A stretch of DNA of 64,000 nt from Spirochaetota bacterium (lineage in GTDB: Bacteria; Spirochaetota; UBA4802; JAFGJZ01), in NCBI GenBank assembly GCA_016928815.1, contig JAFGJZ010000192.1:4407-68406 (forward strand), given 5' to 3'. Made by a program: the position numbers and the translations under genes. The notes below the pieces were generated by a model that saw only the letters and a list, made by a program, of their open reading frames with translations, was not told the DNA's origin and searched no databases. This document shows positions 1 to 64,000 of the stretch, piece after piece. The number at the start of each line of letters is the position of its first letter. Within the stretch, counting starts at the first letter, position 1.

Positions 1-78
1 ACAGACATCTCATGAAATTGCCGTAATATTCTTAACATAAGTAAATTTCGATCTGAAAACTGCAGTCAGGGGGCATTA

Positions 79-924
79 ATGGAAAAAATAATTCTGGATG
101 GAAAACATCTTGCCGGAGTAATTGAAACAAACCTAAAAGAAAGGGTTTCGGTTTTAAAAAAGGAACATGGTTTTGAGCCGGTTCTCGCAACGATACTTGT
201 CGGAGACGATCCTTCTTCGGAAATATATGTAAACATGAAAGCCAATGCATGCGGACGGGTCGGAATCGGTTCAAGGAAAATCAGGCTTCCCCAGGAGACT
301 TCTACTGATGAACTTTTAAAAGTGATAAATGAATTAAACTCTGATGCTGATGTAACCGGTATTCTTCTTCAGCATCCGGTTCCTCATCAGATAGATGAAA
401 GCCGGTGTTTTAACGCAATTGATATAGAAAAAGATGTGGATGGTGTGACAGCAACCGGTTTCGGGCGAATGGCTCTGAATCAGTCAGCTTACTGTTCGGC
501 GACACCCGGGGGAATAATACGTCTGTTGGATTATTATAAAATTGATGTAACAGGGAAAAGGGCGGTTGTAATCGGAAGAAGTCCGATTCTCGGCAAGCCG
601 ATGGCCATGATGCTGCTCAATAAAAACGCCACTGTTACAATCTGTCATTCAAAGACCCGGAATTTATCTGAAATCGTAAGTGAATCGGATGTTGTTGTTG
701 CCGCGATAGGAAAACCTGAGTTTATCCGTGCCGAATGGATTACTGAAGGTTCCGTAATCATTGATGCAGGATATCATCCCGGAAAAATCGGAGATGTGGA
801 TAAAAATGCTTTCGGTAAAGCATCCGCATATACTCCTGTGCCGGGAGGTGTCGGTCCGATGACAATTGCTACCTTAATAGAGCAGACGGTTCAGGCAGCA
901 GAAAAAAAAGTTAATCAGAAATAA
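79..924 (+). CDS. folD: Bifunctional methylenetetrahydrofolate dehydrogenase/cyclohydrolase FolD
   Basis: 281 aa; N-terminal [13 protein letters not shown], THF dehydrogenase/cyclohydrolase catalytic and NAD(P)-binding regions; AGGGGG RBS 7 nt upstream of ATG. Confidence 0.9.
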
Positions 925-975
925 TTTCCTGCAGGGATCAGGGCGGTTCTGACTGGATTTTGCTGTTTTCCGGAA

Positions 976-2760
976 TCAGATCCATGCAACTGCAAGTGCG
1001 CCAATCCCCGCATGAATTCCGACAACAGGTGAAATCTCCATTATGTATTCAGGTTTTTTACCTGTTGCTTCCGTCAGTTTTTCCGCGAATATCTCAGCCT
1101 GAGCAGGTACGCCTGCATGTACAACTGCATAACGGCTTATTGAATCCCTGTTTTTGGCTGCATTTTTCAGAATTTTTTTCAGGCTGGCTGTCCTGGAAAA
1201 TGACGTACTGTGAGCGGTTCCCCTGCCTTCTGCATTAAGTGTTATAACCGGTTTGAGATTTATTACATTTGCTATGAAACCTTTTAACGCACTGACACGT
1301 CCTCCACGGACCATGTATTTAAATGTCGCCACACTTACATATATACGCGCTTTTTCGAGAGTACTCTCTAAATTCCGGAGAATTTCATCATAAGCCATGC
1401 CGGCAGTCGCATGCTCAGCGGCTGAAATTACTGCAAGACCTTCTGCAGCTGAATTAAGCCTGCTGTCTATAACTGTCGCCGGGTACCCTTTTTCCCGTAA
1501 TCTGCTGATGCTGTTTTTCATAACCTGCCATGTACCGCTCTGTACTTTAGCAACCGGTATTGCAATTATTGATCTGTAATGAGATGCGAGCCATTCAAAA
1601 GTCTGTTCAACTCTGAGAGGATCAGGAGCCGAGCTTGTCGGATATTCCTGATGACTGTTCAGATACGGATAAAAGGTTTCTCCTGTAATTGTAATCCGGT
1701 CAAGATATTCGTTTTTCCCCCAGATGATTTTCTGAGGAATTACATGAATCTGATAACGGTCAATCAGTTCCCGTGGAATGTCTGCAATCGAATCTGTAAC
1801 GATTGCCGTTTCAGATAAAGGATTGTGTACGGCATTATACTGAAGAAGCATGTCGTCTACTTTCTGTTCAATGATTGCGCCGTAATCCTTCAGAATCAAA
1901 AAAACCGCTGACGGATTATTTGTATGTATGTGAATTTTAGTTTTGTTCCTTCCCCGGCTTATTATGAGAGAATCACCGTAAGGATTTAATTTTTCCCGGG
2001 TTATTTCATCTGATGACTCCCTCAGCATGAGAGCTTCCGTACAGTAACGGAATAGTATTTCCTTATCGCTTACCGGAATATCATGAAGGGTTTTTTCATC
2101 CTCGTCATGCAATTCCTGGATGACTGTTTTTTGCGCTGGGACTATTCCCGTGGAGATCATTCCCGCTATTCCTTCCAGAAATGAAACAAAACCTGAAGCT
2201 CCTGCGTCAATGACACCCGCTTTTTTCAGTACTGAAAGCTGTTCTTTGGTTTTTTTAAGTGCAGTCCGTGCTGATGTGATGCTTTTTATGAAAAGATCAT
2301 TAAAATTGTGGATTGCCTGACCTAATATGTACATTTCTTCCGACCAGACTCTGAGAATTGTCAGAAGAGTTCCTTCTTTGGGATCTTCCAGCGAGTTATA
2401 TGTTGATTTGGCTGCATTACGCAATGCTGAACCGAATTCAAAGGTTGTCATTACATCTTTTTCCGAACATTCGTAAGCCAGTCCGTTTATAAACTGAGCT
2501 ACGATAATTCCTGAATTTCCTCTTGCACCGGAAAGAGCCTTATCTGCAATTGAATTTAGTGTCTGGGACAGTGAGTCAGATATTTTTTCCGCCTGAATGG
2601 TTGAGTAAAATGTTGAAACCATATTACTTCCAGTATCTCCGTCAGCAACAGGGAAAACATTTATTTCATTCAGGTAATTTTTCTGCTTCAGCAGATTGTC
2701 ATAACCTGATAAAAAGCTGTTGTAAAGTCTGATTCCGTTTAGTTTTGTATAATCCTTCAA
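976..2760 (-). CDS. DAK2-domain / DegV-like fusion protein (YloV family)
   Basis: 594 aa; N-terminal DhaL/DAK2 motif FPVADGDTGSNM, C-terminal DegV-like fatty-acid-binding fold (IAIVTDSxADIP...). Confidence 0.8.
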   Translation of the reverse strand: MKDYTKLNGIRLYNSFLSGYDNLLKQKNYLNEINVFPVADGDTGSNMVSTFYSTIQAEKISDSLSQTLNSIADKALSGARGNSGIIVAQFINGLAYECSEKDVMTTFEFGSALRNAAKSTYNSLEDPKEGTLLTILRVWSEEMYILGQAIHNFNDLFIKSITSARTALKKTKEQLSVLKKAGVIDAGASGFVSFLEGIAGMISTGIVPAQKTVIQELHDEDEKTLHDIPVSDKEILFRYCTEALMLRESSDEITREKLNPYGDSLIISRGRNKTKIHIHTNNPSAVFLILKDYGAIIEQKVDDMLLQYNAVHNPLSETAIVTDSIADIPRELIDRYQIHVIPQKIIWGKNEYLDRITITGETFYPYLNSHQEYPTSSAPDPLRVEQTFEWLASHYRSIIAIPVAKVQSGTWQVMKNSISRLREKGYPATVIDSRLNSAAEGLAVISAAEHATAGMAYDEILRNLESTLEKARIYVSVATFKYMVRGGRVSALKGFIANVINLKPVITLNAEGRGTAHSTSFSRTASLKKILKNAAKNRDSISRYAVVHAGVPAQAEIFAEKLTEATGKKPEYIMEISPVVGIHAGIGALAVAWI

Positions 2761-2781
2761 GTTGTTCTCCAGTATTGTAGT

Positions 2782-3399
2782 TTAAAAAATCTTTTTTTCA
2801 GTCCTGTTGATAAGATTTCTGATATTTTTGTGATGCTTTATTAATACGGCCGCCGGAATTAAAAGCATGAAAGCAAAAAAAACGGTTTCTATCCGGTTGC
2901 CTGAAATTTTACTGATAACAATATACCACACTGGAAGTGAAACGGCTGCAGAAATTGTGGCCGCAGACACTTTCCGTGATATGGAAAGCACAGTTATGAA
3001 TACGACAGCGCATGCCGGAAAGAGCGGTGGGAATATAGCTGTGAAGATCCCCGCTCCTGTTGCTGCGCCTTTTCCTCCGCGAAAACCTGTGAAAACCGGA
3101 AAAAGATGTCCCGTAAAAGCTGCAGTTCCCGACAGGACTGCAAGCAGGTTAGTGGAAATACCGAATTCAGTTTCCGAGTGAAGTATCATCCAGACAGGTA
3201 TAAATCCTTTTAAAAAGTCAAAAAGGAAAACAGGTATTGCTCCTTTTAATCCGGTTATTCTGTAAACATTGGTAGCTCCTGAATTACCGCTGCCTGCGGT
3301 ACGTATATCCTTTCCGGTCATGATTTTTGTCATGATAAAAGCGGAGGGAATTGATCCCAGCAGCCATGCGGCGCTTATAATCAGAAAAATTTTCAGAAT
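2782..3399 (-). CDS. plsY: Glycerol-3-phosphate acyltransferase PlsY (start apparently non-ATG; first ATG at 3333)
   Basis: GSGNSGATNVYR signature. The in-frame upstream codons encode the expected first TM helix (ILKIFLIISAAWLLGSIPSAF) but contain no ATG/GTG/TTG after the neighbouring gene's stop. AAAGAG RBS precedes ATT/CTG codons at 3399/3396. Confidence 0.75.
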   Translation of the reverse strand: MLKIFLIISAAWLLGSIPSAFIMTKIMTGKDIRTAGSGNSGATNVYRITGLKGAIPVFLFDFLKGFIPVWMILHSETEFGISTNLLAVLSGTAAFTGHLFPVFTGFRGGKGAATGAGIFTAIFPPLFPACAVVFITVLSISRKVSAATISAAVSLPVWYIVISKISGNRIETVFFAFMLLIPAAVLIKHHKNIRNLINRTEKKIF

Positions 3400-3400
3400 A

Positions 3401-4168
3401 TTAACTCTTTTTAGGCGGAAGGGGCACGAGAATTGACGTTTTCTGTTTATAGGAAATATAATCCGGATTGTCTCCCCATTTGCTATCCGCAGATTTTTCC
3501 AGCAGAGGTATGCCGCTTACAAATATAATCAGAAGTGTAATAAATAATGGACCTGTAAAATAAAGCAGCTGAAAACCTGAAAAGATGAAAATTCCTGGAA
3601 GTGCAATTCCCCACCAGAATATGATTTCTCCGAAATAATTCGGATGCCTGGAGTATTTCCATAATCCTGAAGAAATAAATCCTTTGTTCCCCGGATTCAT
3701 TTTGAATCTATATTTCTGAATATCTGCTACAGTTTCAATTATCAGACCCGCTGTAAATAGAATTACTCCCGGAATTAGCAAATATTGAGAGTTAAGTGAT
3801 AATTCGGATGTTATAATACCGTAAACAGGCAGAAGTACAACCCAGATTGTAACAGCCTGCAGCAGCCAGAACAAACCGAATTTTACAAAACTGTCACGCT
3901 TGTCATCGAATCTGTGATCCACTTTGATGTGCAGAATACGGTAGAAAAGATAACTTCCGAGGCGTAATCCCCATATGATAACGGCAGCTGCGGTCATTAT
4001 TTTAATGAAGTTAATGTTTTCCGCAGTTAAAAACATAATTACAGTAAGAATAATGAAAGTAAGACTGTATGTAATGTCCGTAAATATATCCGTATGCAGA
4101 AGTAATGCAATGATAAAGAAAATTCCGTTAATTGCCAGACTTGTTAAAAGTAAATTTAAAAGCGTCAT
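3401..4168 (-). CDS. DUF1295 / isoprenylcysteine-carboxyl-methyltransferase-like membrane protein
   Basis: 255 aa polytopic membrane protein with RHPNYFGE(I) motif typical of ICMT/DUF1295/steroid-reductase-like methyltransferase fold. Confidence 0.7.
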   Translation of the reverse strand: MTLLNLLLTSLAINGIFFIIALLLHTDIFTDITYSLTFIILTVIMFLTAENINFIKIMTAAAVIIWGLRLGSYLFYRILHIKVDHRFDDKRDSFVKFGLFWLLQAVTIWVVLLPVYGIITSELSLNSQYLLIPGVILFTAGLIIETVADIQKYRFKMNPGNKGFISSGLWKYSRHPNYFGEIIFWWGIALPGIFIFSGFQLLYFTGPLFITLLIIFVSGIPLLEKSADSKWGDNPDYISYKQKTSILVPLPPKKS

Positions 4169-4410
4169 TTCATTCTCCGTCTACTGCAGTTTTTCTTTAT
4201 TATGTCACTGTTTTTACCGTCTGTCAATATAAAATAACAGTTACGGTAGCCTGGATTACTGCTTCATTGCAATGCCGGGTTATATAATATACGAATTATC
4301 AGGCATATATGCATAAATAGAAATTGAGTATTCAGAAAAGGTTTATGAAAATTAATTTATAATATGAAATTATACTTGACATTGCTTTAATTCAGAGGAA
4401 TCATATAATT

Positions 4411-4611
4411 ATGAATATAAATTTTAATGCATTTGATAATCATAATTTCGTACTGCAGGTTCAGGATAATGAAGGTCTGACTCACAGACTTCAGAATATT
4501 GCAGGTTCAAAGTGGCATCCTGACTGCGGAATGTGGTCATTTCCGGACACACCGGAAATAATCAATGAAGTGCTTTCGATTGTTTATGAGAATTCAAAAG
4601 ATGCACATTGA
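4411..4611 (+). CDS. Hypothetical small protein (66 aa)
   Basis: ORF with AGAGGAA RBS ~10 nt upstream; no recognisable domain; sits at edge of repeat-delimited island. Confidence 0.3.
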   Translation: MNINFNAFDNHNFVLQVQDNEGLTHRLQNIAGSKWHPDCGMWSFPDTPEIINEVLSIVYENSKDAH

Positions 4612-4931
4612 CCGTTATTTTCATGCCGGATCATTTAGAAAAAAACGTAACCTCCAGGCATAAAATCTGGCGGATGCAGTTTCACACGAAAAAAGCTTCA
4701 AAACAATAATGAATAATTATGAATTCATGGCTTGTTTGATTTCTTATCTCCCGGTTAAACATAAGAAAGCTTCTCTAAACACATGAAACGGAAGAGGGCT
4801 GTTTTGTCTCGCGCGGACTTGCGGGTGGGCCTCCTTAAAAACGGTTTTTTGCATGTAAAAGTTTTTGAGCCGGTAACGATTCGGATATTCTATATGTCAA
4901 TTTAGTGTTTATAAAAATTTCCGCCGCGCGC

Positions 4932-5061
4932 AAATTTTAATTGACCTGCGCCATCAGACATGATTATGAAATAGTTGCATTTAATCACACAATATGTGAT
5001 CTTATTTCTTTGAGTGGGTTTGTCGCGGGTAAGGATTTGCCGGAGGAAATTCCTGGATGTT
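4932..5061 (+). repeat. ~130-bp intergenic repeat, copy 1 (contains TTGACC-18nt-TATGAA promoter-like element and conserved 3' end TTGCCGGAGGAAATTCCT)
   Basis: Near-identical to 6274..6403 (~90% identity by eye) and more diverged copy at 8775..8896; lies 55 bp upstream of ankyrin gene. Confidence 0.8.
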
Positions 5062-5115
5062 AGAAAATGATTCATGTAATCTGTAATAAAATGATGAGTA
5101 AACGGAGATATTATC

Positions 5116-6237
5116 ATGAAACAAGATAAAGAATTAGTATCTATACTTTGTTCAGGAAATGAGGATGATTTGGATCTTTTTCTTTCTTTATCTGAAACAT
5201 TACCAGATACTGTTATAGATGAGCATAACTGCGGATGGAGTCCTCTTGAATTTGCAGCACAACTAACTGCCAATGATAACAATCGCATTCCCCTATTGAA
5301 AAAGCTTGTCAACGTTTTGGATGAAAAAGCGCAGGCATATGCACTTATTCGTGCAGCATCAGAAGAGAATACCCTTAAGCAAGTTATAGTCCTTCTTGAA
5401 GCAGGGGTTGCACCAGATGTGCGTGGAAAAGAGGGAGAAACTGCTTTAATGAGGGCTGTCGGCAACAATAACCCTAAAGTAACTTATGCACTTCTTATCC
5501 ATGGTGCTGATCCAAAAGCACAACGAAATGATGGTAGCAGTGTATCTATATCTACTGATGGATTTAGGGATAGTCTGGTTACTCTTCTTATAAAAAGTGC
5601 GATGAGTGAAAATTTGAAATCACCCAGAGAGCTTATGATTGATGAAGAGATTATTCATTGTTTTCGTTGCTGGCTGGGTGGTCTTACCAAACTTTCAACA
5701 GATCTCAAAAGTCAGCGTCTTTACTGCCTTGCCATTGACGGAAGATATCTGAAAGCAAATACAGAGGAATCTTTTAGCAAAACGTTATTAGAGTATAGAT
5801 TAAGGGAGGAAATACGGCTGCCTACAGATCTGACCCCTCAAACACTATCGCCTGAACTTAAACAGGAAGCTGAATGGGAAATGCAATTTGATGAAGAGAT
5901 AACCCTTGAAAGATGGGTAACTGAGCGTAATGAAGAGAACAGATTTATGAATGAAATGAATGATGAAAGTCATAAAGAACATGGTTATCATTATCAAAAG
6001 CCTGATGTGATTAGACATTTGCGATTCAATCCAGGAGATTTTTCATTTGTTGTCCCTTCACATACACCTTCTTCTGCTGAACTTGACTTTAAGGCATTGA
6101 AGGAAATCAGGAAGCATGATGACCGCACTGAATCCGATCTGCTTGTTGAATTGTTTATGGATAACCGATCTGTTCTTGAGACACTATTTTCGCTTACAGA
6201 TGACTTTATTGTGATCGCACCTGGACACATATATTAA
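5116..6237 (+). CDS. Ankyrin-repeat protein (cytoplasmic, unknown function)
   Basis: 373 aa; several ANK repeats (LEFAAQLTANDN..., GETALMRAVGNNNPKVTYALLIHGADPKAQ); GGAGA RBS 7 nt upstream; no signal peptide. Confidence 0.8.
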   Translation: MKQDKELVSILCSGNEDDLDLFLSLSETLPDTVIDEHNCGWSPLEFAAQLTANDNNRIPLLKKLVNVLDEKAQAYALIRAASEENTLKQVIVLLEAGVAPDVRGKEGETALMRAVGNNNPKVTYALLIHGADPKAQRNDGSSVSISTDGFRDSLVTLLIKSAMSENLKSPRELMIDEEIIHCFRCWLGGLTKLSTDLKSQRLYCLAIDGRYLKANTEESFSKTLLEYRLREEIRLPTDLTPQTLSPELKQEAEWEMQFDEEITLERWVTERNEENRFMNEMNDESHKEHGYHYQKPDVIRHLRFNPGDFSFVVPSHTPSSAELDFKALKEIRKHDDRTESDLLVELFMDNRSVLETLFSLTDDFIVIAPGHIY

Positions 6238-6273
6238 GCATTACAAAATAATAGAGGAATGAGATTAATTATT

Positions 6274-6403
6274 AAATTTTAATTGACCTACGCCATCAGA
6301 CATGATTATGAAATAGTTGCATTTAATCACGCAATATAAGATCTTATTTCTTTGAGTAGATTTGTCGCGGGTAAGGATTTGCCGCAGGAAATTCCTGGAT
6401 GTT
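6274..6403 (+). repeat. ~130-bp intergenic repeat, copy 2
   Basis: Starts 36 bp after ankyrin stop, ends 58 bp before next gene; aligns base-for-base with copy 1 with few substitutions. Confidence 0.8.
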
Positions 6404-6461
6404 AAAAAAACATTTGGACTTCAAGATTTAGTCGTGACTATATTAAGGAGAAAATTCACAA

Positions 6462-7061
6462 TTGAATAAATCTGCTGAATATTTCATAATAGATATTAAC
6501 TATTACAAAACGCCTTGTCGCCATATAGAAATGGAAAGTGTACCAAGAATAAAAGGTATACGTTGGTTAAGGGGTCAACCATTTACTATACCAGTACCTG
6601 AACCTCTTAAGTTAAATTTTTCCAGATTAAATCGTAACCACCCTGAAATGAGTGATCGCGTTCTGAATTTTATGGATGCAGCTAAATTTCCTATCTTTAG
6701 TGATAAACTTATTTCATCACTACGTTCGTTTGGTGTTGACAATTTTGAGACATACAACTTAGAAATATATGATCCTGATAGTAATAAAGTTTATTCAAAT
6801 TACAAAGCGGTAAATATTCTTGGATTATTGAAGGCTGCGGATATGGATAAATCTACCTATACAATTTCTGATGGTATTCCTTTGGTTAATGTTGAATTTG
6901 AAGAACTACATATTGATCCAAATAAAACTCATGATTTTAAGCTATTTCGTTTAGCTGAAAAACTTGGCCCAATTTTTATACATGAAAAATTAAAAAGGTA
7001 CTTAGAATCCTGTGGTTTTGATGAGATTGTTTATTATGTAACTTCAGAAGCTGCCATATGA
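6462..7061 (+). CDS. Paralog-family protein 1 (uncharacterised ~185-aa cytoplasmic family; immunity-protein-like)
   Basis: 199 aa; TTG start with strong AAGGAGA RBS. Shares GVDNF..Y...L.D....Y.NY.AVNIIG and FRL.E...L.V motifs with 7058-, 8210-, 44571- and 45287- genes. Confidence 0.7.
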   Translation: MNKSAEYFIIDINYYKTPCRHIEMESVPRIKGIRWLRGQPFTIPVPEPLKLNFSRLNRNHPEMSDRVLNFMDAAKFPIFSDKLISSLRSFGVDNFETYNLEIYDPDSNKVYSNYKAVNILGLLKAADMDKSTYTISDGIPLVNVEFEELHIDPNKTHDFKLFRLAEKLGPIFIHEKLKRYLESCGFDEIVYYVTSEAAI

Positions 7062-7609
7062 ACTATTTTTTTTGCAGACAGGATCTTTTTTCGAATATTG
7101 ATACAGCGGAAATTAGCGGCCATACTGCAGATACTGGGAAATATTTCTGGACTTCAGGTATGAAAATCCAGGAAAAAATTCCACTTCAGGTATTGGATTT
7201 AGATACAGAATATGGAACAAAATTGCCTGCGTTTTTTGATACATCTCTTCCGGTAATGTCTTCAGGTTTAATTGATGCATTTGAGAATGCAGGTGTTGAT
7301 AATTTTGATAAATACCCTGTAATTCTTAAACGATTAGACAATGGAATGGAATATGCAAATTACTTCGCTGTTAATTTTATTGGTTGCATTGATGCGTTGG
7401 ATAAGGAAAAAACTGCAATTATTAATGAGTCTTTCCGTAGATATTCACATGTAGTAATTGATGAAAAAAAAACTCAAGGATTTAAATGTTTTAGATTAAA
7501 AGATGGTCCAAGTTTATTAGTTGTCGATGAAAATGTTAAAAAAAAATTGGAAAACCATGATTTTTATTCTTTGTTATTGCAAAAATGTGAGGATTATAAC
7601 CAAATATAA
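7058..7609 (+). CDS. Paralog-family protein 2
   Basis: 183 aa; ATGA start/stop overlap with upstream paralog (translational coupling); same conserved core motifs. Confidence 0.7.
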   Translation: MNYFFCRQDLFSNIDTAEISGHTADTGKYFWTSGMKIQEKIPLQVLDLDTEYGTKLPAFFDTSLPVMSSGLIDAFENAGVDNFDKYPVILKRLDNGMEYANYFAVNFIGCIDALDKEKTAIINESFRRYSHVVIDEKKTQGFKCFRLKDGPSLLVVDENVKKKLENHDFYSLLLQKCEDYNQI

Positions 7610-7875
7610 TAATCATGAGCACCGGTGATGCAATCAGCTCAGTGCAGGGAGTAGCAGGCAACAGGATGAAAGCCGAATGCGAGTTTATGAAGTATTCTTT
7701 TGATTTTAAGTTTGAAGGGAAGAATATGTGGCGGTTGGGAGATCCGTTGTTCCATAACAAGAAGAATATTGTGGGGTGAGGGGAAGGATTTTGATTCAAT
7801 TGTTCTATCTTGGAATTTAAAAGTCTAATTTTTTGGCAAAATAATTTAACTTTAAAAAGAAAGGAAGGACTGTAT

Positions 7876-8136
7876 ATGAATAATGATGAGTTGGGTCAAT
7901 TAATAACTCGTATTAAAAAAGATGTTTTGAAAGTCGGTGATGAAATTTACGGAGCAGTAACCAAAAAAACACCAAAAAATAATCTTACCGATTTACTTTA
8001 TCGATCTCATAATTTATTAAAGGAATATGATGATTTATTATCACAATTAAAGGGCGGGAAAAAGGAATCGCTTTTAAGTTTTGAATTTGATGTTGACCAG
8101 ATACGTGAAAACCTTAAAATAATTGAAGCAAATTAA
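7876..8136 (+). CDS. Hypothetical small helical protein (86 aa)
   Basis: AAGGAAGG RBS 7 nt upstream of ATG at 7876 (ORF extends to 7810 but RBS supports 7876); no domain recognised. Confidence 0.4.
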   Translation: MNNDELGQLITRIKKDVLKVGDEIYGAVTKKTPKNNLTDLLYRSHNLLKEYDDLLSQLKGGKKESLLSFEFDVDQIRENLKIIEAN

Positions 8137-8209
8137 CTGTGTAAATGATCGTAGATGGAAAATTGGAAGAAAGCATAACAAATCTGCATAAATGATACGG
8201 GAGAATATA

Positions 8210-8776
8210 ATGCCTTACTATTTTTTGATGCGTTCGCCAGGTGGGGATTATCAGTTATGTGACACGGATATGCCTCAACAGAAGAATGGGTTAAAAGAGA
8301 ATAGATTTATCAAAGGTTCAAAGATCAAATCGGAAGAGATTATGGAGCCTATTATAATTAATTTGCGATACATAGAAGATGTTATGCCTGAATTCTTTAT
8401 GTTTCCACTTGTATTTCGAGATGACCTGCTTGCTGATATATTGGAATTCGGAATTGAAAATATTGACAGCTATAAATGTACTTTACTGGATAACATATCA
8501 GGAAAAATCTGGACAGAGTATAAAGTGTGTAATATCATCGGAATGCTTGATGTATTTGATATGAATGCCTCAAAACTATTTGTGGATTCACCACGTGATG
8601 ATGCTTATCTATTTGATGAAATTGTAATAAATGAAAGCAAAGCATTAAATCAGCATATATTTCGCCCTTATGGACGTCCGTCTGATATTCTTATATCTGA
8701 AGAATTAAAGAACTATTTAGAAACAAAAAGTAAATATATTAACATGCAATTTGTTAAGCCAAAAAATTTTGCATAA
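8210..8776 (+). CDS. Paralog-family protein 3
   Basis: GGGAGA RBS upstream of ATG at 8210 (N-terminus MPYYFLM matches family M-x-Y-F start); conserved core motifs GIENIDSY, NIIGMLD, IFRP. Confidence 0.7.
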   Translation: MPYYFLMRSPGGDYQLCDTDMPQQKNGLKENRFIKGSKIKSEEIMEPIIINLRYIEDVMPEFFMFPLVFRDDLLADILEFGIENIDSYKCTLLDNISGKIWTEYKVCNIIGMLDVFDMNASKLFVDSPRDDAYLFDEIVINESKALNQHIFRPYGRPSDILISEELKNYLETKSKYINMQFVKPKNFA

Positions 8777-8896
8777 ATTATCATTGATCTGCGCCGTCAG
8801 ACATGATTTTGGAACAGTTACATATAATCATGCAATATATGATCTTATTTCTTTTAATGGGGTCATTGCGTGTAAGTGTTTGCCGGAGGAAATTCC
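8775..8896 (+). repeat. ~125-bp intergenic repeat, copy 3 (diverged)
   Basis: Begins at stop codon of 8210..8776; retains GCGCCGTCAGACATGA and TTGCCGGAGGAAATTCCT blocks of copies 1/2. Confidence 0.7.
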
Positions 8897-9045
8897 TATT
8901 TAAAGTCTAGTGGCAAATTTCCGGCAGTTTTCCGGATAAGTATCATATTATTAATAATTATATCCTTAAATAAAATTATATTGCAATTCATCCTTCTTTT
9001 AGCAATTATGAATCCGGAATGCAGATTTATGGCGCAAATTAATAC

Positions 9046-9987
9046 ATGGAGAAATTTATGAAAAAAATAATGACTGCTTTCATTTTTTTTGTCTCGCTGT
9101 CGGCCAATTCACAGCAGCCGGCAGATTCCGTTTATTATGACAATCTGGATGTTGTTCTAGGTAAAATTAAAAATACCAAATCCTCCATTCAGCAGGAGAC
9201 TCCCGGAGTTTTTACCGTGGAATTTAATGAAAACAAAAATAACTTCAAGCTGATGCTTACCCTTTATCCCGCTGATTCAAAAAGATTCACAGTTGAAAAT
9301 CTTAAGCAGGATCTGGCTGAAAAAGGAAAAGATCTTCTTCCAATGGCGGAAGAAAAAGAGCTTGTTATCAGCGATCTGAAAAAGGGATCCGAGACGAGAG
9401 GTTTCTTTTACATTCTGACAGATAAATCGCCTGCCAAAGGTGAATTTAAATATATTGCCCAGGGTTTTACCCGGTATAATTATCTAGTTGGATACTTTAC
9501 TTTTTTTTATAACAATAAAGATGATATCAGTATTTTCAACAGTATGGATATTACCGGTTTTGTAAAAGATACCGCTGAGATGAAAAAAACCGCGCATTTT
9601 GAAAAATTTAAACTTACCAAGGATGATATTTCTGATTACAATCTTGAATATAAACAGCATTTTTACAGTATGCAGCAGGTTATATTTTATAACAATACAG
9701 ATACATATACAACCCTGCTTTCGAACGCGGATGAAAAATATACACAGACAATCTGTTCCGGAAATGAGGAAGGAACCGTATTTTTTTATTTTTTCAGGGA
9801 AAAGCTTGATTCTGAAAAAACGGCATTTCTGACAGGGCTGTTTTACGGTGAAGAAGGGAAACCGCAGAAGGATCATCCTGAAATTATTTATGTAAAGGAT
9901 AATTATCTGGTAGTGTTTTCATATCCTTATAAAAGCAGACTTCAGGAATATCTTTTTAATAAAGTAAAAGAAAAATTTGAGAAATGA
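9046..9987 (+). CDS. Secreted hypothetical protein (313 aa; likely true start ATG 9058)
   Basis: Signal peptide MKKIMTAFIFFVSLSANSQQ; GGAGA RBS before second ATG; no recognisable domain. Confidence 0.6.
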   Translation: MEKFMKKIMTAFIFFVSLSANSQQPADSVYYDNLDVVLGKIKNTKSSIQQETPGVFTVEFNENKNNFKLMLTLYPADSKRFTVENLKQDLAEKGKDLLPMAEEKELVISDLKKGSETRGFFYILTDKSPAKGEFKYIAQGFTRYNYLVGYFTFFYNNKDDISIFNSMDITGFVKDTAEMKKTAHFEKFKLTKDDISDYNLEYKQHFYSMQQVIFYNNTDTYTTLLSNADEKYTQTICSGNEEGTVFFYFFREKLDSEKTAFLTGLFYGEEGKPQKDHPEIIYVKDNYLVVFSYPYKSRLQEYLFNKVKEKFEK

Positions 9988-10108
9988 AAATGGAATCCGG
10001 ATAATTTTTTTAATCCGGAGGACTGATCCCCTGTCACGGTCTCCGGCTAACCTGATGATCTTTCAGAAATAAAAAAGGTACAAACCGGACTTCTGACAGG
10101 CTGATAAA

Positions 10109-11317
10109 ATGATTAACAGGAATTTAAAGATGAAAAAAACGGGAGTAAATGAAAACACTGCAGGTAATGTTTCAGGAAGATTGTTCTATCTTGATAATCT
10201 GAAAATATTTCTTACCATGCTTGTGATTGTTCATCATGTCGGCCAGGCATACGGCCCGACCGGCGGATTCTGGCAGTACCGCAGCAGTCTGCATGAAAGC
10301 ATTCCATGGCTTGGAAGTTTTTTCGGAGTCAATGCCGGTTTTTTTATGGGACTGTTTTTTATGATTTCCGGTTACTTTCTGCCTTCGTCCTTTGACAGGA
10401 AATCATTTTCGGAATTTCTTAAGGAAAAGCTGATCCGTTTCGGCATACCTCTCCTGTTTGTTTTTACTGTGCTGCAACCCTTTCAAATGTATTTTTATTA
10501 CGTCAATTACAGCGGTAACCGTCCCATGGATTTTCTTTCATACTATATACATATATATTTCGGAGCGGGCGGCCGGCCTGACTGGTTTGCCGATTCCATC
10601 GGTTTTCCTGAAATGAATTTCGGTCATCTCTGGTTTGTCGAACATCTTCTTGTTTATTTCATCATCTATGCCGTTGTAAAAAAATATTTTATAAAAAAGA
10701 AAACAGAAGTAGTCCCGACAAAAATTACTTTCTTTCACATTATCGGACTTGGATTGCTGATTTCAATAACATCGGTTCTGATCAGAATTTTTTATCCCAT
10801 TGACAGGTGGACCGGTATTCTTGGTTTCATTCAGTCTGAACCGGCGCACCTTCCGCAGTATCTGCTGCTGTTTATCACAGGCGTTACTGCATACAGAAAA
10901 GACTGGTTGCGGCAGATTAAAACCTCAACGGGTATGCAGCTGTTGTCTGCCGGAGTAATGATGGCGCTGGTAGTATATTTTAACGGGTTTTTGCCGAAGG
11001 CTGTGATCAATATAGTATTTGAGGGCTGGAGTATTTATGAATCATTCATGGCTGTTTTTCTCTGTTTCGGTTTAACGGTGCTTTTCAGGGAACATGCAGA
11101 AAAATCATCTATGTTTATGAAAGCTGCATCCCGGAATTCGTATGCAGCATACATTATTCATTTTCCTGTCGTTCTGACAGTACAGTTTGCGCTTGATAGA
11201 GTAAATATATGCGGAGCTTACGGTAAATTTTTTACGGTAAGTATACTGTCTGTTCTGCTTTCATATTCTCTCAGCGCTCTCATCAGGAAAAGCTCACTTA
11301 TGCGGAAAGTATTATGA
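10109..11317 (+). CDS. Acyltransferase 3 family membrane protein
   Basis: 402 aa, ~10 TM segments; N-terminal LDNLKIFLTMLVIVHHVG motif of acyltransferase-3 (OatA/OpgC-like) family. Confidence 0.75.
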   Translation: MINRNLKMKKTGVNENTAGNVSGRLFYLDNLKIFLTMLVIVHHVGQAYGPTGGFWQYRSSLHESIPWLGSFFGVNAGFFMGLFFMISGYFLPSSFDRKSFSEFLKEKLIRFGIPLLFVFTVLQPFQMYFYYVNYSGNRPMDFLSYYIHIYFGAGGRPDWFADSIGFPEMNFGHLWFVEHLLVYFIIYAVVKKYFIKKKTEVVPTKITFFHIIGLGLLISITSVLIRIFYPIDRWTGILGFIQSEPAHLPQYLLLFITGVTAYRKDWLRQIKTSTGMQLLSAGVMMALVVYFNGFLPKAVINIVFEGWSIYESFMAVFLCFGLTVLFREHAEKSSMFMKAASRNSYAAYIIHFPVVLTVQFALDRVNICGAYGKFFTVSILSVLLSYSLSALIRKSSLMRKVL

Positions 11318-11348
11318 AAAGAGAAAAAATATCTTTTAAGAGAAAACA

Positions 11349-11963
11349 ATGATTAAACTCAAACATCTGTTCATGCTGTCTCCGTACATAGGTGTAATTA
11401 CGGGGATGTATGTTTTTAAAAATGCATTTGCGGCAATTTTTATATATCATGCGGGAATTGCTGCTGCTGTTTGCCTGTTTCACGGAGAAATCTCCTTTAA
11501 CACCCTGTTTAAATTTAACAATCCCAGGCTTTTGATATTTGCATCTGCCGTATGTCTGCTGTCGGGTCTTTCAGTAGTTGTTCTATGGAACTTTATAAAA
11601 CTTCCGGGAATCAATCTGCCGGTAATCATGGAACAGTTTAAATTGTCCGGTATCAATAAATGGATATTTCTGCTGTATTTTTCCACAGTGCATCCTCTTA
11701 TTGAGGAGCTTTACTGGCGTTTTCTGGCTGATTTCCGGGGCAGATATATCTCAGTAGGAGATATCATTTTTGCCGCTTACCATATTCCTGTTCTGATATT
11801 TTTTCTAAATGCTTCATTTGTTCTGCTATGTTTCGCGGTTCTGGTCGCGGCAGCCCGTATCTGGAGATATCTTAAACAGGATTTAAATGAGAATCTTACA
11901 GTTTTTATTTCACATGCTTTTGCCGATTTCAGCATCATGCTTGCGGTATTTGCACTGTATTGA
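11349..11963 (+). CDS. CPBP family intramembrane metalloprotease (CAAX protease-like)
   Basis: 204 aa membrane protein with EELYWR (EExxxR), FAAYH and SHAF motifs characteristic of Abi/CPBP. Confidence 0.75.
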   Translation: MIKLKHLFMLSPYIGVITGMYVFKNAFAAIFIYHAGIAAAVCLFHGEISFNTLFKFNNPRLLIFASAVCLLSGLSVVVLWNFIKLPGINLPVIMEQFKLSGINKWIFLLYFSTVHPLIEELYWRFLADFRGRYISVGDIIFAAYHIPVLIFFLNASFVLLCFAVLVAAARIWRYLKQDLNENLTVFISHAFADFSIMLAVFALY

Positions 11964-12079
11964 ATCCTCCCTGAATTGTGCTCTGTTCAGGAAAGCCGTA
12001 AAAGGAATTAAATATTAGTTGACTATCCGGAAATTTCCGTTATATCATATGCCGGAACTAAAATTGCTAATTTTTTATT

Positions 12080-12766
12080 ATGGAGAATCTAATGAAAAAA
12101 TTTATAATCTTTTTTCTTCTGCTGACAGGTTTTATATCAGCAAATGCTGTTTCGCAGGAAATGAATACAGCGGATGCAGAAAAGAAAGACATTGGTTTTG
12201 ATTACGGAAGTATAGATAGTAATATTTATAAAAATTCATTTTTCAGTCTGACTGCTTCAATACCGGAGAAATGGTTTGTGCAGTCCAAAGAAACAACACA
12301 GATGCTGATTGAAAAAGGCAAGGATATTGTTGCCGGTGATGATGAAAACATGAAAGCGGTTATCAGAGCATCTGATGTTAATACAGCCTATCTGCTTACC
12401 GTTTTTCAGAATGAACTCGGAACCCCGGTAGAGTATAATGCCTCTTTCATGATAATGGCGGAAAATCTGAAGCTGTATCCAGGAATAAAAACGGGAAAGG
12501 ATTATCTTTTTTCTGCAAGAAGACTTATGAATCAGTCCCAGATTAAGTATGATCATCTTGATGAAGATTTCGAAAAAAGATCAATCGGAGGAAAGGAATT
12601 CTATTTGATGAATGCGTTGATCAAATATGCCGGACTTGATATCAAGCAGACATATTACTGCACAACGTTAAACGGATTTGCCCTGAATGTAATTATCAGT
12701 TATGTTACTGATGAACAGAAAGCTATTCTTGATAAATTTGTCAGTTCAATCAGATTTAATAAATGA
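12080..12766 (+). CDS. Secreted hypothetical protein
   Basis: Signal peptide MKKFIIFFLLLTGFISANA (likely start ATG 12092); no domain recognised. Confidence 0.5.
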   Translation: MENLMKKFIIFFLLLTGFISANAVSQEMNTADAEKKDIGFDYGSIDSNIYKNSFFSLTASIPEKWFVQSKETTQMLIEKGKDIVAGDDENMKAVIRASDVNTAYLLTVFQNELGTPVEYNASFMIMAENLKLYPGIKTGKDYLFSARRLMNQSQIKYDHLDEDFEKRSIGGKEFYLMNALIKYAGLDIKQTYYCTTLNGFALNVIISYVTDEQKAILDKFVSSIRFNK

Positions 12767-12788
12767 TATTTTAAGAAATCATAACCTT

Positions 12789-12819
12789 GAATGTGCCGGT
12801 TTTTGGGCACATTCTTTTC
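12789..12819. terminator. Bidirectional rho-independent terminator hairpin
   Basis: GAATGTGCC-ggtttttgg-GGCACATTC followed by TTTTC; lies between convergent genes 12080..12766 and 12818..13153. Confidence 0.6.
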
Positions 12820-13153
12820 ATATTTCCTTCCAGCGGAACACGCTGACCGGCAGATGATAATAGCCGGTTTTTTTTATTGAACAGTAATGCGGACTAATTC
12901 CGATTGAATTAATTACAAGATCATCAGCATCAAGAACTCCTTTGACTCCTCTGTCTTCGGCAAAAATTGCGATATGTTTTTTAAAATGAATGACATCCCC
13001 TTTGAATATTCCATATTTATCAGGATATACCGGTGAACCGTCTATTTGATAAACACCGTTGATGTTTTTATCCGGAGAAGAAAGCTGAGGCGTAATCCTG
13101 TCGAAATATGAATATAATCCGGTAGGAAGGCGGTAAGGAATCTTATATCCCAT
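12818..13153 (-). CDS. Hypothetical protein (111 aa)
   Basis: ORF only; weak resemblance to NlpC/P60-CHAP-type beta-rich folds (GDVIHF..HIAIF) but no catalytic Cys seen. Confidence 0.35.
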   Translation of the reverse strand: MGYKIPYRLPTGLYSYFDRITPQLSSPDKNINGVYQIDGSPVYPDKYGIFKGDVIHFKKHIAIFAEDRGVKGVLDADDLVINSIGISPHYCSIKKTGYYHLPVSVFRWKEI

Positions 13154-13304
13154 CCGCCGCCGGTTACAGATAATAATTTAAGTTATTAATTTATTTAATT
13201 TCTAATATTAAAATAAACTGCTTTACAGATAATACAATTTTATAAATTTAATAGACTGTAAATACAGTAAATAAAACTGTAATTATTTTTAAGAGGAGAA
13301 ACAT

Positions 13305-13517
13305 ATGAATTATTTCGGAGTAATTTTCATTTTGACCGGTTTGTTTTCATTGTCAGCCGGCATTTTCGACTGGGACTGGTATATGACTCACAGAAAAGCC
13401 CGTCTTTTTGTTAAAATTTTCACCAGAAACGGTGCAAGAGTTTTTTACGGACTGCTTGGAGCAGGTCTGATTGTTTTAGGTGTTCTTGTATTTGAAGGCC
13501 GTGTGGGCAGTTTTTAA
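13305..13517 (+). CDS. Small two-TM membrane protein (70 aa)
   Basis: Strong AGGAGA RBS 7 nt upstream; two hydrophobic helices. Confidence 0.45.
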   Translation: MNYFGVIFILTGLFSLSAGIFDWDWYMTHRKARLFVKIFTRNGARVFYGLLGAGLIVLGVLVFEGRVGSF

Positions 13518-13607
13518 TCCGCTCTGATTTTTTCCGGAAATTATCTGTTCTCTAAAATAAAAAATATTGGTTTGATGATAATAAAATTTATTCCGGGTAA
13601 ACAGATG

Positions 13608-14648
13608 TTATTTAAGCTGATGCTGTTTTTTTGCAGCTGCAGTACTGTTTCTGGCAATAAAATTAGTTGGAATCATAACCTTTTTCGGCCAGGTCCGGTT
13701 TTTTGCAAACCGTTCGTTAAACAGAGTTAATGCACACTCGGCGATGTAGTCAAAGTGCACATGAACTGATGACAGAGCCGGCATAAGATATTTTATTGCA
13801 GGAAGATTGTTAAATCCGATCAGACTTACATCTTCCGGTACCCGGATATTTTCTTCCAATAGAGCCCGTAATGCTCCTGTTGCTACTGTGTCGTTCAGTG
13901 TCATGATTGCAGTCGGCAGTTTTTTACCGGATATGGCCTGCTTGATGGTTTTGTAGCCTTCTTCAGCGCAGTTTTTATAGTATACTGTGTCGAAAAAATA
14001 TGCACTGTCATACAGGCAGTACTCGTGAAGCGCTTTTGAAAGAATCTGCTTGCGTGGATCCTGAATTCTTTTTTTCCCGGAAATTATATCCGGTTTGCCG
14101 ATAAATCCGATTTTGGTATGACCCAGATTGACCAGATGATCCAGTGCTTCATTCAGCCCCAGTTCAAAATTAAGTACAACAGAATCATATTCCTTTTCCA
14201 TCGGTGAGGAATTGATAAATATAATATTACTTGAAAGCTCTGAAAGCTGTTTTACTTCCTCCGGGGCTACCGTTTCAATGGCAAATACTCCATCAAGTGA
14301 AAACGGGGCTGTGTTCTTGTAACCGGTTTCATTTTTGGAAATACGGAAAATTGTAATTTCTTCTTCAGCCGCCTTTTTCTCAATCATATCTCTCAGATAT
14401 AAATAATAGGGGTCATCTATTATTTTATCGTTATTATACCATTCGGCGATGCCGATACATGGCTTGGATCTGTCTGTAATAATCTTTCTGCGGTCACGGA
14501 TGGGGATGTACTCCAGTTCTTCTACTGCCTGCAGGACTTTCAGTTTCGTTTCCGGAGATACTGAAAGAGTTTCGTCGTAATTTAGAATACGTGATACAAC
14601 TCCGGGAGATACTGCTGCTTTCGCTGCTATGTCTTTTATTGTCGCCAT
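13608..14648 (-). CDS. LacI family transcriptional regulator
   Basis: N-terminal HTH MATIKDIAAKAAVSPGVVSRILN plus periplasmic-binding-protein-like sugar-binding core; divergent from ABC sugar locus. Confidence 0.85.
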   Translation of the reverse strand: MATIKDIAAKAAVSPGVVSRILNYDETLSVSPETKLKVLQAVEELEYIPIRDRRKIITDRSKPCIGIAEWYNNDKIIDDPYYLYLRDMIEKKAAEEEITIFRISKNETGYKNTAPFSLDGVFAIETVAPEEVKQLSELSSNIIFINSSPMEKEYDSVVLNFELGLNEALDHLVNLGHTKIGFIGKPDIISGKKRIQDPRKQILSKALHEYCLYDSAYFFDTVYYKNCAEEGYKTIKQAISGKKLPTAIMTLNDTVATGALRALLEENIRVPEDVSLIGFNNLPAIKYLMPALSSVHVHFDYIAECALTLFNERFAKNRTWPKKVMIPTNFIARNSTAAAKKQHQLK

Positions 14649-15006
14649 CTGTTACCTGTTAGTTTTTAAAATATCACCTGATATTGTTTTATATTTACAA
14701 TTTTCAGGAGAAGGTATAGCTTGTAAAGAAAAATTTTACCTAAATAATTAAAAACATATACTATGTATTTACTTCTTTATTGTCAAAATGTTTATTTTAT
14801 TGGGAAAACTCTGCAATTTTTTGATATTAAAGCATAATTTCATGATAAAAAATACAATTTTGTTGTGAAGATTTATTATTTTTCTTGAAATTTTAATAAT
14901 AGTTTGAAACATAGTAAATAAATAGGTAAATGTTTTACTTAAAAGTTTACTTATTTTTACTAAGGTTCGCTTTGCTTTGAAAAAATATTTAAGGAGAGTT
15001 GATATT

Positions 15007-16269
15007 ATGAGAAAAATAAGTGTGGTCTTACTGCTTTTGGTATCTGTTTTGATGCTGGTTTCCTGTAAAAAGAAGGATGGGTCGGATGGTACCGGTGTAA
15101 AACTGAAACTGGTACTGTGGGACATCAATCAGGCAACCTATGTCCCTGTTTTGCTGGAGGAGTACAAAAAACTGCGCCCGGATGTTGAAATTGAGATTAT
15201 CAATATTCCTGCATCCGATTATATCGAGAAGGTTAATGTAATGCTTTCAGGCGGTGACGATTCTGATATAATAACTGTAAAGGATATTCCGGAATATGCT
15301 TCAATGGTAACAAAGAAACAGCTGGATAGTCTGGATGGATATATCAAGAAGGACAAATATGATCTTTCTGCGTACAGCGGTGTACCTGATGAACTTCGTG
15401 TAGACAATGTACTGTTTGCATTGCCTTTCCGAAGTGACTTCTGGATACTCTATTATAACAAAGAGGCTTTCGATAAAGCAGGTGTGGATTATCCTTCAAA
15501 TGACATGACATGGTCAGAATATGAAGCGATTGCCCGTAAAGTTACTTCAGGTGCCGGAGCAGACAAAGTATACGGATCACATCATCATACCTGGCGTTCA
15601 ACTGTTCAGCTTGGAACTTTTCAGGATGGTAAAAATACGGCTATAAGTAAGGACTATTCTTTTATGGCTCCTGTTTATAATATGGTAACCGGAATGCAGA
15701 AAGACGGAATTATTATGGATTATGCTTCACTGAAAGCCGGCAACATACATTATTCCGGTTTGTTCTATAATAAACAGATTGCAATGCTTCCTATGGGTAC
15801 ATGGTTTATCGGAACATTAATGAGTAAGGTCAAGGAAGGGGTGACTGATGTTAAATGGGGTATTGCAAGATTTCCTCATCCTGATGGAGTAAAAGCCGGA
15901 ACAACAGCAGGAACACTTGCGTCTCTGGCTATTAATGCAAAATCAAAAAACAAAAAAGAGGCCTGGGAGTTTATTAAATTTTTCTGCGGTCCTGATGGAG
16001 CCAAAGTGCTGGCTGGAGCCGGTTCATTGCCTGCTATACGCAATGAAGATGTTATTAATGTCCTGAGTTCACGCGACGGTTTTCCAAAAGAGTGTGCTGG
16101 TGCGCTTGAAACCAGTACTGTGAGACTTGAACTGCCAATGCATCCGAAGGTCAGTCAGATAGAACAGATATTGAATGAAGAGCATGAGCTCATCATGACA
16201 GACTCTGTTACTGTGGATAAAGGCCTGTCAAGTATGACAAAACGTGTAAATGAAGTGCTTTCAAAATAG
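15007..16269 (+). CDS. ABC transporter extracellular solute-binding lipoprotein (carbohydrate family)
   Basis: Lipoprotein signal LLLVSVLMLVSC; SBP family-1 fold; AAGGAGAG RBS before ATG 15007 (ORF extends to 14977). Confidence 0.85.
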   Translation: MRKISVVLLLLVSVLMLVSCKKKDGSDGTGVKLKLVLWDINQATYVPVLLEEYKKLRPDVEIEIINIPASDYIEKVNVMLSGGDDSDIITVKDIPEYASMVTKKQLDSLDGYIKKDKYDLSAYSGVPDELRVDNVLFALPFRSDFWILYYNKEAFDKAGVDYPSNDMTWSEYEAIARKVTSGAGADKVYGSHHHTWRSTVQLGTFQDGKNTAISKDYSFMAPVYNMVTGMQKDGIIMDYASLKAGNIHYSGLFYNKQIAMLPMGTWFIGTLMSKVKEGVTDVKWGIARFPHPDGVKAGTTAGTLASLAINAKSKNKKEAWEFIKFFCGPDGAKVLAGAGSLPAIRNEDVINVLSSRDGFPKECAGALETSTVRLELPMHPKVSQIEQILNEEHELIMTDSVTVDKGLSSMTKRVNEVLSK

Positions 16270-16297
16270 CAGTATCTTTATGGATAAATAAAGAATT

Positions 16298-16349
16298 GAG
16301 TCTCAAAAAACCGGATATCACAGCAGGTGTTTTTTGAGACTCTTCTTTA
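16298..16349 (+). terminator. Rho-independent terminator / attenuator hairpin after SBP gene
   Basis: Perfect inverted repeat GAGTCTCAAAAAAC...GTTTTTTGAGACTC followed by TTCTTT. Confidence 0.7.
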
Positions 16350-16464
16350 TCTTTATTTATTGTTTGAAAAAATGATTATATAGGCAGAGGAAATCTGAGA
16401 GAACAGTATCTCACAGCTAAATTTGCTGGCGTTATCTGTCTGGAGAATGAAAGGGTATCGATTT

Positions 16465-17364
16465 ATGAATAAAAAAGGAAACACCTCATTACTGTATAAT
16501 AAAAGACTTGTTGCTTACTCGTTTCTTCTGCCTAATTTTATCGGATTTGCGGTTTTTACTCTCATTCCTGTTGTTTTCGCTCTTGCTCTGTCTTTGATGA
16601 ATTGGGACGGTGCAAATGAAATAACATTTGCCGGCCTGAAAAATTTCAGGGAGCTCATTAGTGATGAAACATTCAGAATTTCGCTGTTGAACACATTTTA
16701 TTATTCGGCAGGAACCGTTCCTCTTACCATCATCTGTTCATTGGGACTTGCTCTTCTTTTAAACCAGCCTATTAAAGGAAGAAATGCCATTCGAGCGGTA
16801 TACTTTTTTCCCTATGTTGCTTCACTTGTTGCAGTTGCGGTTGTATGGAATATGATTCTCAATCCTACCATGGGTCCGGTAAATGAAATTCTGCAAAAAG
16901 TATTTCATATTGCAAAACCGCCAAGATGGTCGGCTTCCGTAGACTGGGCCATGCCAACGGTTATTATAGTGAGTATCTGGAAAAACATGGGATATTATAT
17001 GATAATTTATCTGGCAGGCCTTCAGGGAATTCCCCGTGAATTATATGAGGCGGCTAAAGTTGACGGCGCCGGAAACCTGCAGTGCTTTTTCAGAATAACA
17101 CTTCCAATGCTGACTCCGAGTACCTTTTTTGTGAGCATAATGCTGACAATATCCTGTTTCAAGATATTTGATCTGATATTTGTAATGACCGGAGGAGGTC
17201 CGGGGAGAGCGACTAACGTACTTGTTGTACATGCCTATAATGTTGCATTTAAAAATTTTAATTTTGGATATTCAAGTGCCATTTCACTTGTTCTGTTCAT
17301 TATTGTGCTTTGTATAACAATCATACAGTTCAGAATGGAAAAAAAATGGGTCAGCTATTTTTAG
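16465..17364 (+). CDS. Sugar ABC transporter permease (MalF-type)
   Basis: 6 TM, ABC transmembrane type-1 EAA-like loop (YEAAKVDGAG); ORF extends to 16423. Confidence 0.85.
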   Translation: MNKKGNTSLLYNKRLVAYSFLLPNFIGFAVFTLIPVVFALALSLMNWDGANEITFAGLKNFRELISDETFRISLLNTFYYSAGTVPLTIICSLGLALLLNQPIKGRNAIRAVYFFPYVASLVAVAVVWNMILNPTMGPVNEILQKVFHIAKPPRWSASVDWAMPTVIIVSIWKNMGYYMIIYLAGLQGIPRELYEAAKVDGAGNLQCFFRITLPMLTPSTFFVSIMLTISCFKIFDLIFVMTGGGPGRATNVLVVHAYNVAFKNFNFGYSSAISLVLFIIVLCITIIQFRMEKKWVSYF

Positions 17365-17440
17365 AATATAACTGAAAACCCAATCCGGCAGACATGAGTG
17401 TAATTTGATGAAGCTGACGAATTTGAGAATAGGAGTTTTA

Positions 17441-18316
17441 ATGATGAAAATGTTGAATCTAAATGATATAAAGAATTATAGAATATCAAGCAGCTGGAAA
17501 AATGTTTTTAAAAAGACCCTGATATATGCGGTACTTTCTGCCGGGTCGCTCATCATGATTCTTCCGTTTCTATGGATGTTATCCGCTTCATTTAAACTGG
17601 AAAAAGATGTATTCAGATATCCTTTTACCTGGATACCGGAAACATTTCAGTGGATAAATTATATGAAAATCTGGAAGAAAATTCCTTTTCTGCTTTTCAG
17701 TTTTAATACGATTAAGCTGTCTGTAATCATTACTTTTCTGCAATTGCTGACAAGCAGCTTTGCCGCTTACGCTTTTGCAAAACTGAAATTCAGGGGACGT
17801 AATTTTCTTTTTCTCTGCTATATTGGAACAATTGCAATTCCATGGCAGGTTTATATGGTTCCCCAGTATATCATGATGCGTCATCTGGGGCTGAATGATA
17901 CTCATTTGTCTCTGATTCTTCTGCAGGCATTTACACCTTTTGGCGTATTTCTCATGCGGCAGTTCTATCTTAGCATACCCAATGAGCTGCTTGATGCAGC
18001 CAGAATTGACGGATTAAATGAATATCAGATATATTTTAAAATAATGCTTCCGCTTTCCAAACCGGCTCTTGCATCGCTGACAATTTTTACTTTTGTATTT
18101 GTCTGGAATGATTTTATGGGGCCGCTCATCTACTTTACTTCGGATAAGGTCAAGACAATACAACTGGGCCTTAGAATGTTTATTCAGCAGTATTCTGCAG
18201 ATTATTCACTGATTATGGCTGCATCACTTGTTTCGCTGATACCTGTATTAATTCTCTTCCTTGCTCTGCAGCGGTTTTTCATTGAAGGTATAGCAACAAC
18301 CGGTGTGAAGGGATAG
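17441..18316 (+). CDS. Sugar ABC transporter permease (MalG-type)
   Basis: EAA loop LDAARIDGLNEYQIYFKIMLP; AGGAG RBS before ATG 17441 (ORF extends to 17405). Confidence 0.85.
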   Translation: MMKMLNLNDIKNYRISSSWKNVFKKTLIYAVLSAGSLIMILPFLWMLSASFKLEKDVFRYPFTWIPETFQWINYMKIWKKIPFLLFSFNTIKLSVIITFLQLLTSSFAAYAFAKLKFRGRNFLFLCYIGTIAIPWQVYMVPQYIMMRHLGLNDTHLSLILLQAFTPFGVFLMRQFYLSIPNELLDAARIDGLNEYQIYFKIMLPLSKPALASLTIFTFVFVWNDFMGPLIYFTSDKVKTIQLGLRMFIQQYSADYSLIMAASLVSLIPVLILFLALQRFFIEGIATTGVKG

Positions 18317-18421
18317 AAACAAAAAGGCCGGATTTCAAGCAATAATTCTTTTAGTTAGGAGCTGTTACGGATTTGAATGGTATAATAATTTTTTCTCCCT
18401 CCTTTTGTGCAAGGTGTCTGA

Positions 18422-20422
18422 ATGGTAAAAAGTTTTTTTAACAGAAAAATGAACTTTTTTTCAGACAACCTTGTCCGGATGGCTGATTATCTGAAATCAG
18501 AATTTCCGGAACAGGCGGCACATGCTGTCAGTATCGGGGACAGTGCATGTAATAATTCTTTTTTATTTGATCCCCGGCGTAATATTGGCCGCAGTGCCGA
18601 ACCTGTTACATTTAAAGGCGCTATTGACTGGCTTTATCAGCCTGCTGATGATGAGGAATGGATTTATGCATTTAACCGCCATCAGTACTTCATCTGTCTT
18701 GGACAGTCATTTGTGCTGACCGGTGATGAGAAGTATGCGGAATGTTTTGTTTCCCATGCTGTTGACTGGATCCGCAGAATCGGTATTAATAACAGTGACA
18801 ATGCAAAGGCATGGAGAACGATTGATGCCGGGTTCAGGCTTGAAAACTGGCTCAAGGGTCTGTGTTTTTTTGAGAAAAGTCAATCTGTCCCGGATTCATT
18901 CCTTGAAGTTTTTTTCGGTTCAGTTATTGAACATGCTGAATATCTGATGCGGGAGTATGATACTTTCCGCCTTATGAGCAATTGGGGAGTTATACAGAAC
19001 CGCGGACTTTTTATGGCCGGTGTTATGCTTCCGGAGACAAAAAGAACCCGGGACTATGTTAAGGTTGCCCTTCAGCGTTTGACCGAAGAAATTAATATTC
19101 AGATCTACAGAGACGGTGTACACTGGGAACAGTCTCCCATGTATCATGTTGAGGTCCTGCATTGTTTTCTTGATGTCATTTTTATCGGGATCAGAAACGG
19201 AATCGTATTGCCGGAGGATATTTTAAATAAGACAAGGCAGATGTGCCGGGTTGTTCTTTTTTCACAAAAACCTGATCATCATGGACCCATGCAGGGTGAC
19301 AGTGACCGTTTGGATTTTCGCAATATTTTAACCAAAGGTGCATATGTATTTTCTGATTCTTTTTTAAAATCGGGCGCCCATGACAGGTTTGATTTTGAAA
19401 TATCCTGTGAATTCGGTTACAGGGCAAAGACCGAATATGATAAAATCGGAGCAGAAAAACCTGCTCAAGTTTCATTTGCATGCAGTGACAGCGGTAATTA
19501 TTATTTGCGCAGCGGCTGGGAACCTGAAAGTAATTATATGAGGTTTCATTGCGGTACTCTGGGGGCTGGACATGGCCATTCAGACAAACTGCATGTTGAC
19601 TTGTTTGCAAATGGTGAAGACATACTGGTTGATGCCGGACGTTTTACATATGTTGACTGCCCTGAACGCTATTTCTTCAAAGATCCGCCGGCTCATAATA
19701 CTGTAATAGTCGACGGATCCTTTTTTACCGTCTGTAAGGATTCGTGGGAATGTTCAAAGCTCTCCCAGCCGGTTAACCGGTCACACTATTTCAGTCAGGA
19801 GTATGACTTTCTGCAGGGCGGACATTTGGGTTACATGGATATTGGCGTTTTTCATAACCGGAAAATAGTCTATATTAAACCGGACATATATATCATTGCA
19901 GACGAGTTTTATACGTCAGGCAGACACAGGTATACACAGTTTTTCAACTTTAATAATACAGGATTTTTCAATACTGATGAAAGTATCATTTATACAGGAG
20001 CAGGAAATATTACCGAGTTAATATATCTTACTCCTGATATTGAAATACGTACAGAAGCTTCAAAAATGTCACGGGAGTATAACAGCTTTGAAGAAAACAG
20101 CGTTCTTGTAAGCGATCTTCAAGGTTCCGGTCCCTGTTCAATACTTATGGTGATTTCCACATCTTCATCGCAAGGTTTCGAAAAGCTTGAGGCGGAAAAG
20201 ATTCCTGTAGAGTCTAATTTCAAGGGAACAGTATTTCCGGACTTTCAGATAGAGGCACTGGCTGTTACGAAAGGCTGCAGGAAATATACAGTCGTCATTG
20301 CTCACCAGGAGTATGCTTCGCCAACAGATACATTTAATGCAAACGGGTGCGTTGGTTTCGGCAATGTGGTGGTTTTTAATAATACGAGCGAGAAGAAGGC
20401 CGGGTCGGTTCTTCTGTGGTAG
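18422..20422 (+). CDS. Heparinase II/III-like polysaccharide lyase (alginate-lyase-like N-domain + Hepar_II_III C-domain)
   Basis: 666 aa; GHGHSDKLHVDLFANGEDILVDAGRFTY matches Hepar_II_III motif; no signal peptide. Confidence 0.75.
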   Translation: MVKSFFNRKMNFFSDNLVRMADYLKSEFPEQAAHAVSIGDSACNNSFLFDPRRNIGRSAEPVTFKGAIDWLYQPADDEEWIYAFNRHQYFICLGQSFVLTGDEKYAECFVSHAVDWIRRIGINNSDNAKAWRTIDAGFRLENWLKGLCFFEKSQSVPDSFLEVFFGSVIEHAEYLMREYDTFRLMSNWGVIQNRGLFMAGVMLPETKRTRDYVKVALQRLTEEINIQIYRDGVHWEQSPMYHVEVLHCFLDVIFIGIRNGIVLPEDILNKTRQMCRVVLFSQKPDHHGPMQGDSDRLDFRNILTKGAYVFSDSFLKSGAHDRFDFEISCEFGYRAKTEYDKIGAEKPAQVSFACSDSGNYYLRSGWEPESNYMRFHCGTLGAGHGHSDKLHVDLFANGEDILVDAGRFTYVDCPERYFFKDPPAHNTVIVDGSFFTVCKDSWECSKLSQPVNRSHYFSQEYDFLQGGHLGYMDIGVFHNRKIVYIKPDIYIIADEFYTSGRHRYTQFFNFNNTGFFNTDESIIYTGAGNITELIYLTPDIEIRTEASKMSREYNSFEENSVLVSDLQGSGPCSILMVISTSSSQGFEKLEAEKIPVESNFKGTVFPDFQIEALAVTKGCRKYTVVIAHQEYASPTDTFNANGCVGFGNVVVFNNTSEKKAGSVLLW

Positions 20423-20460
20423 TAAAATATAATTCGGTATTATAAATAAGGAGATTTGAA

Positions 20461-21582
20461 ATGGAAAACACAAACGGCAGTGCATGGATCACAGATGCCT
20501 GGAATGATATAGAAAAAAAAATTGAAAAGACAAGCAGACGGATCGGAGCGTCATTTCCGCATAAATCTGTGAACGGCAAATACGACAATGAAGTTATTGA
20601 CTGGTGGACAAACGGTTTCTGGCCGGGGCTTATGTGGCTGATGTATGTTGGCACTAAAAATGATTTCTATAAAAGCATTGCAGAGCAGTGTGAATTGAAA
20701 CTTGATGAAGCGCTGACAACTTCATTTTACGGACTGCACCATGATGTAGGATTTATGTGGCTTCCTACATCTGTAGCAAATTACCGTATTACCGGAAACA
20801 AAGAATCCCGGAGGAGGGGATTGATTGCAGCCGCCTATCTATGTTCACGGTTTAATATTCGCGGAAACTTTATCCGTGCATGGAATGAAGACAGGGTAGG
20901 CTGGGCGATTATAGACAGTATGATGAATCTCCCTCTGCTCAACTGGGCAAGTAATGAAACAGGAGATCCCCGTTATGCCTTTATTGCCGAGGCTCATGCC
21001 GAAAAGGTAATGAATAATTTTATTAGAAATGACGGTTCTGTGGACCATATCGTTAATTTTGATCCTAATACAGGTGAGAAAATAGAATCTTTTGGAGGGC
21101 AGGGATATGAAAACGGTTCCTCCTGGTCAAGGGGCCAGGCCTGGGCAATTTACGGATTTGTCATTCTGTATAGGAATACAGGAAATGCTGTCTATCTGGA
21201 TGCCGCCAAAAGGATAGCTCATTATTTTATGGCAGCCCTGCCGGATGATTTTGTAGCTCCGAGTGACTTTCGTGCTCCGGCTGAAGGAGACGCGATTAAG
21301 GATGTTACGGCAACAGCCTGCGCGGCATCGGCTCTGCTGGACATTTCAGAGAGCGTTTCCGATTATCAGAAAGGAATGTATGAGAATAAGGCAAAAAAAA
21401 TGCTGCAATCCCTGTATGAAAATTACGGGGCATGGAATGAAGCCGAAGAAGGTCTTCTTACAAAGGGTACAATAGACTATCATCAGAAATCAACACGGAA
21501 TATTCCTGTAATTTATGGAGATTTTTATTTCGTTGAAGCTGTTATGAAGCTTTCAGGAAAAGGATTTTCAGTGTGGTATTAA
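20461..21582 (+). CDS. Unsaturated glucuronyl hydrolase, glycoside hydrolase family 88
   Basis: 373 aa; block-wise match to Bacillus UGL: DWWTNGFWPGLMWL, HHDVGFMW, NLPLLNWASNETGDPRY, SWSRGQAWAIYGF, IYGDFYFVEAVMKL. Confidence 0.9.
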   Translation: MENTNGSAWITDAWNDIEKKIEKTSRRIGASFPHKSVNGKYDNEVIDWWTNGFWPGLMWLMYVGTKNDFYKSIAEQCELKLDEALTTSFYGLHHDVGFMWLPTSVANYRITGNKESRRRGLIAAAYLCSRFNIRGNFIRAWNEDRVGWAIIDSMMNLPLLNWASNETGDPRYAFIAEAHAEKVMNNFIRNDGSVDHIVNFDPNTGEKIESFGGQGYENGSSWSRGQAWAIYGFVILYRNTGNAVYLDAAKRIAHYFMAALPDDFVAPSDFRAPAEGDAIKDVTATACAASALLDISESVSDYQKGMYENKAKKMLQSLYENYGAWNEAEEGLLTKGTIDYHQKSTRNIPVIYGDFYFVEAVMKLSGKGFSVWY

Positions 21583-21585
21583 AAT

Positions 21586-22395
21586 ATGGACTATAAATTT
21601 CTGGGAATAGATGAGGGCAGACAGAATCTTTTTAAGGGAAGTACTGCATCTGATACTCTTGAATGGAAAACTTCACTGGAAAAATATCCAATTGCAAGAT
21701 CAATGCAGATAATCGGTGATGATCTGGTACTTGCCGGGTATGATAACGGTTATTTTACCATAGAGATTTCTACAGGAAAAATTATCCATAGCTGCAGCCG
21801 CTGGAAAGAAGTCACATCGGTTACCAGAACCGAAGAAGGCAGAATACTTATCACCGGTACAGATCTTGAGAACTGCAGGGGTGTCTGTGTTGTAACACTT
21901 GATGAGAATGATAATGTCATAAGAAAAGTTTCAAGGAAAGGGCGATATGTGCGTCTGATGGGTGTGCCTGATAAAAATACATATCTTCTCAGTATGAACA
22001 GGATTGTACTTGAAACAGACAGTTCTCTCAGGATCAGATGTCGATTCAGGTCACGGAAATTTTTGCACGTATGGAAATCACTCCGCCTTGCTGATGACAC
22101 AACTGTGATTTCCGCCGGGTACGGAGCCTGCATGATCAGGTTCTCAAAGAAAGGGAAGGTGATTCAGAAATTCGGTACAATAGATGATGTTCCAGGGGAG
22201 GTCTCTCCGTTTTTTTACGGCGGCTGCGAGCTGGCTCCGGATGGCAATATACTTGTGGCTAACTGGCAGGGACATGGACCGTCAAACGGCGGAAAAGGCC
22301 GGCAGCTGCTCTGTTTTTCCGGTGAAGGAAAATATATTACAAGCTGGTCATATCCTGAAGAGGTCTCTTCATTTCAGGGATTACTGCTTCTCTAA
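21586..22395 (+). CDS. Hypothetical protein (269 aa) co-transcribed with GH88
   Basis: Starts 4 bp after GH88 stop; no recognisable domain. Confidence 0.5.
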   Translation: MDYKFLGIDEGRQNLFKGSTASDTLEWKTSLEKYPIARSMQIIGDDLVLAGYDNGYFTIEISTGKIIHSCSRWKEVTSVTRTEEGRILITGTDLENCRGVCVVTLDENDNVIRKVSRKGRYVRLMGVPDKNTYLLSMNRIVLETDSSLRIRCRFRSRKFLHVWKSLRLADDTTVISAGYGACMIRFSKKGKVIQKFGTIDDVPGEVSPFFYGGCELAPDGNILVANWQGHGPSNGGKGRQLLCFSGEGKYITSWSYPEEVSSFQGLLLL

Positions 22396-22473
22396 TCCGT
22401 TGAATTTTTTCCTTTTCCCCCGCAGAGACAGCGGTTAAAATGTTTAAATAGACAGGAGTAAAGGACTGAAATC

Positions 22474-24345
22474 ATGATAAATAAAATTCTTGCTGAAAAC
22501 AGTCTATCCACAAGGCAGGATCTGGAAGATGCATTTCTTGAAATGCTGAATCCCTATTTATGTAAACTGAGCCCCGGAAAAGCTTCAGTTGATCCGGGTA
22601 CTACTGCTGCAATATTTTCGGAACGTGCAGCCGGTCTTGAAGGTTTTTCGAGACTGCTTTGGGGGATTGTTCCTTTTTTAAAGGGCACAGAAAATGTTAA
22701 AAAAGCGGATGAGCTGACAGATATAATTCTAAAAGGAATAAGCTGCGGTACAGATCCTGATCATAAAGAGTTCTGGGGTATCCCTGACAACTATGATCAG
22801 GTTATGGTGGAAATGGGGGCATTTGCCTATGCACTTCTGATGGTGCCTGAAAAAATATGGGATCCTCTTGACAATAAGCAGAAACAGAATTTTTCCGGAT
22901 GGCTGCAGTATATTAATGATAGGAATATTCCCGACTGCAACTGGGTATTTTTCAGAATACTGGTAAATGCAGCTCTTGTCAAACTGGGAATTACTCCTGT
23001 ACATCCTGAGCTTCTGTCTGAATCTCTGAAAATTGCAGACTCTTTTTATCTTGATGAAAACGGCTGGTATAACGACGGCTATCCTGATCAAAGGAGGGCG
23101 AGGGATTACTATGTTCCCTGGGCCATGCATTTTTACGGTATGGTATTTTCGGCATATTGTGAAGACCTCTATCCTGGGTATGCAGAAAAATATAAGCGGC
23201 GTGCTCTTGAGTATTATGATGAGTTCTCCAGGTGGTTTGACAGTGACGGCCGAGCACTTCCGTTTGGAAGAAGTCTGACCTACCGCTTTGCACAGTGCTC
23301 GTTCTGGGGAGCGATTCCTCTTGCATTTAATGACGGTATTGACTGGAGCCGTACAAGGGGTCTGTTTGCATCAAATATGCGATGGTGGTTCAATCAGTCC
23401 ATGTTTGATGGTGCCGGTCTTTTGTCAGTCGGATACTGTTATCCGAACCAGTATATGGCTGAACGGTATAATTCTGCAAACTCTCCTTTGTGGGCATTTA
23501 AATCTTTTGCTCCGCTTGCTTTGAAAGAGAATCATCCATTCTGGAAAGCTTCAGAATTGAGGCCTTCAGCAGCAGAAAATGCACTTCAGCAATCTACTGG
23601 CATGTTCTTCTGTACCAGAGAAAATACAGGACATCTTCATGTGCTTAGCGCCGGTCAGTGGATACCGGGAATATACAACGAGCATCTGCATATGGCTGAG
23701 AAATATGCAAAGTTTGCTTACTCTGCATATTTCGGATTTAATGTTGTAACAGACGGATACGGTATTGATAAAATGGCTGCAGATAACATGCTGCTTCTTG
23801 GTGAGGATGAAGATGAAGGATTTTACCGCTATCGGAAAGGAAGCATCATTCATGAAGTAAAAAAGGATTGTCTGAGATTTGAATGGAAACCCTTTCATGA
23901 TGTAAAAGTGGATACATGGCTCCTGCCGATAAATGAAGGCAGGTGGCATATCAGAATTCACAAAATAAAATCAGAGAGAACTCTTTTTTCTGCAGAAGGC
24001 GGCTTTCCACTTGGATTTAATGACGATTACTATCCTGTACCAAATTTTGAAGATACATTGCAGGAGAATCAGGCTTTTGCCATAACTGGTCTGGGAGCAA
24101 GCTGTATTGCCGGTATCGGCGGCAGCAGAAAGGGGTATTTGATACCATCCTGTCCCAATGCAAATATAATGTTTCCAAGAAGTCTTGTTCCTGTACTGAA
24201 GGGGAAACACAGGCCGGGAGAATTTCTTCTTGTCTGTGCTGTTTCGGCTAATCCTGACCCCGGAGGAATTACTGATGTTCCGGAGAAAAATGATTTTATT
24301 AATATTATTCCCGAAGAAATTCGTCAATTAATGATGGAGAATTAA
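22474..24345 (+). CDS. DUF2264-like protein (623 aa)
   Basis: N-terminal region (EGFSRLLWGIVPF) resembles DUF2264 proteins that co-occur with GH88/lyase genes; assignment from memory. Confidence 0.5.
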   Translation: MINKILAENSLSTRQDLEDAFLEMLNPYLCKLSPGKASVDPGTTAAIFSERAAGLEGFSRLLWGIVPFLKGTENVKKADELTDIILKGISCGTDPDHKEFWGIPDNYDQVMVEMGAFAYALLMVPEKIWDPLDNKQKQNFSGWLQYINDRNIPDCNWVFFRILVNAALVKLGITPVHPELLSESLKIADSFYLDENGWYNDGYPDQRRARDYYVPWAMHFYGMVFSAYCEDLYPGYAEKYKRRALEYYDEFSRWFDSDGRALPFGRSLTYRFAQCSFWGAIPLAFNDGIDWSRTRGLFASNMRWWFNQSMFDGAGLLSVGYCYPNQYMAERYNSANSPLWAFKSFAPLALKENHPFWKASELRPSAAENALQQSTGMFFCTRENTGHLHVLSAGQWIPGIYNEHLHMAEKYAKFAYSAYFGFNVVTDGYGIDKMAADNMLLLGEDEDEGFYRYRKGSIIHEVKKDCLRFEWKPFHDVKVDTWLLPINEGRWHIRIHKIKSERTLFSAEGGFPLGFNDDYYPVPNFEDTLQENQAFAITGLGASCIAGIGGSRKGYLIPSCPNANIMFPRSLVPVLKGKHRPGEFLLVCAVSANPDPGGITDVPEKNDFINIIPEEIRQLMMEN

Positions 24346-24399
24346 AATTATTTTAAAATGCATGACTGATAATTATGCAGAAGGTAAACCATTCTGAGA

Positions 24400-25497
24400 T
24401 CAGGATTCAATTCTGTTGCGTCCTTTTCTTTTGGCAAGATACAGTTTTTCATCCGCTTTTTTTATCAGTTCATCAATATTTTCATTTCCTGAAAATTCAG
24501 CAATTCCTATACTGACTGTTACCGGATAGGGGACTCCTTTAAAAGTATAATCTTCAATTTCCTTCCTGAGTCTTTCAGCGGCCGAACAGGCTGTCTTTTT
24601 GCTTGCACCGATAAGAATTATTAAAAATTCCTCACCTCCGAATCTTGTTATTATGTCCTCATCCCTGCATACACCTGTCACTATGGCTGAAAATTCAAAA
24701 AGAACGGAATCGCCTGTAAGATGTCCGAAGGAATCATTAATTTTTTTGAAATGATCAATATCAGCCATCATGATGGAAAAAGACTTTGCGTTGCGCAGAA
24801 ACCGGCTTTTTTCGTTCTCGAGAATAAAGTACAGATAACGCCGGTTGAATACTCCAGTCAGACTGTCTCTATAGGAGAGAATTTCAAGCTCCTTTGTTTT
24901 TTCCTCAAGCTTGACTGATATGTGATAGTTTTTTTTATGTGATTTGTTGTTTAAAAATGCAAGCACGATTGAAATAAGAGAATATACCAGTATGTCAATA
25001 ATTCTGAGTATTCCAAGACTGGTACCTGTAAAGGAATGCAGAAGAAAAATCAGAAGAAGCGCATTGCCGGAAAGAAGATTAACAAGAATAAGATTAGTTT
25101 CCCTGTATATGATCGCCAGAATCAACTGTGCCATTATAAACGGGATTATTTCATTTGTATTAATGCTGTCCAGAGTTGAAAGGCATATCAGGCAGAAGCT
25201 GTAGATGCTTACGGCTGTGAGATTAAAGTACCTGATAACCCTTATCGAACATTTTTTTTTAAGAATACAGATTATAACAAGATATAAAAGCGACATTATT
25301 ATACTGATGAGATAAACCAGTGTGTAATAATTTTTTAAATTATCGGGGAGTATACCCTTAATGGCAATTCCGAGGATAAAATAAATACCGAAAACGTTCA
25401 GAATTATAAATGACATGAGCCTGATAATGTTGATATTCTGGATACTGAAAAATTTTACATAATTGTTTTTATCACTCTGTTTTATCAAAATAACCAC
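24400..25497 (-). CDS. Membrane-anchored diguanylate cyclase (GGDEF)
   Basis: N-terminal multi-TM region; C-terminal GGDEF domain with RFGGEEF active-site motif. Confidence 0.85.
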   Translation of the reverse strand: MVILIKQSDKNNYVKFFSIQNINIIRLMSFIILNVFGIYFILGIAIKGILPDNLKNYYTLVYLISIIMSLLYLVIICILKKKCSIRVIRYFNLTAVSIYSFCLICLSTLDSINTNEIIPFIMAQLILAIIYRETNLILVNLLSGNALLLIFLLHSFTGTSLGILRIIDILVYSLISIVLAFLNNKSHKKNYHISVKLEEKTKELEILSYRDSLTGVFNRRYLYFILENEKSRFLRNAKSFSIMMADIDHFKKINDSFGHLTGDSVLFEFSAIVTGVCRDEDIITRFGGEEFLIILIGASKKTACSAAERLRKEIEDYTFKGVPYPVTVSIGIAEFSGNENIDELIKKADEKLYLAKRKGRNRIES

Positions 25498-25735
25498 ACA
25501 TAATTCTTATTTGCTGCATTTCGTGTATGCATTATTGTAAAAAAATATTATGAAAAAGTCAAGCTATTGTACTGCGGATATTGTCTATTTGAAGGTTCAT
25601 CCATTTTTTTTTAATTTATTAAAAGCAATTCCTGAACTGATTATCTTTATCTTTCATATATTTTATAAAATTACTCTTGATTTTAAAGTCAATTGATATC
25701 TTCTATGAAAAATATTTTTATAAAAGGAAAACCGC

Positions 25736-26275
25736 ATGATAAATGAAATTAAAGCTATATATAGAAATGATCCTGCGGCAAGAGGACTTGAAGCAGTGCT
25801 TTATCCGGGTTTTCATGCAGTAGTGATTCACAAGTATTTAATTCATCCTTTATATAAATTCAAATTAAGATTCATTTCGCGGTTTTTATCCCAGCTTGTA
25901 AGATTTTTTACCGGAATAGAAATACATCCGGGCGCTGTCATTGGGAAAGGTCTTTTTATTGATCATGGAATGGGTACGGTTATCGGCGAAACTGTAATAA
26001 TCGGTGATAACTGTGTTCTCTTTCATAATGTCACTCTCGGCGGAACAGGACATCATTCCGGAAAAAGGCATCCGACGGTCGGCAGCAATGTGCTTATCGG
26101 AGCAAATGCAACGGTATTGGGTCCCGGGGTGATAGGCAGTAACTGTAAAATAGGTGCGGAAACAGTTATTATAAACTGTGTTATTCCGGATAATTCAACG
26201 GTGGTAGGAGCACCCGGAAGAATTGTCCGGCTGAACGGTAAAAAAGTATCTATTGAACCTGAATTAATTAAATAA
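25736..26275 (+). CDS. Serine O-acetyltransferase-like hexapeptide acyltransferase (short form)
   Basis: 179 aa; IHPGAVIGKGLFIDHGMGTVIGETVIIGDNCVLFHNVTLGG...GKRHPTVG matches CysE C-terminal LbH core. Confidence 0.65.
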   Translation: MINEIKAIYRNDPAARGLEAVLYPGFHAVVIHKYLIHPLYKFKLRFISRFLSQLVRFFTGIEIHPGAVIGKGLFIDHGMGTVIGETVIIGDNCVLFHNVTLGGTGHHSGKRHPTVGSNVLIGANATVLGPGVIGSNCKIGAETVIINCVIPDNSTVVGAPGRIVRLNGKKVSIEPELIK

Positions 26276-26403
26276 TAAATCTGATTTTTCACTCTTCATA
26301 TGTTTCAGGCATCCTGATTCATCCGGATAAAAATCAGGGATAATAAATTTGACAATAACCGTTTAATGATATAGTATCAGGGGACTATTGTAAAATATTT
26401 CTA

Positions 26404-29013
26404 ATGAAGCCTGAAAAATACATCAATAACCGGAAAAATGCATATATGAAATCAGAAGATGAAAATAATAATTCTTTGCATCTATTTAAGCTGTTTCCGC
26501 GCTATGTAATCATACGGACGTTTATTCTGTCCCCCCTTTATGTTTTAATTCTCGGAATTGCAATGGACCGGCTTTTCCGTCCAGAGGGAATTTACCGTAT
26601 TATGTTTGCTTCAGTTCTTGCCGTGACATATCTGTCTGGAACTATTATTCTTTTTATGGTAATGAAAAAATTAATTTCACGGCAGTATCGTTATTTATCG
26701 GCAGATGAAAAGACATCGGATAAGGGGATGAATTTTGCAGTTAAAAGATATTTCAAACTTCCTTTTCTCTTTTCAATATCCAATGCTGCCGCATGGTTTG
26801 CGCTTGCACCTCTTATTGTCTTCATGATGTCACTGTTTATAATTCCGACTGTTAGTGATTTTGTCGCACTCGGAGGAATTATATTCATTGCTGCCCTATT
26901 TTCCTCCATTCAGGTTTATGTATCTGCTGATTTCGGAATCAGCAGAATACTTGAAAGCGGAATTTTCGGATGGATTCATCCGGATGAAATTGAGAAAAAC
27001 CTGAATGGACGGCTTGCGGGAAAAATCAGTCTGCTGGTTATTGCACTGCTAACGGGAATAATGGCTTTTATTCTGACATTTTCATTTATGCTTGAAAATT
27101 CCACTCAAAGAAAACTTTACATTGAACAGATGAATATTTCAAATGAATCCCTTAATAAATCACTGAACATGTTTTACAGTGAAAGAATACAGGATGCTGA
27201 GTCTATTCTGAAAAGTGATAATTTTCTGACTGCGATAAGAACCGGCAATTACGAAATGGTTAGTAATATTCTGAAAGTTTTATATGGTGACGGAAGTCTT
27301 TATGAAAATATCTTCTGCTCAACAGCCGCCGCATCTTCAAAAATTTTCAGTGCCGCGCGTAAGGAATCCATTGGACTGATTTATAATCATGCCGAATATC
27401 TTAAGAATTATGAAGAGGCGCTTGATTCAAAATCACATATAAGCAATGTGGGGCTGTCGCCGCTTACAAAGGAAAATGTAATAATGATTTCCATTCCGGT
27501 AATTGACGGCGGTAAGGTTGTATCCGTACTAGCAATGACCCTGAAAGCAAATACCGCTTTTGAAATGATATTAAGCAGAGATGATCATTCTGTTTTCAGA
27601 AGCGATGACCTGGACAATAAATACTACCAGTTTGTCATGGACAGAAATTATTTCATTTTTTCCCATACCATGCCTGACATGACAATGAAGTATATACTTC
27701 TTCAGGATTTTGGAAAATTTCTCAAAGGGTCGGAATCAGAGAAATATGTTAAAAGTTATTTTAACGGTACCATCATGTATACCATTCTGTACAAGGATGA
27801 TAAATCCAGTTTTATTACCGGTTATTCAATAGGTGTAAACGTAATTGAATATGAGATTCTTAAAACGCAGCTTATAATTTTTACGGCAGGGATGCTTATC
27901 GTATTTATAATCGGATTTATCATTTATTATCTTGTAAAAAGAAAATTAAAACCATTAAGCTCTTTTGAACGGCTCATGTATGAAATATCCTCCGGAAATC
28001 TTGACCTTGCTGTTAAGCTGTCATCTGATGATGAAACAGGCCGGATGACCCTGAGTGTGATTAAATTCCTCAGTACTTTAAAAGAAATAATAGGAAAACT
28101 TCAGGAAGTATCAGCCGAGCTTTCCTCATCTTCCGATGAACTTTCAAGCACATCACTCTCATTTGCATCTAATGCACAGAGCCAGTCAGCATCTTCCGAG
28201 GAGATAACGGCGACAATAGAGGAAGTATCTGCAGGTGTTGAAAACACTTCGGTTTCTTCAATACAGCAGTCTGAATCACTTAAGGAACTTATTAACCAGA
28301 TGCAGTCGCTGTCATCAAGCATAGAAGACATGAACCGTAATCTCTCGAATGCAAGGGCAATTGCAGTAGAATCATCAAACCGTGCAGAGGCGGGAGGCGA
28401 GATGATAAAAGCAATGGAAAAAAGCATGAACACGATAACTGCAAGTTCCGAAGAGATGACGAATATAGTCGGGATAATCAATAACATTTCCAATCAGACA
28501 AATCTTCTGTCCTTAAACGCCGCCATTGAGGCTGCACGTGCAGGGGAGGCAGGCAAGGGTTTTGCTGTTGTCGCAAGTGAAATTTCGAAGCTGGCCGATC
28601 AGACCGCTTCAAGTATAAAGGAGATAGACTCCCTGATTAATTCAAATACTCTGGAAATTGAAAACGGAATGAAAAATACTCAGATGACGATGGAATCCAT
28701 CAATACAATAATACACGGCGTCTCCGAAATCAATCAGATGATGAATATGCTTGCTGATTTCATGGAAAAACAGCTGGTTACGAATAACAGTGTCAATCAG
28801 CATGCTGCCGACGTACAGCGGCGATCGGATGAAATTAAAAACGGAACCACAGAGCAGCAGAATGCAATGGGTGAAATTGTAAATGCCATTTCCAACATAA
28901 ATGAGCTGACTCAGGCAAATGCATCCGGTTCCGAAGAAATGGCCGCAAACTCCAAAAATCTTTCAGATATGGCTGAAAAACTCAGACTTGGTCTTGGATT
29001 TTTTAAATTGTAG
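26404..29013 (+). CDS. Methyl-accepting chemotaxis protein with N-terminal 4-TM module and dCache-like sensor
   Basis: 869 aa; C-terminal MCP signalling domain ([28 protein letters not shown]), HAMP, extracytoplasmic Cache-like region between TM5 and TM6. Confidence 0.85.
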
Positions 29014-29073
29014 CATGCCGGCAGTATTGATTTCAGCAGTTTCGCGTTTATGCCGGTTTATTGAAAAATAATT

Positions 29074-30639
29074 GTGAATCAGCTTTCTGGATATAATTTA
29101 AACAGAATTAATTTATTTTCAGGCGGAATTGAAATGAAATTTTCAAAAATAAACTTAATCGGTTATATTTTAATCCTGGTTATGCTGCCGTTGCTGTATT
29201 ATACCAGCAGGATAAATTTTTTATTGTTTCACAGCATAAGTGAAATGTTCGGAATAATCGTTTCATGCTGTATTTTTATCATTGCATGGGTCACAAGAAA
29301 AAAATCAGGCAATAAATATTTTGTTTTACTCGGAATAGCCTATCTGTCTGTCGGAATAATAGATTTTTTCCATACACTTTCATACAGCGGAATGAACTTA
29401 TTTGATTCCAGAATATTTTATGCAAACCAGTTATGGATAGGTGCACGGTTTCTGGAAAGCGGTTCATTACTGCTGTTTGTCATTTTTTTTAACAGAAAAT
29501 TAAGGCTGCATTACGCTGTCATTTTTTATTCATACATGCTGGTTACCTGTGCGGTTCTTCTTTCCGTGCTGTATTTCAGAATATTACCTGTCTGCTTTGT
29601 CGCCGGGCAGGGTCAGACTGAATTTAAAATCATAAGTGAATATATAATCGTTGCTGTTCTTGTTTTATGCATTATTGTCCTATCCGGAAAAAAATCATAT
29701 ATTGAGCCGAAGATCTTTTATTTCATGACAGCCTCATTCATTTTTACAATTGTAAGCGAATTTTCATTTACTCTATATTCCGATAATTTCGGAATAATTA
29801 ATTTTTTTGGACATATATTTAAAATAATCTCGTTTTACTTCATTTATAAATCGGTAATTGAAATGAGTCTTGAGGCGCCTTTCAGTCTTGTATTTTCGGA
29901 ACTTAACCGCCGCATTCAGGAAATTTCAGAATTAAACATGGATCTTGAAATTTCAAATAAAACCAAAAATAAATTTTTTGCAATAATTTCACATGATCTG
30001 AAAAATCCAGTCAACGGACTAAACGGTCTTCTTAATGTTGTCAGCCGTGACTGGGAAAGGTTCCCTGAAAATGAAAAAAAATTCTATGTTGATCAGCTTT
30101 TTCTTTCAAGCGAGAAACTGCTTAATCTGCTTAACAATCTTCTTCTGTGGTCAAGAAATCAGATGGATAAACTTGAAATAAAAATGGAATTATTTTCTAT
30201 CAATCAGATTATTATTAATAACATTTCACTTGTCAGTCAGGACGCGGTAAATAAAAAAATAGAAATTAAAAATGAAATTAATGAGGACATAACCGTTAAG
30301 GCGGACAGAAACATGACGGATGTTGTAATCAGGAACATCATTACCAATGCCGTTAAATTCACAGATACTAACGGACTGATTACAATATCAGCAAAACATG
30401 AAAAAAATTTCGCAGTTATTGATATTGCAGACAACGGAATAGGCATCCCTCTTCAATATATGAACAAATTATTCGGAATTGACAGTTCAATACACAGAAA
30501 GGGAACAGATGAAGAGGAAGGTACAGGTTTGGGGCTGATTCTTTGTAAGGACTTCATGGAAAAAAATGAAGGAGATATAAGGGTTGTAAGCGAAGAAGGT
30601 AAAGGAAGCGTATTCAGCATCATGTTTCCGGCCGGATGA
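29074..30639 (+). CDS. Sensor histidine kinase with polytopic N-terminal membrane domain
   Basis: H-box ISHDLKNP, HATPase_c G-boxes (DNGIGIP, GTGLGL); ~7 TM N-terminal; probable start ATG 29134. Confidence 0.85.
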   Translation: MNQLSGYNLNRINLFSGGIEMKFSKINLIGYILILVMLPLLYYTSRINFLLFHSISEMFGIIVSCCIFIIAWVTRKKSGNKYFVLLGIAYLSVGIIDFFHTLSYSGMNLFDSRIFYANQLWIGARFLESGSLLLFVIFFNRKLRLHYAVIFYSYMLVTCAVLLSVLYFRILPVCFVAGQGQTEFKIISEYIIVAVLVLCIIVLSGKKSYIEPKIFYFMTASFIFTIVSEFSFTLYSDNFGIINFFGHIFKIISFYFIYKSVIEMSLEAPFSLVFSELNRRIQEISELNMDLEISNKTKNKFFAIISHDLKNPVNGLNGLLNVVSRDWERFPENEKKFYVDQLFLSSEKLLNLLNNLLLWSRNQMDKLEIKMELFSINQIIINNISLVSQDAVNKKIEIKNEINEDITVKADRNMTDVVIRNIITNAVKFTDTNGLITISAKHEKNFAVIDIADNGIGIPLQYMNKLFGIDSSIHRKGTDEEEGTGLGLILCKDFMEKNEGDIRVVSEEGKGSVFSIMFPAG

Positions 30640-30888
30640 ATATGATTTAAAACTTAATAGGCATGATAAAATTTTGCTGATAAAATCGTTCGGGAAGTAA
30701 TTTTAGATATCATATCTTTTTAAGACTGTGACTGAAGGGAGAATTCCATAAAAAATTTACTGATAACTCTATTCTGCATTATAATATTTGCCAATGTATA
30801 TGCTGATAATAATTTTTCTGTTTACAGATCAGATAACATATTATTCAACCTTAGCGGCAGTTTCGATTACAGGATCGGCTCACAGCAG

Positions 30889-31803
30889 GTGTTCCGGCTT
30901 GCTTCTGCAAATAAAGTACCGTCTCTGGATGTAAATTCGGTAAAGGAAGTCAATGCTTTCGGTTACAGACTGTATAAACTTGGAAAGTATTCGGATGCCG
31001 CCGATGTTTTCCGGAGGGCGGTACAGCTTGATGAATCATATAAGTTTGCTCATTACAATCTTGCCTGCATGCTTTCTCTCGCGAAAGGTGAAGGTGTGAA
31101 AATTAATCCCAGGGAGCTGATTTACCATCTGCAATATGCGGCTTTTCTTGATGGAAAGTATCTTAATAAATTCACAACTGATGCTGATCTGGACAGTATC
31201 AGGAACGATGATTATTTCATTGATTTTATGAATCTGATATCTCACGGCAGGCTGACGCTTATGAATAAAAAGGGATATCTCGATATCGAAAATAGAAGTA
31301 TTTTTCTGATGGATCTTATTGAGGAGTATTCAGGTCCGTTATTCATCGCTCCTGAGTTTGAATTATCTCCGGATAAAAAATCAGCGGCATGTATCGCTTT
31401 TGACGGCGAAAAGGCGTATTTGTATGTTGTGACATCATACGGATTCGGGTACAGGCTGGATGATGTCTCGTTTACGGATATTCATGCTATCTTCTATAGT
31501 AGACCTGTCTGGCATCCTGAATCGATGGGAATTCTGTTTGAATACAAATCGGAGCTGTCCTTTTTCAACATGCGGACACTGAAAATAGAAAGTGTTATAA
31601 AAGTTCCTGTTGAAAACCGTAACGGGATAACTTTTTATGAAATAGGCGGGTACTGGTTTAAATCACCAACTTTAATTCGTTTCATGGGAGGCGGGAGTCT
31701 GGAATATGAATTTTCCGGCTGTGAGTATGAAATTAATATTAACGGATCGGGTTTGCGGACAGTGCCGGGCGGAAAAGTAACAGAGAGTTCAAGCTGGCAG
31801 TAA
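30889..31803 (+). CDS. Hypothetical secreted TPR-like protein (probable true start ~30748, non-canonical codon)
   Basis: Called ORF begins at GTG. The in-frame upstream codons encode a signal peptide (KNLLITLFCIIIFANVYA) after an AGGGAGA RBS, with only ATA/ATT/CTG available as start codons. Confidence 0.5.
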   Translation: MFRLASANKVPSLDVNSVKEVNAFGYRLYKLGKYSDAADVFRRAVQLDESYKFAHYNLACMLSLAKGEGVKINPRELIYHLQYAAFLDGKYLNKFTTDADLDSIRNDDYFIDFMNLISHGRLTLMNKKGYLDIENRSIFLMDLIEEYSGPLFIAPEFELSPDKKSAACIAFDGEKAYLYVVTSYGFGYRLDDVSFTDIHAIFYSRPVWHPESMGILFEYKSELSFFNMRTLKIESVIKVPVENRNGITFYEIGGYWFKSPTLIRFMGGGSLEYEFSGCEYEININGSGLRTVPGGKVTESSSWQ

Positions 31804-31824
31804 ATGCTGCGTCTGTTTCACAGG

Positions 31825-32862
31825 TCAGCTTATTTCCCTCATTCTGATGTAGGATGCAAGATTTTCCTGTGTAATGATGTCAATCGGCATTAATTGCTCA
31901 GAAGCTGATTCCTGACCGAGAATGATTTTTTTATAAAGGGTTTTGATGCTTAAATAACCCTGGTCGATCGGACGCTGTGTAAGTATGTAGCTTATGGTTT
32001 CCCTTTCAAGGTGCATGATGTTGTCAGGAACAAGGTCATAGCCCACAAGCGGAATCTTCTTTTCCAGCCCCTGTTCTTCAATCATCTGCGCGATATAATG
32101 GCATGATGAATACGCTACATATACACCGTTATATTCGCTGCCAAGCTTGGGGCGGATTTTCTCCAGAATTTCAGTCATATTATCCGGATTGACGGGTATT
32201 TCTATTGTCTCGGTTTTAAATGAAATTTTTTCCAGAAATCCTGTTACCCGGTCAGTAAGGTGTTCATTGCCTGAATCAGTAGTTATAATGAGGATTTTAT
32301 TGTCGCTGCCGGATATCATCTGATTCATTAATTTTGCTGCGAGATGTCCCGCTTCAACGGATTTCTGTCCTATGTAAGTATATCTTGGCGAACTTTCTAT
32401 ATCACTGTCAAAAAATACAACTGGTTTGTCGTCAAACAGAGTGTCAAAAAGTTTCAGAATTTCATCATGCAGAAGCGGAGCGATTACAAAAGCATCAAAC
32501 TGTTTTTTTCTTATGTTGCGGATCATATTCTGGAATTTGTCATGGTTGTATTCATGAAAATGAAAAAATTCGGCTGTTACGTGACTTGCGGACAATTCTT
32601 CAAGCGCATTTTTCATTCCTTCGAGAGGAAGTTTCCAGTAATCATTATTCAGTTCCGGGAAAGGCATCAGTACGGCTATTCTGCATTTCAGGGAAAGAGA
32701 AAAGTTTCTGGCTCTGATATCCGTTTTATAATTGAGATCACTGATCGCTTTTCTTACCCTGTCAGCGGTTTCTTCAGAAAAACGTCCCCTGTTGTGAATT
32801 ATTCTGTCAACTGTTCCGGCTGAAACACCTGCGCGTTTTGCAACATCTTTTATTTTAGACAA
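31825..32862 (-). CDS. LacI family transcriptional regulator
   Basis: HTH MSKIKDVAKRAGVSAGTVDRIIHN + sugar-binding core; divergent from GH52/ABC/GH51 locus. Confidence 0.85.
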   Translation of the reverse strand: MSKIKDVAKRAGVSAGTVDRIIHNRGRFSEETADRVRKAISDLNYKTDIRARNFSLSLKCRIAVLMPFPELNNDYWKLPLEGMKNALEELSASHVTAEFFHFHEYNHDKFQNMIRNIRKKQFDAFVIAPLLHDEILKLFDTLFDDKPVVFFDSDIESSPRYTYIGQKSVEAGHLAAKLMNQMISGSDNKILIITTDSGNEHLTDRVTGFLEKISFKTETIEIPVNPDNMTEILEKIRPKLGSEYNGVYVAYSSCHYIAQMIEEQGLEKKIPLVGYDLVPDNIMHLERETISYILTQRPIDQGYLSIKTLYKKIILGQESASEQLMPIDIITQENLASYIRMREIS

Positions 32863-33058
32863 AGTTATATCCCTAAAGTTTAACAGAAACGGCTGAATAT
32901 CAATAGCACATTTAATCTGCTTAAATATAATTAAATTTTTGCCTTCAGTATTATTTAGGCACTGAATTTTAGCAAGAATTTTTCAATAAATATGGCAATT
33001 CATGTTTTTTAAAAAATAATAATTTTTTATGAAAAAAAGTGTTGATTTTTAAAGCACC

Positions 33059-33076
33059 TGCGTTAACGTACACGCA
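33059..33076. promoter_or_regulatory. Candidate LacI-family operator palindrome
   Basis: TGCGTTAAC|GTACACGCA, imperfect 18-bp palindrome with central CG, 40 bp upstream of 33118 gene. Confidence 0.4.
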
Positions 33077-33117
33077 AATGAGCGAATTGATGACAAAAAT
33101 AGTCCTAAGGAATATAT

Positions 33118-35286
33118 ATGCAATTAATGGGTGACGGGATAGCTGTTCTAGGTTCACGGTTGGGAATTGTAATGGACCCGGTAAACAGGAAAGCTTTTCT
33201 TGTCCGTCATGGTGTACATCCCGGAATACCTATCGAGATTAAAGCAGGCATAAAACTGAAAGACAGAACCGTTTTTCTGCCGCTGACATCCGAAAAGGAA
33301 TATTTTGATTTTACCGATCAGAGCAGTTCTGCATGTTCGATCTCATTGAGCGGAATAGATCCTGAGACATCACTTCATCTGAAACTGATTATCAGAATAC
33401 CTTTCCGTCCCGGAAATTTTGAATTCAGTACAACTCCGGTGATATATTTTGATCTTGAAGTAGACAGACTGTCCTCCCAGTTCAGATGGACTGAGGGAAC
33501 AACGGAAGATTTTGTTTCCGGAAGTATATTTCTGGAATTTGCCGGTGAAGGTTTTAAATTTACTCAGAAAAATGATGATTCTGAAGTAACATATCAGTCA
33601 AAGATAGTGTTTCCTGCTGTTGCCGGAATTGACGTTGATGATTTTCCCCCTGTTAATATTAGTTCAGCTGACCGGCTTGCCGCAGTCGAAGGTTATCGGA
33701 AAGACGGTCAGCTGCAGCAGGATTTTAAGCTTGCACGCGGCAGGGCGGGGAAAAGATTATCAGCTGCATGGTGTATATATGACGAACCTGTTTTAAACGT
33801 TCTTGGTGAAAAATGCCCTTTCTATTATACAACTGTATTTTCCAATATTAATGAAGTCTGTAAATGGGCTGTTGAAAATGCCGAGAATGTCCGCCTTTCG
33901 GCAAATACTGTTGACGGGTTGTTCGCAAAACATAATCTTGGTGAGGCGGTAAATCATCTGATGCGGCATACTCTTCATTCATGGCTTGTAAATACATGGA
34001 TGGTAGTCCGTCCTGATGGACAGAAATGGTTTTCAGTATGGGAAGGAAGCTGTTATTTCCATTCAACCGTTGATGTTGAGTATACTCAGTCTCCATTTTA
34101 TCTTTCAGTGTGGCCTGAACTTCTTGAATTGCAGCTGGATGAGTGGCCGTTTTTCGGTAAAAACGGTTCCGCAGTGCTTGGAGAAGATGTAGAGAATACG
34201 CTTTTCCTTTCCCATGATATCGGTTTTATGACGGAATGTACACGGCAGTTTTATCCTCATGAAATGGAAGTTGAAGAAAATTCCAATTATATCCAGCTTG
34301 CATATGCATACTGGCGAAGAACGGGAAATGATTCCCTGATCAGAAAACATGAATCCTTTATTACACAGCTTATGGATTTTATCATTGCATGTGATACTAC
34401 CGGAAATGGGATTCCGGATAAAGGATGTGCCAATACAATTGATGACGCATCACCGGCTATTCAGTTCGGTTCAGAACAGGTTTATCTCGGTGTAAAAGCA
34501 ATGACCTCCATTAGGGCCGGATTTGAAATCCTGAAATATCTGGGCAAATCCGGCCTGCAAAAATATACTGAATTTGTTGAAAAAGCGGTTAATACAATAG
34601 AAACAACCGCATGGCTTGATGATCATTACGCTGTGACTCTCAGCAGAACTCTTGACGGAATACTCAATCCATGGTCAGGGGAAATGATGAAGGGTGAACT
34701 TGAAGGATGGGATGCATATCACATCTATACCTCCAATGGACTGGTTCCAATGGAAATGGTCGGAATGAAGAATTTACTTGACATTACAAGAATTAAATCG
34801 GATATTATTAACTCACTTGCTCACACAAAGGGTAAATACGGCAGCAGACATACAAGTTATGTTGATAAAAAGCCGACAGACCTTTTTGTTCCGGGTCTTG
34901 CAGGCAGTGCACCGCAGGTGGGGTGGGTTTCAATGAATATGTTCCGTGATATGGCGGCAGCTTATCGCGGTGTTGATCTTTTTTCCATGGCACAGAATTA
35001 CTGGGATTGGCAATGTACGACAAACAGTCAGAATGTATCGCTTTTCTTTGAAACTTTTTACGGCAACAATCTTTGCTTTTATCCCAGAGGAATTGCCGTA
35101 TTCGGATATATGGAGGCTTCACTCGGATTTTCTTATGATAAGGTTGAAGGAAATCAGAAGCTGAGTCCGGTTCGTGATCTGCTTGAAGTTGCGCTTTTTG
35201 TTTTTGCGGACTGGGAGAAGGGAACGGTGCCTGTTGTGAAAAGTTCTTTTAAAAACGGCGTAATCGAATATGATATTTTGAAGTAA
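33118..35286 (+). CDS. Glycoside hydrolase family 52-like protein (putative beta-xylosidase)
   Basis: 722 aa; pattern similarity to Geobacillus GH52 (WxVxEGxY, SHDIGF vs THDMGV, downstream Cys/Asp-rich loop); assignment from recollection. Confidence 0.5.
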   Translation: MQLMGDGIAVLGSRLGIVMDPVNRKAFLVRHGVHPGIPIEIKAGIKLKDRTVFLPLTSEKEYFDFTDQSSSACSISLSGIDPETSLHLKLIIRIPFRPGNFEFSTTPVIYFDLEVDRLSSQFRWTEGTTEDFVSGSIFLEFAGEGFKFTQKNDDSEVTYQSKIVFPAVAGIDVDDFPPVNISSADRLAAVEGYRKDGQLQQDFKLARGRAGKRLSAAWCIYDEPVLNVLGEKCPFYYTTVFSNINEVCKWAVENAENVRLSANTVDGLFAKHNLGEAVNHLMRHTLHSWLVNTWMVVRPDGQKWFSVWEGSCYFHSTVDVEYTQSPFYLSVWPELLELQLDEWPFFGKNGSAVLGEDVENTLFLSHDIGFMTECTRQFYPHEMEVEENSNYIQLAYAYWRRTGNDSLIRKHESFITQLMDFIIACDTTGNGIPDKGCANTIDDASPAIQFGSEQVYLGVKAMTSIRAGFEILKYLGKSGLQKYTEFVEKAVNTIETTAWLDDHYAVTLSRTLDGILNPWSGEMMKGELEGWDAYHIYTSNGLVPMEMVGMKNLLDITRIKSDIINSLAHTKGKYGSRHTSYVDKKPTDLFVPGLAGSAPQVGWVSMNMFRDMAAAYRGVDLFSMAQNYWDWQCTTNSQNVSLFFETFYGNNLCFYPRGIAVFGYMEASLGFSYDKVEGNQKLSPVRDLLEVALFVFADWEKGTVPVVKSSFKNGVIEYDILK

Positions 35287-35340
35287 CTTAATTTATAAAA
35301 CGGACTTTTAAAAAAAACTAATTTAATCGGAGGAGAGGAC

Positions 35341-36609
35341 GTGGTTAAAAAAATTTTACTAATTCTTTCTGTTCTTGCAATTGTGACTGTAATGATCGGT
35401 TGCGGACCAAAAGAGAAAAAGGATGTAACTGTTACATTCTGGCATCTTGATACACAAGATGATTTCAAGGCAGCTTGGCAGGCTCAAGTTGATGAATTTA
35501 TGGCACTGAACCCTCATGTAAAAATTGAGATTACAGTTCTTGAAAATGAGGCATTTAAGCAGAAAGTTGCTACAATGATGCAGTCTGGAAACCCACCTGA
35601 TCTTTTCAGAAGCTGGGGCGGCGGTGTAATGAATCAGTATGCCGAAGCTGGACTTTTGAGAGATGTTACAAAAGAATTGAAAAAAGGCGGATTTTCTGAT
35701 ACTATCGGAGCTGGACCACTTGGTGTTTACAGTTATAAAGGAAAAGTGTATGGAATTCCTTATAACATGGGTGCTGTTGGTATCTGGTACAATAAAAAAA
35801 TGTTCGCTGATAACGGTCTTTCAGAGTTCAAAACATGGAATGAACTTATTGAAGGATGTAAAAAACTTAAAGCTGCTGGTATAACTCCAATAGCTCTTGG
35901 TGAGCAGGATAAATGGCCGGGACATTTCTGGTTCGGTTACCTTGCAGTTAGAATCGCAGGCGGAGAAGCTATTCAGAAAGCATATGCAAGAGAAGGAAAA
36001 TTTACTGATGCTCCTTTCGTTGAAGCATTCGTAAAATTAAAAGAACTTGTTGATCTTGGCGCTTTCCAGAAAGGTTTCCTTGGTGCAACTTATAATGACC
36101 AGGCTTCTCTTACAGCTAACAGAAAAGCTGCAATGGAACTTATGGGACAGTGGGCTCCAAGTGTTCAGGAACAGCAGACTAAAGACAAAAAAGGTTTAGG
36201 TTCTGACCTTGGTTTCATGGCTTTCCCTGCAGTTGAAGGCGGCGCTGGCGATATCACTGATGTATTCGGTGGTGGAGACGGTTTTGCTTTCGGTGTTAAC
36301 GCTCCGGACGAAGCAATTGATTTCATGAAATTTCTAATGAGCAAAGAACAGTACAAAAAACTTTATGATTCTCCTATTTCTTTTATTCCTACAGTTAAAG
36401 GAACATCTGAATGGGTTCAGGATCCTAATATGAAAGCTGTTGCAGATGCAACAAGTAAAGCAGGTTTCTATCAGCTTTATTTTGACCAGGCTTTCCCGCC
36501 GGCAGTTGGTGGTGCAATTCTGGATGCAGTTCAGGGAATTTGTGCAGGCACAAAAACTCCTGAAGAAGCTGCAGGAATTATTCAGAAAGCATGGGATGAA
36601 GAAAAATAA
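35341..36609 (+). CDS. ABC transporter solute-binding lipoprotein (carbohydrate)
   Basis: Lipobox VTVMIGCG; SBP family-1; GGAGGAGAGG RBS. Confidence 0.85.
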   Translation: MVKKILLILSVLAIVTVMIGCGPKEKKDVTVTFWHLDTQDDFKAAWQAQVDEFMALNPHVKIEITVLENEAFKQKVATMMQSGNPPDLFRSWGGGVMNQYAEAGLLRDVTKELKKGGFSDTIGAGPLGVYSYKGKVYGIPYNMGAVGIWYNKKMFADNGLSEFKTWNELIEGCKKLKAAGITPIALGEQDKWPGHFWFGYLAVRIAGGEAIQKAYAREGKFTDAPFVEAFVKLKELVDLGAFQKGFLGATYNDQASLTANRKAAMELMGQWAPSVQEQQTKDKKGLGSDLGFMAFPAVEGGAGDITDVFGGGDGFAFGVNAPDEAIDFMKFLMSKEQYKKLYDSPISFIPTVKGTSEWVQDPNMKAVADATSKAGFYQLYFDQAFPPAVGGAILDAVQGICAGTKTPEEAAGIIQKAWDEEK

Positions 36610-36637
36610 GAATTTCCATTCTTAAATAATAAATAGG

Positions 36638-36671
36638 CTGTCTTTCAATTCATTTTGAAAGACAGTTTATT
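36638..36671 (+). terminator. Rho-independent terminator/attenuator hairpin after SBP gene
   Basis: CTGTCTTTCAA-ttcatt-TTGAAAGACAG then TTTATT. Confidence 0.7.
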
Positions 36672-36776
36672 AAATATTACATTTTATGTCTTTTTGCCAA
36701 CTTATGAAAGTTAATATGATTAGCTGATTTAAAATAAGTTGTTTATACAGAATCATATTGTTTAGAGGAAATTAAT

Positions 36777-37712
36777 ATGGGTTTACAGAAAAGCAGTAAT
36801 ATGAAGACGTCGAAATTCAAAGAATATTGGCAAAACCCGAGGCATAAACAGGCTATTATCGTAGCTACAGCATTTCTTACTCTGCCATTGATTGTCTATA
36901 CAGTTTTTGTAATTTTACCGGTTTTTCAGGCAGCTTATTTCAGTCTTTATAAATGGAACGGATTGGGGCATCTGACAAATTTTAAGGGTGTTGAAAATTT
37001 TGTAAAAATATTAACTGATCCTATTTTCGGAATGGCAATTAAAAATAATTTTAAAATAGTTGTTCTGTCTTTGCTTTTTCAGATTCCTTTGTCACTTATA
37101 ATTGCACTGACAATAGCCAGAAGATTTAAAGGCGCTGTTTTTTTCAGAACAATTTTCTTTCTGCCATATATCCTTTCAGAGGTAATCGCAGGTACCATCT
37201 GGTCGTTTATATATAATCCTCAAATTGGTATTCAAAATACAGTACTTTCAGACTGGATACCATGGCTTGCAAATTTTCAGTTTCTTGGTTCTCAGGATAC
37301 AGTTTTTGCATCCATATTTGTTGTATTGATCTGGAAATATTTCGGACTTCATATGGTAATATTAATAGCCGGTTTACAGGGAATTCCTGTTGAACTGGAA
37401 GAAGCGGCATTTATTGACGGTGTTAATAAATGGAAGCTCAACTGGTACATCATACTTCCGTTACTCAGACCGACAATCATGCTTTCACTTTTCTTCTCAA
37501 TGGTCGGTTCATTTCAGACTTTCGATATTGTCTGGGCAATGGGAAGAGGGGACCCTGCAAATGGTGCGGAAACCATGGTTACCTATATGTATAAATTCGG
37601 TTTCCAGCGTTTTCAATTAGGTTATGGTAGTGCTGTTGCGATAATTATTTTTCTGATTACAATCAGTGTAAGTGTATTGTATCAGAAACTGACAGCAGAA
37701 AAAGAATTATAG
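36777..37712 (+). CDS. Sugar ABC transporter permease (MalF-type)
   Basis: EAA loop LEEAAFIDGVNKWKLNWYIILP; 6 TM. Confidence 0.85.
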   Translation: MGLQKSSNMKTSKFKEYWQNPRHKQAIIVATAFLTLPLIVYTVFVILPVFQAAYFSLYKWNGLGHLTNFKGVENFVKILTDPIFGMAIKNNFKIVVLSLLFQIPLSLIIALTIARRFKGAVFFRTIFFLPYILSEVIAGTIWSFIYNPQIGIQNTVLSDWIPWLANFQFLGSQDTVFASIFVVLIWKYFGLHMVILIAGLQGIPVELEEAAFIDGVNKWKLNWYIILPLLRPTIMLSLFFSMVGSFQTFDIVWAMGRGDPANGAETMVTYMYKFGFQRFQLGYGSAVAIIIFLITISVSVLYQKLTAEKEL

Positions 37713-37724
37713 GAGTGATATGAA

Positions 37725-38564
37725 ATGATAGTAGGTACTAAAAAAACACACAAAGCCATTCAATATACTCTTTTAATTCTGCTTGCTCTTTTGACACTGT
37801 TTCCAATGGTACTGACGCTTATGGGCGGATTTAAAGATCTTGCTCAATTGCGTCTTGATCTTTTCGGATGGCCTGATCCTTTTTTAGGGTCAAATTATCT
37901 GGATGTACTGCATCCAAAGAGGTCCAAGTTTTTTCTCAGTCTTTTTAATTCAATGCTGATAATGTCAATAACAGTCATGTTTGGTATAGTTCTTTCATCG
38001 CTTGCCGGATTTGCACTTTCAAGAATGAAATTTCCAGGACGGGATTTTATTTTTAATTTTTTCCTGGTAGGATTACTTTTTCCGCCTGCTGTAGCGATAC
38101 TGCCTCTATATATTGAGTTAAAATCACTTCATCTGCTTGATAATTATTTTGGAGTAATTTTTCCGCAGGTTGCATTCGCATTACCGATGCAGATAATGAT
38201 TGTCAGAAGTTTTTTCAAGCAGATACCGATTGAACTTGAGGAATCGGCAACTATTGACGGATGCAGTCCGATATGGTTTCTCATATTTGTTGTAGTACCT
38301 TTATCCAAACCGGTTATTACAACAATTTCAATTCTGGCCATGGTTGGAAGCTGGAACAGTTACTTTCTACCTTTATTGATTTTAAACAGCGAAAAACTTT
38401 TTACTCTTCCAATGGGTGTAATGTCTTTTGCCGGACAGTATACATATAACTGGCCTCTTGTACTTGCATATCTGACACTGGCGATGGTTCCTGCCGTAAT
38501 CTTCTACATGATGGCGCAGAAACATATTATTGAAGGACTTACTGCAGGGTCTGTAAAAGGCTGA
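37725..38564 (+). CDS. Sugar ABC transporter permease (MalG-type)
   Basis: EAA loop LEESATIDGCSPIWFLIFVVVP; AGGAGTGA RBS. Confidence 0.85.
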   Translation: MIVGTKKTHKAIQYTLLILLALLTLFPMVLTLMGGFKDLAQLRLDLFGWPDPFLGSNYLDVLHPKRSKFFLSLFNSMLIMSITVMFGIVLSSLAGFALSRMKFPGRDFIFNFFLVGLLFPPAVAILPLYIELKSLHLLDNYFGVIFPQVAFALPMQIMIVRSFFKQIPIELEESATIDGCSPIWFLIFVVVPLSKPVITTISILAMVGSWNSYFLPLLILNSEKLFTLPMGVMSFAGQYTYNWPLVLAYLTLAMVPAVIFYMMAQKHIIEGLTAGSVKG

Positions 38565-38583
38565 CAACAGGAATAGTTAAACA

Positions 38584-40086
38584 ATGAAAAAAGCAAAATG
38601 TATTGTTGATAAAAATCATTCTATAGCAAAAGCAGAGCCGGAGTTATTCGGCTCTTTTATTGAGCATCTGGGCAGAGCCGTATACGGCGGAATATATGAA
38701 CCTGAACATCCTCTCGCGGATGAGGACGGATTCAGAAAGGACGTTATAGATGCGGTTCATAAACTGAATGTTCCAGTCATCAGGTATCCCGGAGGTAATT
38801 TTCTTTCGGGATATAACTGGACTGACGGAATAGGTCCGAAGGAAAAACGCCCCCGGAGGCTTGAACTTGCATGGCACAGCATTGAAACAAATGCAATCGG
38901 TATTGATGAATTCGTAAAATGGGCCGCAAAAGCAAATTCAAAAGTAATGGGTGCCGTTAATTTAGGAACCGGAACTCCTCAGGAAGCAGCCAATCTCGTT
39001 GAATACTGCAATCATCCGGGAGGAACTTACTGGAGCGATTTAAGAATACAGAACGGATCCAAAGATCCGTATGATATAAAAATCTGGTGTCTCGGTAATG
39101 AAATGGACGGAGACTGGCAGATGGGGCAGTTATCTTCCGCTGATTACGCGAAAAAAGCGAAAGAAGCCGCAAAAATGATGCGTCTTGTCGATCCTGAAAT
39201 TAAACTTGTTGCATGCGGCAGTTCGGGGCCCGGAATGGCTACATATCCGGAATGGGACAGGGTTATACTTGAGTCACTTTATGAACAGGTGGATTTTCTT
39301 TCTCTGCATCAGTATTTTGAATACAAGGGTGATGTTCAGGAATTTATAGCTTCATTTTATGAAATGGATCAGTTCATCAAAACGGTCTCTGCAGTAACTG
39401 ATTATGTAAAAACCAAAACACGCAGCAAAAAAAACATGTATCTGTCCTTTGATGAATGGAACATATGGTATATGTCCCAGCAGCAGAAACATGACTGGCT
39501 TGAAGCTCCGGAAATTCTTGAAAACCGCTATACACTGCTGGATGCCTTAACCGTAGGCGGAATGATATGTTCATTACTGAATAATTCTGACAGGGTTAAA
39601 ATGGCCTGTCTTGCCCAGCTTATAAATGTTATCGCCCCGATTGTTACGGAAAAGAACGGCGGAATTTTCATTCAGCCCATATATTATCCGTTTTTTCAGG
39701 CGTCAGTTCATGCCTCAGGCGGAACAGTGCTTAAGTCGCTATCCACTATTCCTGAAATTGAAATTGAAAAATACGGTAAGGTTCCGGTTATTCAGAATTC
39801 AGTCATATATGACCGGGAAAAGAAGAAGCTTACAGTTCTTGCTCTTAACTGTGATCAGAAAGATACGGTTTCATTTGAGATTGATGCGCGGTCTTTCGGA
39901 AAAACGGTTCCTGTCGAACATCTGTGTCTGAAAGGAGATGATCTTTTTGCGCAGAACAGTTTTGAAAAACCTGAAAATGTTGTTCCATGCAATTTGGATA
40001 TTTCCGGGATTGAAAACAATTCAGGACATATTACAATTAATCTGCAGCCTTTGTCATGGAATGTCGTTATTTTTTCAACTGATTGA
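38584..40086 (+). CDS. abfA: Alpha-L-arabinofuranosidase, glycoside hydrolase family 51
   Basis: 500 aa; near-collinear match to Geobacillus AbfA: GSFIEHLGRAVYGGIYEPEHP, IRYPGGNFLSGYNWTDGIGP, CLGNEMDGDWQMG. Confidence 0.9.
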   Translation: MKKAKCIVDKNHSIAKAEPELFGSFIEHLGRAVYGGIYEPEHPLADEDGFRKDVIDAVHKLNVPVIRYPGGNFLSGYNWTDGIGPKEKRPRRLELAWHSIETNAIGIDEFVKWAAKANSKVMGAVNLGTGTPQEAANLVEYCNHPGGTYWSDLRIQNGSKDPYDIKIWCLGNEMDGDWQMGQLSSADYAKKAKEAAKMMRLVDPEIKLVACGSSGPGMATYPEWDRVILESLYEQVDFLSLHQYFEYKGDVQEFIASFYEMDQFIKTVSAVTDYVKTKTRSKKNMYLSFDEWNIWYMSQQQKHDWLEAPEILENRYTLLDALTVGGMICSLLNNSDRVKMACLAQLINVIAPIVTEKNGGIFIQPIYYPFFQASVHASGGTVLKSLSTIPEIEIEKYGKVPVIQNSVIYDREKKKLTVLALNCDQKDTVSFEIDARSFGKTVPVEHLCLKGDDLFAQNSFEKPENVVPCNLDISGIENNSGHITINLQPLSWNVVIFSTD

Positions 40087-40461
40087 AAGCAGCATTTAAT
40101 CCGGAAAATTCCATTTTTCCGGCGGAAATAAAATTACGCTTAATACTGCAGCTTATGCCGGGCATTTTACCCGGCTTTTTAATATCAGCTTGAAAGTTAT
40201 GATAATTCATCTTCCATGACTGGTTAATGGTCTTCGCTTTACCCGCTTATTTCTTCCAGATTACTTTCTCCATTGGAAATGATGGAATATACAGTCTAAA
40301 TTTCAAATCAATAATTGAAGCAGAAGGTGAAATTTTCGTAAGATTTGATTTTTTTACGAAAAAAGTCAAATAAACCGCCCTGAAAGTTTCATTTTAATCA
40401 AGAAAGAATTTTTTTTGTATTATAAATTATCTTTTAAATATATAATGAAAAGAGGATAATT

Positions 40462-40935
40462 ATGGAATTAACGGAAATCGGTAAAATTAATCAGCAGGAT
40501 GGACTTTTCAGTATTCAGCTTCATGAGAAATATAAAAAAGGACTGACAAATATTGAAGGGTTTTCTCTGTTAAATATTTTATGGTGGGCGGATCAGACTG
40601 AAGATGAAGCATATGGAAGTGATTATGTAATCAGGAAACCTTATGTAAAAGGTCCGGAGTCTATTGGTGTTTTTGCAACACGGTCGCAAATCCGGCCGAA
40701 CCCTGTCTGCATAACACCGGTTTCTGTCTTCAAAATTGATCAGGCTGCCGGAATCATCTATACTTATTATATTGATGCATTTCCGGGATCTTCAGTTATT
40801 GACATTAAACCGTATTTGCCTTCGACAGATATTGCAAAGAATGTTTCAGTACCTGAATGGTGCAGTCATTGGCCGGACAGCATCGATTCTTCCGCGGATT
40901 TTGACTGGGAAGCTGAGTTTAATTTTCCTGTATAG
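40462..40935 (+). CDS. TsaA/TrmO-family SAM-dependent methyltransferase-like protein
   Basis: 157 aa; GVFATRSQIRPNPVCITPV and DIKPYLP motifs of UPF0066/TsaA domain. Confidence 0.7.
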   Translation: MELTEIGKINQQDGLFSIQLHEKYKKGLTNIEGFSLLNILWWADQTEDEAYGSDYVIRKPYVKGPESIGVFATRSQIRPNPVCITPVSVFKIDQAAGIIYTYYIDAFPGSSVIDIKPYLPSTDIAKNVSVPEWCSHWPDSIDSSADFDWEAEFNFPV

Positions 40936-40950
40936 TGCATAATCTGTAAT

Positions 40951-41826
40951 TTGGAGATGGAATGGATGAAGAACAAGGATATCGTTTATTCGGCTCTTGA
41001 ACTGATAGAAGAAAATTTAAAAAGCGACATTGACGTCTGTTCCGTCTCCCAGAAATTCGGATTTTCGCTTTACTATTTCAGCCGTCTTTTTAAAGGAATC
41101 ACCGGATATACTTTAAAAGATTACATCCTGCTGAGAAAAATCAGCGAATCATATAATGATCTGATTAAAACCGACAAAAAAATTATTGATATCGCATTTG
41201 AATACGGGTTTGGTACGCATGAATCCTACAGCAGGGCGTTTAACCGTATTATAGGATTGAATCCTTCCCGGGCAAGAAGGCAGGAACGGTTTTCTCCTGA
41301 GAATCTGATTTCTCCATTATCCGGGAATATTATCGAAAATAGGAGAAGAAAAACGCTTTTAGAACCTGAAAAGGTAGAGCTTGAAGAAATACAATTGATT
41401 GGCATTCCTTTTTACTTTGATCTGGCTTTGCAGAATGATTTAAGCAAACCCTGGGCTAATCTCAGTGCGAATGCATTTCTCATAGAGAACAGGCTGATTC
41501 CTGAAAAATATTACCAGCTTCAATACTGGTTTGCTGATCAGGAGCCGGATCTGTTTTATTTTTTCATAGCGGTTCAGGTTGAAAAGATAGAAAACATTCC
41601 GCTTCAATTTACAGCAAAAATTATTCCGAAACAGAAATATCTGAAGTTTCTCCATAAAGGAAGATCAAATACCGTCGGTTTAACCTATCAGTATATTTAT
41701 AACACATATCTGCCGGAGACTGATTTCCGTTTGCCGTATTTATATAATTTTGAACTATACGGTAATACCTTTCTCGGACCCTGCAATGATGACTCTGTCA
41801 GTGAAATTTACATTCCTTATGAGTGA
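40951..41826 (+). CDS. AraC-family transcriptional regulator with GyrI-like effector-binding domain
   Basis: N-terminal AraC HTH pair (VSQKFGFSLYYFSRLFK...IAFEYGFGTHESYSRAF) + C-terminal ~160-aa GyrI-like domain. Confidence 0.8.
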   Translation: MEMEWMKNKDIVYSALELIEENLKSDIDVCSVSQKFGFSLYYFSRLFKGITGYTLKDYILLRKISESYNDLIKTDKKIIDIAFEYGFGTHESYSRAFNRIIGLNPSRARRQERFSPENLISPLSGNIIENRRRKTLLEPEKVELEEIQLIGIPFYFDLALQNDLSKPWANLSANAFLIENRLIPEKYYQLQYWFADQEPDLFYFFIAVQVEKIENIPLQFTAKIIPKQKYLKFLHKGRSNTVGLTYQYIYNTYLPETDFRLPYLYNFELYGNTFLGPCNDDSVSEIYIPYE

Positions 41827-42016
41827 GTTCAAGTAGAGGAAAAACTTATCTTAATTAATTTTTTGTTTGAAAATATTTTCTTTCATTATATTTACAGAAC
41901 TGTGAAACTGCAGTGGTGTTATAAAGTTGTTTTACATGACGGACATGTCTGTAATAGAAAAGCTGCATTTACTAAGACCGATCATATGACATGATTTAAC
42001 TGAAAGGGATATTATT

Positions 42017-42418
42017 ATGAAGAAAATGGATTACATCGGATTACTGTTCAGCTTACTGCTTCTTTTATATTTAATCGCGATTGCAGTTACTTATAAAAGT
42101 GAATATGATGTATACCGGTATATAATAAATCATGCCGTTTTGGATTTAACTTTCGGAATTACCGGCATGCTCGGCATTATTGCAGGCCCGCTATTACTGA
42201 TTATTTCCTATGTTAAAAAAAGAAAATCCGGAACTGAAATTATTAAATCCATAACACCTTTAATTGCAGGTTTAATGATGTTTTTAATTATGTCAGCAGT
42301 CTGGGTAATATTTTTTAAACACTTTTCCCTGAGACTGTTTTGGATTCCCGGATTATATTTAATCCTCTGTTTGATTACTGTATTTTACACCAAAAACATG
42401 CGTAAAAAATCTGAATAG
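42017..42418 (+). CDS. Hypothetical membrane protein (4 TM)
   Basis: 133 aa, hydrophobic helices, basic C-terminus. Confidence 0.45.
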   Translation: MKKMDYIGLLFSLLLLLYLIAIAVTYKSEYDVYRYIINHAVLDLTFGITGMLGIIAGPLLLIISYVKKRKSGTEIIKSITPLIAGLMMFLIMSAVWVIFFKHFSLRLFWIPGLYLILCLITVFYTKNMRKKSE

Positions 42419-42799
42419 GTTTATTATCAGTTATTTAATATATTTTCTCAAATAGAATCATCGGAAGGATTTTAGGAAATTAAATTCATACTTCCATACA
42501 AATTTACCGGCAGAACCGACTCAACCCGGATACTGCCTTTAAATCTGCCTGCAGGCTTCAGCCCAGCGTTGATCATCAGACATTGGACTCATTTTTTTAT
42601 AAACTTGACATTTCATAAAATTGCTGTATTTATTAAACAGAATTAGAACTGTCTGAATTCTGAACATATGAAGTTAAGTTCAATATTTTCTGCCGGGCTT
42701 TATTTGAAGGCGTTTGACCACAGTCCATAGCGGGCGGAAGAAAGTGAAAAGAATAAATGTTTATATGTTTGATATACCTGAAAGAAACCGGATGTATAA

Positions 42800-43276
42800 A
42801 TGACTGGAAATTTAAAACTTGATAAAATCCTTTGGCAAGCGGCAGATAAAATTCACAAAAATATGGATGCGGCTGAATATATGCATGTTGTATTAGGTTT
42901 AATATTCCTGAAATATATACCAGATGCTTTTGGAGACTTATATCAAAAATTGGAAACTGCAAAACAGGAAACCGGTGCAGACCCGGAAGACAAAGATGAA
43001 TACACGGCGGAACGGGTTTTGTATGGTCCACAACAGGTTTGCTGGAAATGGCTGCAAGGCAGAGCCAATCTGTCAACTATCGGCAAAGGCATTCGTTCCT
43101 TAAAAGGGGTATTGCCTAAAGATTATGCCCGTCCTTCACCCGACAAACAAAGGTTTGACGTACTGATTAATCGTAAGCAAAAGTTTACAGCAATGCTTTC
43201 CGAACAAATGCAAAAAGCGAATGAACTGGATGATTCAATAAAAAAGAACTTGGCGAAAACCGGCTATGAAATCTGA
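42800..43276 (+). pseudogene. hsdM: Type I restriction-modification HsdM remnant (N-terminal domain fused to C-terminal tail; methyltransferase core deleted)
   Basis: [34 protein letters not shown] and [12 protein letters not shown]...DKQR match the HsdM N-domain. The ORF ends after only 158 aa with a coiled-coil-like tail ([17 protein letters not shown]). The catalytic N6-MTase domain is absent. Confidence 0.6.
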
Positions 43277-44195
43277 CAGTAAAATATCCATACGCTTTTT
43301 TGACGACCGTGAGGTTCGGGCACTCTGGGATGAAGAAAAGTCCAAATGGTGGTTTTCCGTATTGGACATAGTGGCAGTGCTTCGGGACCAGAGTGATTAT
43401 AATAAAAACCGCAACTACTGGAAATACCTTAAAGCAAAACTGAAGCAGGAAAACAGGCAGTTGGTTAGCGCCACTACCCAACTGAAACTCACCGCTGCAG
43501 ATGGTAAAAAATACAAATCCGATATGCTCGATTACGAAGGTATTATTGCTTTGGGTAAAGAATTTCCAAGTAAAAAAGCCAACCGTTTTATTGAATGGTT
43601 TACCTATAGTGATGAGACTATTGATGGTAAAAGCAAAACCAAAGCCTATGCATTTTTTGAAAGTTCATTTATTGACAGTATAGAAGTGGGTACTACAAGA
43701 GGATTGCAGCAGATACACGCCTATTTGTTTGGAGGACTCTATGACTTTGCAGGGCAAATCCGGCAGAAGAATATATCTAAAGGGGGATTTCGTTTTGCCA
43801 TGGTACAACACCTTGAGCAGACCCTGCAACAGATTGACCAAATGCCTGAAACCACTTTTCAGGAAATAACTGATAAATATGTGGAGATGAACATCGCCCA
43901 CCCTTTTATGGAAGGTAATGGCAGAAGCACACGAATTTGGCTCGATATGATACTGAAAAAACGGTTGAAGCGCTGTGTGGACTGGAGCCGTATTAGTAAA
44001 AACGACTACATGGACGCCATGGTACAAAGCCCGGTGAATAGCACACCGCTAAAAACTCTTATTAAAAATGCCCTGACAGACGAAATAGACAGCCGGGAAA
44101 TGTATATGAAGGGCATTGATTATTCTTATTATTATGAAGAGAGTCAGAATCATGATTCGGTTGAGTTTCCTGATAATCAGGGTGCAGATGTATGA
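43266..44195 (+). CDS. Fic-family protein with N-terminal Bro-N/RhuM-like DNA-binding domain
   Basis: Fic motif [14 protein letters not shown]; N-terminal [29 protein letters not shown]; start overlaps hsdM-remnant stop. Confidence 0.85.
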
Positions 44196-44245
44196 GCGAT
44201 TGGGAAACATATATGTTGGGGGATTTAATAACTCCCGTTCGTTAA
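44192..44245 (+). pseudogene. hsdS: hsdS 5' stub (17 codons) overlapping fic stop
   Basis: [17 protein letters not shown] resembles conserved HsdS N-terminus (W-x-x-x-LGD); ATGA overlap with fic as in intact hsdM-x-hsdS operons. Confidence 0.4.
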
Positions 44246-44570
44246 GTGACATATAAAAACTGCAGTATGGAAATTTCATGAGCTGGAATATATTCTTTTC
44301 ATCATATGCTCAAGTTTCCGCGGCAATTGTTGGGATAATCTCTGGTCTGTCTAAAAGCTTTGATGAGTAAATAATTTTAGGGTGCTTTTTATTGCAGGAT
44401 AAATTTTTGATGAGTTTTATCAGGCGCTATCCGGATTTTTTGAAATTATAGTTGATTTTTTTTGGTGAGTTTGCAGTATTATTGCTGTAGTAGGAATTAT
44501 AGTTTTTACAATAAATTGTAACCTCAAAATATGCAAATCGAAATTAATACTCAACTTTAAGGAAATATTT

Positions 44571-45122
44571 ATGGAATATTTTATAATGGATGAAGTTGCA
44601 GGTAATCCTTATATTCCTTACATTGGTGATCTGCCAGAAGAGTTAGATATGATAGATGTAGCTATCGGAAAAAAAGTTGATATCAACGATGTCCCAATTC
44701 AATTACCTGTAAGCATTGGAGACGTATCAGAAGTTGAATACCCTGACTTATTAACTGGAAATGTCCCATTGTTTTCTGAGAAACTGAAGTTCGCTTTAGA
44801 TGAAACTGGAATTGATAATATCGATTATTTTCAAGTTGATCTTATCAACGAAGAAGATGGGAAAACTGTTGCTAAATATTATCTTGGAATTGTTATTGGA
44901 TTGATAAAATGTCTAAAAAGTGGTTTAACGTCAAGCCCTGCGGGCAGAGACATTTTAAAGAACCCGGTAATAGATTTTTCCCTTGTTCGCGGTCAAAAAC
45001 TTTTTCGACTTGCGGAATCGCCATTATTAATTATTGTTGATTCGAGCGTAAAAGATGCTCTTTCAAAGATTAATCTTCAAGGTGTCTCACTGCTTCGATT
45101 GAAGGATTATGAAAGTTTTTAG
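44571..45122 (+). CDS. Paralog-family protein 4
   Basis: 183 aa; MEYFIMDE start, GIDNIDYF, IVIGLI, KLFRLAES, SVKDAL motifs shared with 6462/7058/8210 genes. Confidence 0.7.
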   Translation: MEYFIMDEVAGNPYIPYIGDLPEELDMIDVAIGKKVDINDVPIQLPVSIGDVSEVEYPDLLTGNVPLFSEKLKFALDETGIDNIDYFQVDLINEEDGKTVAKYYLGIVIGLIKCLKSGLTSSPAGRDILKNPVIDFSLVRGQKLFRLAESPLLIIVDSSVKDALSKINLQGVSLLRLKDYESF

Positions 45123-45286
45123 GATTCGAAAACATTTTTTGACATCCAAACATTTTATGTTCAATCTTTCAAAAACATGAACTTTAATAATAGATCCGGG
45201 AATTCATTTCCCAACCCATTAGCAAAAGAAGGAAAACAGCACGTTAAATTTGTTTATATTCTTTGCAATTTTATTGGAGATTTTTT

Positions 45287-45835
45287 ATGTACTGGGTCAT
45301 AGAAGCAGATTTACAGGTTAAAGGTTTAGCATCTATCATGGACTTACCGGATGACATTGAAGGCATGGAATGGATGTGTGGTAAAGAAATGCCTGATCGA
45401 AAACAACCAATATCACTTAATTTAAACCGTGGAAGCGGTTCTTTTCGCGGTGATATAATGGGTGGAATTTTACCATTATACTCAGATGACCTTAGAGATC
45501 TGTTTAATGAATATGGCATAAATAATATACAATATTTTCCTGTGGATATAACTGATACAATTCTGAATGAAGTTGAATATGGTTATTCATTGGTAAATAT
45601 AATAGGGTTAATTTCCTGCGTAAAAAATTATGATTTTAATTTATCTCCGCTTGCACGTCCTTCAAGTCTTGAAAAATTTTCAATTGATCCAGCCAAGACT
45701 TTTAATCTTCCAATTTTTCGTCTTTTTGAATCTCGTCGTTTAATAGTAATAAATGACGACTTGCGGAATTATTTATCTGATAAAGGACTTGCGGGTGTAA
45801 GAATAACAAAGACTGAAGAATATACTGTCTGGTAA
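45287..45835 (+). CDS. Paralog-family protein 5
   Basis: ORF extends to 45263 but family alignment supports the MYWVIEAD start (45287); GINNIQYF, NIIGLI, IFRLFESRRLIVIND motifs. Confidence 0.7.
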   Translation: MYWVIEADLQVKGLASIMDLPDDIEGMEWMCGKEMPDRKQPISLNLNRGSGSFRGDIMGGILPLYSDDLRDLFNEYGINNIQYFPVDITDTILNEVEYGYSLVNIIGLISCVKNYDFNLSPLARPSSLEKFSIDPAKTFNLPIFRLFESRRLIVINDDLRNYLSDKGLAGVRITKTEEYTVW

Positions 45836-46011
45836 AGAATAGAAATATTCCTCAAAATTATTTGCAATTGGATACACTTCAATTGCTGCCCTAACAAATC
45901 TGTTATGCAGAAAACAGCAGATTGAGGACAAAGTGAAAAATTCAAACTGTATCTTTCGTATGGAATTAAACAATACGCTTAACATTGCTTTTTACGAAAC
46001 CAGGCTGTTTG

Positions 46012-47133
46012 TTATTTATCTGCCATTGCGAGGGATCTGATCACTTTCAGATATTCGCCATTCCTGTCACCTTTGGTCGGGGCGATCCAGGCTCCTTCTC
46101 CGTATTCGTTCCAGGCACAGATTAATATTACATGTTCATCCGGCGTCTGTTCGGGATGTGTTTTAATCCAGCTTACTGCTTTTTCCAGAAACTGCCGGAA
46201 TAAAGCAGGCGTTCTTCCTGTGTAATACCAGCCTTCCCTTTTATTAAAAAGCCCGTTTGGTCCTTCCCACGGTCTTTTATCAAACCCGGCTGTCACCACC
46301 GGAATATACGGCTGCTCGCTGCTGCCCCGCCATTCATTTTCAGCTGCGGTAATCAGTTCCGCATAAGAATGTTTTTCGGCACCGTCTTCATATCCGTAAG
46401 ATATCATATAATGAGTTCTGTATTGATACCCCTGTTCAGGAGTTCCATACCAGTTGCAGGCAATTGCAAGTCCGGGGAGACCGGCATCACGGGCTGCTTT
46501 CTGCATTCTGTCAAAACCGGCCTTGTCACCTCCGGCACCGTTGAATATGATAACAAGCGGTTTGCCGTTGATTTTCAGATACTGCTCGTGAGTCAGGTAC
46601 GGCATCAGATATTGTGCTGCAGCTTCCCAGTTTTCCGGTCCTGTAATTTCAAACCAGTCATGATTTGCTATCATCAGACAGAACTGCATTCTTTTGCTGT
46701 TTCCGGATTTTAAAAACAGATCCAGCCCCGTATTTTTCGGATCATCACGTATTGCATTTTCATTAATACTGCTTTTATTATCATGCCAGAACCAGCAGAA
46801 TGAAAAAAATGCCAGACCGTTATCGGCAGCGGTATCTATCTGCTGTTCCATTATCTCCAGACTGTCATCCCTCCAGCCCCATACCGGTTCGCGTTCCGGA
46901 AATTCTTCAAGCATTCTCCGTGTAAGATGCAGCGGAGCGTTTTCTGCCCAGGGCTGATCAGGATCGCCTGAAAGATTGTTTTTTCCAGCCCAGCCGTCAA
47001 AATAATATGCACCAATACACAGATCAGGGTTTCTTACCTTTTCGCTGTTTTTCCGTATTCTTCCGCTACAAAACATAATGCCGGCTAACATAACCGCTGC
47101 AAAGATGATTAGGTATTTCATGATATACTCCAC
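46012..47133 (-). CDS. Secreted glycoside hydrolase family 99-like / WbsX-like protein
   Basis: Signal peptide; C-terminal ICAWNEYGEGAWIAP resembles NEW-EG motif of WbsX/GH99-like domain; low certainty. Confidence 0.45.
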   Translation of the reverse strand: MEYIMKYLIIFAAVMLAGIMFCSGRIRKNSEKVRNPDLCIGAYYFDGWAGKNNLSGDPDQPWAENAPLHLTRRMLEEFPEREPVWGWRDDSLEIMEQQIDTAADNGLAFFSFCWFWHDNKSSINENAIRDDPKNTGLDLFLKSGNSKRMQFCLMIANHDWFEITGPENWEAAAQYLMPYLTHEQYLKINGKPLVIIFNGAGGDKAGFDRMQKAARDAGLPGLAIACNWYGTPEQGYQYRTHYMISYGYEDGAEKHSYAELITAAENEWRGSSEQPYIPVVTAGFDKRPWEGPNGLFNKREGWYYTGRTPALFRQFLEKAVSWIKTHPEQTPDEHVILICAWNEYGEGAWIAPTKGDRNGEYLKVIRSLAMADK

Positions 47134-47402
47134 AGAAACAGCATTTTTTATCAGACATGCCGGAAGTTATTTACGGCTGATATCTGTCATAATGATGAGA
47201 GTAATTCATTGTCAGTTATAGATTTCATAATGCAATAATTATGATATTCTTCTGTTATATTTTATGCAATATTGAAAAACAGGTCAAGATAATTATACGA
47301 TGTATATGCTGATGCTTTTTTAACATTTAGGAACCGGGTTCGCTCGTTGTTTAAATACAAATAAAATCCGCAATTAATTTCATGATTTTAAAGAACTGAT
47401 AA

Positions 47403-48128
47403 TTAATTCTGTTTGATTATTTCGCCAAGCGGACTGACAGCTTCATATAAATCATCAGCTGTAATAATGATTTTTTTTGATATTCTGAAATCTCCTTTTT
47501 TAAGTGCACTCGCAATCCATGTGTTGCATGTATTGAACAAATGATAACTGTAGACGGATTTGTAGAAAACCGTATTTCCGGAACCGTTTGATGAAAGTTT
47601 AATGAACATGCCTGAATTGTCATGTTTGAATGATCCGTTTATGAAACTGCATATTCTGTCAAACTGAGCGGACGACGCGGTAAAGCGAATGGAGTATATG
47701 CAGTATTTTGTGATGCTGTCTACTGACATGTCCGTACCGTGAACTCTGACAGTGCTTGAAGACGGAACGAAAAGAGCCTTTAGAGTGAGATATATCCCGC
47801 CTGTACCGGCCTGATAATAGTCGGCATCACCCCAACCGAAATCTGCATAAGCAAATTGACGGAATTCTGAAAGAACACTAATTTTTCTGATTGTTTCATC
47901 TGTAATTCTGATGACGATACCGGTATGCAGGCCGTTGTTGACGACATAGAAAGTACCGGCCTGTATGTCATCAGTATTTACATCTGCAGTTGATGAAACA
48001 GCAGAGAATATAAATAAACTCAGAAGAACGGCATATTTCAGCAGAAAACTTTTTTTTGACATAAGAAATATTAACACACGTATAAATAAAAAGCATATAA
48101 AAATTAAAAAAATAATATTTATTTTCAT
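47403..48128 (-). CDS. DUF2459-like membrane/secreted protein
   Basis: N-terminal hydrophobic segments; HTGIVI...FAYADFGWGDADYYQ core reminiscent of DUF2459/TIGR02117 family; from recollection. Confidence 0.4.
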   Translation of the reverse strand: MKINIIFLIFICFLFIRVLIFLMSKKSFLLKYAVLLSLFIFSAVSSTADVNTDDIQAGTFYVVNNGLHTGIVIRITDETIRKISVLSEFRQFAYADFGWGDADYYQAGTGGIYLTLKALFVPSSSTVRVHGTDMSVDSITKYCIYSIRFTASSAQFDRICSFINGSFKHDNSGMFIKLSSNGSGNTVFYKSVYSYHLFNTCNTWIASALKKGDFRISKKIIITADDLYEAVSPLGEIIKQN

Positions 48129-48301
48129 TACAAAAAGATGAATCAGGCATGGTGAAATAAATCCGCATTAGAAATAAATTTTAATTGATTTATAATTAAT
48201 ACAGTGATAGATTGTCTTAAGTAAAGCAATTTTACATGCAGCATTCATTTTTAAATTCATACATTAGTTAGTATTCGTAAAATTCAGTCCGGAGGCATCA
48301 T

Positions 48302-49351
48302 ATGGATGGTAATTTACTTGAGTTAATTAATGAGTATCATGAAAGAAATGAACATGCCGAAGTAATAAACAGGATTCTTTCGCTTAAAAAACAGAATCTT
48401 GACTACACGATGACTTTTTATCTCGCGAATGCATACAGCAGTGTTGATGAACATGAACATGCCGTCAGTCTTCTTTTAAAGGTAAGGCATGAAGGTGAAC
48501 AGGATCCGGAATGGCACTGCCGTCTTGCCAGAGCCTATTCAGGACTGAATAACTATGCGAAAACGGTATATCATTCCGAAGCCGCGGCCGCTCTTGATAA
48601 AAGCCGTGTCAGTGAACTGTCTGAAATACTTGCAGAGGCTTATGCAAAATCAGGATGTCTGAAAAAGGCGAAAGAACTTGTCGACAGATATGATCTGAAA
48701 ATTTTCAGTCCCGAAGTGTATACTGAAAATGAACTGAGTGCAGTCAGCCGGCATATTGAGCGTCACTTCGGAAAGGTGAGCCGGGTTCTGCACGAAGTCC
48801 TGTCTCCCGACATCAGGGTTGATATCATGGTTGTCGAACCTCAGAACGGAAGAAATTATCTGACGCTTGTTACTTCCGGAATGGGTGCGCATAAAATGAA
48901 TGTACCGCAGAATCTGCTGAACCGGAATGTTGACCGGGCGGAATTAATAATGTGTCTTCCTCCTGAATGGGATATCGGTAGCATCAGCGGAAACTGGTTC
49001 TGGCCGCTACTGTGGATGAAGATAATGGCCAGACTTCCGATTAAAGAAGACAGCTGGCTGGGGTGGGGGCATACTGTTCCGAACAGCTGTGCGTTTGCCG
49101 ATAATACATGTTTATCCGGAATATTTCTTGATCATCCCCATAGTTCCGGTGAGGAATCATTTGCCTGTAAACTGAATACGGGAGAAGCGGTTAATTTTTA
49201 TCAGATGATTCCGCTGTATGACGAGGAAATGGAATATAAAATCATGTACGGAACATCCGCGCTTCTCGGTCTTGTAAACGGTAATTTCCCGGAGATAGTG
49301 GATGTCCGCCGGAAAAATTTCTGCAGCGGAAACACGGATATAATACATTGA
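48302..49351 (+). CDS. TPR-like N-terminus + SUFU-like (suppressor-of-fused) domain protein
   Basis: C-terminal half (LVTSGMGAHKM...ELIMCLPPEWD...WPLLWMK...WLGWGHTV...FLDHP...GEAVNFYQMIPLYDEE) fits bacterial SUFU-family architecture; cytoplasmic. Confidence 0.55.
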   Translation: MDGNLLELINEYHERNEHAEVINRILSLKKQNLDYTMTFYLANAYSSVDEHEHAVSLLLKVRHEGEQDPEWHCRLARAYSGLNNYAKTVYHSEAAAALDKSRVSELSEILAEAYAKSGCLKKAKELVDRYDLKIFSPEVYTENELSAVSRHIERHFGKVSRVLHEVLSPDIRVDIMVVEPQNGRNYLTLVTSGMGAHKMNVPQNLLNRNVDRAELIMCLPPEWDIGSISGNWFWPLLWMKIMARLPIKEDSWLGWGHTVPNSCAFADNTCLSGIFLDHPHSSGEESFACKLNTGEAVNFYQMIPLYDEEMEYKIMYGTSALLGLVNGNFPEIVDVRRKNFCSGNTDIIH

Positions 49352-49365
49352 GGGAAATTTGAATT

Positions 49366-50355
49366 TTATTTTTCTATCCTTAATTTTCTGATTATTTCTC
49401 CGGCGATGATTTCACTGTAACTGTCAGGTTTCCATGTCATGACGGTCCACCCTTTCAGGAAGCGGTGGAAATCCGTCCAGGCATAACGGTACATCTCCCT
49501 CCATTCCTTTTCTACATCTGCAAAATTGATTTCAGGTTTATGCTTCCTTAATGATTTTTCCAGACATGAAAAATAAAAATCCAGAAGTTCATCCTCCATT
49601 GCACCGCATTCACTTTCATCCAGACAGCTTCCTATGAAGTATGCAATATCCTTCATGCCGCATCCTCCGCCGGTGTACTGAAAATCCACCGCGGCTACTT
49701 TTTTACCGTCATCAGAAAAGCAGAAATTATCAAGTTTAGCATCACCGTGAAGTATTGTTTTAAAATTACATTTCTTAAGTTTGAGATCTATTGAAGCTGC
49801 CGCAGCCTTCAGTTCCGGATCCCTGAGCGCCTTATACTCATCCGGACGCGTGTCAAGATGCCAGTATGTTCCGTTTTTCCATAAATTCACGGGTTCACGG
49901 TTCATGAAAATTGAATGAAATTCCGCCAGCCATTCAATACAGATTCCGATTTCATCAGGGGAAGGCCTGCTTCGCCGCCCGGGATATCCTGCCGCGTCAA
50001 GATCTTCAAGCACAGTCAAAAATTCATTGCCGCCGAATTCCAGGGCATAACATCCGGGTATGCGGCAGAAAGGTCTGCATTCATCCGACCAGTGCCGGTA
50101 CCAGGCTGCCTCCACCATGTAGGATTTAATTTTCCGCCGGTGAGAAATGTCTGATTCTGCGAAGTCATGGCCTTTTTTATTTTCAGGAAGTACGACGTGT
50201 TTTACCACTACGGTTTTTATCTTTGAACCGGAAAGGGTGTAGCGGCTTATTCTGCCGTAGCCGCTCCAAAGACTCTGAATTTCCTCAATTTCACTTATTG
50301 ATGCAGAACCGGTTGATTTGAGGATTACGTTTCTGAAACTGTTATTCATATTCAC
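49366..50355 (-). CDS. Phosphotransferase-family protein (APH/choline-kinase-like)
   Basis: HGDAKLDNF catalytic loop and DFQYTGGGCGMKD (DFG-like) motif. Confidence 0.7.
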   Translation of the reverse strand: MNMNNSFRNVILKSTGSASISEIEEIQSLWSGYGRISRYTLSGSKIKTVVVKHVVLPENKKGHDFAESDISHRRKIKSYMVEAAWYRHWSDECRPFCRIPGCYALEFGGNEFLTVLEDLDAAGYPGRRSRPSPDEIGICIEWLAEFHSIFMNREPVNLWKNGTYWHLDTRPDEYKALRDPELKAAAASIDLKLKKCNFKTILHGDAKLDNFCFSDDGKKVAAVDFQYTGGGCGMKDIAYFIGSCLDESECGAMEDELLDFYFSCLEKSLRKHKPEINFADVEKEWREMYRYAWTDFHRFLKGWTVMTWKPDSYSEIIAGEIIRKLRIEK

Positions 50356-50573
50356 TGACTGTTAATTTCCCTGTTTTATATTCATTTTCGGAAAATGCTT
50401 TCATTATGCAAGCTGTTTTACAATTCTCATTTCCAGGAAAAATTCATGGAATTCTGAAAATTCAATATGTTTCGTGAATGTTAAATGAGATTCAATTCCG
50501 GTATTTTACCGCAATAAGTATTGAAATGCCGGCATAATGGAATAATGTGCATATGCACAATTGGAGGAAATTT

Positions 50574-51299
50574 ATGAAAAAAATAATTACGGCAGTAATC
50601 CTTGTTTCAGCAGCATGTTTATGTCTTTCCGCTGAAGAAATATACCTTGCTTCCGGAGCCGGATACAAGCGTCCGGTAAATGAAATTGCACAGACATTTA
50701 AAAAGGAAACTTCTATCACCGTAAACTGCATATACGGCAACATGAATCAGATAATTGCTCAAAGCAAAAAAACGGGTAAAGTGTCTCTTATGATTGGAGA
50801 CAGCAGTTTTTTAAAAAAATCAGGAATTAGTTTCGTTAAAAAGCAGGAACTTGGAAAGGGAAAGCTTGTTCTTGCATTTCCGGAAAAAATAAAAATTACT
50901 TCCATTGAGGATCTGCTTAAAACAGACATTAAGAAAATAGTACTTCCTGACGGGACAAAGGCGATTTACGGCAAAGCGGCTTTTGAAGCATTAAGCGCAG
51001 TTAATATTCATGAGAGGCTGAAAGAATCTGACAGACTGCTCGTTGTACAGACTGTGCCTCAGGTGACTGCCTATCTTTCATCCGGTGAAGCGGATGCCGG
51101 TTTTTTGAACATTACTGACTGTATGTCTCTTGATAATAAGAAATTTTCCTATATTGAGATTGATAAAAAGCTTTACAGTCCGATAGTAATTGAATGCGGA
51201 TTAACTTCATCCGCAGATGAAAATTCCGTTAAATTTTATGACTATCTGAAATCTGATTCCGCTGCGGCGGTTTTCAGGAAGTACGGTCTGTCGGAATGA
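50574..51299 (+). CDS. modA: Molybdate ABC transporter substrate-binding protein ModA
   Basis: Signal peptide; C-terminus VKFYDYLKSDSAAAVFRKYGL parallels E. coli ModA ...FYDYLKGPQAAEIFKRYGF; GGAGGA RBS (ORF extends to 50547). Confidence 0.85.
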   Translation: MKKIITAVILVSAACLCLSAEEIYLASGAGYKRPVNEIAQTFKKETSITVNCIYGNMNQIIAQSKKTGKVSLMIGDSSFLKKSGISFVKKQELGKGKLVLAFPEKIKITSIEDLLKTDIKKIVLPDGTKAIYGKAAFEALSAVNIHERLKESDRLLVVQTVPQVTAYLSSGEADAGFLNITDCMSLDNKKFSYIEIDKKLYSPIVIECGLTSSADENSVKFYDYLKSDSAAAVFRKYGLSE

Positions 51300-51318
51300 A
51301 AAGCCGGACGAGGAAATA

Positions 51319-51969
51319 ATGATTTCAATGTTTTCTCTAATGCTGTCACTGAAAATACTCTTGTCAGCGGTTCCGCTTCTTTTGCTGTCAGCTTTTCTTG
51401 TTTCCTATGCTGCGGTTGGCGCCGGCAGGACCGTCCGGGTTATGCTGGATTTTTTTACAAATATGCCGCTTATATTCCCGCCAATGGCAACAGGATTTCT
51501 GATGGTTCATTTTCTTGGAGGTGAGGGTGCTGTCGGCAGGATGTTTAAATTTGATCTGATGTTTACCCGTACCGGACTTGTAATTGCGGCTTTCATTGCC
51601 GGTTTTCCTTTCATTGCACAGTGTATGGTAAACGGCGTTGATGCCGGTCTTTACAGACTGTGTGAGGCATCATATTCACTCGGTAAAGGTAAAACTGTTA
51701 CTTTTTTCAGGGTTGTCATTCCTTCATTGAAAAGAAACATAATCAGCGGCATGCTTCTCGCTTCCGCAAGGATTCTGGGGGAAGTCGGCATGTCGCTTAT
51801 GATCGGAGGCAACATTTCAGGTAAAACAAATACCGTTTCACTGGAAATATATAATGCCGTACTTGACGGAAATAATCAGCAGGCATTTGCCTTTTCACTT
51901 ATGCTGTTCATATTTTCCGGTTCAGTATTTATCTGCATTAAGATGCTGAACTATTCGGAGTCCGGATAA
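51319..51969 (+). CDS. modB: Molybdate ABC transporter permease ModB
   Basis: 216 aa, 5 TM, ABC type-1 permease EAA-like loop ([10 protein letters not shown]). Confidence 0.8.
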
Positions 51970-52682
51970 TGATTGAACTGAAACTGAAAAAAAATCTTGT
52001 ACACGGAAAATCCGTATTCGCTCTTAATGTTGATATGAGCACCTCAGCCGAAACGCTTTTCCTTGTCGGACATTCCGGTTCGGGTAAAACGACCATACTG
52101 AATATGATTGCGGGACTGCTTACACCTGATTCAGGATTAATATGCATTGACAACCGTATTTTATTCGATTCAAAACTGCGTATATGTCTGCCTGCATGCA
52201 GAAGAAAAGCGGGATATCTGTTTCAGGATAACCGTCTTTTCAGACATATGAATGTGGAACAGAACATTTCGTATGCTGCCGGAAAAAAAGACAGGGATTT
52301 TATCGGAATTCTTATTGAAACCGCGGGGCTTGGAGAAATTAAAAATTATCCTGTTTCAAAATTATCCGGAGGACAGAAACAGAGGGTTGCTCTTGCAAGA
52401 GCTCTTGCTGTCAGGCCGGATATCCTGCTTCTTGATGAACCTTTTTCTTCACTTGATTTCGAGAGAACGCAGGATCTGATCCGGCTTTATAAAAATCTGC
52501 GATCCCTGCTCAGGTTTAAGAGTATCATTGTAACGCATACTGTACGTGAAGCTCTGCTTCTGGAAGGAGATATTGCTGAAATAAAAAACGGGAAATGCAT
52601 ATCCCTGATTACTCCGGAGAAGGATATCCGGAACAATATCGGTTACTGCAGCCTGCTGAGAAAATTAAATATGGTGTCATAG
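51969..52682 (+). CDS. modC: Molybdate ABC transporter ATP-binding protein ModC (short form without TOBE domain)
   Basis: Walker [10 protein letters not shown], signature [15 protein letters not shown], Walker [12 protein letters not shown]; start overlaps modB stop. Confidence 0.8.
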
Positions 52683-52690
52683 GAAAACTT

Positions 52691-52972
52691 ATGAGCAGAA
52701 AAAAATTTAAAATTTGCGGAAGACCTGAAGATTATGAAAAGTATTTCAAACCTGCAGGTGTTTTCTTTGAAATGCTTCAGGAGAATGAACTTTCCGCGGA
52801 GGAGCTGGAAGTAATTAAACTATGCGATTTCGAGAATTATAATCAGACTGAAGCGGCATCTCTTTTACGTGTTTCACGGACTACAATTCAGCGTCTGCTT
52901 AAATCAGCGAGATTCAAGATTACTGATTCGATTCTTAATTCTAAAGCTGTAAAAATAAACGGAAAAAATTAA
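52691..52972 (+). CDS. DUF134/UPF0251 family small DNA-binding-like protein
   Basis: KICGRPEDYEKYFKPAGV...LEELEVIKLCDFENYNQTEAASLLRVSRTTIQRLLKSARFKITDSILNSKAVKING matches the UPF0251 pattern (KxRRI..P....FKP.G..., sigma-70 region-4-like HTH). The N-terminal extension to 52595 overlaps modC and was rejected. Confidence 0.6.
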   Translation: MSRKKFKICGRPEDYEKYFKPAGVFFEMLQENELSAEELEVIKLCDFENYNQTEAASLLRVSRTTIQRLLKSARFKITDSILNSKAVKINGKN

Positions 52973-52984
52973 AAGGAGGAAATT

Positions 52985-53833
52985 ATGTCATTTTTTATTC
53001 CTGATTGTGAAATAGACCGCATAATCGAAGAGGACGTAAATCCGGTTGATCTGACGTCGTTTATCCTGGGTATGGATAAATATAACGCTCAAATTACATA
53101 TCAGTCCAGGTCGGATCTGGTAGTCTGCTGTACTGAAGAAGTTGAAAGGATTTTCAATAAACTCGGAATTGCCGTTTCCGGTTACAGTGAATCCGGAACA
53201 GAAGTCAAAGAAAACGAAATATTTTTTTCAGCCGAGGGCCGGGCTGACAGAATTCATATGGCATGGAGGAACGGTGTCAGAATGTTTGAAAGTTTCAGCG
53301 GCATTTCTACAAGAACACGCAGTTTCACCGACAAAGCCAGAAAGGTCAATCCTGCAGTGAATATCGTTACGACAAGAAAATGTCCGCCGGGCACAAAGAA
53401 ACTGATTACAAAAGCAGTGATGTCCGGCGGAGCGTTTCCGCACCGTCTGGGTCTCTCGGAATCCGTTCTTTTTTTTGATCCGCATGTTGATTTATTCGGC
53501 GGCAGGGAAAAAATAATTGAAAATATTGCAAAAATACGTAATGATACAAAAGAAAAAAAGCTGGGAATAGAGGCTCATGATACGGATTCCGCATTGAAAT
53601 TCGCGGAAGCGGGTTTTGACTGCATTCAGCTGGATAAATTTACAGCAGAAGAGATTGAAACAGTCTGTAGAACGGCTAAACGGATTAATCCAAATGTAAC
53701 ACTGTGTGCTGCCGGAAACATTACAATGGAAAATGTTGAAGAGATTGCTGCAACGGGAGTCGACGTGATTGTAACATCTTCATTGTATTTCGGACCGCCT
53801 GCTGACATTAAGGCGGTAATCAGGAGGGTGTAA
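52985..53833 (+). CDS. modD: ModD (quinolinate-phosphoribosyltransferase-like molybdenum-transport protein)
   Basis: 282 aa; TRKCPPGTKKLITKAVMSGGAFPHRLGLSESVLFFDPH and IEAHDTDSALKFAEAGFDCIQLD match the QPRTase fold. Confidence 0.7.
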   Translation: MSFFIPDCEIDRIIEEDVNPVDLTSFILGMDKYNAQITYQSRSDLVVCCTEEVERIFNKLGIAVSGYSESGTEVKENEIFFSAEGRADRIHMAWRNGVRMFESFSGISTRTRSFTDKARKVNPAVNIVTTRKCPPGTKKLITKAVMSGGAFPHRLGLSESVLFFDPHVDLFGGREKIIENIAKIRNDTKEKKLGIEAHDTDSALKFAEAGFDCIQLDKFTAEEIETVCRTAKRINPNVTLCAAGNITMENVEEIAATGVDVIVTSSLYFGPPADIKAVIRRV

Positions 53834-53860
53834 GCCGGGCTGTTAAATGGAGTAAAGCAA

Positions 53861-54868
53861 ATGAAGATACAGTGTATTGAATTGTGTGATCTCGAACATA
53901 GGGCAGCCTACATGTCTTCTGATGGAGAAAATCTTTTTTTTATGGCAGCCTCTCCGGAGGGCAAAATTACAGTTCTTGATCACGGCTTCAGGAAAACCGC
54001 TTTTATGGATTTAAAAAGAAATATTGCCGACATGAGTGCGGATTTTATTTCCGGAACTGCTGCAGTAGTTTTTCCGGATACGGGTTTAATTTCAGTCTTT
54101 GATTTTAATTTTAAAACTGTTTTTGAAACTGCACCGGAAGATAAATATATTTCCTGTTTTTTTCAGAATTCATCCGGTATTTTATGGTGCATAAATAAGG
54201 CTGATGACAGCAGTATTGAATTTCATGTTTATGATACGGTTTCCTGGAAATTACTTTCAACCTGCAGAGTCATGAATGATTTTATCAATCCGGATTGCCG
54301 GTTTTCACAAATTCCCGGCAGCAAAAATATTCTGCTGTGTATATCAGGAGAATCTGACGAGCGCAGCTCTCATGTATTAAATTATGATAACGGTGTGATT
54401 TCCGCTAATGAAATGAAAGTCATTGCTGATTATATTTTTCCTGAATTCAGTCCGGCTGGAAATGAATTTCTCACAGGTGATTACGGCAACATTTACAGAT
54501 ATGTTTTTCCCGAAATGCTTCCTGCAGGTTTTTACAGCTACAATTGGGATTACGGTCACGGTGATTTTATCTGTTATGTAGATGAAAATACAGCCCTTTT
54601 CAATACCTCAACCGGAAGAATTTTTACTCTTAATACGGAGAGAATGATTCTGCTGAATGAGATAATAATTGCCGGTCATGAACCTGAAGCGCCGGCGTTG
54701 TACTATCCTTCACTTTCACCTGAAACTGAAATGTGTACGGATATCATGTTTATCCGGCGGTTCGGCAGCAAGGCTGCTGCAGTATTCAGAAGGGATAAAA
54801 ACCTGCAGGCCGATCAGCAGAAGGACAGCCTGATGTTTTTTGAACTGAGTCAGTTCAGAGCAGTGTAA
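53861..54868 (+). CDS. Hypothetical cytoplasmic protein (335 aa)
   Basis: ORF with AAATGGAG RBS-like upstream; no domain recognised. Confidence 0.45.
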   Translation: MKIQCIELCDLEHRAAYMSSDGENLFFMAASPEGKITVLDHGFRKTAFMDLKRNIADMSADFISGTAAVVFPDTGLISVFDFNFKTVFETAPEDKYISCFFQNSSGILWCINKADDSSIEFHVYDTVSWKLLSTCRVMNDFINPDCRFSQIPGSKNILLCISGESDERSSHVLNYDNGVISANEMKVIADYIFPEFSPAGNEFLTGDYGNIYRYVFPEMLPAGFYSYNWDYGHGDFICYVDENTALFNTSTGRIFTLNTERMILLNEIIIAGHEPEAPALYYPSLSPETEMCTDIMFIRRFGSKAAAVFRRDKNLQADQQKDSLMFFELSQFRAV

Positions 54869-54940
54869 ACCGGAATTATGCCTTTCCGGAAAATGATTTT
54901 CATCCTTTCCGGAAAAGCGGATTAATCCGGCTGTCTGGAA

Positions 54941-55693
54941 TTAAAAAAGGTATGACATGTTCATGTTTGTTCTGAAATCATAATCATCATGATTTACAGG
55001 CGCCTGTATTCCGATTCCGACCTTGAATTTTTCCGAGTGATTTGCGTCAAATCTGATTCCTGCTGCGAAATCGAGATTTGATTCAGTATCATCGTTTATT
55101 TCTGTTACTTTTCCCTGAAGTTCGGTTATGACATTGAGACTTCTCCATACACGCACCATTAAATGTCCGCCGTAAGTAATCTGATAGTCGTCAAAGCTGT
55201 TGTCAATCTCCTGTTCATACTTACCGTTGATTCCAGTCTGAATTATTTTATATTTCCATACTGCGGTAAGATACGGTGCGGCATAGTAATCTTCAGTATA
55301 AAAACCTTCGTTTTTATATGAATACAACAGGGAAATTCCGTAACCGATTGCAAAATTATCGGCAGGATGAAAAGCTCCTCTGAATGCGGCATCAACAAGT
55401 CCGAGATAATTATCCGGATTATAGCAACCGACATATATTACATACGGAACTGAAAGTTCCAATCCAAAACTGCGGTTGAAGGAAAAAGCAGCGTTTGCGG
55501 TAAATTCAGTGAACGAGTCTCTACCGTTGTTTTCAATGGTGTAGTCGATTCCGGCATATCTCTCCGGTAATTTTGTTTTTTCAAAAACCGGCTGCATAAA
55601 AGAATCATTCTGCCTGCTGCCGTCATCTGCGAATAGGGACTGAATCGGCATCAGCATTAATAAAATGAAAAGATAGGAAAATTTGTGTTTCAT
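54941..55693 (-). CDS. Putative outer-membrane beta-barrel protein
   Basis: Signal peptide MKHKFSYLFILLMLMPIQSLFA, alternating amphipathic strands, C-terminal ...MNMSYLF (terminal Phe). Confidence 0.5.
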   Translation of the reverse strand: MKHKFSYLFILLMLMPIQSLFADDGSRQNDSFMQPVFEKTKLPERYAGIDYTIENNGRDSFTEFTANAAFSFNRSFGLELSVPYVIYVGCYNPDNYLGLVDAAFRGAFHPADNFAIGYGISLLYSYKNEGFYTEDYYAAPYLTAVWKYKIIQTGINGKYEQEIDNSFDDYQITYGGHLMVRVWRSLNVITELQGKVTEINDDTESNLDFAAGIRFDANHSEKFKVGIGIQAPVNHDDYDFRTNMNMSYLF

Positions 55694-55785
55694 GGTGTAA
55701 CCATCCTGAATTATAATATTATTAGGCGTCGTTGTTCCGACCGTCTATGCATGAAATATGTCATGAATTCCGGTTTAAATCGGTC

Positions 55786-55834
55786 GGATTTATAATTCCG
55801 GATATAATTTCAGGATTGGATTTATAATTCCGGA
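55786..55834. promoter_or_regulatory. Tandem array of TATAATTCCGGA-type motif (3 copies, ~16-bp spacing)
   Basis: GGATTTATAATTCCGGA / TATAATTTCAGGATT / GGATTTATAATTCCGGA; a matching array occurs at 62092..62142. Confidence 0.55.
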
Positions 55835-55905
55835 CATGTTAACTGATGTTATAGTCCCGATTGCAATCGAAAGGCTGTCGGAACCAATCTGAAGGGTATA
55901 TTGTT

Positions 55906-57045
55906 TCAGGAATTCCGTTTTCTGAAATCTTTAGGTGTTATGCCGGTGTTCTTGGAGAAAGCTTCATAGAATGAAGATTTGGAGTTAAAACCTACGGCGT
56001 AGGCAATGGACAGCACCGATCTGTTTTTCTCATCCAGAAGCATTACACATGCTTCATTTATTCTGAATCTGTTTATGTATGCATTAAAATTTATTCCGAG
56101 ATGTTCGTTAATGAGCTGTGAAAGCTGATGAGGCGTAATGTCCAGATCATCGGCTATCTGCTGAAGGCTGCATTCTTCATCGAGATAGGGGCGGATATCC
56201 TTCATGATATTTTCAAGTTCCTGAAGTTTTAATTTAATATCCATACTTGTCAATATTGATCTGCTGTAGGATTTTCTGTCGACTTCTGTTTTGAGTATCA
56301 GTAAAAATTCAGGATATTTGTTTGAAAGAAAAACATTTATGATGATAATAACCGAGGCTATGAGCATTCCCGTCAGCATAGTGAAACGAATTGCGAATAT
56401 GTAGCCTATTACTACCAGAGTAATGCAAATGAGAGCCGCTGAAGTATAGGCCAGAGTGATTATAATAATTGCAGTATAATCACGTTCATTCCATGCGGAC
56501 GCCGTTTTGAAAATTATTTTCATGAGATAGTAAATTATTAAAAAACCTGATAATGCGAAGCTTGATTTCATAAGTATAAGCTGTGAATTGTTCTGTCCTG
56601 TAAGCAGCATGTTTAAAATAAAAATTTTATGGTTATGATCCTGAAGAAGAATGAAAATATCATTAAATAATGAAATGCTCAGCAGTAGAAAAAGAAAATA
56701 ATATTTACTTTTAAAAGTTGTCTGAAGCAGTATGTCGGCAAAATTTATTATCAGCAAATAGCAAAGCAGGAAAAAAACCGTATTGTTCATGAGAATTATT
56801 TCCGGAAATTTGAATATGAACTGATTGAAAGTGGTTTTGATCTGGAAAAGCATGATTGCCAGACATATATCTATTAAAAAGGTTTTTATGTTTAATTTTT
56901 TATCACTTTTGCAGAAAAGAGACGTTATTCCCTGAAATACGGATAAATTTGCGGCAAAAGTTATTATATATAGTATTATTTTAATTACCATTTTGTCGTT
57001 CCAGTTTATAATACTATTAATTGAAAATAGGGCTGCAGAATGCAA
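55906..57045 (-). CDS. Membrane-anchored AraC-family transcriptional regulator
   Basis: ~7 N-terminal TM helices + C-terminal AraC HTH (LQQIADDLDITPHQLSQLINEHLG...IAYAVGFNSKSSFYEAFSKNTGITP). Confidence 0.8.
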   Translation of the reverse strand: MHSAALFSINSIINWNDKMVIKIILYIITFAANLSVFQGITSLFCKSDKKLNIKTFLIDICLAIMLFQIKTTFNQFIFKFPEIILMNNTVFFLLCYLLIINFADILLQTTFKSKYYFLFLLLSISLFNDIFILLQDHNHKIFILNMLLTGQNNSQLILMKSSFALSGFLIIYYLMKIIFKTASAWNERDYTAIIIITLAYTSAALICITLVVIGYIFAIRFTMLTGMLIASVIIIINVFLSNKYPEFLLILKTEVDRKSYSRSILTSMDIKLKLQELENIMKDIRPYLDEECSLQQIADDLDITPHQLSQLINEHLGINFNAYINRFRINEACVMLLDEKNRSVLSIAYAVGFNSKSSFYEAFSKNTGITPKDFRKRNS

Positions 57046-57096
57046 GCAGATTTTCCGGTCAGTTTTTATAATTTCAGGCGGCAGCAGGCGGGTTTG

Positions 57097-57140
57097 GTTA
57101 AAAAACGAAAAACTGCAGAGCCGGAGGGTTCTGCAGTTTT
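57097..57140 (-). terminator. Rho-independent terminator after RND gene (minus strand)
   Basis: On minus strand: AAAACTGCAGA-accctccggc-TCTGCAGTTTT followed by TCGTTTTTT; 11-bp perfect stem. Confidence 0.7.
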
Positions 57141-57151
57141 TCCTGAAACGG

Positions 57152-60100
57152 TCATGCTTTTTTAATTATGTGTTTAGTTTTTAAAATTAAAAAATGCAGA
57201 CCTGATTTTATATCTTCCGATATATGATAAAAGGTCGGTATCAGGATTAATGTTATAAAAGTTGCAAAGATTAATCCATAACCAAATGCTAAAGCAAGAG
57301 GGGCGACGAAATAATTCCTTCCGCCGAGTCCGTAAATTGTCGGAAAAAGACCCAATACAGTAGTGCCTGAAGTCAGGATGACAGGTCTGAGACGGATGAC
57401 TCCTCCTTCAATCAGGGCGTCTTTAAGTGAGTATCCTTTAGAAATCAGATTTTTTATGAACTGAACAAGAACAAGAGTATTGCTTACGATCACACCCGCA
57501 AGGGAGAAAAGACCGAGTGTACTCATGAATGATAAGGGCTGACCGTGCGCAAATACGGCAATTACTACACCGACAAGTGAAAACGGTATTGCTATCATAA
57601 CTACAACAGGCAGAAGCAGTGATTCAAAATATACCGCAAGAATTACAAAAATGGTAAACAGGGCAATTAAGAAAAGATTCTTAAGGTCATACATTGACTT
57701 ATTGGTATCTTCATGTTCACCGCCGTAAGCTATTGAATAGCCCGGGTATTTTACCTCAATTTCCTTAAAATGGTTCTGCAGGATGCGGTTTACTTTCATT
57801 GATGTGGTGATTCCTGTATCAACCTCAGCCTGTACCTGTACAAGACGCCTGTAATTAAGTCTGTTTATGAATGCCGTACCCTGGACATTGGATACGGAAG
57901 TAATTTTATTCAGAGGTATGAGAGCTCCACGGTTATTAAGAACCATTACCTTATCAAGTCCTTTTATATCGCTTCTGTCTTTTTCTGAAAATCTGACACG
58001 GATTCCTATTTCATCCTTATCCTGATGCACCTTTGCTGCGATAGATCCTTTATATGATGAATTTAATGTATATGCCGCATCAGTTGATGATACGCCTGTT
58101 CTTGCCGCAATTATTTCATCGATTGAATACCTGTATTCCATTTTTCCCGCTTCCGTATCAACCTTTATGTCGTAAACCCCTTCGATCCCTTTTAAAAATT
58201 CAATATATTCCTGTGAAATTTCCTGCATTATCCGGAAATTGTTTCCCATGATCTCAACATTTACCGGTTTTCCGACAGGAGGTCCGAACTCAACGGTTTG
58301 AGTTTTTATTATCATATCATTATTCAGTATTCCGTTTTTTCGGGCGATGTTGATTTTTTCACGAAGGTCAGCAACAATTTCATGTGCTTTCCTTTCCCGG
58401 TCTTTTTCGGGAACCAGTGTAATTAGAAAAGTGGATTTATGTATTCCCTGTCCCGGCTGAGGGTCAATGATCATGAAATCTTCATTTCCAACTCTTACTC
58501 TTAATGCTTTTAATTCATCTTCACGGACTGAGTTAATGACGATTTTTTCAAGTTTCTTCATTTCCTCAAGATTTACGTCCAGGGTTGTGCCCTGAGGCAT
58601 ATAGGTTTTAATTGAGAGCTCTTCACTTCCGCCGCCGGGAATAAACTGAAATGGAACTTTTCCGCTTACAATCAGAAGTATGCTGCTAATCAGAAGGATT
58701 ATCAGAATTACCAATGTTAAATATCTGTGTGAAATTGATATTTTGAGTATTCTTCTGTATCCGCGCTGAATTTTTCCGAAAAATCCTTTTTCATATCCGG
58801 TTTCAGCTTCAATAATTTCTTTTTTTGTTTTCCGTTTCACCGGTTCTTTTATGATCATGCTTAAATGCGTCGGCATGATAAACAGGGCGGTAATCAGGGA
58901 GGCACCGAGACAGACTATAAGTACTATAGGTATTGGCCTGACAAATTTTCCGACAATTCCGGTTAATACAACGAGAGGCATAAAAGCCGCAACAAGACAG
59001 AGGAATGTAATAATCAATGGAAGCATCACTTCCGATACTCCGTTTATTATCGCATCATTTTTCTTAAACCCGAGTTCCAGATAGCGATGTGTGTTTTCAG
59101 TTACGACAATACCGAAATCCACAATCATACCGAGAACCATTATCATGCCGAATAGACTTACCACATTTATTGTGATGTCAAACTGGTTCATTCCGATGAA
59201 GCCGATCATGAATGACACGGGAAAACCTATCATTACCACGCTTGCCATTCTGCCGCCCAGTAAAATGTAGAGTATTGCGGCAAGAAGAATAAAACCGGTA
59301 ATGGCATTTATGATTACGGTTTTTATCTGCTCACTTGTTGAAACGCTCTGATCATTAAAGGTTACTATTTCCAGTCTGTTTTTATCATACCGGAAATTCT
59401 CCAGCTTGGATTTTATTTCTTTTGCCGTATTGATTTCATCTGATTCTGATTTTTTATTTATCGAAAGTACTATTGCATTATTGCCGTTCACTCTTTCATA
59501 TTCGGAGGGTTCATCGAAGGTGTCCTCAACCGCTTTTTCGGTAACATCCCTGACTTTTGTTACATATCCCAGATCATTCGCCATAATTACAGTGTTTTCA
59601 ATGTCGGAAATGTCACGGTACTGGTCTTTGGTTTTCAGAAGAAATTCTTTTCCGTTTACCCGCAGTTCACCTCCGGGCAGATCAATATTTCTTTTGCGTA
59701 TTGCGTTGATTACCGCATTAATTCCGATTCTGTTTTTTATCAGTTTTTCAGCATCTATTTCAACAAGAAGTTCTCTTTCCAGCTGGCCGTAATCCTTGAT
59801 TTCCGCAATTGAATTTATTTCATACAGGTAGTCCTGAAGCTCTTCGGCCGTATTCCGTATTTCACTGTAAGCAACATTTTCATTTTTTCCATAAATTGCG
59901 ATATTCATGACACGGGTTTTGCTGAGATTAACTTCTTCCACCACCGGTTCATTTACACTCTCCGGCATTCCTTCGACAAGAGAAACGGAATCTTTTATGT
60001 CCTGTATTATTTCATCCTTGTTAGATACTCCCATGTCGATGTAAATAACGATAACTGAAACATTTTCTATATTGTAGGAACGCACTTTATCCAGTCCGTC

Positions 60101-60325
60101 AACTTCTCTCAGTTTTTTTTCAATTGGTATGGTTACAAGCTTTTCAACATCCTCCGGTGAAGAGCCGGGATAAACTGTTTTGACAGTTACCATGTCAAAA
60201 CTGACCTGAGGAAACCCTTCTCTTTTCATGCCGGATATTGTAATCAGACCGAGAAGTACTGCAAGCCCGACTATTATGTTAACGAATGTTTTCTGTTTTA
60301 TTAGAAATTCTGTAATTTTTTTCAT
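57152..60325 (-). CDS. RND family efflux transporter permease (HAE1/AcrB-like)
   Basis: 1057 aa, 12 TM, two large periplasmic loops, AcrB-like motifs (GGRMASVVMIGFPVSFMIGFIGM). Confidence 0.9.
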   Translation of the reverse strand: MKKITEFLIKQKTFVNIIVGLAVLLGLITISGMKREGFPQVSFDMVTVKTVYPGSSPEDVEKLVTIPIEKKLREVDGLDKVRSYNIENVSVIVIYIDMGVSNKDEIIQDIKDSVSLVEGMPESVNEPVVEEVNLSKTRVMNIAIYGKNENVAYSEIRNTAEELQDYLYEINSIAEIKDYGQLERELLVEIDAEKLIKNRIGINAVINAIRKRNIDLPGGELRVNGKEFLLKTKDQYRDISDIENTVIMANDLGYVTKVRDVTEKAVEDTFDEPSEYERVNGNNAIVLSINKKSESDEINTAKEIKSKLENFRYDKNRLEIVTFNDQSVSTSEQIKTVIINAITGFILLAAILYILLGGRMASVVMIGFPVSFMIGFIGMNQFDITINVVSLFGMIMVLGMIVDFGIVVTENTHRYLELGFKKNDAIINGVSEVMLPLIITFLCLVAAFMPLVVLTGIVGKFVRPIPIVLIVCLGASLITALFIMPTHLSMIIKEPVKRKTKKEIIEAETGYEKGFFGKIQRGYRRILKISISHRYLTLVILIILLISSILLIVSGKVPFQFIPGGGSEELSIKTYMPQGTTLDVNLEEMKKLEKIVINSVREDELKALRVRVGNEDFMIIDPQPGQGIHKSTFLITLVPEKDRERKAHEIVADLREKINIARKNGILNNDMIIKTQTVEFGPPVGKPVNVEIMGNNFRIMQEISQEYIEFLKGIEGVYDIKVDTEAGKMEYRYSIDEIIAARTGVSSTDAAYTLNSSYKGSIAAKVHQDKDEIGIRVRFSEKDRSDIKGLDKVMVLNNRGALIPLNKITSVSNVQGTAFINRLNYRRLVQVQAEVDTGITTSMKVNRILQNHFKEIEVKYPGYSIAYGGEHEDTNKSMYDLKNLFLIALFTIFVILAVYFESLLLPVVVMIAIPFSLVGVVIAVFAHGQPLSFMSTLGLFSLAGVIVSNTLVLVQFIKNLISKGYSLKDALIEGGVIRLRPVILTSGTTVLGLFPTIYGLGGRNYFVAPLALAFGYGLIFATFITLILIPTFYHISEDIKSGLHFLILKTKHIIKKA

Positions 60326-60354
60326 AAATTTACCTTATAATTCTCACTGATAGT

Positions 60355-61956
60355 TTATTTCTGTTTATGTTTCTGATTTTCAATGATTTTTACGATTTCA
60401 ATGCCGTTGTTTTTCAGAAAACTGTTCTGAACAGTGTCAAACTGCAATAATGCGATATTATAATACATCAGTGCTCTAAGTTCGCCCTGACGGCTGTCTA
60501 TCATCATATCAAGTGCATTCTTGACGTCAGCTGCTGAAAATCTGCCTGATCTGAGATGTGTTTTGAAACGCCTGTAATATTGTTCAGATTCGGTGCGTGT
60601 TTTTTTCGCTTTCTGATAGGCGTCATATGCTGTATTTATCAGATCAATACTGTTTAAAATATCATTCCGGATTTCTTTTCCTGTTTCAGCGAGATTAATC
60701 CGGGCCTGTTCAAGCTGAAATTCAGCATTGCGTTCATCTGTTTTCTGTTTCGGATCGTAGAGAGGAAATGTCATGGCGACGGATGCGTCATAATTAATCC
60801 GGTCACCGGGAAATGCATCACCGTATGCATTTGAAGATGAATCTCTCTGTCCGACCGAACTCACAGATAATCCGGCTTTCAGTGAAGGAAGTGCATTGTT
60901 GGCGACTATTTCCATCTGAAGTTCTGCGTTTTTCACATTAAGCAGGGCACTGGTATAATCAGCGCGGTTTTCATATGCCATTCTGAGAGCCTGTTCAAAA
61001 TTGATTTCAGCAGGCCTGTTTGTCATTACTGCGTATATGCCGGGAGAGCCGTTAAGGAACTCTTCATCAAAATGAGTTTCCAAATTGAATCTGGTTTTCA
61101 GGTCTCTTTCTTTTTCCTTTAATGACTGCAGGGACTTCGAATAGCTTATTTCATGTGATGCAACAAGGGCATTCCAGTAATTTAATGAATAGTTTTCATT
61201 TGCACCGAGATCTACATCTGATTTGATAATTGACCTTACCTTTCTGGTTTCGTCAAGTTTGAGTTTGGCATTGGAGCAGTCTGAAAAAGCAATGGCATAT
61301 TCCCAGGCTGAAATAACAGCTTCCAGTGACATGAGGGATATTTTATATTCAGTTATATCCAGAATTATGTTTTTACGGTTATCAAGCATTTTCTGCTGTT
61401 TTCTCTCCTGATATCCGAATATGTTTTTTAGAAGTTCCTGTTCAATTGAAAAAAAATATCCGTTCTGAAAATATTCTACGTCGCCGTATGCAGGATTCAT
61501 GTTGTAGTTATTTACATATTTCTGCTGAATGCCTGCACTCAGGGTTGTGCCTGTAGAGAATCCTTTCTGTACTCCAACTTTGCCGGATTTTTCCAGGTAG
61601 GAGTCACCGGAATAAAGAGTCTGAGCGTCTTCCGGATAATATTTTCTAATATAATCCGCTGAGCCGAAAAGTACGGGCATATATTTTGAAGTAAACGCAA
61701 TGGAATCCGTATCCGCCATTGCCGCTTCATAGAGCAGTACTTTTATTTTACCGTTATTTTCAATGAGATATCTTATAACATCAGGCATTTCATATGTGAC
61801 ATTATTAATAACAAATTTTTGTGATTCGGATATCCGTATATCCAGTTCCGGAATGGTTTCATTCACGATACCGTTTGTTTCCGTCTGTGCATTTAATGAA
61901 GCAGATAATACTACATATGCTACCGACGTAATAATTGAAATTGTTCTGAATTTCAT
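60355..61956 (-). CDS. TolC-like outer membrane efflux protein
   Basis: 533 aa, signal peptide, two OEP repeats with coiled-coil segments; 29 bp upstream of RND start (operon). Confidence 0.8.
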   Translation of the reverse strand: MKFRTISIITSVAYVVLSASLNAQTETNGIVNETIPELDIRISESQKFVINNVTYEMPDVIRYLIENNGKIKVLLYEAAMADTDSIAFTSKYMPVLFGSADYIRKYYPEDAQTLYSGDSYLEKSGKVGVQKGFSTGTTLSAGIQQKYVNNYNMNPAYGDVEYFQNGYFFSIEQELLKNIFGYQERKQQKMLDNRKNIILDITEYKISLMSLEAVISAWEYAIAFSDCSNAKLKLDETRKVRSIIKSDVDLGANENYSLNYWNALVASHEISYSKSLQSLKEKERDLKTRFNLETHFDEEFLNGSPGIYAVMTNRPAEINFEQALRMAYENRADYTSALLNVKNAELQMEIVANNALPSLKAGLSVSSVGQRDSSSNAYGDAFPGDRINYDASVAMTFPLYDPKQKTDERNAEFQLEQARINLAETGKEIRNDILNSIDLINTAYDAYQKAKKTRTESEQYYRRFKTHLRSGRFSAADVKNALDMMIDSRQGELRALMYYNIALLQFDTVQNSFLKNNGIEIVKIIENQKHKQK

Positions 61957-62091
61957 AAGCTATGTCTCCAGTAATAAAATTGCCGCTTTTTTTATCAGGC
62001 GTTCAGTTTAATCAACGAACGGTTATAATTTCCGTTAACCGATCATTTTTGATTACTGATAATATTGCATAGCTTAATGAAAAAATCGGTT

Positions 62092-62142
62092 GAAATTATA
62101 ATTCCGGATAAATATAATAGGCTGGAATTATAATTCAGGATT
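62092..62142. promoter_or_regulatory. Second array of TATAATTCCGGA-type motif
   Basis: GAAATTATAATTCCGGA ...GGAATTATAATTCAGGATT; same orientation as 55786..55834; ends 9 bp before ATG 62151. Confidence 0.55.
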
Positions 62143-62150
62143 AATTATTT

Positions 62151-62639
62151 ATGGATTTTTTTAAAATGCTGTTTCAAAGCTGTTTCATTCTGCTTGTACC
62201 CGTTTTTCTTTTTAATGCGGTATTTTATAAAAAACTGCCGGAAATGTATCAGAACAGGAAATGGGATAATATTCCCCGGGTGCTTGATGCTTCAGAAAAT
62301 ATTTTAAGGGCCGTTGTTTTCATAATTCCGGTTTTACTGAAAATCTCATTTGAATCGGCAATGCAGAAGACCGGCCTGCTGCTTTACTTTGCAGGAATGA
62401 CTGTTTATTTCCTGTCATGGATTATGCAGACGAATTTTCCTGATACGAAATGGAGCAGAAGCTGCGCAGGATCAACAGCCCCCGCGTACACTACACTTAT
62501 CTGGTTCACAGGAATCAGTCTCATCGGTCAGGAATTAATCATTAATTACAATTATGTCTGGATTTATTATTTTTCGGCGGTTGTGTGTTTTGTATCAGTT
62601 CATACCCTTCATGCCTTTATTGTCTTCAGGAAGAAATGA
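62151..62639 (+). CDS. Hypothetical membrane protein (162 aa, 4-5 TM)
   Basis: ORF, hydrophobic profile; no domain recognised. Confidence 0.45.
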   Translation: MDFFKMLFQSCFILLVPVFLFNAVFYKKLPEMYQNRKWDNIPRVLDASENILRAVVFIIPVLLKISFESAMQKTGLLLYFAGMTVYFLSWIMQTNFPDTKWSRSCAGSTAPAYTTLIWFTGISLIGQELIINYNYVWIYYFSAVVCFVSVHTLHAFIVFRKK

Positions 62640-62798
62640 TAAGTAATTCATTTTTATAAATGTCAGAATATGTTCAGCTGTGTTGATTATATATCAGTGT
62701 TTATTCAGCCTGGCCGTAGTCAGTACAAAAATGCAATAAAATATATGTTGCACGGATTTTACCTTAAAACTAAAATGGTATATTCAAAATGGGGTAAA

Positions 62799-63578
62799 AT
62801 GAAAAATAAAAAAATATTCATCGGAAATTTAAATTTTGAAATTTCCGATGCAGAACTGAAAGAACTTCTGCTGCAGTACGGAACAGTTATGGAAATCCGG
62901 CTTTATAGAAAAAAAGGTTATGCTTTGGCTGAATTTGAAACTTCAGAAGAAGCGGAAAATGCCGTTAAAAATCTAAGCGGGGTTGTATTTCTCGGAAGGG
63001 AAATTCATATAAGTCCGGCATTACGGCCGCGGAGAGCCAAATCGGTTACAGTTAAAAAATATGCCGACCGCGGCAATTTGTTTGCCGGAAGAAAAAAAAT
63101 GCGTGTAACGAAAAACCATGAAGCAGAAAAAAGTACGCTGGCCGGTGACGTGAAAATCCACCATGATCAGTCTGAAGAGGCCCAAAGTTCCCGGCAGATT
63201 AAATCATTTTCAGGGAAAAAAGGTACGGGAAAACGGTTTTCCGGAGAAAGAAACATTTCAGGGAAAAACCCGGACATCAGAACTGCGGGCGGTAAAAAAA
63301 CGGCTGATGTCAAATCATCGCCGCAGAAATTCAGCTATAAGTCAAAGGCGAAGGTTTCATCAAATTCTTTTTACGGTGAAAAAACATACGGAAAAAAATC
63401 AGGTTTTAATGAAAAAAAGCCCGGCAAATATACTGACAGAGAAGAGAAGAACGTTTCCCGCTCTGAAAAAGATTTGTCCCGTCAGGGGAATGATGCGGCT
63501 GTTTCCGATAAACCTGTGTCGACTTATAAACCAAGAACTGCGGGGCGTAATTCTTTCAGGAAAAAATTCCCCCGGTAA
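62799..63578 (+). CDS. RRM-domain RNA-binding protein with long Lys/Arg/Ser/Gly-rich tail
   Basis: RNP-2 KIFIGNL and RNP-1 KGYALAEF motifs; start at MKNKK supported over upstream ORF extension to 62670. Confidence 0.7.
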   Translation: MKNKKIFIGNLNFEISDAELKELLLQYGTVMEIRLYRKKGYALAEFETSEEAENAVKNLSGVVFLGREIHISPALRPRRAKSVTVKKYADRGNLFAGRKKMRVTKNHEAEKSTLAGDVKIHHDQSEEAQSSRQIKSFSGKKGTGKRFSGERNISGKNPDIRTAGGKKTADVKSSPQKFSYKSKAKVSSNSFYGEKTYGKKSGFNEKKPGKYTDREEKNVSRSEKDLSRQGNDAAVSDKPVSTYKPRTAGRNSFRKKFPR

Positions 63579-63683
63579 TTTTTTTGAAACCGGAATGTAT
63601 TTATTTTTATAATTTTTAAGGATATAAATAATTCTTGAAATGATCCGGAATTTTGCATATAATAAACAATAATTTTTCAACGG

Positions 63684-64000
63684 TGATGGGAAATGAAAAA
63701 AATACTGTTTATTTCTATGATTCTGTCTGTAATCATGATTTTAAATTCATGTATGACGTCGAGGACAATTAATTCGAGTTCTTCCTCAATGATTGAGCAG
63801 AAAATGACTTTTGCACCTTTAACAAAAGCGGATTTTGTAATTCTGGGATCTGTTTCAGGCAGAGGTGAGATAATTGAAGACGGGAAAGGGAAAATTTCGG
63901 GGGATACCCTGAGATACGGTTCAATTAATCCTGACGGTACAATGGGTACGGCGGGTGCGGTTGTAACTACCGTAAATAATGCATGGTGGGCCCGTCTGCT
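63684..64000 (+). CDS. Lipoprotein, 5' partial (runs off window)
   Basis: MKKILFISMILSVIMILNSC lipobox; open to window end. Confidence 0.4.

Follow-up and report, generated by a model that had tools for sequence, protein, structure and literature searches.

Three copies of a long repeat head the gene units of a spirochaete immunity island that resembles a decayed recombinase-associated array

Results

Gene content of the island

The window, meaning the whole 64-kb stretch of DNA analysed here, comes from an uncultured spirochaete (a Spirochaetota MAG, locus tags JW982_), and contains an island of seven co-oriented ORFs between positions 5116 and 9987, all on the + strand. GC content varies between 0.30 and 0.41 across the island, and is 0.30-0.33 over 6250-9000, compared with 0.40-0.45 in the flanks; the nearest homologue of a flanking gene is 65% identical. 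The first gene (5116..6237) encodes a 373-aa ankyrin-repeat protein, matching Pfam Ank_2 and related families but with no assignment for its C-terminal part, which is a candidate immunity protein of the Imm-Ank type. It is followed by two paralogues of the Imm11 family (PF07791), Imm11a (MBN1501816.1; 6462..7061; E 6.5e-9) and Imm11b (7058..7609; E 5.6e-11), with a third, Imm11c, at 8192..8776 (E 6.9e-7), the three being only 28-30% identical to one another (27-32% also being obtained for the paralogues). Between Imm11b and Imm11c lie a toxin remnant (7615..7779), comprising the 54-aa C-terminal half of a Tox-PAAR-like domain (PF13665, E 6e-12; profile positions 55-108 of 108), and a small helical ORF (7810..8136) of 108 aa from a TTG start, or 86 aa from the ATG at 7877, that matches no family. 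These two are in frame with each other, separated by two stop codons. The last gene (9058..9987) is of low GC and encodes a 309-aa protein with a predicted signal peptide, for which the AF2 model reached a pLDDT of only 38.

The PAAR-like fragment is the only trace of a toxin, as no intact toxin, of the AHH type or any other, was found in the island. Imm11b is an orphan here. By contrast, its relative at another locus (L089), which shares 75% nucleotide identity over a region of homology confined to the ORF, lies directly behind an AHH toxin gene, as half of a cognate AHH-Imm11 pair. The window contains five Imm11-type genes, and a second immunity locus at 44.5-45.8 kb.

A recombinase module upstream of the array

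The original prediction reported that no integrase was present. This is correct insofar as neither a Phage_integrase nor any other catalytic recombinase domain was found within the window, but it overlooked a 66-aa ORF just upstream of the repeats (MBN1501814.1, JW982_16770; 4411..4611, + strand), which is homologous to the N-terminal HARP-like, or double-wing, module of XerA/integron-integrase-like tyrosine recombinases. Its product was confidently modelled as a beta-beta-alpha-beta-beta-alpha, double-wing-like fold resembling the DNA-binding domain of T4 MotA. The recombinases that carry this module match NF040815 ('site-specific tyrosine recombinase/integron integrase'), and its full-length relatives score 113-219 bits, in two pieces, against the cut-off of 265 for the integron-integrase model TIGR02249. 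The ORF is either the remnant of a truncated recombinase or a stand-alone module. Where the SAM-like and catalytic domains of the recombinase would be expected, there is a non-coding spacer with stops in all frames (4612..4931), and tblastn detected no catalytic remnant within it, the best match to recombinase bodies scoring 13.5 bits, less than shuffled sequence reached on average (17 bits). Immediately 5' of the ORF lie strong sigma-70-like promoter candidates on the + strand (TTGACA-17-AATCAT and TTGCTT-16-TATAAT; 4376..4409), which are a possible promoter for the array; no terminator-like site was called on this strand between them and position 9987.

Position and conservation of the repeats

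Three direct copies of the repeat lie on the + strand, at 4932..5068, 6274..6410 and 8775..8897. The existence of these copies was confirmed, with the three-copy profile scoring its own members at E 1e-43 to 1e-49, far beyond chance. The aligned core is 126 nt, running from AAATT(T/A)T to GGAAATTCCT, over which identity is 94% between copies 1 and 2, and falls to 79-81% when either is compared with copy 3. Similarity between copies 1 and 2 extends approximately 11 bases past the core (GGATGTTA[G/A]AAA), whereas that of copy 3, the most diverged, stops directly after GGAAATTCCT; longer spans were also recorded, at 4932-5072 and 6274-6414 (93%) and 8775-8915 (75%). Copies 1 and 3 carry the conserved 3' block previously described, TTGCCGGAGGAAATTCCT, without change, and copy 2 carries it with one mismatch. 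Divergence in copy 3 is spread across the whole element, without codon-position bias. Contigs assembled by Logan from the same sample break within copies 1 and 2.

The repeats partition the island into co-oriented, low-GC gene units with toxin and immunity content, much as originally described. The middle unit, first read as two paralogues, a small gene and a third paralogue, indeed holds three paralogues, all of Imm11, but is more fully described as Imm11-Imm11-[PAAR-like fragment]-[86/108-aa ORF]-Imm11. Repeats occupy all three of the island gaps longer than 100 nt, and none of the four short junctions. It was also proposed that each follows closely upon a stop codon, and this is true of copy 2, which starts 36 nt past the ankyrin gene, and of copy 3, the first bases of which overlap the stop codon of Imm11c; copy 1, however, adjoins no stop codon, being 321 nt past that of the 66-aa ORF. 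Each copy is co-oriented with the genes behind it, with the start codon 45-160 nt downstream and preceded by its own ribosome-binding site, and copies 1 and 2 are read as terminating in GGAGG-N10-ATG.

No further copies were found by the three-copy profile in the 64 kb, all three lying within 4 kb of one another, and no relatives were detected in the public collections searched. With three copies in one MAG, their conservation is indistinguishable from recent common descent. Nor does any copy accompany the relatives that Imm11b and Imm11c have in L089 and in a further locus, L090, which argues that the repeat is borne by this locus rather than by its cassettes. A MITE or REP-type dispersed repeat is not supported within the 64 kb, as the copies have no terminal inverted repeat, and are clustered in 4 kb with none in the other 60 kb.

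Alternative explanations for the repeats

The original prediction likened the repeats to the VCR-type attC sites of a CALIN array, which would be recombined as folded single strands by an integron integrase encoded elsewhere. The cassette-like layout suits this idea, as do the GTTAGAA and GTTAAAA that end copies 1 and 2, approximating GTTRRRY, and the scoring of the module's nearest typed relatives on the integron-integrase model, albeit below its cut-off. Nevertheless, it is close to refuted. As single-stranded DNA, both strands of every copy fold no better than shuffled sequence, with minimum free energies of -8.4 to -13.4 kcal/mol and z-scores of +0.8 to -0.9. The positive control, a repeat occupying the equivalent position in a related recombinase locus on a Chryseobacterium plasmid (L098), reached -38 to -44 kcal/mol, with z-scores of -5.9 to -7.0. 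Neither a single-strand hairpin nor a long-range inverted repeat, with R''-L'' pairing to L'-R', was found consistently across the copies, which are conserved in sequence and not in structure. Furthermore, copy 3 lacks GTT at the R' position, the 5' ends read AAATTTTAAT/AAATTATCAT where RYYYAAC would be expected, no IntI is encoded in the window, and the element is missing from relatives of the cassette genes at other loci. It is similarly very improbable that the repeat is a gene fragment copied with each unit, for example from the C-terminal end of a toxin or from within the recombinase. Copies 1 and 3 have 40-43 open codons in frame 0 of the + strand, and frame 0 of the - strand has no stop within the core of any copy, with the + frame peptide (CAIRHDYEIV...KDLPEEIP) weakly aligning to the SAM-like domain or linker of two proteins, P0158 and P0165. 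Yet this alignment is not significant (E 2, in a 950-nt space), copy 2 contains an in-frame stop, Pfam assigns the repeat peptides to no recombinase or toxin family, and substitutions show no third-position excess (5/9/7 and 7/9/5 in the two frames).

Each copy of the repeat might instead function as a promoter, operator or 5' leader for one immunity unit, having spread through ordinary duplication. Its orientation and distance from starts with their own ribosome-binding sites would suit a cis-regulatory module, and the 66-aa protein, with its MotA-like fold, may conceivably bind either the conserved palindrome AGGAAATTCCT or a TGATT-N15-17-AATCA dyad. The sigma-70 match, however, is weak. The element attributed to each copy, TTGACC-18-TATGAA, is found in copies 1 and 2, but reads TTGATC-18-TTTGGA in copy 3; it scores only approximately 6 bits on the weight matrix, is outscored by more than 20 others in the same 5 kb, and was not called by the promoter scanner. 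Each hexamer is a poorer match in copy 3, whereas the 'spacer' between them, TCAGACATGATT, is perfectly conserved. Copy 3 does contain CAGACA-19-TATAAT, of which the CAGACA is common to all copies. The suggestion of a structured leader RNA fared no better, with RNA fold z-scores of -1.5 to +0.6, a covariation term near zero (+0.57/-0.99; one compensatory pair per strand, from three sequences with little power), and no Rfam match in the repeats, the sole hit at the E-value threshold being a chance-level snoRNA outside them. Moreover, the second immunity locus has no copy, despite the number of Imm11-type genes in the window. A shared regulatory function seems somewhat unlikely. We consider it unlikely, too, that the copies are neutral scars of homologous or illegitimate recombination during the growth of the island, functionless at present and unconnected to the recombinase-module ORF. 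The small number of copies, the absence of relatives from the window and the collections searched, the even spread of divergence in copy 3, and the lack of either structure or a strong motif are all consistent with such scars. But the same 126-137 nt precede three unrelated gene sets, which excludes simple tandem duplication of a gene with its flank, and their place behind a recombinase-module ORF mirrors both the Chryseobacterium plasmid array and the definition of recombinase-associated immunity arrays discussed below.

Discussion

The explanation we favour, with a probability of approximately 45%, sees the repeats as fossil junction or leader modules. The array to which they belong would be a decayed, rAID-like polyimmunity array, associated with a recombinase and carried by an uncultured spirochaete. 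It is reasonable to regard the array as cassette-like and built by recombination, because units of toxin and immunity genes lie between the repeats, and a remnant of a recombinase gene stands at its start. Of the options originally offered, the scars of a toxin/immunity swapping system come closest. The repeats, the genes between them, the homology of the recombinase module and the lack of hairpin or RNA structure are observed; the link between repeats and recombination, like the direction of events, is one that we infer.

Under this model, the array would be a single co-oriented, low-GC block. At its head would stand a promoter and what survives of a XerA/integron-integrase-like tyrosine recombinase, namely its N-terminal DNA-binding module, the catalytic part having been deleted. 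Behind these would follow three units, each headed by one module of approximately 130 nt: the ankyrin gene; the two Imm11 genes, toxin fragment, small ORF and third Imm11 gene; and the gene for the secreted protein. To judge by the ribosome-binding-site-like GGAGG, then ATG, at its end, the module may derive from the 5' end of a single ancestral gene. It would have been copied with each new block of genes recombined in behind it. Either the recombinase, using double-stranded sites, or homologous recombination among the copies could have effected this. Loss of the recombinase would then have frozen the array, leaving the oldest copy, copy 3, to drift, while the copies may still act as leader sequences.

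Several observations weigh against this interpretation, for which the evidence is thin. The repeat is known from three copies in one MAG, with no relative in the collections searched, and no catalytic remnant of the recombinase was detected. The 66-aa ORF is intact and has a good promoter, and could therefore encode an independent small DNA-binding protein, its position being coincidental. In addition, both of the related recombinase loci in which repeats were found have strongly hairpin-forming ones, unlike those of the window, in which no core-type 11-6-11 inverted-repeat site was recognised, the 11-bp palindrome being the only such feature. If this recombinase family requires folded sites, then the repeats described here are not sites of that family.

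Several known systems share parts of this organisation. Integrons and CALIN arrays likewise consist of co-oriented, promoterless-looking units with a repeated element between them and, at one end, a tyrosine recombinase of the Xer/IntI branch, but the window element has no attC hairpin, and IntI-specific features are absent. The plasmid of Chryseobacterium sp. SNU WT5 (NZ_CP041688.1) has the same layout, with a recombinase followed by co-oriented units, each behind one of three long direct repeats; these are near-identical, of approximately 190-209 nt, and stop 6-35 nt short of the gene that opens their unit. The plasmid recombinase carries a single N-terminal module, which is homologous to the 66-aa ORF (E 9e-15). 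Unlike the window, however, the plasmid retains a complete recombinase, its repeats are rich in GC and form strong hairpins, and its cargo is miscellaneous (Crp, RidA, a phosphoesterase) rather than immunity genes, alongside a group II intron and IS elements. To our knowledge, this recombinase-headed, repeat-punctuated array has not been described as a system.

The gene content is that of polyimmunity loci, in which Imm11 and Imm-Ank proteins serve as immunity proteins to Tox-AHH, often beside XerC/D recombinases, and ankyrin repeats are listed as an immunity domain paired with this toxin (Zhang et al. 2012, PMC3482391). The island similarly combines tandem, co-oriented and distantly related Imm11 paralogues with an ankyrin protein, and lacks an intact toxin. 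It differs in its host phylum, as extended polyimmunity loci were reported only in Proteobacteria, Bacteroidetes, Firmicutes and Actinobacteria, and in its long repeated non-coding modules, which are absent from that description (Zhang et al. 2012, PMC3482391).

[quoted passage not shown] 2019, bioRxiv 10.1101/471110; PMC12247911). Members have an XerD-like recombinase more than 44% identical to BF9343_RS08045, and at least two co-directional downstream genes with a GC content of at most 41% (10.1101/471110; PMC12247911). The spirochaete island departs from this in its host, in retaining only the 66-aa N-terminal module of a recombinase, in its tiny size of approximately seven genes, and in its repeat, which is long (126-137 nt) and found at three large gaps only, rather than between every ORF. 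Yet the 5' end of a recombinase gene is again co-oriented with short, low-GC orphan immunity genes and a toxin fragment, with seven co-oriented ORFs at a GC content of 0.30-0.41, and three Imm11 genes accompanied by a PAAR-like fragment in place of an intact toxin. The island may therefore be seen as a decayed relative of the immunity arrays that accompany recombinases in gut Bacteroidales, rather than as an integron.

A repeat marks the unit boundaries of the island

The direct repeats occupy positions 4932-5072 (copy 1), 6274-6414 (copy 2; 93% identical to copy 1) and 8775-8915 (copy 3; 75% identical to copy 1). Alignment of the three copies defines a shared core of 126 nt, running from AAATT(T/A)T(A/C)ATTGA(C/T)C to TTTGCCG(G/C)AGGAAATTCCT, over which copies 1 and 2 are 94% identical, copies 1 and 3 are 81% identical, and copies 2 and 3 are 79% identical. 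Seven core positions distinguish the first two copies; at five of these, copy 3 has the base of copy 1, and at the other two that of copy 2. Beyond the core, copies 1 and 2 are still alike through GGATGTTA(G/A)AAA, whereas copy 3 departs straight after ..TTCCT. A three-copy profile recovered its own members with E values of 1e-43 to 1e-49 in the 64-kb window, bearing out the three intergenic copies of the original prediction, and detected no fourth. Hence the repeats are real, local and far above chance. The conserved 3' block described for them held overall, with one mismatch in copy 2; the placement of copy 1 directly after a stop codon did not, as the nearest upstream stop is 321 nt away.

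All large gaps within the island contain a copy and the tight gene junctions lack one, and therefore the repeat marks unit boundaries. Copies 1 and 2 end with GGAGG, followed after 10 nt by an ATG, and their similarity stops a few codons later. This end resembles the 5' end of a single ancestral gene, reused, and may be a relic of that gene's start. The mini-ORFs at this position have 9-10 codons (MLENDSCNL-stop in copy 1, 5041-5090; MLKKHLDFKI-stop in copy 2, 6383-6433), and copy 3 has no ATG there.

Relatives of the repeat were absent from all 100 fetched loci beyond the seeded block when searched with an nhmmer profile, and from plasmids and phages when searched with blastn. Scans for exact patterns from three short conserved blocks, which are not similarity searches and miss diverged relatives lacking these blocks, returned only seven chance matches in GTDB representative genomes, none in one scan of JGI/ENA metagenome contigs and 49 chance matches in another, and no relative in IMG/VR. 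Two loci of other organisms with relatives of the cassette genes, L089 and L090, lack the repeat, and hence it is borne by the locus, rather than travelling with the genes as attC sites do. No sister genome was found, the best homologue of the flanking DUF1295 gene having 65% identity, with synteny kept on the far side only.

The island is an orphan immunity array

Pfam assigned ankyrin repeats to 5116-6237 and Imm11 domains (PF07791) to three genes, Imm11a (6462-7061), Imm11b (7058-7609) and Imm11c (8192-8776), with pairwise identities of just 28-30%. The C-terminal half of a Tox-PAAR-like domain (54 aa; Pfam profile positions 55-108 of 108) was recognised at 7615-7779. This fragment adjoins the Imm11b stop and shares a reading frame with the small ORF that follows, from which two stops separate it; it is therefore a decayed toxin gene. 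The 309-aa secreted protein behind copy 3 matched no family, and its predicted structure was unreliable (pLDDT 38).

In another metagenome (Logan SRR8925804), positions 337-1618 of contig L089 hold a gene for a 242-aa AHH-motif toxin and, directly behind it, an Imm11 gene with 75% nucleotide identity to the window's Imm11b, the homology being limited to the ORF. These two genes are likely the cognate toxin-immunity pair for an orphan gene of the window, in which the toxin, used as a query, had no match. The GC content is 0.30-0.33 over 6250-9000, versus 0.40-0.45 in the housekeeping flanks (DUF1295, PlsY and FakA/DegV on the left, an acyltransferase on the right). Given the Imm11 and ankyrin content, the toxin remnant, the absence of the L089 toxin and the low GC, the island is therefore an orphan immunity array.

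The island's proteins are recorded solely in one Spirochaetes/Spirochaetota MAG (MBN1501814.1, MBN1501816.1; JW982_16770-16800) and in the Logan assembly of run SRR13394437. The contigs of this assembly break within copies 1 and 2, with one (L093) corresponding to window positions 4959-6320 and another (L001) beginning at 6301, identical to the window, which is the expected behaviour of an assembler at repeats.

A recombinase module precedes the array

A 66-aa ORF (4411-4611, plus strand; MBN1501814.1) is found 321 nt upstream of copy 1, in the same orientation as the array, with the region's best promoter match in front of it. Searches of Pfam, NCBIfam and PDB sequences with this ORF gave nothing significant. 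An exhaustive HMMER search gave 16 matches, among which those with assigned domains are tyrosine recombinases, apart from giant PKD/Big_9 surface proteins. The latter (P0152-P0154) are among the best library matches via many weak stretches, and probably reflect a shared W-x-F-x-D-type motif, not homology. Two of the recombinases (P0158, 539 aa; P0165, 789 aa) contain Phage_int_SAM_4 and Phage_integrase domains, preceded by three or four module copies with the signature I-x-G-x-x-W-H-P-D-x-K-x-W-S-x-P-D-T-P-E-N, the counterpart of which in the window ORF is IAGSKWHPDCGMWSFPDTPE. P0160 is the closest homologue (40% identity over 60 aa; tblastn E 4e-11) and forms the beginning of a recombinase gene; on contig L096, the frame of this gene runs on, beyond a poly-A frameshift, via SAM-like and catalytic domains to HSLRHSFA. 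The original statement that no integrase is present was therefore half right: a Pfam scan found no integrase domain in window ORFs of at least 150 aa, but the 66-aa ORF is homologous to the N-terminal module of tyrosine recombinases.

Recombinases with this module match the NCBIfam model NF040815 ('site-specific tyrosine recombinase/integron integrase'). Relative to its 220-bit cut-off, full-length Bacteroidota proteins and P0158 are at or just above, while P0165 and the truncated L096 fragment are below; all fall under the cut-off of the integron-integrase model. The contigs carrying P0158, P0165 and the L096 gene are too short to reveal arrays, and the viral collection contained no relatives.

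Downstream of the 66-aa stop, no SAM-like or catalytic sequence was recognisable (best 13.5 bits, versus a shuffled mean of 17), and a faint continuation extends for only about eight codons. Hence at least 500 nt of the gene body have been lost, or else the gene persists as a stand-alone module, and in neither case can the locus encode recombinase activity. Candidate remnants of a catalytic domain within 4560-5115 were rejected, with nothing above the shuffled null, and GWASLKTV and NIRKLL at chance level. The end of another Logan contig from the same sample, L091, falls at about 4528, within the module ORF and not at a repeat; this break may reflect another copy or strain variant of the module sequence in the community, such as an intact recombinase.

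Related recombinases with repeat arrays

With P0158 as the tblastn query against plasmids, the top matches were Bacteroidota genes annotated with the NF040815 name. The recombinase of Chryseobacterium sp. SNU WT5 (347 aa) opens with one module copy (...IKLISGARWSQQKKLWHIPDTRENR; profile E 9e-15), and the co-oriented genes that follow it on plasmid NZ_CP041688.1 (locus 6929-12790) are split into units by three 209-nt direct repeats. These lie 82 nt, 2.2 kb and 4.6 kb past the recombinase stop (8054-8262, 10149-10357 and 12530-12738), and each is separated by 6-35 nt from the first gene of the unit behind it. They are near-identical over about 190-209 nt, GC-rich and form strong hairpins. This is the architecture of the window, but with the enzyme intact, and the locus appears to be an integron-like platform not described so far. 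The array also holds a group II intron and an IS110 element.

On plasmid pFA5 of Fulvitalea axinellae (NZ_AP025319.1), two 80-nt repeats of a broadly similar kind (9825-9904 and 14564-14643; 78% identical) are located downstream of a recombinase from this family; their internal inverted repeats and terminal CGTTGT give them an attC-like look. No long repeats were seen at three other loci, and hence the association is not universal.

Other features of the window

A second immunity-type neighbourhood at 42800-49351, with neither a repeat copy nor a recombinase module, comprises an HsdM N-terminal fragment (42800-43276), a Fic/Bro-N protein (43266-44195), two Imm11-type genes (44571-45122 and 45263-45835; 27-32% identical to the other Imm11 genes) and a SUFU-domain protein (48302-49351). 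A 58-nt direct repeat containing a doubled GGATTTATAATTCCGGA motif is found at two intergenic sites (55777-55834 and 62083-62140), one of which adjoins an AraC-family regulator gene (55906-57045, minus strand); it possibly serves as an operator or promoter. The AraC-type regulator at 40951-41826 has a GyrI-like/Cass2 effector-binding domain, for which the Pfam label is 'integron-associated', and is unrelated to the repeat island.

Origin of the repeats

One module precedes three unrelated gene sets, which excludes tandem duplication of a gene and its flank. Our preferred reading, to which we assign a probability of roughly 45% on an evidence base of three copies in one MAG, is that the repeats are junction modules of an array built through recombination. 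This is suggested by their position at unit boundaries, their being locus-borne, their likeness to an ancestral 5' end, the recombinase remnant at the head of the array, and the Chryseobacterium parallel. A resident 5' module would have been duplicated with each block insertion, through either a now-lost recombinase acting on double-stranded sites, or homologous recombination between copies. Copy 3, being 19-21% diverged, would fit an older junction that is now drifting.

The main rival is a promoter, operator or leader module, possibly bound by the 66-aa protein, which we regard as unlikely. A second candidate promoter, CAGACA-19-T(T/A)TAAT, is conserved among the copies, with a long spacer. 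The TTGACC-18-TATGAA element originally reported in each copy is present in copies 1 and 2 but not in copy 3. It was not accepted as a clear sigma-70 promoter, as it scores about 6 bits, with more than 20 better-scoring sites within 5 kb, and both hexamers degrade in copy 3, with the TCAGACATGATT between them unchanged in all copies. A structured RNA found no support either, since the suggested check for conserved secondary structure and covariation gave fold z-scores of -1.5 to +0.6 and a covariation term of about 0, with no Rfam match. Less probable again is that the repeats are neutral scars with no tie to the recombinase module.

The repeats are almost certainly neither attC sites nor coding remnants. 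Single-stranded folds of both strands of all copies reached -8 to -13 kcal/mol, no better than shuffled sequences (z of +0.8 to -0.9), and the Chryseobacterium repeat folded likewise reached -38 to -44 kcal/mol (z of -5.9 to -7.0). As there is also no consistent R''-L''/L'-R' pairing, and the GTTA.. end is absent from copy 3, the likeness to VCR-type sites fell away. For a coding remnant, frames are partly open, yet substitutions lack codon-position bias, the peptides match no family, and a weak alignment to the recombinase SAM/linker region is not significant. A MITE or REP element was rejected, since terminal inverted repeats are lacking and the window has no dispersed copies. The AAATTTCCG words in the flanks, at 4915 and 8915, were likewise rejected as att-like direct repeats, as the window abounds in CCGGAAATTT-like words (38 seen versus 10 expected).

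[quoted passage not shown] An enzyme of the XerA/IntI branch with a HARP-like N-module would have stacked immunity genes behind non-hairpin, double-stranded sites of about 130 bp with a conserved sequence; following loss of the enzyme, the N-module, kept as a small DNA-binding protein, would still bind the repeats, for instance at the AGGAAATTCCT palindrome, and regulate a frozen array.

Comparison with known systems

Orphan immunity gene arrays, among them the rAID of gut Bacteroidales, which is well studied, let bacteria survive toxins from their neighbours. The island combines a recombinase remnant, a long repeat and Imm11 and ankyrin immunity genes in a phylum other than that of rAID. With one MAG, three copies and a dead enzyme, the present case is a weak one, and its worth lies in pointing to a recombinase family that has an N-terminal 'IxGxxWxxxxxxWxxPxT' module as its hallmark.

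Imm11 and ankyrin repeats are immunity partners of Tox-AHH nucleases, and both occur in 'polyimmunity loci', often adjoining XerC/D recombinases (Zhang et al. 2012; PMC3482391); by that definition, the island is a polyimmunity locus. The island works much as rAID does, in which a 5' recombinase is accompanied by co-oriented, low-GC orphan immunity genes and a repeated intergenic sequence (Ross et al. 2019; PMC12247911), although its recombinase is a remnant and its repeat stands at the large gaps only. Because the host is outside Bacteroidales and the recombinase is not intact, the island cannot be classed as rAID-1. Nor is it an integron. The window and the Chryseobacterium plasmid suggest that recombinase-built, repeat-delimited arrays are more widespread, and their site types more varied, than integrons and rAID-1.

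Follow-up and report, generated by a model that had tools for sequence, protein, structure and literature searches.

Five genes in two clusters of a Spirochaete MAG are predicted to encode Imm11 immunity proteins kept as an orphan polyimmunity locus after deletion of the PAAR-like and AHH toxin parts, a reading to which we assign a probability of about 80%. In the window, that is, the whole 64-kb stretch of DNA analyzed, an ankyrin gene and three Imm11 genes are found at 5116-8776 and two more Imm11 genes at 44571-45835, together with no intact toxin gene. The locus is of an ordinary, already described kind, a textbook polyimmunity island. The earlier note on this DNA had left the choice between an orphan immunity-gene island and an uncharacterized accessory system; the former is borne out by the Imm11 identity of the genes, the fold of the prototype MXAN_0049, the AHH linkage in relatives, and the lack of an intact toxin in the window, and the latter is not needed.

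Assignment of five paralogs to the Imm11 family

The five-member paralog family described in the earlier note was recovered in full as intact, collinear ORFs of 182 to 199 aa, all on the plus strand: Imm11-1 (6462..7061, 199 aa), Imm11-2 (7058..7609, 183 aa), and Imm11-3 (8210..8776, 188 aa) in the first island, and Imm11-4 (44571..45122, 183 aa) and Imm11-5 (45287..45835, 182 aa) at a second locus 36 kb away. All ten pairwise BLASTP comparisons among them are significant (E values of 6e-20 to 5e-6, 26 to 32% identity), and scanning the entire window in six frames returned exactly these five members and no pieces of further ones. Imm11-1 probably starts at TTG 6462, which has an AAGGAG 11 nt upstream and gives an N-terminal EYFIID that agrees with the family N terminus; Imm11-3 and Imm11-5 start at ATG 8210 and ATG 45287, with GGGAG and GGAG upstream, respectively. 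The ATGA overlap proposed to couple Imm11-1 and Imm11-2 was read in the sequence at 7058-7061. The collinear motif set that had been listed for the family is roughly right but not literal in each member: the K/P-L/I-FRL-A/F-E motif occurs in three of the five, the corresponding stretch being KCFRLKD in Imm11-2 and HIFRPYG in Imm11-3.

Profile searches name the family as Imm11 (Pfam PF07791, formerly DUF1629). Four members score above the Pfam cutoff of 22.1 bits, namely, Imm11-1 (E = 6.5e-9, 35.8 bits), Imm11-2 (E = 5.6e-11, 42.6 bits), Imm11-3 (E = 6.9e-7, 29.2 bits), and Imm11-4 (E = 9.9e-9, 35.2 bits), with Imm11-5 under it at 13.2 bits (E = 0.056). An HMM built from 39 outside homologues and none of the five window members scores all five with E values from 1e-32 to 1e-65 (Imm11-1, 1.7e-54; Imm11-3, 1.3e-32; Imm11-4, 1.1e-65; Imm11-5, 9.7e-37), the best of 1,000 shuffled controls reaching 6.9 bits, and the sub-cutoff Imm11-5 matches Imm11-4 by BLASTP at an E value of 6e-20. 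None of the five paralogs matches a housekeeping enzyme; a match of that kind is what the earlier note had named as contrary evidence.

A profile of the five members alone finds PDB entry 6A4C, the structure of MXAN_0049 from Myxococcus xanthus, at an E value of 2.8e-14. Structure prediction, another of the checks proposed earlier, points the same way: in a Foldseek search of the PDB with the AlphaFold2 model of Imm11-2 (pLDDT 93.2, pTM 0.88), 6A4C is the sole match at an E value of ≤0.001 (E = 1.9e-10, TM scores of 0.72/0.63, probability 1.00); their structural alignment has about 18% identity. The model of Imm11-2 thus shares the alpha+beta fold of the prototype.

[quoted passage not shown] The portions of Zhang et al. 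2012 (PMC3482391) drawn on here give Imm11 as immunity to Tox-AHH, Tox-HNH, and Tox-SHH, place it in both homogeneous and heterogeneous polyimmunity loci, sometimes fused to SuFu, and count Imm-ank, paired with Tox-AHH, and Imm-SuFu among the immunity folds. The window members have family, fold (as modeled for Imm11-2), size, single-domain architecture, and the lack of a signal peptide in common with MXAN_0049, and in M. xanthus, too, the paralogs are multiple and diverged, with the PAAR-like/AHH/Imm11 operon order that is common among relatives of the window members. The differences are that the window has no intact toxin or PAAR gene, that identity to the prototype is about 18%, that the host is a Spirochaete MAG and not a myxobacterium, and that toxin binding and neutralization are predicted.

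Toxin linkage in relatives

In relatives, the operon typically encodes a small PAAR-like protein, an AHH nuclease, and Imm11, in that order. For the Imm11-1 clade (relatives at 35 to 46% identity), 27 genome loci were mapped with local HMMs; in 17 of them, the gene immediately before Imm11 encodes AHH, and 8 of these 17 have a PAAR-like gene immediately before AHH. The Pfam AHH profile is matched by 12 of 20 upstream neighbors of Imm11 relatives, and one locus has the order DUF2169, PAAR-like, AHH (L086). The nearest relatives of Imm11-2, two proteins at 76% and 56% identity, likewise have AHH upstream; the closer one (P0004) directly follows an AHH toxin (locus L087). The P0017 contig has the order AHH, Imm11, PAAR-like, the same order as that of Imm11-2 and the PAAR-like remnant described below. 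The neighborhood survey suggested in the earlier note therefore did reveal adjacent toxins. Single-copy Imm11 relatives exist as well, sitting among accessory genes and not within a conserved core operon, the setting that the earlier note had named as contrary evidence. Toxin-less Imm11 arrays occur in further Spirochaetota MAGs, with nine copies in one (L025) and two in another (L034).

The AHH linkage is seen for the family and for Imm11-1 and Imm11-2. In the Imm11-4 clade, none of five neighborhoods has an adjacent toxin, the Imm11 genes in all five being orphans or in toxin-less arrays, so the target of Imm11-4 and, by extension, Imm11-5 is predicted from family membership. These contexts, and the position of the second locus beside Fic and restriction-modification (R-M) remnants, including a truncated HsdM fragment, in a setting like a defense island, could be taken to mean that the genes share the Imm11 fold alone and serve a function unrelated to toxin immunity, such as regulation or phage defense. 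We consider this extremely unlikely: sequence (and fold, for the Imm11-2 model) puts all five in one family with MXAN_0049, no alternative function is reported for Imm11 in the literature searched, and one Imm11-4-clade member lies in a co-directional array of LRR, ankyrin, and small-ORF genes (L090) typical of polyimmunity loci.

The earlier note also placed a SUFU-domain protein at the second locus. A gene for a TPR and SUFU-domain protein (48302..49351, plus strand) is indeed present, with a clear domain match (Pfam SUFU, E = 3.8e-41), but it is not adjacent to the Imm11 pair, lying 2.5 kb downstream of Imm11-5 beyond two opposite-strand genes. It is a candidate Imm-SuFu immunity protein.

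Toxin-gene scars and probable orphan status

Searches of all ORFs and six-frame segments of the window turned up no intact toxin domain, AHH and PAAR included, and the window also lacks VgrG, Hcp, and other secretion genes. The earlier statement that no toxin gene is present holds for intact genes; it does not hold for remnants, two of which lie in the first island, and PAAR-like and AHH sequences are present as partial profiles only, with no intact operon of the M. xanthus type. An HMM of 13 AHH toxins encoded upstream of Imm11 relatives was searched against all six-frame segments of the window and matched the segment at 6406..6465 (plus strand; E = 0.0015, HMM positions 257 to 274 of 278), which is made up of the final 19 codons of an AHH gene (KNIWTSRFSRDYIKEKIHN) and a TGA stop overlapping the TTG start of Imm11-1. 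AHH toxins of relatives end in ...KKNVFTSRFSEKYIEDEIY. The assignment as an AHH remnant draws on these 19 residues and on their position. The second scar, at 7615..7779 (plus strand) between Imm11-2 and Imm11-3, consists of the C-terminal 54 codons of a stand-alone PAAR-like (DUF4150) gene whose N-terminal ~40 codons are gone. It matches Pfam PF13665 (Tox-PAAR-like) at an E value of 6.3e-12 (46 bits versus a cutoff of 31; profile positions 55 to 108 of 108) and is 60 to 74% identical to the C-terminal part of PAAR-like proteins of 90 to 101 aa that have the same C terminus. Its GC content is 44%, compared to ~31% in its neighbors.

At the site where an AHH gene would be expected next lies an 86-aa ORF (7876..8136, plus strand; 108 aa if read from TTG 7810) without a Pfam or NCBIfam match. 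We rejected it as a remnant of AHH or of a post-PAAR effector, as it resembles neither AHH nor the effectors that follow PAAR-like genes in two comparison loci (L085 and L086). Among 59 intergenic six-frame segments from the two loci of the window, none had a Pfam match at an E value of ≤0.01 that would mark further toxin remnants.

Such scars may be read in more than one way. With truncated AHH and PAAR-like genes adjoining the Imm11 genes, a truncated HsdM fragment at the second locus, and AT-rich intergenic DNA around, the Imm11 genes could themselves be decaying, now functionless leftovers of dead toxin operons. This is very unlikely, because all five Imm11 ORFs are full length, keep the invariant residues of the family, and have plausible ribosome-binding sites. 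The toxin parts were lost selectively while each immunity ORF stayed intact, which argues for selection on immunity. Between Imm11-2 and its 76% relative, dN/dS is 0.12 and DNA homology stops at the ORF ends; the low ratio is the signature of purifying selection on Imm11-2, and both observations argue that the Imm11 genes are maintained.

Alternatively, the genes may not be orphans and could provide spare or cognate immunity for AHH toxins encoded and used elsewhere in the same genome, of which the window covers 64 kb. M. xanthus sets a precedent with 14 ahh loci and 20 imm11 genes, one or two extra imm11 genes lying beside some toxin loci (PMC12077181), and in two relatives (L015 and L030), two or three Imm11 genes come after AHH. 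We regard this as unlikely, given that intact genes for a toxin, PAAR, VgrG, Hcp, or any other secretion component are absent from 64 kb of sequence and that the former flanking toxin genes have been cut down to scars, the outcome expected when immunity is kept and the toxin is lost.

On the preferred reading of an orphan polyimmunity locus, the first block would have been built from at least two former PAAR-like/AHH/Imm11 operons whose toxin parts were deleted. What is left of these parts would be 19 AHH codons fused ahead of Imm11-1 and, between Imm11-2 and Imm11-3, the C-terminal half of a PAAR-like gene. The Imm11 members, if expressed here, would act in the cytoplasm, binding and inactivating DNase toxins of the AHH type (HNH/EndoVII fold). 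Toxins of this type ride on a small PAAR-like protein and leave through a T6SS in the best-studied and most closely related systems. The genes would probably shield the cell from several distinct AHH toxins that neighboring bacteria inject.

First-island neighbors and the 141-nt repeat

The ankyrin-repeat protein reported beside the paralogs was confirmed at 5116..6237 (plus strand). It has 373 aa with N-terminal ankyrin repeats at aa 53 to 145 (Pfam Ank_2, E = 1.2e-8), its C-terminal ~220 aa have no Pfam match even at an E value of 10, and it is a candidate Imm-ank type immunity protein. Downstream, at 9058..9987 (plus strand), a gene called in Logan contig L001 encodes a 309-aa protein with an N-terminal signal-like segment, a GC content of 34%, and no family match, which is possibly a third block of the island. 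The GC content of the Imm11 genes is 31 to 35%, compared to 40 to 43% in the flanking core genes, making their foreign origin plausible.

Three copies of a 141-nt repeat (nhmmer E = 3e-52 for copy 1), all on the plus strand, lie at the gene-block boundaries of the first island. Copy 1 (4924..5080) is directly upstream of the ankyrin gene; copy 2 (6266..6422) is 93% identical to it, with its 3' end fused to the AHH remnant; and copy 3 (8768..8922) is 75% identical to copy 1, begins at the stop codon of Imm11-3, and precedes the gene of the 309-aa protein. Contig L001 starts within copy 2. By nhmmer, the second locus has no copy. A two-block repeat pattern gave 0 matches in genome contigs and 0 in metagenome contigs, a 19-mer of the repeat alone gave 49 matches that are all confined to the seed and hence due to chance, and the repeat HMM found nothing in loci L001 to L084, including three of Spirochaetota (L025, L031, and L034). 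The repeat is lineage private and the one unexplained extra at this locus.

Two candidate identities for the repeat were rejected. As a structured RNA, it has no Rfam match at the gathering score in the window, nor at an E value of ≤5 in 4200-9100, and its consensus folds are weak (-14.7 and -10.2 kcal/mol on the two strands, with one compensated pair each and palindromes of 4 to 6 bp only). As a coding remnant, it shows no third-position excess and has 1 to 6 synonymous versus 14 to 19 nonsynonymous codon changes in every frame; open frames, one on the plus and one on the minus strand, are found in some copies. A sigma-70 promoter consensus scan returned no site inside the repeats. By eye, TTGACC-18-TATGAA can be read in copies 1 and 2, in degraded form in copy 3.

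Orphan immunity arrays with repetitive intergenic sequences and a GC content below that of the host are known from Bacteroidales as rAID-1, which is defined by a 5' recombinase with >44% identity (Ross et al. 2019, bioRxiv 10.1101/471110). The window shares with rAID-1 the orphan immunity genes and the presumed protection against toxins of other species, and its low GC content (31 to 35% versus 40 to 43%) and the repeats at the block boundaries of the first locus may be counterparts of the rAID-1 features, but it has no XerD-like recombinase, three repeats at one locus, a Spirochaete host, and no sign of mobility. Could the repeats mark active cassette capture, integron-like or rAID-1-like, with immunity blocks inserted or exchanged at the repeat? 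Their exact placement at block boundaries, with copy 3 starting from a stop codon, and the low GC content of the blocks would fit, as would Spirochaetota MAG L031, in which ankyrin, Imm11, and small genes each lie behind their own repeat, unrelated to the 141-nt one. We nonetheless hold capture to be quite unlikely, as no XerD-like or Phage_integrase recombinase was detected in ORFs or intergenic six-frame segments around either locus. A reading of the 66-aa ORF upstream (4411-4611) as the N-terminal remnant of a recombinase found no support, the ORF having no homologue but itself and no Pfam or NCBIfam match. Moreover, the repeat has no attC-like paired-arm hairpin, occurs in three copies only and nowhere else in the genome or metagenome collections, and is missing from the second locus, and the data fit equally well with plain duplication of an upstream or promoter segment that the blocks have in common.

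A more speculative and similarly improbable idea is that the L031-type and 141-nt repeats mark a recombinase-independent stacking of foreign immunity genes in Spirochaetota. In this scheme, each gene taken up would come to lie downstream of a duplicate of a resident promoter or leader segment, and homologous recombination between repeat copies would drive gain, loss, and shuffling. If true, the Spirochaetota, a phylum whose interbacterial defense has hardly been studied, would possess a functional counterpart of the rAID-1 arrays of Bacteroidales.

Like the polyimmunity loci in the portions of Zhang et al. 2012 (PMC3482391) used here, the island consists of tandem diversified immunity genes without a toxin, and like the heterogeneous ones, it mixes Imm11 with an Imm-ank candidate and has an Imm-SuFu candidate nearby; it is small (3+2 genes), and the AHH and PAAR-like scars and the private repeat were not met in those portions. 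Immunity genes preceded by toxin-gene fragments are likewise seen in the orphan toxin-CT/immunity modules downstream of rhs and cdi loci, but here, the fragment is limited to the final 19 codons of the toxin domain, and there is no upstream main toxin gene to recombine with.

Implications

Five "hypothetical proteins" of a Spirochaete MAG are now placed in a family for which a structure has been solved and a function tested. To our knowledge, no T6SS is known from Spirochaetes, a phylum not noted for this system. The private repeat offers a lead on how the blocks were assembled. The two scars form an unusually legible record of the origin of a polyimmunity island, in which toxin and delivery genes would have been deleted and each immunity ORF retained by purifying selection, and they imply that this bacterium has been exposed, in the past or at present, to PAAR-loaded AHH nucleases of its neighbors.

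The five paralogs belong to the Imm11 immunity family

The five paralogous open reading frames (ORFs) proposed in the earlier note were all found on the plus strand, with members 1, 2, and 3 (Imm11-1 to Imm11-3) at 6462-7061, 7058-7609, and 8210-8776 in the first island and members 4 and 5 at 44571-45122 and 45287-45835 at a second locus ~36 kb away. The ATGA overlap claimed for members 1 and 2 is seen in the sequence. In a MAFFT alignment, the five proteins line up from end to end in the same order and share 12 invariant columns, and 10/10 pairwise BLASTP comparisons are significant (E values of 6e-20 to 5e-6, 26 to 32% identity), so the claim of a collinear paralog family stands; the motifs described for it are a fair consensus but have no literal match in some members. 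Direct reading of the sequences found a hydrophobic N terminus in 0/5 members, fitting the proposed cytoplasmic location. An HMM built from 39 homologues, all from outside the window, recognized the five members with E values of 1e-32 to 1e-65; the top of 1000 shuffled versions reached 6.9 bits. A six-frame scan of the window with the family HMM revealed no sixth member or family fragments.

Four of the five members score above the curated cutoff of Pfam PF07791 (Imm11) and the fifth below it, and NCBI labels their relatives "imm11 family protein." A profile from the five window proteins alone matched one solved structure, 6A4C, which is MXAN_0049 of Myxococcus xanthus (E value of 2.8e-14). 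This structure is also the sole significant PDB match (Foldseek E value of 1.9e-10, TM of 0.72) of the AlphaFold2 model of member 2 (pLDDT of 93.2, pTM of 0.88); two of the checks proposed earlier, profile search and structure prediction, lead to Imm11. The family comprises 2953 cluster representatives among 1.84 billion at E ≤ 1e-3 and 1064 at E ≤ 1e-10, nearly all of them single-domain proteins of 180 to 200 aa. Zhang et al. 2012 defined Imm11 (formerly DUF1629) as an immunity family against the nucleases Tox-AHH, Tox-HNH, and Tox-SHH; for this family, that paper describes homogeneous and heterogeneous polyimmunity loci and, in some cases, fusion to SuFu, and its immunity list also includes Imm-ank and Imm-SuFu (PMC3482391). 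M. xanthus MXAN_0049 and three homologues bind and neutralize AHH nucleases (PMC12077131).

Imm11 genes of relatives are linked to AHH toxins

A genome scan with the member 1 clade as query yielded 27 loci from many phyla. Pfam AHH is present in 12 of 20 upstream neighbors of member 1 relatives, and these neighbors carry the signature AAHHLIPGN...GYNVN...FHD.H. Local HMMs for PAAR-like (DUF4150, a small T6SS spike-tip protein), AHH, and Imm11 were mapped onto all loci found. This neighborhood survey for toxin genes, as suggested earlier, places AHH immediately 5' of Imm11 in 17/27 loci. In 8 loci, AHH is itself immediately preceded by PAAR-like, and another 3 have PAAR-like a few kb away. A 242-aa AHH toxin lies directly 5' of P0004, the relative nearest to member 2 (76% identity); nucleotide homology between this locus and the window is limited to the ORF, with a dN/dS of 0.12. 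The Imm11 ORFs of the window are intact and, by this measure for member 2, under purifying selection. The next relative (P0017, 56%) shows the gene order AHH, Imm11, PAAR-like, and a 422-aa protein.

The member 4 clade differs: none of five contexts read for it has an adjacent toxin, the gene being alone or part of a toxin-less array. Toxin-less Imm11 arrays also occur in loci L016 (3 copies, adjoining Imm49), L020 (3 copies), and L034 (2 copies, a Spirochaetes MAG). In a Spirochaetota MAG (L025:5797-12520), nine Imm11 paralogs lie on both strands within 7 kb with no toxin, a large homogeneous polyimmunity locus from the same phylum as the window. An uncultured Marinomonas MAG (L019:5653-5904) has, directly 5' of Imm11, an open frame running for ~84 codons from one stop to the next. 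It matches the AHH model only in part and may be a second, independent toxin scar.

The first island retains remnants of toxin operons

No intact toxin or secretion gene lies within the 64-kb window. The earlier statement that a toxin gene is missing holds for intact genes but overlooks two remnants, an AHH tail and half of a PAAR-like gene. The AHH scar (6406-6465, plus strand) consists of the last 19 codons and TGA, joined to the 3' end of the second copy of a 141-nt repeat. Positions 6406-6462 encode KNIWTSRFSRDYIKEKIHN, matching the extreme C terminus of AHH toxins (HMM positions 257-274 of 278; E value of 0.0015 against every six-frame segment of the window), and its stop TGA (6463-6465) and the member 1 start TTG (6462-6464) overlap, with AAGGAG 11 nt 5' of that start. 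Member 1 is thus still joined to the final 19 codons of the toxin gene it once accompanied.

The PAAR-like scar (7615-7779, plus strand, 54 codons) begins 5 nt past the stop of member 2 and matches Pfam Tox-PAAR-like above the cutoff (46 bits, E value of 6.3e-12), covering only profile positions 55-108 of 108, the C-terminal half. Its GC content is 44% versus ~31% around it, unexpected for a spirochete genome. Its relatives are stand-alone PAAR-like proteins of 90 to 101 aa that have the C terminus in common (...RLGDPLFHNKKNIMG), one of them in the gene order DUF2169, PAAR-like, AHH. Between this scar and member 3, at the position expected for AHH, lies an 86-aa, probably helical ORF (7876-8136, plus strand) with no relative or domain detected.

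A private repeat marks block boundaries in the first island

The three copies of the 141-nt direct repeat lie at gene-block boundaries. Copy 1 (4924-5080) precedes the ankyrin gene; copy 2 (6266-6422, 93% identical to copy 1) precedes the AHH scar and the Imm11 cluster; copy 3 (8768-8922, 75% identical to copy 1) starts at the stop codon of member 3, 5' of a putatively secreted 309-aa protein. The repeat is absent from the second Imm11 locus, has no Rfam match or coding signature, and has no further true copies in the public genome or metagenome collections searched. Its consensus structure is weak. Among its small palindromes, 3/3 copies retain ATCA-GACA-TGAT and AGGAA-A-TTCCT, whereas the third, ATCACA-CAATA-TGTGAT, has compensating changes in copy 3 but no longer pairs in copy 2. 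A Logan assembly of the same organism ends within copy 2. The repeat could be the mark of an active cassette system, but no recombinase was found in or near the island, making this improbable; we regard it as a shared upstream or leader segment, duplicated while blocks were added. It is the sole element without a satisfactory explanation.

The Spirochaetota MAG LOGT_bin.0113 (L031:2407-8057) has five copies of a 66- to 147-nt repeat, unrelated in sequence to that of the window, found ahead of genes for two small membrane proteins, an ankyrin lipoprotein, Imm11, and LysE and of one more ORF. By eye, their core has an A/T-rich, UP element-like look and a promoter-like TTGCAT-17-AATATT.

Other genes of the window and the second locus

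The source MAG is labeled "Spirochaetes bacterium" (locus tags JW982_16770-16955), and its gene content (MCP, GGDEF, ABC sugar uptake, AcrB/OEP) fits a diderm, motile, saccharolytic bacterium. The 309-aa protein (9058-9987, plus strand, GC of 34%), 3' of repeat copy 3, has a signal-peptide-like N terminus and no family match; it may be a third island block, e.g., a periplasmic immunity protein. A 66-aa ORF (JW982_16770, 4411-4611), flanked by the core gene DUF1295 and repeat copy 1, has no homologue except itself among 5.8 billion proteins; our guess of an origin from the N terminus of a recombinase was not supported. A 204-aa membrane protein (11349-11963) has EExxxR and FxxxH motifs, typical of CPBP/Abi intramembrane proteases, and matches Pfam Rce1-like only weakly (E value of 5.4). 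Proteases of this type are often linked to bacteriocin self-immunity.

Members 4 and 5 lie downstream of a truncated HsdM fragment (158 aa, N-terminal domain only) and a Fic gene. The fragment has an 11-nt overlap with the 309-aa Bro-N and Fic protein, an NmFic-type adenylyltransferase (NCBIfam E value of 2.7e-83). The pair (42800-44195), immediately 5' of Imm11-4 and Imm11-5, resembles a type I R-M locus that has decayed and in which a Fic gene is embedded, and the second Imm11 locus is another accessory patch. A TPR-SUFU protein encoded 2.5 kb away is one more candidate for an immunity role. Elsewhere, a 58-nt direct repeat (55777-55834 and 62083-62140, 76% identity) flanks the AraC-regulator/AcrB/OEP efflux block; each copy holds a duplicated GGATTTATAATTCCGGA-like motif, and the repeats may be operator sites.

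A probable orphan immunity island

The Imm11 family, its fold, the toxin linkage in relatives, and the scars support the reading of the earlier note that these genes form an orphan immunity island. The GC content of the Imm11 genes is 31 to 35%, versus 40 to 43% in the flanking core genes FolD, FakA-DegV, PlsY, and acyltransferase. The island would derive from PAAR-like/AHH/Imm11 operons, probably acquired horizontally, by loss of the toxin and delivery genes. Each paralog would bind a different AHH-type nuclease and block its DNase activity in the cytoplasm, and the set may shield the cell from toxins injected by neighbors. Since the family and this kind of locus have already been described, the island is a further case of a described kind, to which its toxin scars and private repeat add only a little.

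Follow-up and report, generated by a model that had tools for sequence, protein, structure and literature searches.

The region at positions 42,800 to 45,835 of a 64,000-nt stretch of DNA from a Spirochaetota bacterium MAG (GCA_016928815.1, contig JAFGJZ010000192.1, positions 4,407–68,406 of the forward strand; hereafter the window) contains a short ORF that begins like HsdM, a Fic gene, and a very short ORF that begins like HsdS, followed by two genes that resemble each other. The question raised by this arrangement is whether these elements are what is left of a type I restriction-modification (R-M) operon and, if so, which of them is still functional. We conclude that the locus is very probably an eroded, horizontally acquired type I R-M operon with the layout hsdM-[fic]-hsdS(-hsdR), with the Fic gene as the remaining functional unit. 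The features are collected in Table 1. The original prediction of a decayed type I R-M locus was borne out by comparison with an intact hsdM homologue, relative to which the hsdM of the window is internally deleted in frame, and its ORF coordinates were all confirmed.

Table 1. Features of the eroded locus and related genes in the window, with the evidence for each.
Feature	Position	Strand	Basis
Upstream leader of hsdM remnant	42700..42799	+	Homologous to DNA upstream of intact L010 hsdM; left edge of R-M-derived DNA
hsdM remnant, 158 aa	42800..43276	+	HsdM_N profile match and alignment to L010 HsdM
Fic gene, 309 aa	43266..44195	+	Pfam Fic, NF046029, NmFic structures, PDC-S04 profile
Bro-N-like domain of Fic protein	Residues 16-113		Pfam PF02498, 24.8 bits (cutoff 25.6)
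Class III NmFic-type Fic domain	Residues 117-292		NF046029, PDB NmFic alignment
Fic active-site motif	H212-R223, nt 43899-43934		Form HxFx(D/E)GNGRxxR
Putative C-terminal inhibitory motif of Fic	S287-YYY-E291, nt 44124-44138		Aligns to NmFic SYYYE
Fic 17-aa tail, non-homologous	nt 44142-44192		Comparison with relatives
hsdS 5′ stub, 17 codons	44192..44245	+	Match to hsdS starts; right edge of R-M-derived DNA
Spacer, 325 nt	44246..44570	.	Between R-M remnant and Imm11 genes; no detectable homology
Imm11-family immunity-protein gene, 183 aa	44571..45122	+	Pfam PF07791, 35.2 bits (cutoff 22.1)
Second paralogue, Imm11-like (182 aa if read from ATG 45287; 190 aa if read from TTG 45263)	45287..45835	+	32% identity to the first
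Imm11 paralogue	6462-7061		PF07791, 35.8 bits (cutoff 22.1)
Imm11 paralogue	7058-7609		PF07791, 42.6 bits (cutoff 22.1)
Imm11 paralogue	8192-8776		PF07791, 29.2 bits (cutoff 22.1)

Remnants of hsdM and hsdS

The 158-aa ORF matched the Pfam HsdM_N profile with 54.8 bits (cutoff, 24.5); no Pfam match to N6_Mtase was found in it, and its score against TIGR00497 was 15.2 bits (cutoff, 242.75). The closest intact homologue found is the 510-aa HsdM of locus L010, which has both the HsdM_N and N6_Mtase domains. Relative to this protein, the remnant consists of residues ~1-97, 109-135, and 477-510; its N-terminal part aligns with residues 1-135 of L010 HsdM at 72% identity, and its tail corresponds to residues 477-510. 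An origin from HsdM is therefore indicated both by the N-terminal domain and by a C-terminal tail that overlaps the next gene. At the nucleotide level, the window and L010 are 76-83% identical, with gaps of 33 and 1023 nt. The smaller deletion (11 codons) has its junction near 43095/43096, and the larger (341 codons) within 43168-43177, positions that are accurate to a few bases only, L010 being a 72-89% relative and not the true ancestor. Both deletions are in frame, so that the internal deletion of hsdM originally predicted is present but as two deletions, not one. Residues ~136-476 are gone, and with them the whole N6_Mtase core, including the AdoMet-binding motif I (DGCCGSGG) and motif IV (NPPF).

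Homology to L010 also extends upstream of the remnant, beginning at 42763 by blastn and reaching ~42700 by MAFFT alignment. In this leader, TATGTTTG at 42764-42771 fits the promoter consensus TAnnTTTG (−7), which is of the Bacteroidota type although the host is a spirochaete. Both the window and L010 have the motif at −36. A scan for sigma-70 promoters and terminators gave no signal above chance. The conserved motif may function as a promoter, and fic may be expressed from this hsdM promoter. The end of the remnant overlaps the start of fic by 11 nt (43266-43276). L010, L027, and L095 have retained this overlap (GGCTATGAA.TCTRA), and fic may be translationally coupled through the remnant ORF.

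At the other end of fic, the stop codon overlaps the ATG of the 17-codon ORF as ATGA. The original prediction had taken this ORF for an HsdS-like N terminus and would have been refuted by a failure to align to HsdS N termini; it was found that the ORF aligns to hsdS starts located at the same position in L010 and L021. The homology covers the first 11-12 codons (M-x-D-W-x-x-Y-x-L-G-D/E) and reaches ~44224; the codons beyond that point, stop included, have no relation to hsdS. Specifically, 33 nt of the stub align at 85% identity with the beginning of the L010 hsdS ORF at 9759 (MNDWKKYKLGEI...), and L021 has MSEWIEYKLKDF... at the same position, in an ORF that matches Pfam Methylase_S from profile position 1. 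The stub alone gave no Pfam hit to Methylase_S, with or without read-through residues, and nothing in a phmmer search of PDB, because it is too short. Its identity as the 5′ end of hsdS rests on these syntenic hsdS starts. A phase-variable shufflon (invertible hsdS segments) was also considered and rejected, the repeat search having given short, chance-level matches only.

The absence of hsdR was confirmed within the 64 kb: a tblastn search of the window with three HsdR reference proteins gave nothing (best E 0.16), and the window contains no other hsdM, hsdS, or hsdR homologue. A functional type I R-M system is thus not encoded in the window, as its HsdM lacks the N6_Mtase domain and there is neither an HsdS with two TRDs nor an HsdR.

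Similar erosion was found in related loci. Intact hsdM precedes fic in L010 and L027; head-plus-tail remnants with differing junctions precede it in the window, L021, and L095; and tiny footprints of the hsdM tail are present at fic in L044, L025, and L011. Stubs of the hsdS head comprise 17 codons in the window, 11 in L010, and 6 in L090. Head-plus-tail hsdM remnants also lie directly upstream of other cargo (HEPN/MNT, DUF1016, and ORF6N-AbiH-RhuM), and in total such a remnant stands in front of Fic or other cargo at seven or more loci besides the window, the breakpoints being all different. A fully intact locus of the exact arrangement hsdM-fic-hsdS-hsdR was not recovered: the L010 contig ends inside hsdS and the L027 contig after fic, and a search of metagenome DNA for the pattern of a Fic end plus an MS[DE]W start returned one match (L090), with the 6-codon stub only. 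The erosion of this R-M locus is ordinary gene decay, which recurs with different breakpoints in unrelated bacteria.

A sequence of events can be proposed in which an hsdM-[fic]-hsdS(-hsdR) operon would have been acquired horizontally by the Spirochaetota bacterium and later eroded. The two in-frame deletions took away 11 codons from the N-domain of HsdM together with all of its methyltransferase core; hsdS was cut after ~11 codons, and hsdR was lost from the locus. Retained were the 5′ end of hsdM with its predicted promoter, the ~34 codons at the 3′ end of hsdM, and the embedded fic.

The constrained Fic gene

The Fic protein matched the Pfam Fic domain with 51.2 bits and NF046029 with 278 bits (cutoff, 230) over model positions 3-177 of 177. 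The PADLOC PDC-S04 model PDLC04841 was matched with an E value of 3.8e-164, residues 5-293 of the protein aligning to positions 3-291 of the 292 in the profile. The N-terminal domain had been described as Bro-N/RhuM-like; the PF02498 (Bro-N) score fell just below the cutoff of 25.6 bits, and a RhuM-like domain was not detected. The same residues also match the N-domains of PADLOC PDC-S13 and PDC-S05.

The original prediction had called fic intact, which needs qualification. To judge from its sequence, the gene is apparently functional and constrained: the protein deviates at 3 of 179 conserved columns (median in relatives, 2), and its dN/dS relative to L010 is ~0.04, a rough value, as are those of the other segments, since dS for fic is 1.5 (near saturation) and the hsdM tail has 34 codons only. 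Constraint on fic stands against relaxation of hsdM. The C terminus, in contrast to that of all 80 relatives, is different from nt 44141 on. The relatives end in ...SYYYEEN(D)*, whereas in the window the last 1-2 residues, directly after the inhibitory motif, have been swapped for the 17-aa tail, which could change the regulation or stability of the protein. The 51-nt extension weakly resembles the leader upstream of the L010 hsdS (24 of 40 nt; 16 of 500 shuffles scored as well), and a derivation from that leader is suggestive only.

GyrB is the AMPylation target of NmFic. By close homology to NmFic, the window protein would be a self-inhibited AMP-transferase, in which the C-terminal helix (S287-x3-E291) would prevent ATP from binding productively. 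Once this inhibition is lifted, the enzyme would AMPylate GyrB or another target, with growth arrest as the outcome. The enzymatic activity, the target, and any role in phage defense are predictions.

The Bro-N/Fic gene is very mobile and very conserved, with at least 548 copies among species representatives and 75-89% amino acid identity across phyla. Of the 80 fic loci closest to it, just 13 have any type I R-M gene nearby, so that the association of fic with R-M is not a strict one.

Alternative explanations and the right-hand junction

The original prediction would have been refuted had the 158-aa protein belonged to a known stand-alone family. No conserved family of ~158 aa was found, and the reading of a decayed hsdM stands: no other protein joins it in its 90% cluster, it represents itself in the 50%-identity library, and the look-alikes among the best 150 representatives are no more than scattered. 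Because similar head-plus-tail remnants have different breakpoints, the protein is not a member of a conserved stand-alone family. It was nevertheless considered whether it could be a functional mini-HsdM, made of the N-domain and the C-terminal helix, that would, for example, regulate Fic, work with it as a partner, or act as a decoy for type I enzymes. The ORF is in frame, translatable, and predicted to be translationally linked to fic, and short HsdM head-and-tail proteins recur in databases (P0003, P0038, P0048, P0146, P0243, and P0265), with a cargo gene directly downstream in all six loci examined (the P0243 locus being left out). However, the junctions all differ (135|477, 139|481, 98|~438, 113|~487, and 105|478), the L021 remnant is out of frame, and the recovery of in-frame cases by a protein search is an ascertainment effect. 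Furthermore, the remnant deviates at 10 of the 57 near-invariant (≥95% conserved) N-domain columns, whereas the median among homologues is 1 (n = 121), and 11 further N-domain residues are missing; other deleted forms of hsdM also have excess deviations, 5-6 each. The remnant therefore looks like a pseudogene, and a functional mini-HsdM is very unlikely. We regard as possible, if doubtful, that the head-plus-tail remnant is selectively kept as a translated leader ORF, which would deliver a promoter and ribosomes to the cargo via the conserved 11-nt overlap. If true, this would be a general route to autonomy for R-M-embedded genes (Fic, HEPN/MNT, DUF1016, AbiH, and others) after the death of the host system, and it would account for the same erosion pattern, with different breakpoints, across phyla.

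The deletions and junctions could also be artefacts of assembly or binning, in the form of a chimeric MAG contig joined across the conserved fic. This gene is 73-83% conserved at the nucleotide level across phyla, and the break between the two Logan contigs of run SRR13394437, which are 100% identical to window positions 38983-43928 and 43901-51122, falls exactly inside the conserved active-site motif; they overlap by 28 nt only (43901-43928), so that the join rests on the MAG assembly and the shared nearest relative. Against this, both hsdM deletions are within one contig (L001), which reproduces the remnant at 100%, and the stub, spacer, and Imm11 genes are contiguous in the other, L094, in which the stretch 44245-44570, singled out earlier for an assembly check, is unbroken. 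L010 is the nearest relative for the 5′ half of fic (81.9%) as well as for the 3′ half (83.5%), and the ORF is continuous across the join. Although the MAG and Logan assemblies are probably from the same reads and not fully independent, we consider a chimera extremely unlikely.

To the right of the stub, the two paralogues that had been predicted to follow a non-coding gap are present, and they are identified here as Imm11 immunity proteins. They are 32% identical (tblastn E 2.6e-17), and the second (45263-45835) gave no direct Pfam hit; NCBI annotates its 182-aa form. The spacer contains no convincing ORF and no Rfam match, nor was there an Rfam match anywhere in 42300-46000, and for 44226-44570 neither a repeat nor any homology was found within the window, its other Imm11 cluster included, or among the 80 loci of relatives. 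The Imm11 gene at 44571-45122 is a neighbor of the R-M remnant and not part of it, and we know of no link between Imm11 proteins and R-M or Fic.

It had been suggested that the accessory genes replaced the 3′ part of the locus, that is, that the Imm11 genes, or DNA carrying them, were inserted into an intact locus and physically displaced hsdS and hsdR. The hsdS homology does stop abruptly at ~44225; unrelated DNA fills the next 345 nt, up to the two Imm11 genes, and the GC content falls from 0.42 to ~0.33. However, the junction has neither repeats (direct or inverted) nor a recombinase or transposase gene on its flanks, nothing homologous to the spacer is present at the other Imm11 cluster, and no empty-site relatives were found, all clusters being singletons. 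The reverse order, in which a truncated R-M fragment landed beside resident Imm11 genes, fits equally well, and the right-hand neighbors are quite different at the parallel eroded loci L021, L095, and L090. Replacement is rather unlikely, and what is observed is adjacency alone.

Comparison with known systems

These findings will not surprise a specialist, but they change the annotation of the locus: the HsdM N-terminal domain protein becomes a pseudogene remnant, the Fic gene a solitary PDC-S04/NmFic-type module, and two hypothetical neighbors Imm11 immunity genes.

With class I FicT/FicA (VbhT/VbhA), the window Fic has in common the Fic fold and the logic of an inhibitory glutamate. It differs in that there is no separate antitoxin gene, the putative inhibitory motif being in cis and C-terminal, and the VbhT and EcFic models scored far below their cutoffs. 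Separately, the relative L042 has an ORF, weakly VbhA-like and with an HTH, that shares 11 nt with the start of fic.

The similarity to NmFic (the class III protein of Neisseria meningitidis; PDB 2g03, 3s6a, and 5cgl) is much closer. The Fic domain aligns end to end (E 4e-72 with 3s6a), the active-site motifs have the same form, a C-terminal SYYYE stretch aligns with the inhibitory motif of NmFic, and the NCBIfam equivalog cutoff is passed. In contrast to NmFic, the window Fic has an additional ~115-aa N-terminal Bro-N-like domain and its unique 17-aa C-terminal tail, and in this protein and nearly all 80 relatives, its whole subfamily, the Glu of the putative inhibitory motif is followed by E instead of the G/N of (S/T)xxxE(G/N).

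The window Fic is also a full-length match to PADLOC PDC-S04, here in an eroded and not an intact host locus. To our knowledge, PDC-S04 has never been shown to defend. It is a defense candidate only, and one deletion test in a native host had no effect (10.1101/2024.12.20.629700).

PrrC in EcoprrI is a cargo gene embedded in a type I R-M operon. The concept of embedded defense genes in such operons has been described by Payne et al. (bioRxiv 10.1101/2024.01.29.577857). The locus described here has the same order, hsdM-cargo-hsdS, with the start of the cargo overlapping the hsdM stop, and the exact arrangement with an intact hsdM is found in the nearest relatives L010 and L027. The difference is that the host system is dead, with no methyltransferase core, ~11 homologous codons of HsdS, and no HsdR in the window, and PrrC-like control of the cargo by the R-M complex is impossible at such an eroded locus. 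The erosion series shows that genes carried as cargo inside type I R-M operons can outlast the host system, which bears on the counts of embedded versus solitary candidates in defense-island surveys and on whether embedded cargo needs the R-M complex at all.

Remains of hsdM upstream of the fic gene

DNA derived from a type I restriction-modification (R-M) system occupies approximately positions 42700-44225 of the window, which comes from a MAG labelled Spirochaetes/Spirochaetota bacterium, and the positions of all ORFs in the original prediction were exactly confirmed. The NCBI proteins MBN1501848-51 are named 'type I R-M subunit M N-terminal domain-containing protein', 'Fic family protein', and two 'hypothetical proteins'.

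Positions of the R-M-derived ORFs and neighbouring genes in the window
Feature	Position	Length	Remark
Ankyrin-repeat protein	5116-6237		adjoins first Imm11 cluster
Imm11 gene	6462-7061
Imm11 gene	7058-7609
Imm11 gene	8192-8776
hsdM remnant ORF	42800-43276	158 aa
Fic gene	43266-44195	309 aa	start overlaps hsdM-remnant stop by 11 nt
hsdS stub ORF	44192-44245	17 codons	ATG overlaps Fic stop as ATGA
Gap 3' of stub		325 nt
Imm11 gene	44571-45122		paralogous gene after the gap
Imm11 gene	45263-45835		paralogous gene after the gap; start 45263/45287
SUFU-domain protein	48302-49351

As had been predicted, the 158-aa ORF contains the N-terminal domain of HsdM without the methyltransferase core: HsdM_N was the sole Pfam match (54.8 bits), N6_Mtase was absent from the same scan, and the HsdM equivalog model gave 15 bits versus a cutoff of 243. 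A scan of the genome collection with the Fic protein recovered a locus in a Cloacimonadota MAG (L010), in which the same fic gene follows an intact 510-aa HsdM (HsdM_N and N6_Mtase), again with 11 nt of overlap. Between the window and L010 the DNA is 76-83% identical, beginning ~40-100 nt before the hsdM ATG and continuing through fic. It was found by nucleotide alignment to L010 that what had been taken for one internal deletion is two, both in frame: one of 33 nt (11 codons; junction near 43095/43096, in the context ...TIGK[DIDEAMDSIERDNA]...) and one of 1023 nt (341 codons; junction within 43168-43177), the latter taking out HsdM residues ~136-476 and with them all of the catalytic core, DGCCGSGG and NPPF included. 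The last 34 codons of the remnant align to the HsdM C-terminal tail. The remnant shows relaxed constraint; it was off consensus at 10 of the 57 N-domain columns with a conservation of 95% or more in a set of 121 homologues, which themselves deviate at a median of 1 (95th percentile 5), and the dN/dS of its tail relative to L010 was ~0.7, over 34 codons only.

An alternative to decay is that the 158-aa protein belongs to a known stand-alone family, and the database does contain short proteins that combine the HsdM head and tail (P0003, P0038/43/44, P0048, P0146, P0243, and P0265). The window protein forms a 90% cluster by itself and stands as its own representative in the 50%-identity library, and nearly all of the best 150 of 5182 matches align to the N-domain only. 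In L010 numbering, residue 135 is joined to 477 in the window, and 139 to 481, 98 to ~438, and 113 to ~487 in the head-plus-tail database proteins; in L021, a Saprospiraceae locus found via fic and not via the protein, 105 is joined to 478, out of frame. Because all of these junctions differ, the head-plus-tail proteins are independent deletion products and not a conserved family, and the in-frame state of the database examples is an ascertainment effect. The reading of a decayed hsdM therefore survives. In another of the database matches, P0133 (195 aa), the HsdM N-domain appears by eye to be fused in frame to an HsdR-C-terminal-like region; in that case, most of a type I operon was crossed by one deletion.

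The Fic gene and its altered C terminus

Residues 117-292 of the Fic protein align end to end with the NmFic structures of N. meningitidis (E 4e-72), and the protein passes the NCBIfam NmFic equivalog (278 bits vs. 230). The active-site motif is present, and the C terminus carries the class III inhibitory motif SYYYE. In class III Fic proteins, the C-terminal Glu blocks productive ATP binding, and relief of this block leads to AMPylation of targets such as GyrB and then to growth arrest. The N-terminal domain had been described as Bro-N/RhuM-like; residues 16-113 are Bro-N-like at 24.8 bits, under the cutoff of 25.6, whereas no RhuM match to the N terminus was found.

The window copy looks functional because its ORF is continuous, it is off consensus at 3 of the 179 conserved columns, where relatives deviate at a median of 2, and its dN/dS was ~0.04 relative to L010. 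The prediction of an intact Fic holds for this conserved ORF with its active-site motif but not for the C terminus. The DNA homology of fic to all 80 relatives ends at 44140, and the relatives' proteins end in ...SYYYEEN(D), whereas the window copy carries a different end, so that a 17-aa foreign tail follows the auto-inhibitory helix directly. This tail bears only a weak similarity to the L010 leader that precedes hsdS, its score being reached by 16 of 500 shuffles. The Fic copy would be expressed and active, serving defence or addiction, with the new tail tolerated.

Two Logan contigs, from a second assembly (run SRR13394437) that probably shares reads with that of the MAG, are 100% identical to window positions 38983-43928 and 43901-51122. 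The first contains both hsdM deletions, and the second contains the stub, the spacer at 44246-44570, and the Imm11 genes. The break between them is a 28-nt overlap (43901-43928) exactly at the conserved Fic active-site motif, which the MAG contig bridges, and the k-mer at this point is probably common to other Fic genes in the sample. L010 is the nearest relative of both fic halves (81.9% and 83.5%), and this speaks against chimerism at the join within fic.

The hsdS stub and the Imm11 genes

Pfam profile and PDB searches with the 17-residue stub gave no match, such a length being too short for detection, and its identity was therefore judged by synteny with hsdS starts in relatives. The L010 hsdS ORF starts at 9759 (MNDWKKYKLGEIAELRKEQ...), is at least 352 aa long, and runs off the contig end; window positions 44191-44223 match this start at 85% over 33 nt. 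The ORF after fic in L021 begins MSEWIEYKLKDFAQLRKEQ...; its Pfam Methylase_S match starts at profile position 1, and it shares 62% identity with L010 HsdS. Because the stub has the start M-x-D/E-W-x-x-Y-x-L-x-D/E-L/I/F in common with both and then diverges (ending in ITPVR), it is the first ~11 codons of hsdS, which bears out the predicted HsdS-like N terminus. Likewise, the hsdS body and hsdR are missing as proposed: neither these nor a second hsdM were detectable anywhere in the 64 kb.

Two paralogous genes do follow the gap, and their family, to which no name had been given, is Imm11 (PF07791), which comprises immunity proteins. The five Imm11-family genes sit in two tandem clusters. No toxin gene was identified in the window stretches scanned, and the window may hold an orphan immunity-gene repertoire; no link of the Imm11 or SUFU genes to R-M or Fic was found. 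Replacement of the 3' part of the R-M locus by Imm11 genes is therefore no more than a possibility, since neither flanking repeats nor mobile-element genes were found at the junction, the spacer had no homology to the other Imm11 cluster, and there is no close relative by which to order the events.

Erosion around fic in other genomes

The Bro-N/Fic family is highly conserved and very widely distributed: at least 548 loci in GTDB species representatives carry the gene, and the 80 best matches (75-89% protein identity) come from Bacteroidota, Chlorobiota, Cloacimonadota, Chloroflexota, cyanobacterial (Pseudanabaena), CPR (Gracilibacteria), and archaeal (Altarchaeum) MAGs. Such cross-phylum similarity would reflect very strong constraint coupled with broad horizontal transfer, or else a degree of contamination from binning. 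Across L014-L089, synonymous sites are close to saturation. Recognisable type I genes lie near fic in only 13 of the 80 loci, in differing arrangements (hsdM-fic-hsdS, hsdS-fic-hsdR, and hsdS-fic-hsdM). At one fic locus (L042:7565-8011), fic starts 11 nt before the end of a 148-aa ORF that has a winged-helix HTH and a weak VbhA-antitoxin-like match (23.1 bits, below cutoff); a trans-acting partner may therefore exist for certain copies of this class III Fic as well.

Several unrelated genomes carry the same fic gene amid R-M debris. The hsdM gene is intact in L010 and L027; a head-plus-tail remnant is present in the window, in L021 (a chromosome with a 181-aa hsdS fragment, without hsdR), and in L095 (152 aa, same 11-nt overlap, without hsdS); and a few hsdM codons are left in L044, L025, and L011. 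Stubs of the hsdS head occur in L010 (11 codons) and L090 (6 codons), and an hsdS C terminus with an hsdR fragment in L030. Other cargo directly follows head-plus-tail hsdM remnants elsewhere: HEPN/MNT (L002, L097), DUF1016 (L007), and ORF6N-AbiH-RhuM (L096). L092/L093:6201-7747 is a further eroded locus, where an AbiEii gene overlaps a 248-aa 3'-truncated hsdM and unrelated polysaccharide genes come next. Read most simply, deletions sparing the promoter-proximal hsdM end and the stop/start overlap would keep the cargo expressed and would therefore survive; conceivably, selection also maintains the remnant ORF as a coupling leader for the cargo gene.

A sigma-70 promoter scan gave nothing above chance. 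The sequence TATGTTTG (42764-42771; L010 6443-6450), 36 nt upstream of the hsdM ATG in both loci, matches TAnnTTTG, the Bacteroidota -7 promoter consensus, whereas the host is a spirochaete, and L095, L007, and L091 have comparable motifs 29-43 nt upstream. The retention of this Bacteroidota-type motif is a hint of an FCB-group origin for the cassette.

A 24-codon chimeric ORF after fic in L010 (8887-8961) consists of the first 11 hsdS codons (MSDWKIYTVDE) and an end resembling the hsdM tail, SIKQHLAKIGYGI. This end and the ATG of a Y1/IS200-like transposase gene overlap just as the hsdM tail and fic do; the real hsdS (9759-10814) starts 870 nt further on. From this chimera, it looks as if cargo cassettes were stacked or swapped via recombination between the conserved hsdM tail and hsdS head.

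The overall observation of the original prediction is confirmed and the core of its interpretation is right, with corrections on three points: the number of deletions, the altered Fic C terminus, and the identity of the paralogs as Imm11 genes, whose part in a replacement is unproven. The repeated erosion seen elsewhere is a by-product of modest interest. The full-length Fic matches the PADLOC phage defence candidate PDC-S04 (E 3.8e-164). The PDC candidates trace to genes that lie inside R-M type I, BREX, and DISARM loci (10.1101/2024.01.29.577857), and knockout of a PDC-S04 gene in its native host gave no defence phenotype (10.1101/2024.12.20.629700). The locus is ordinary defence-locus erosion around a known candidate gene family.
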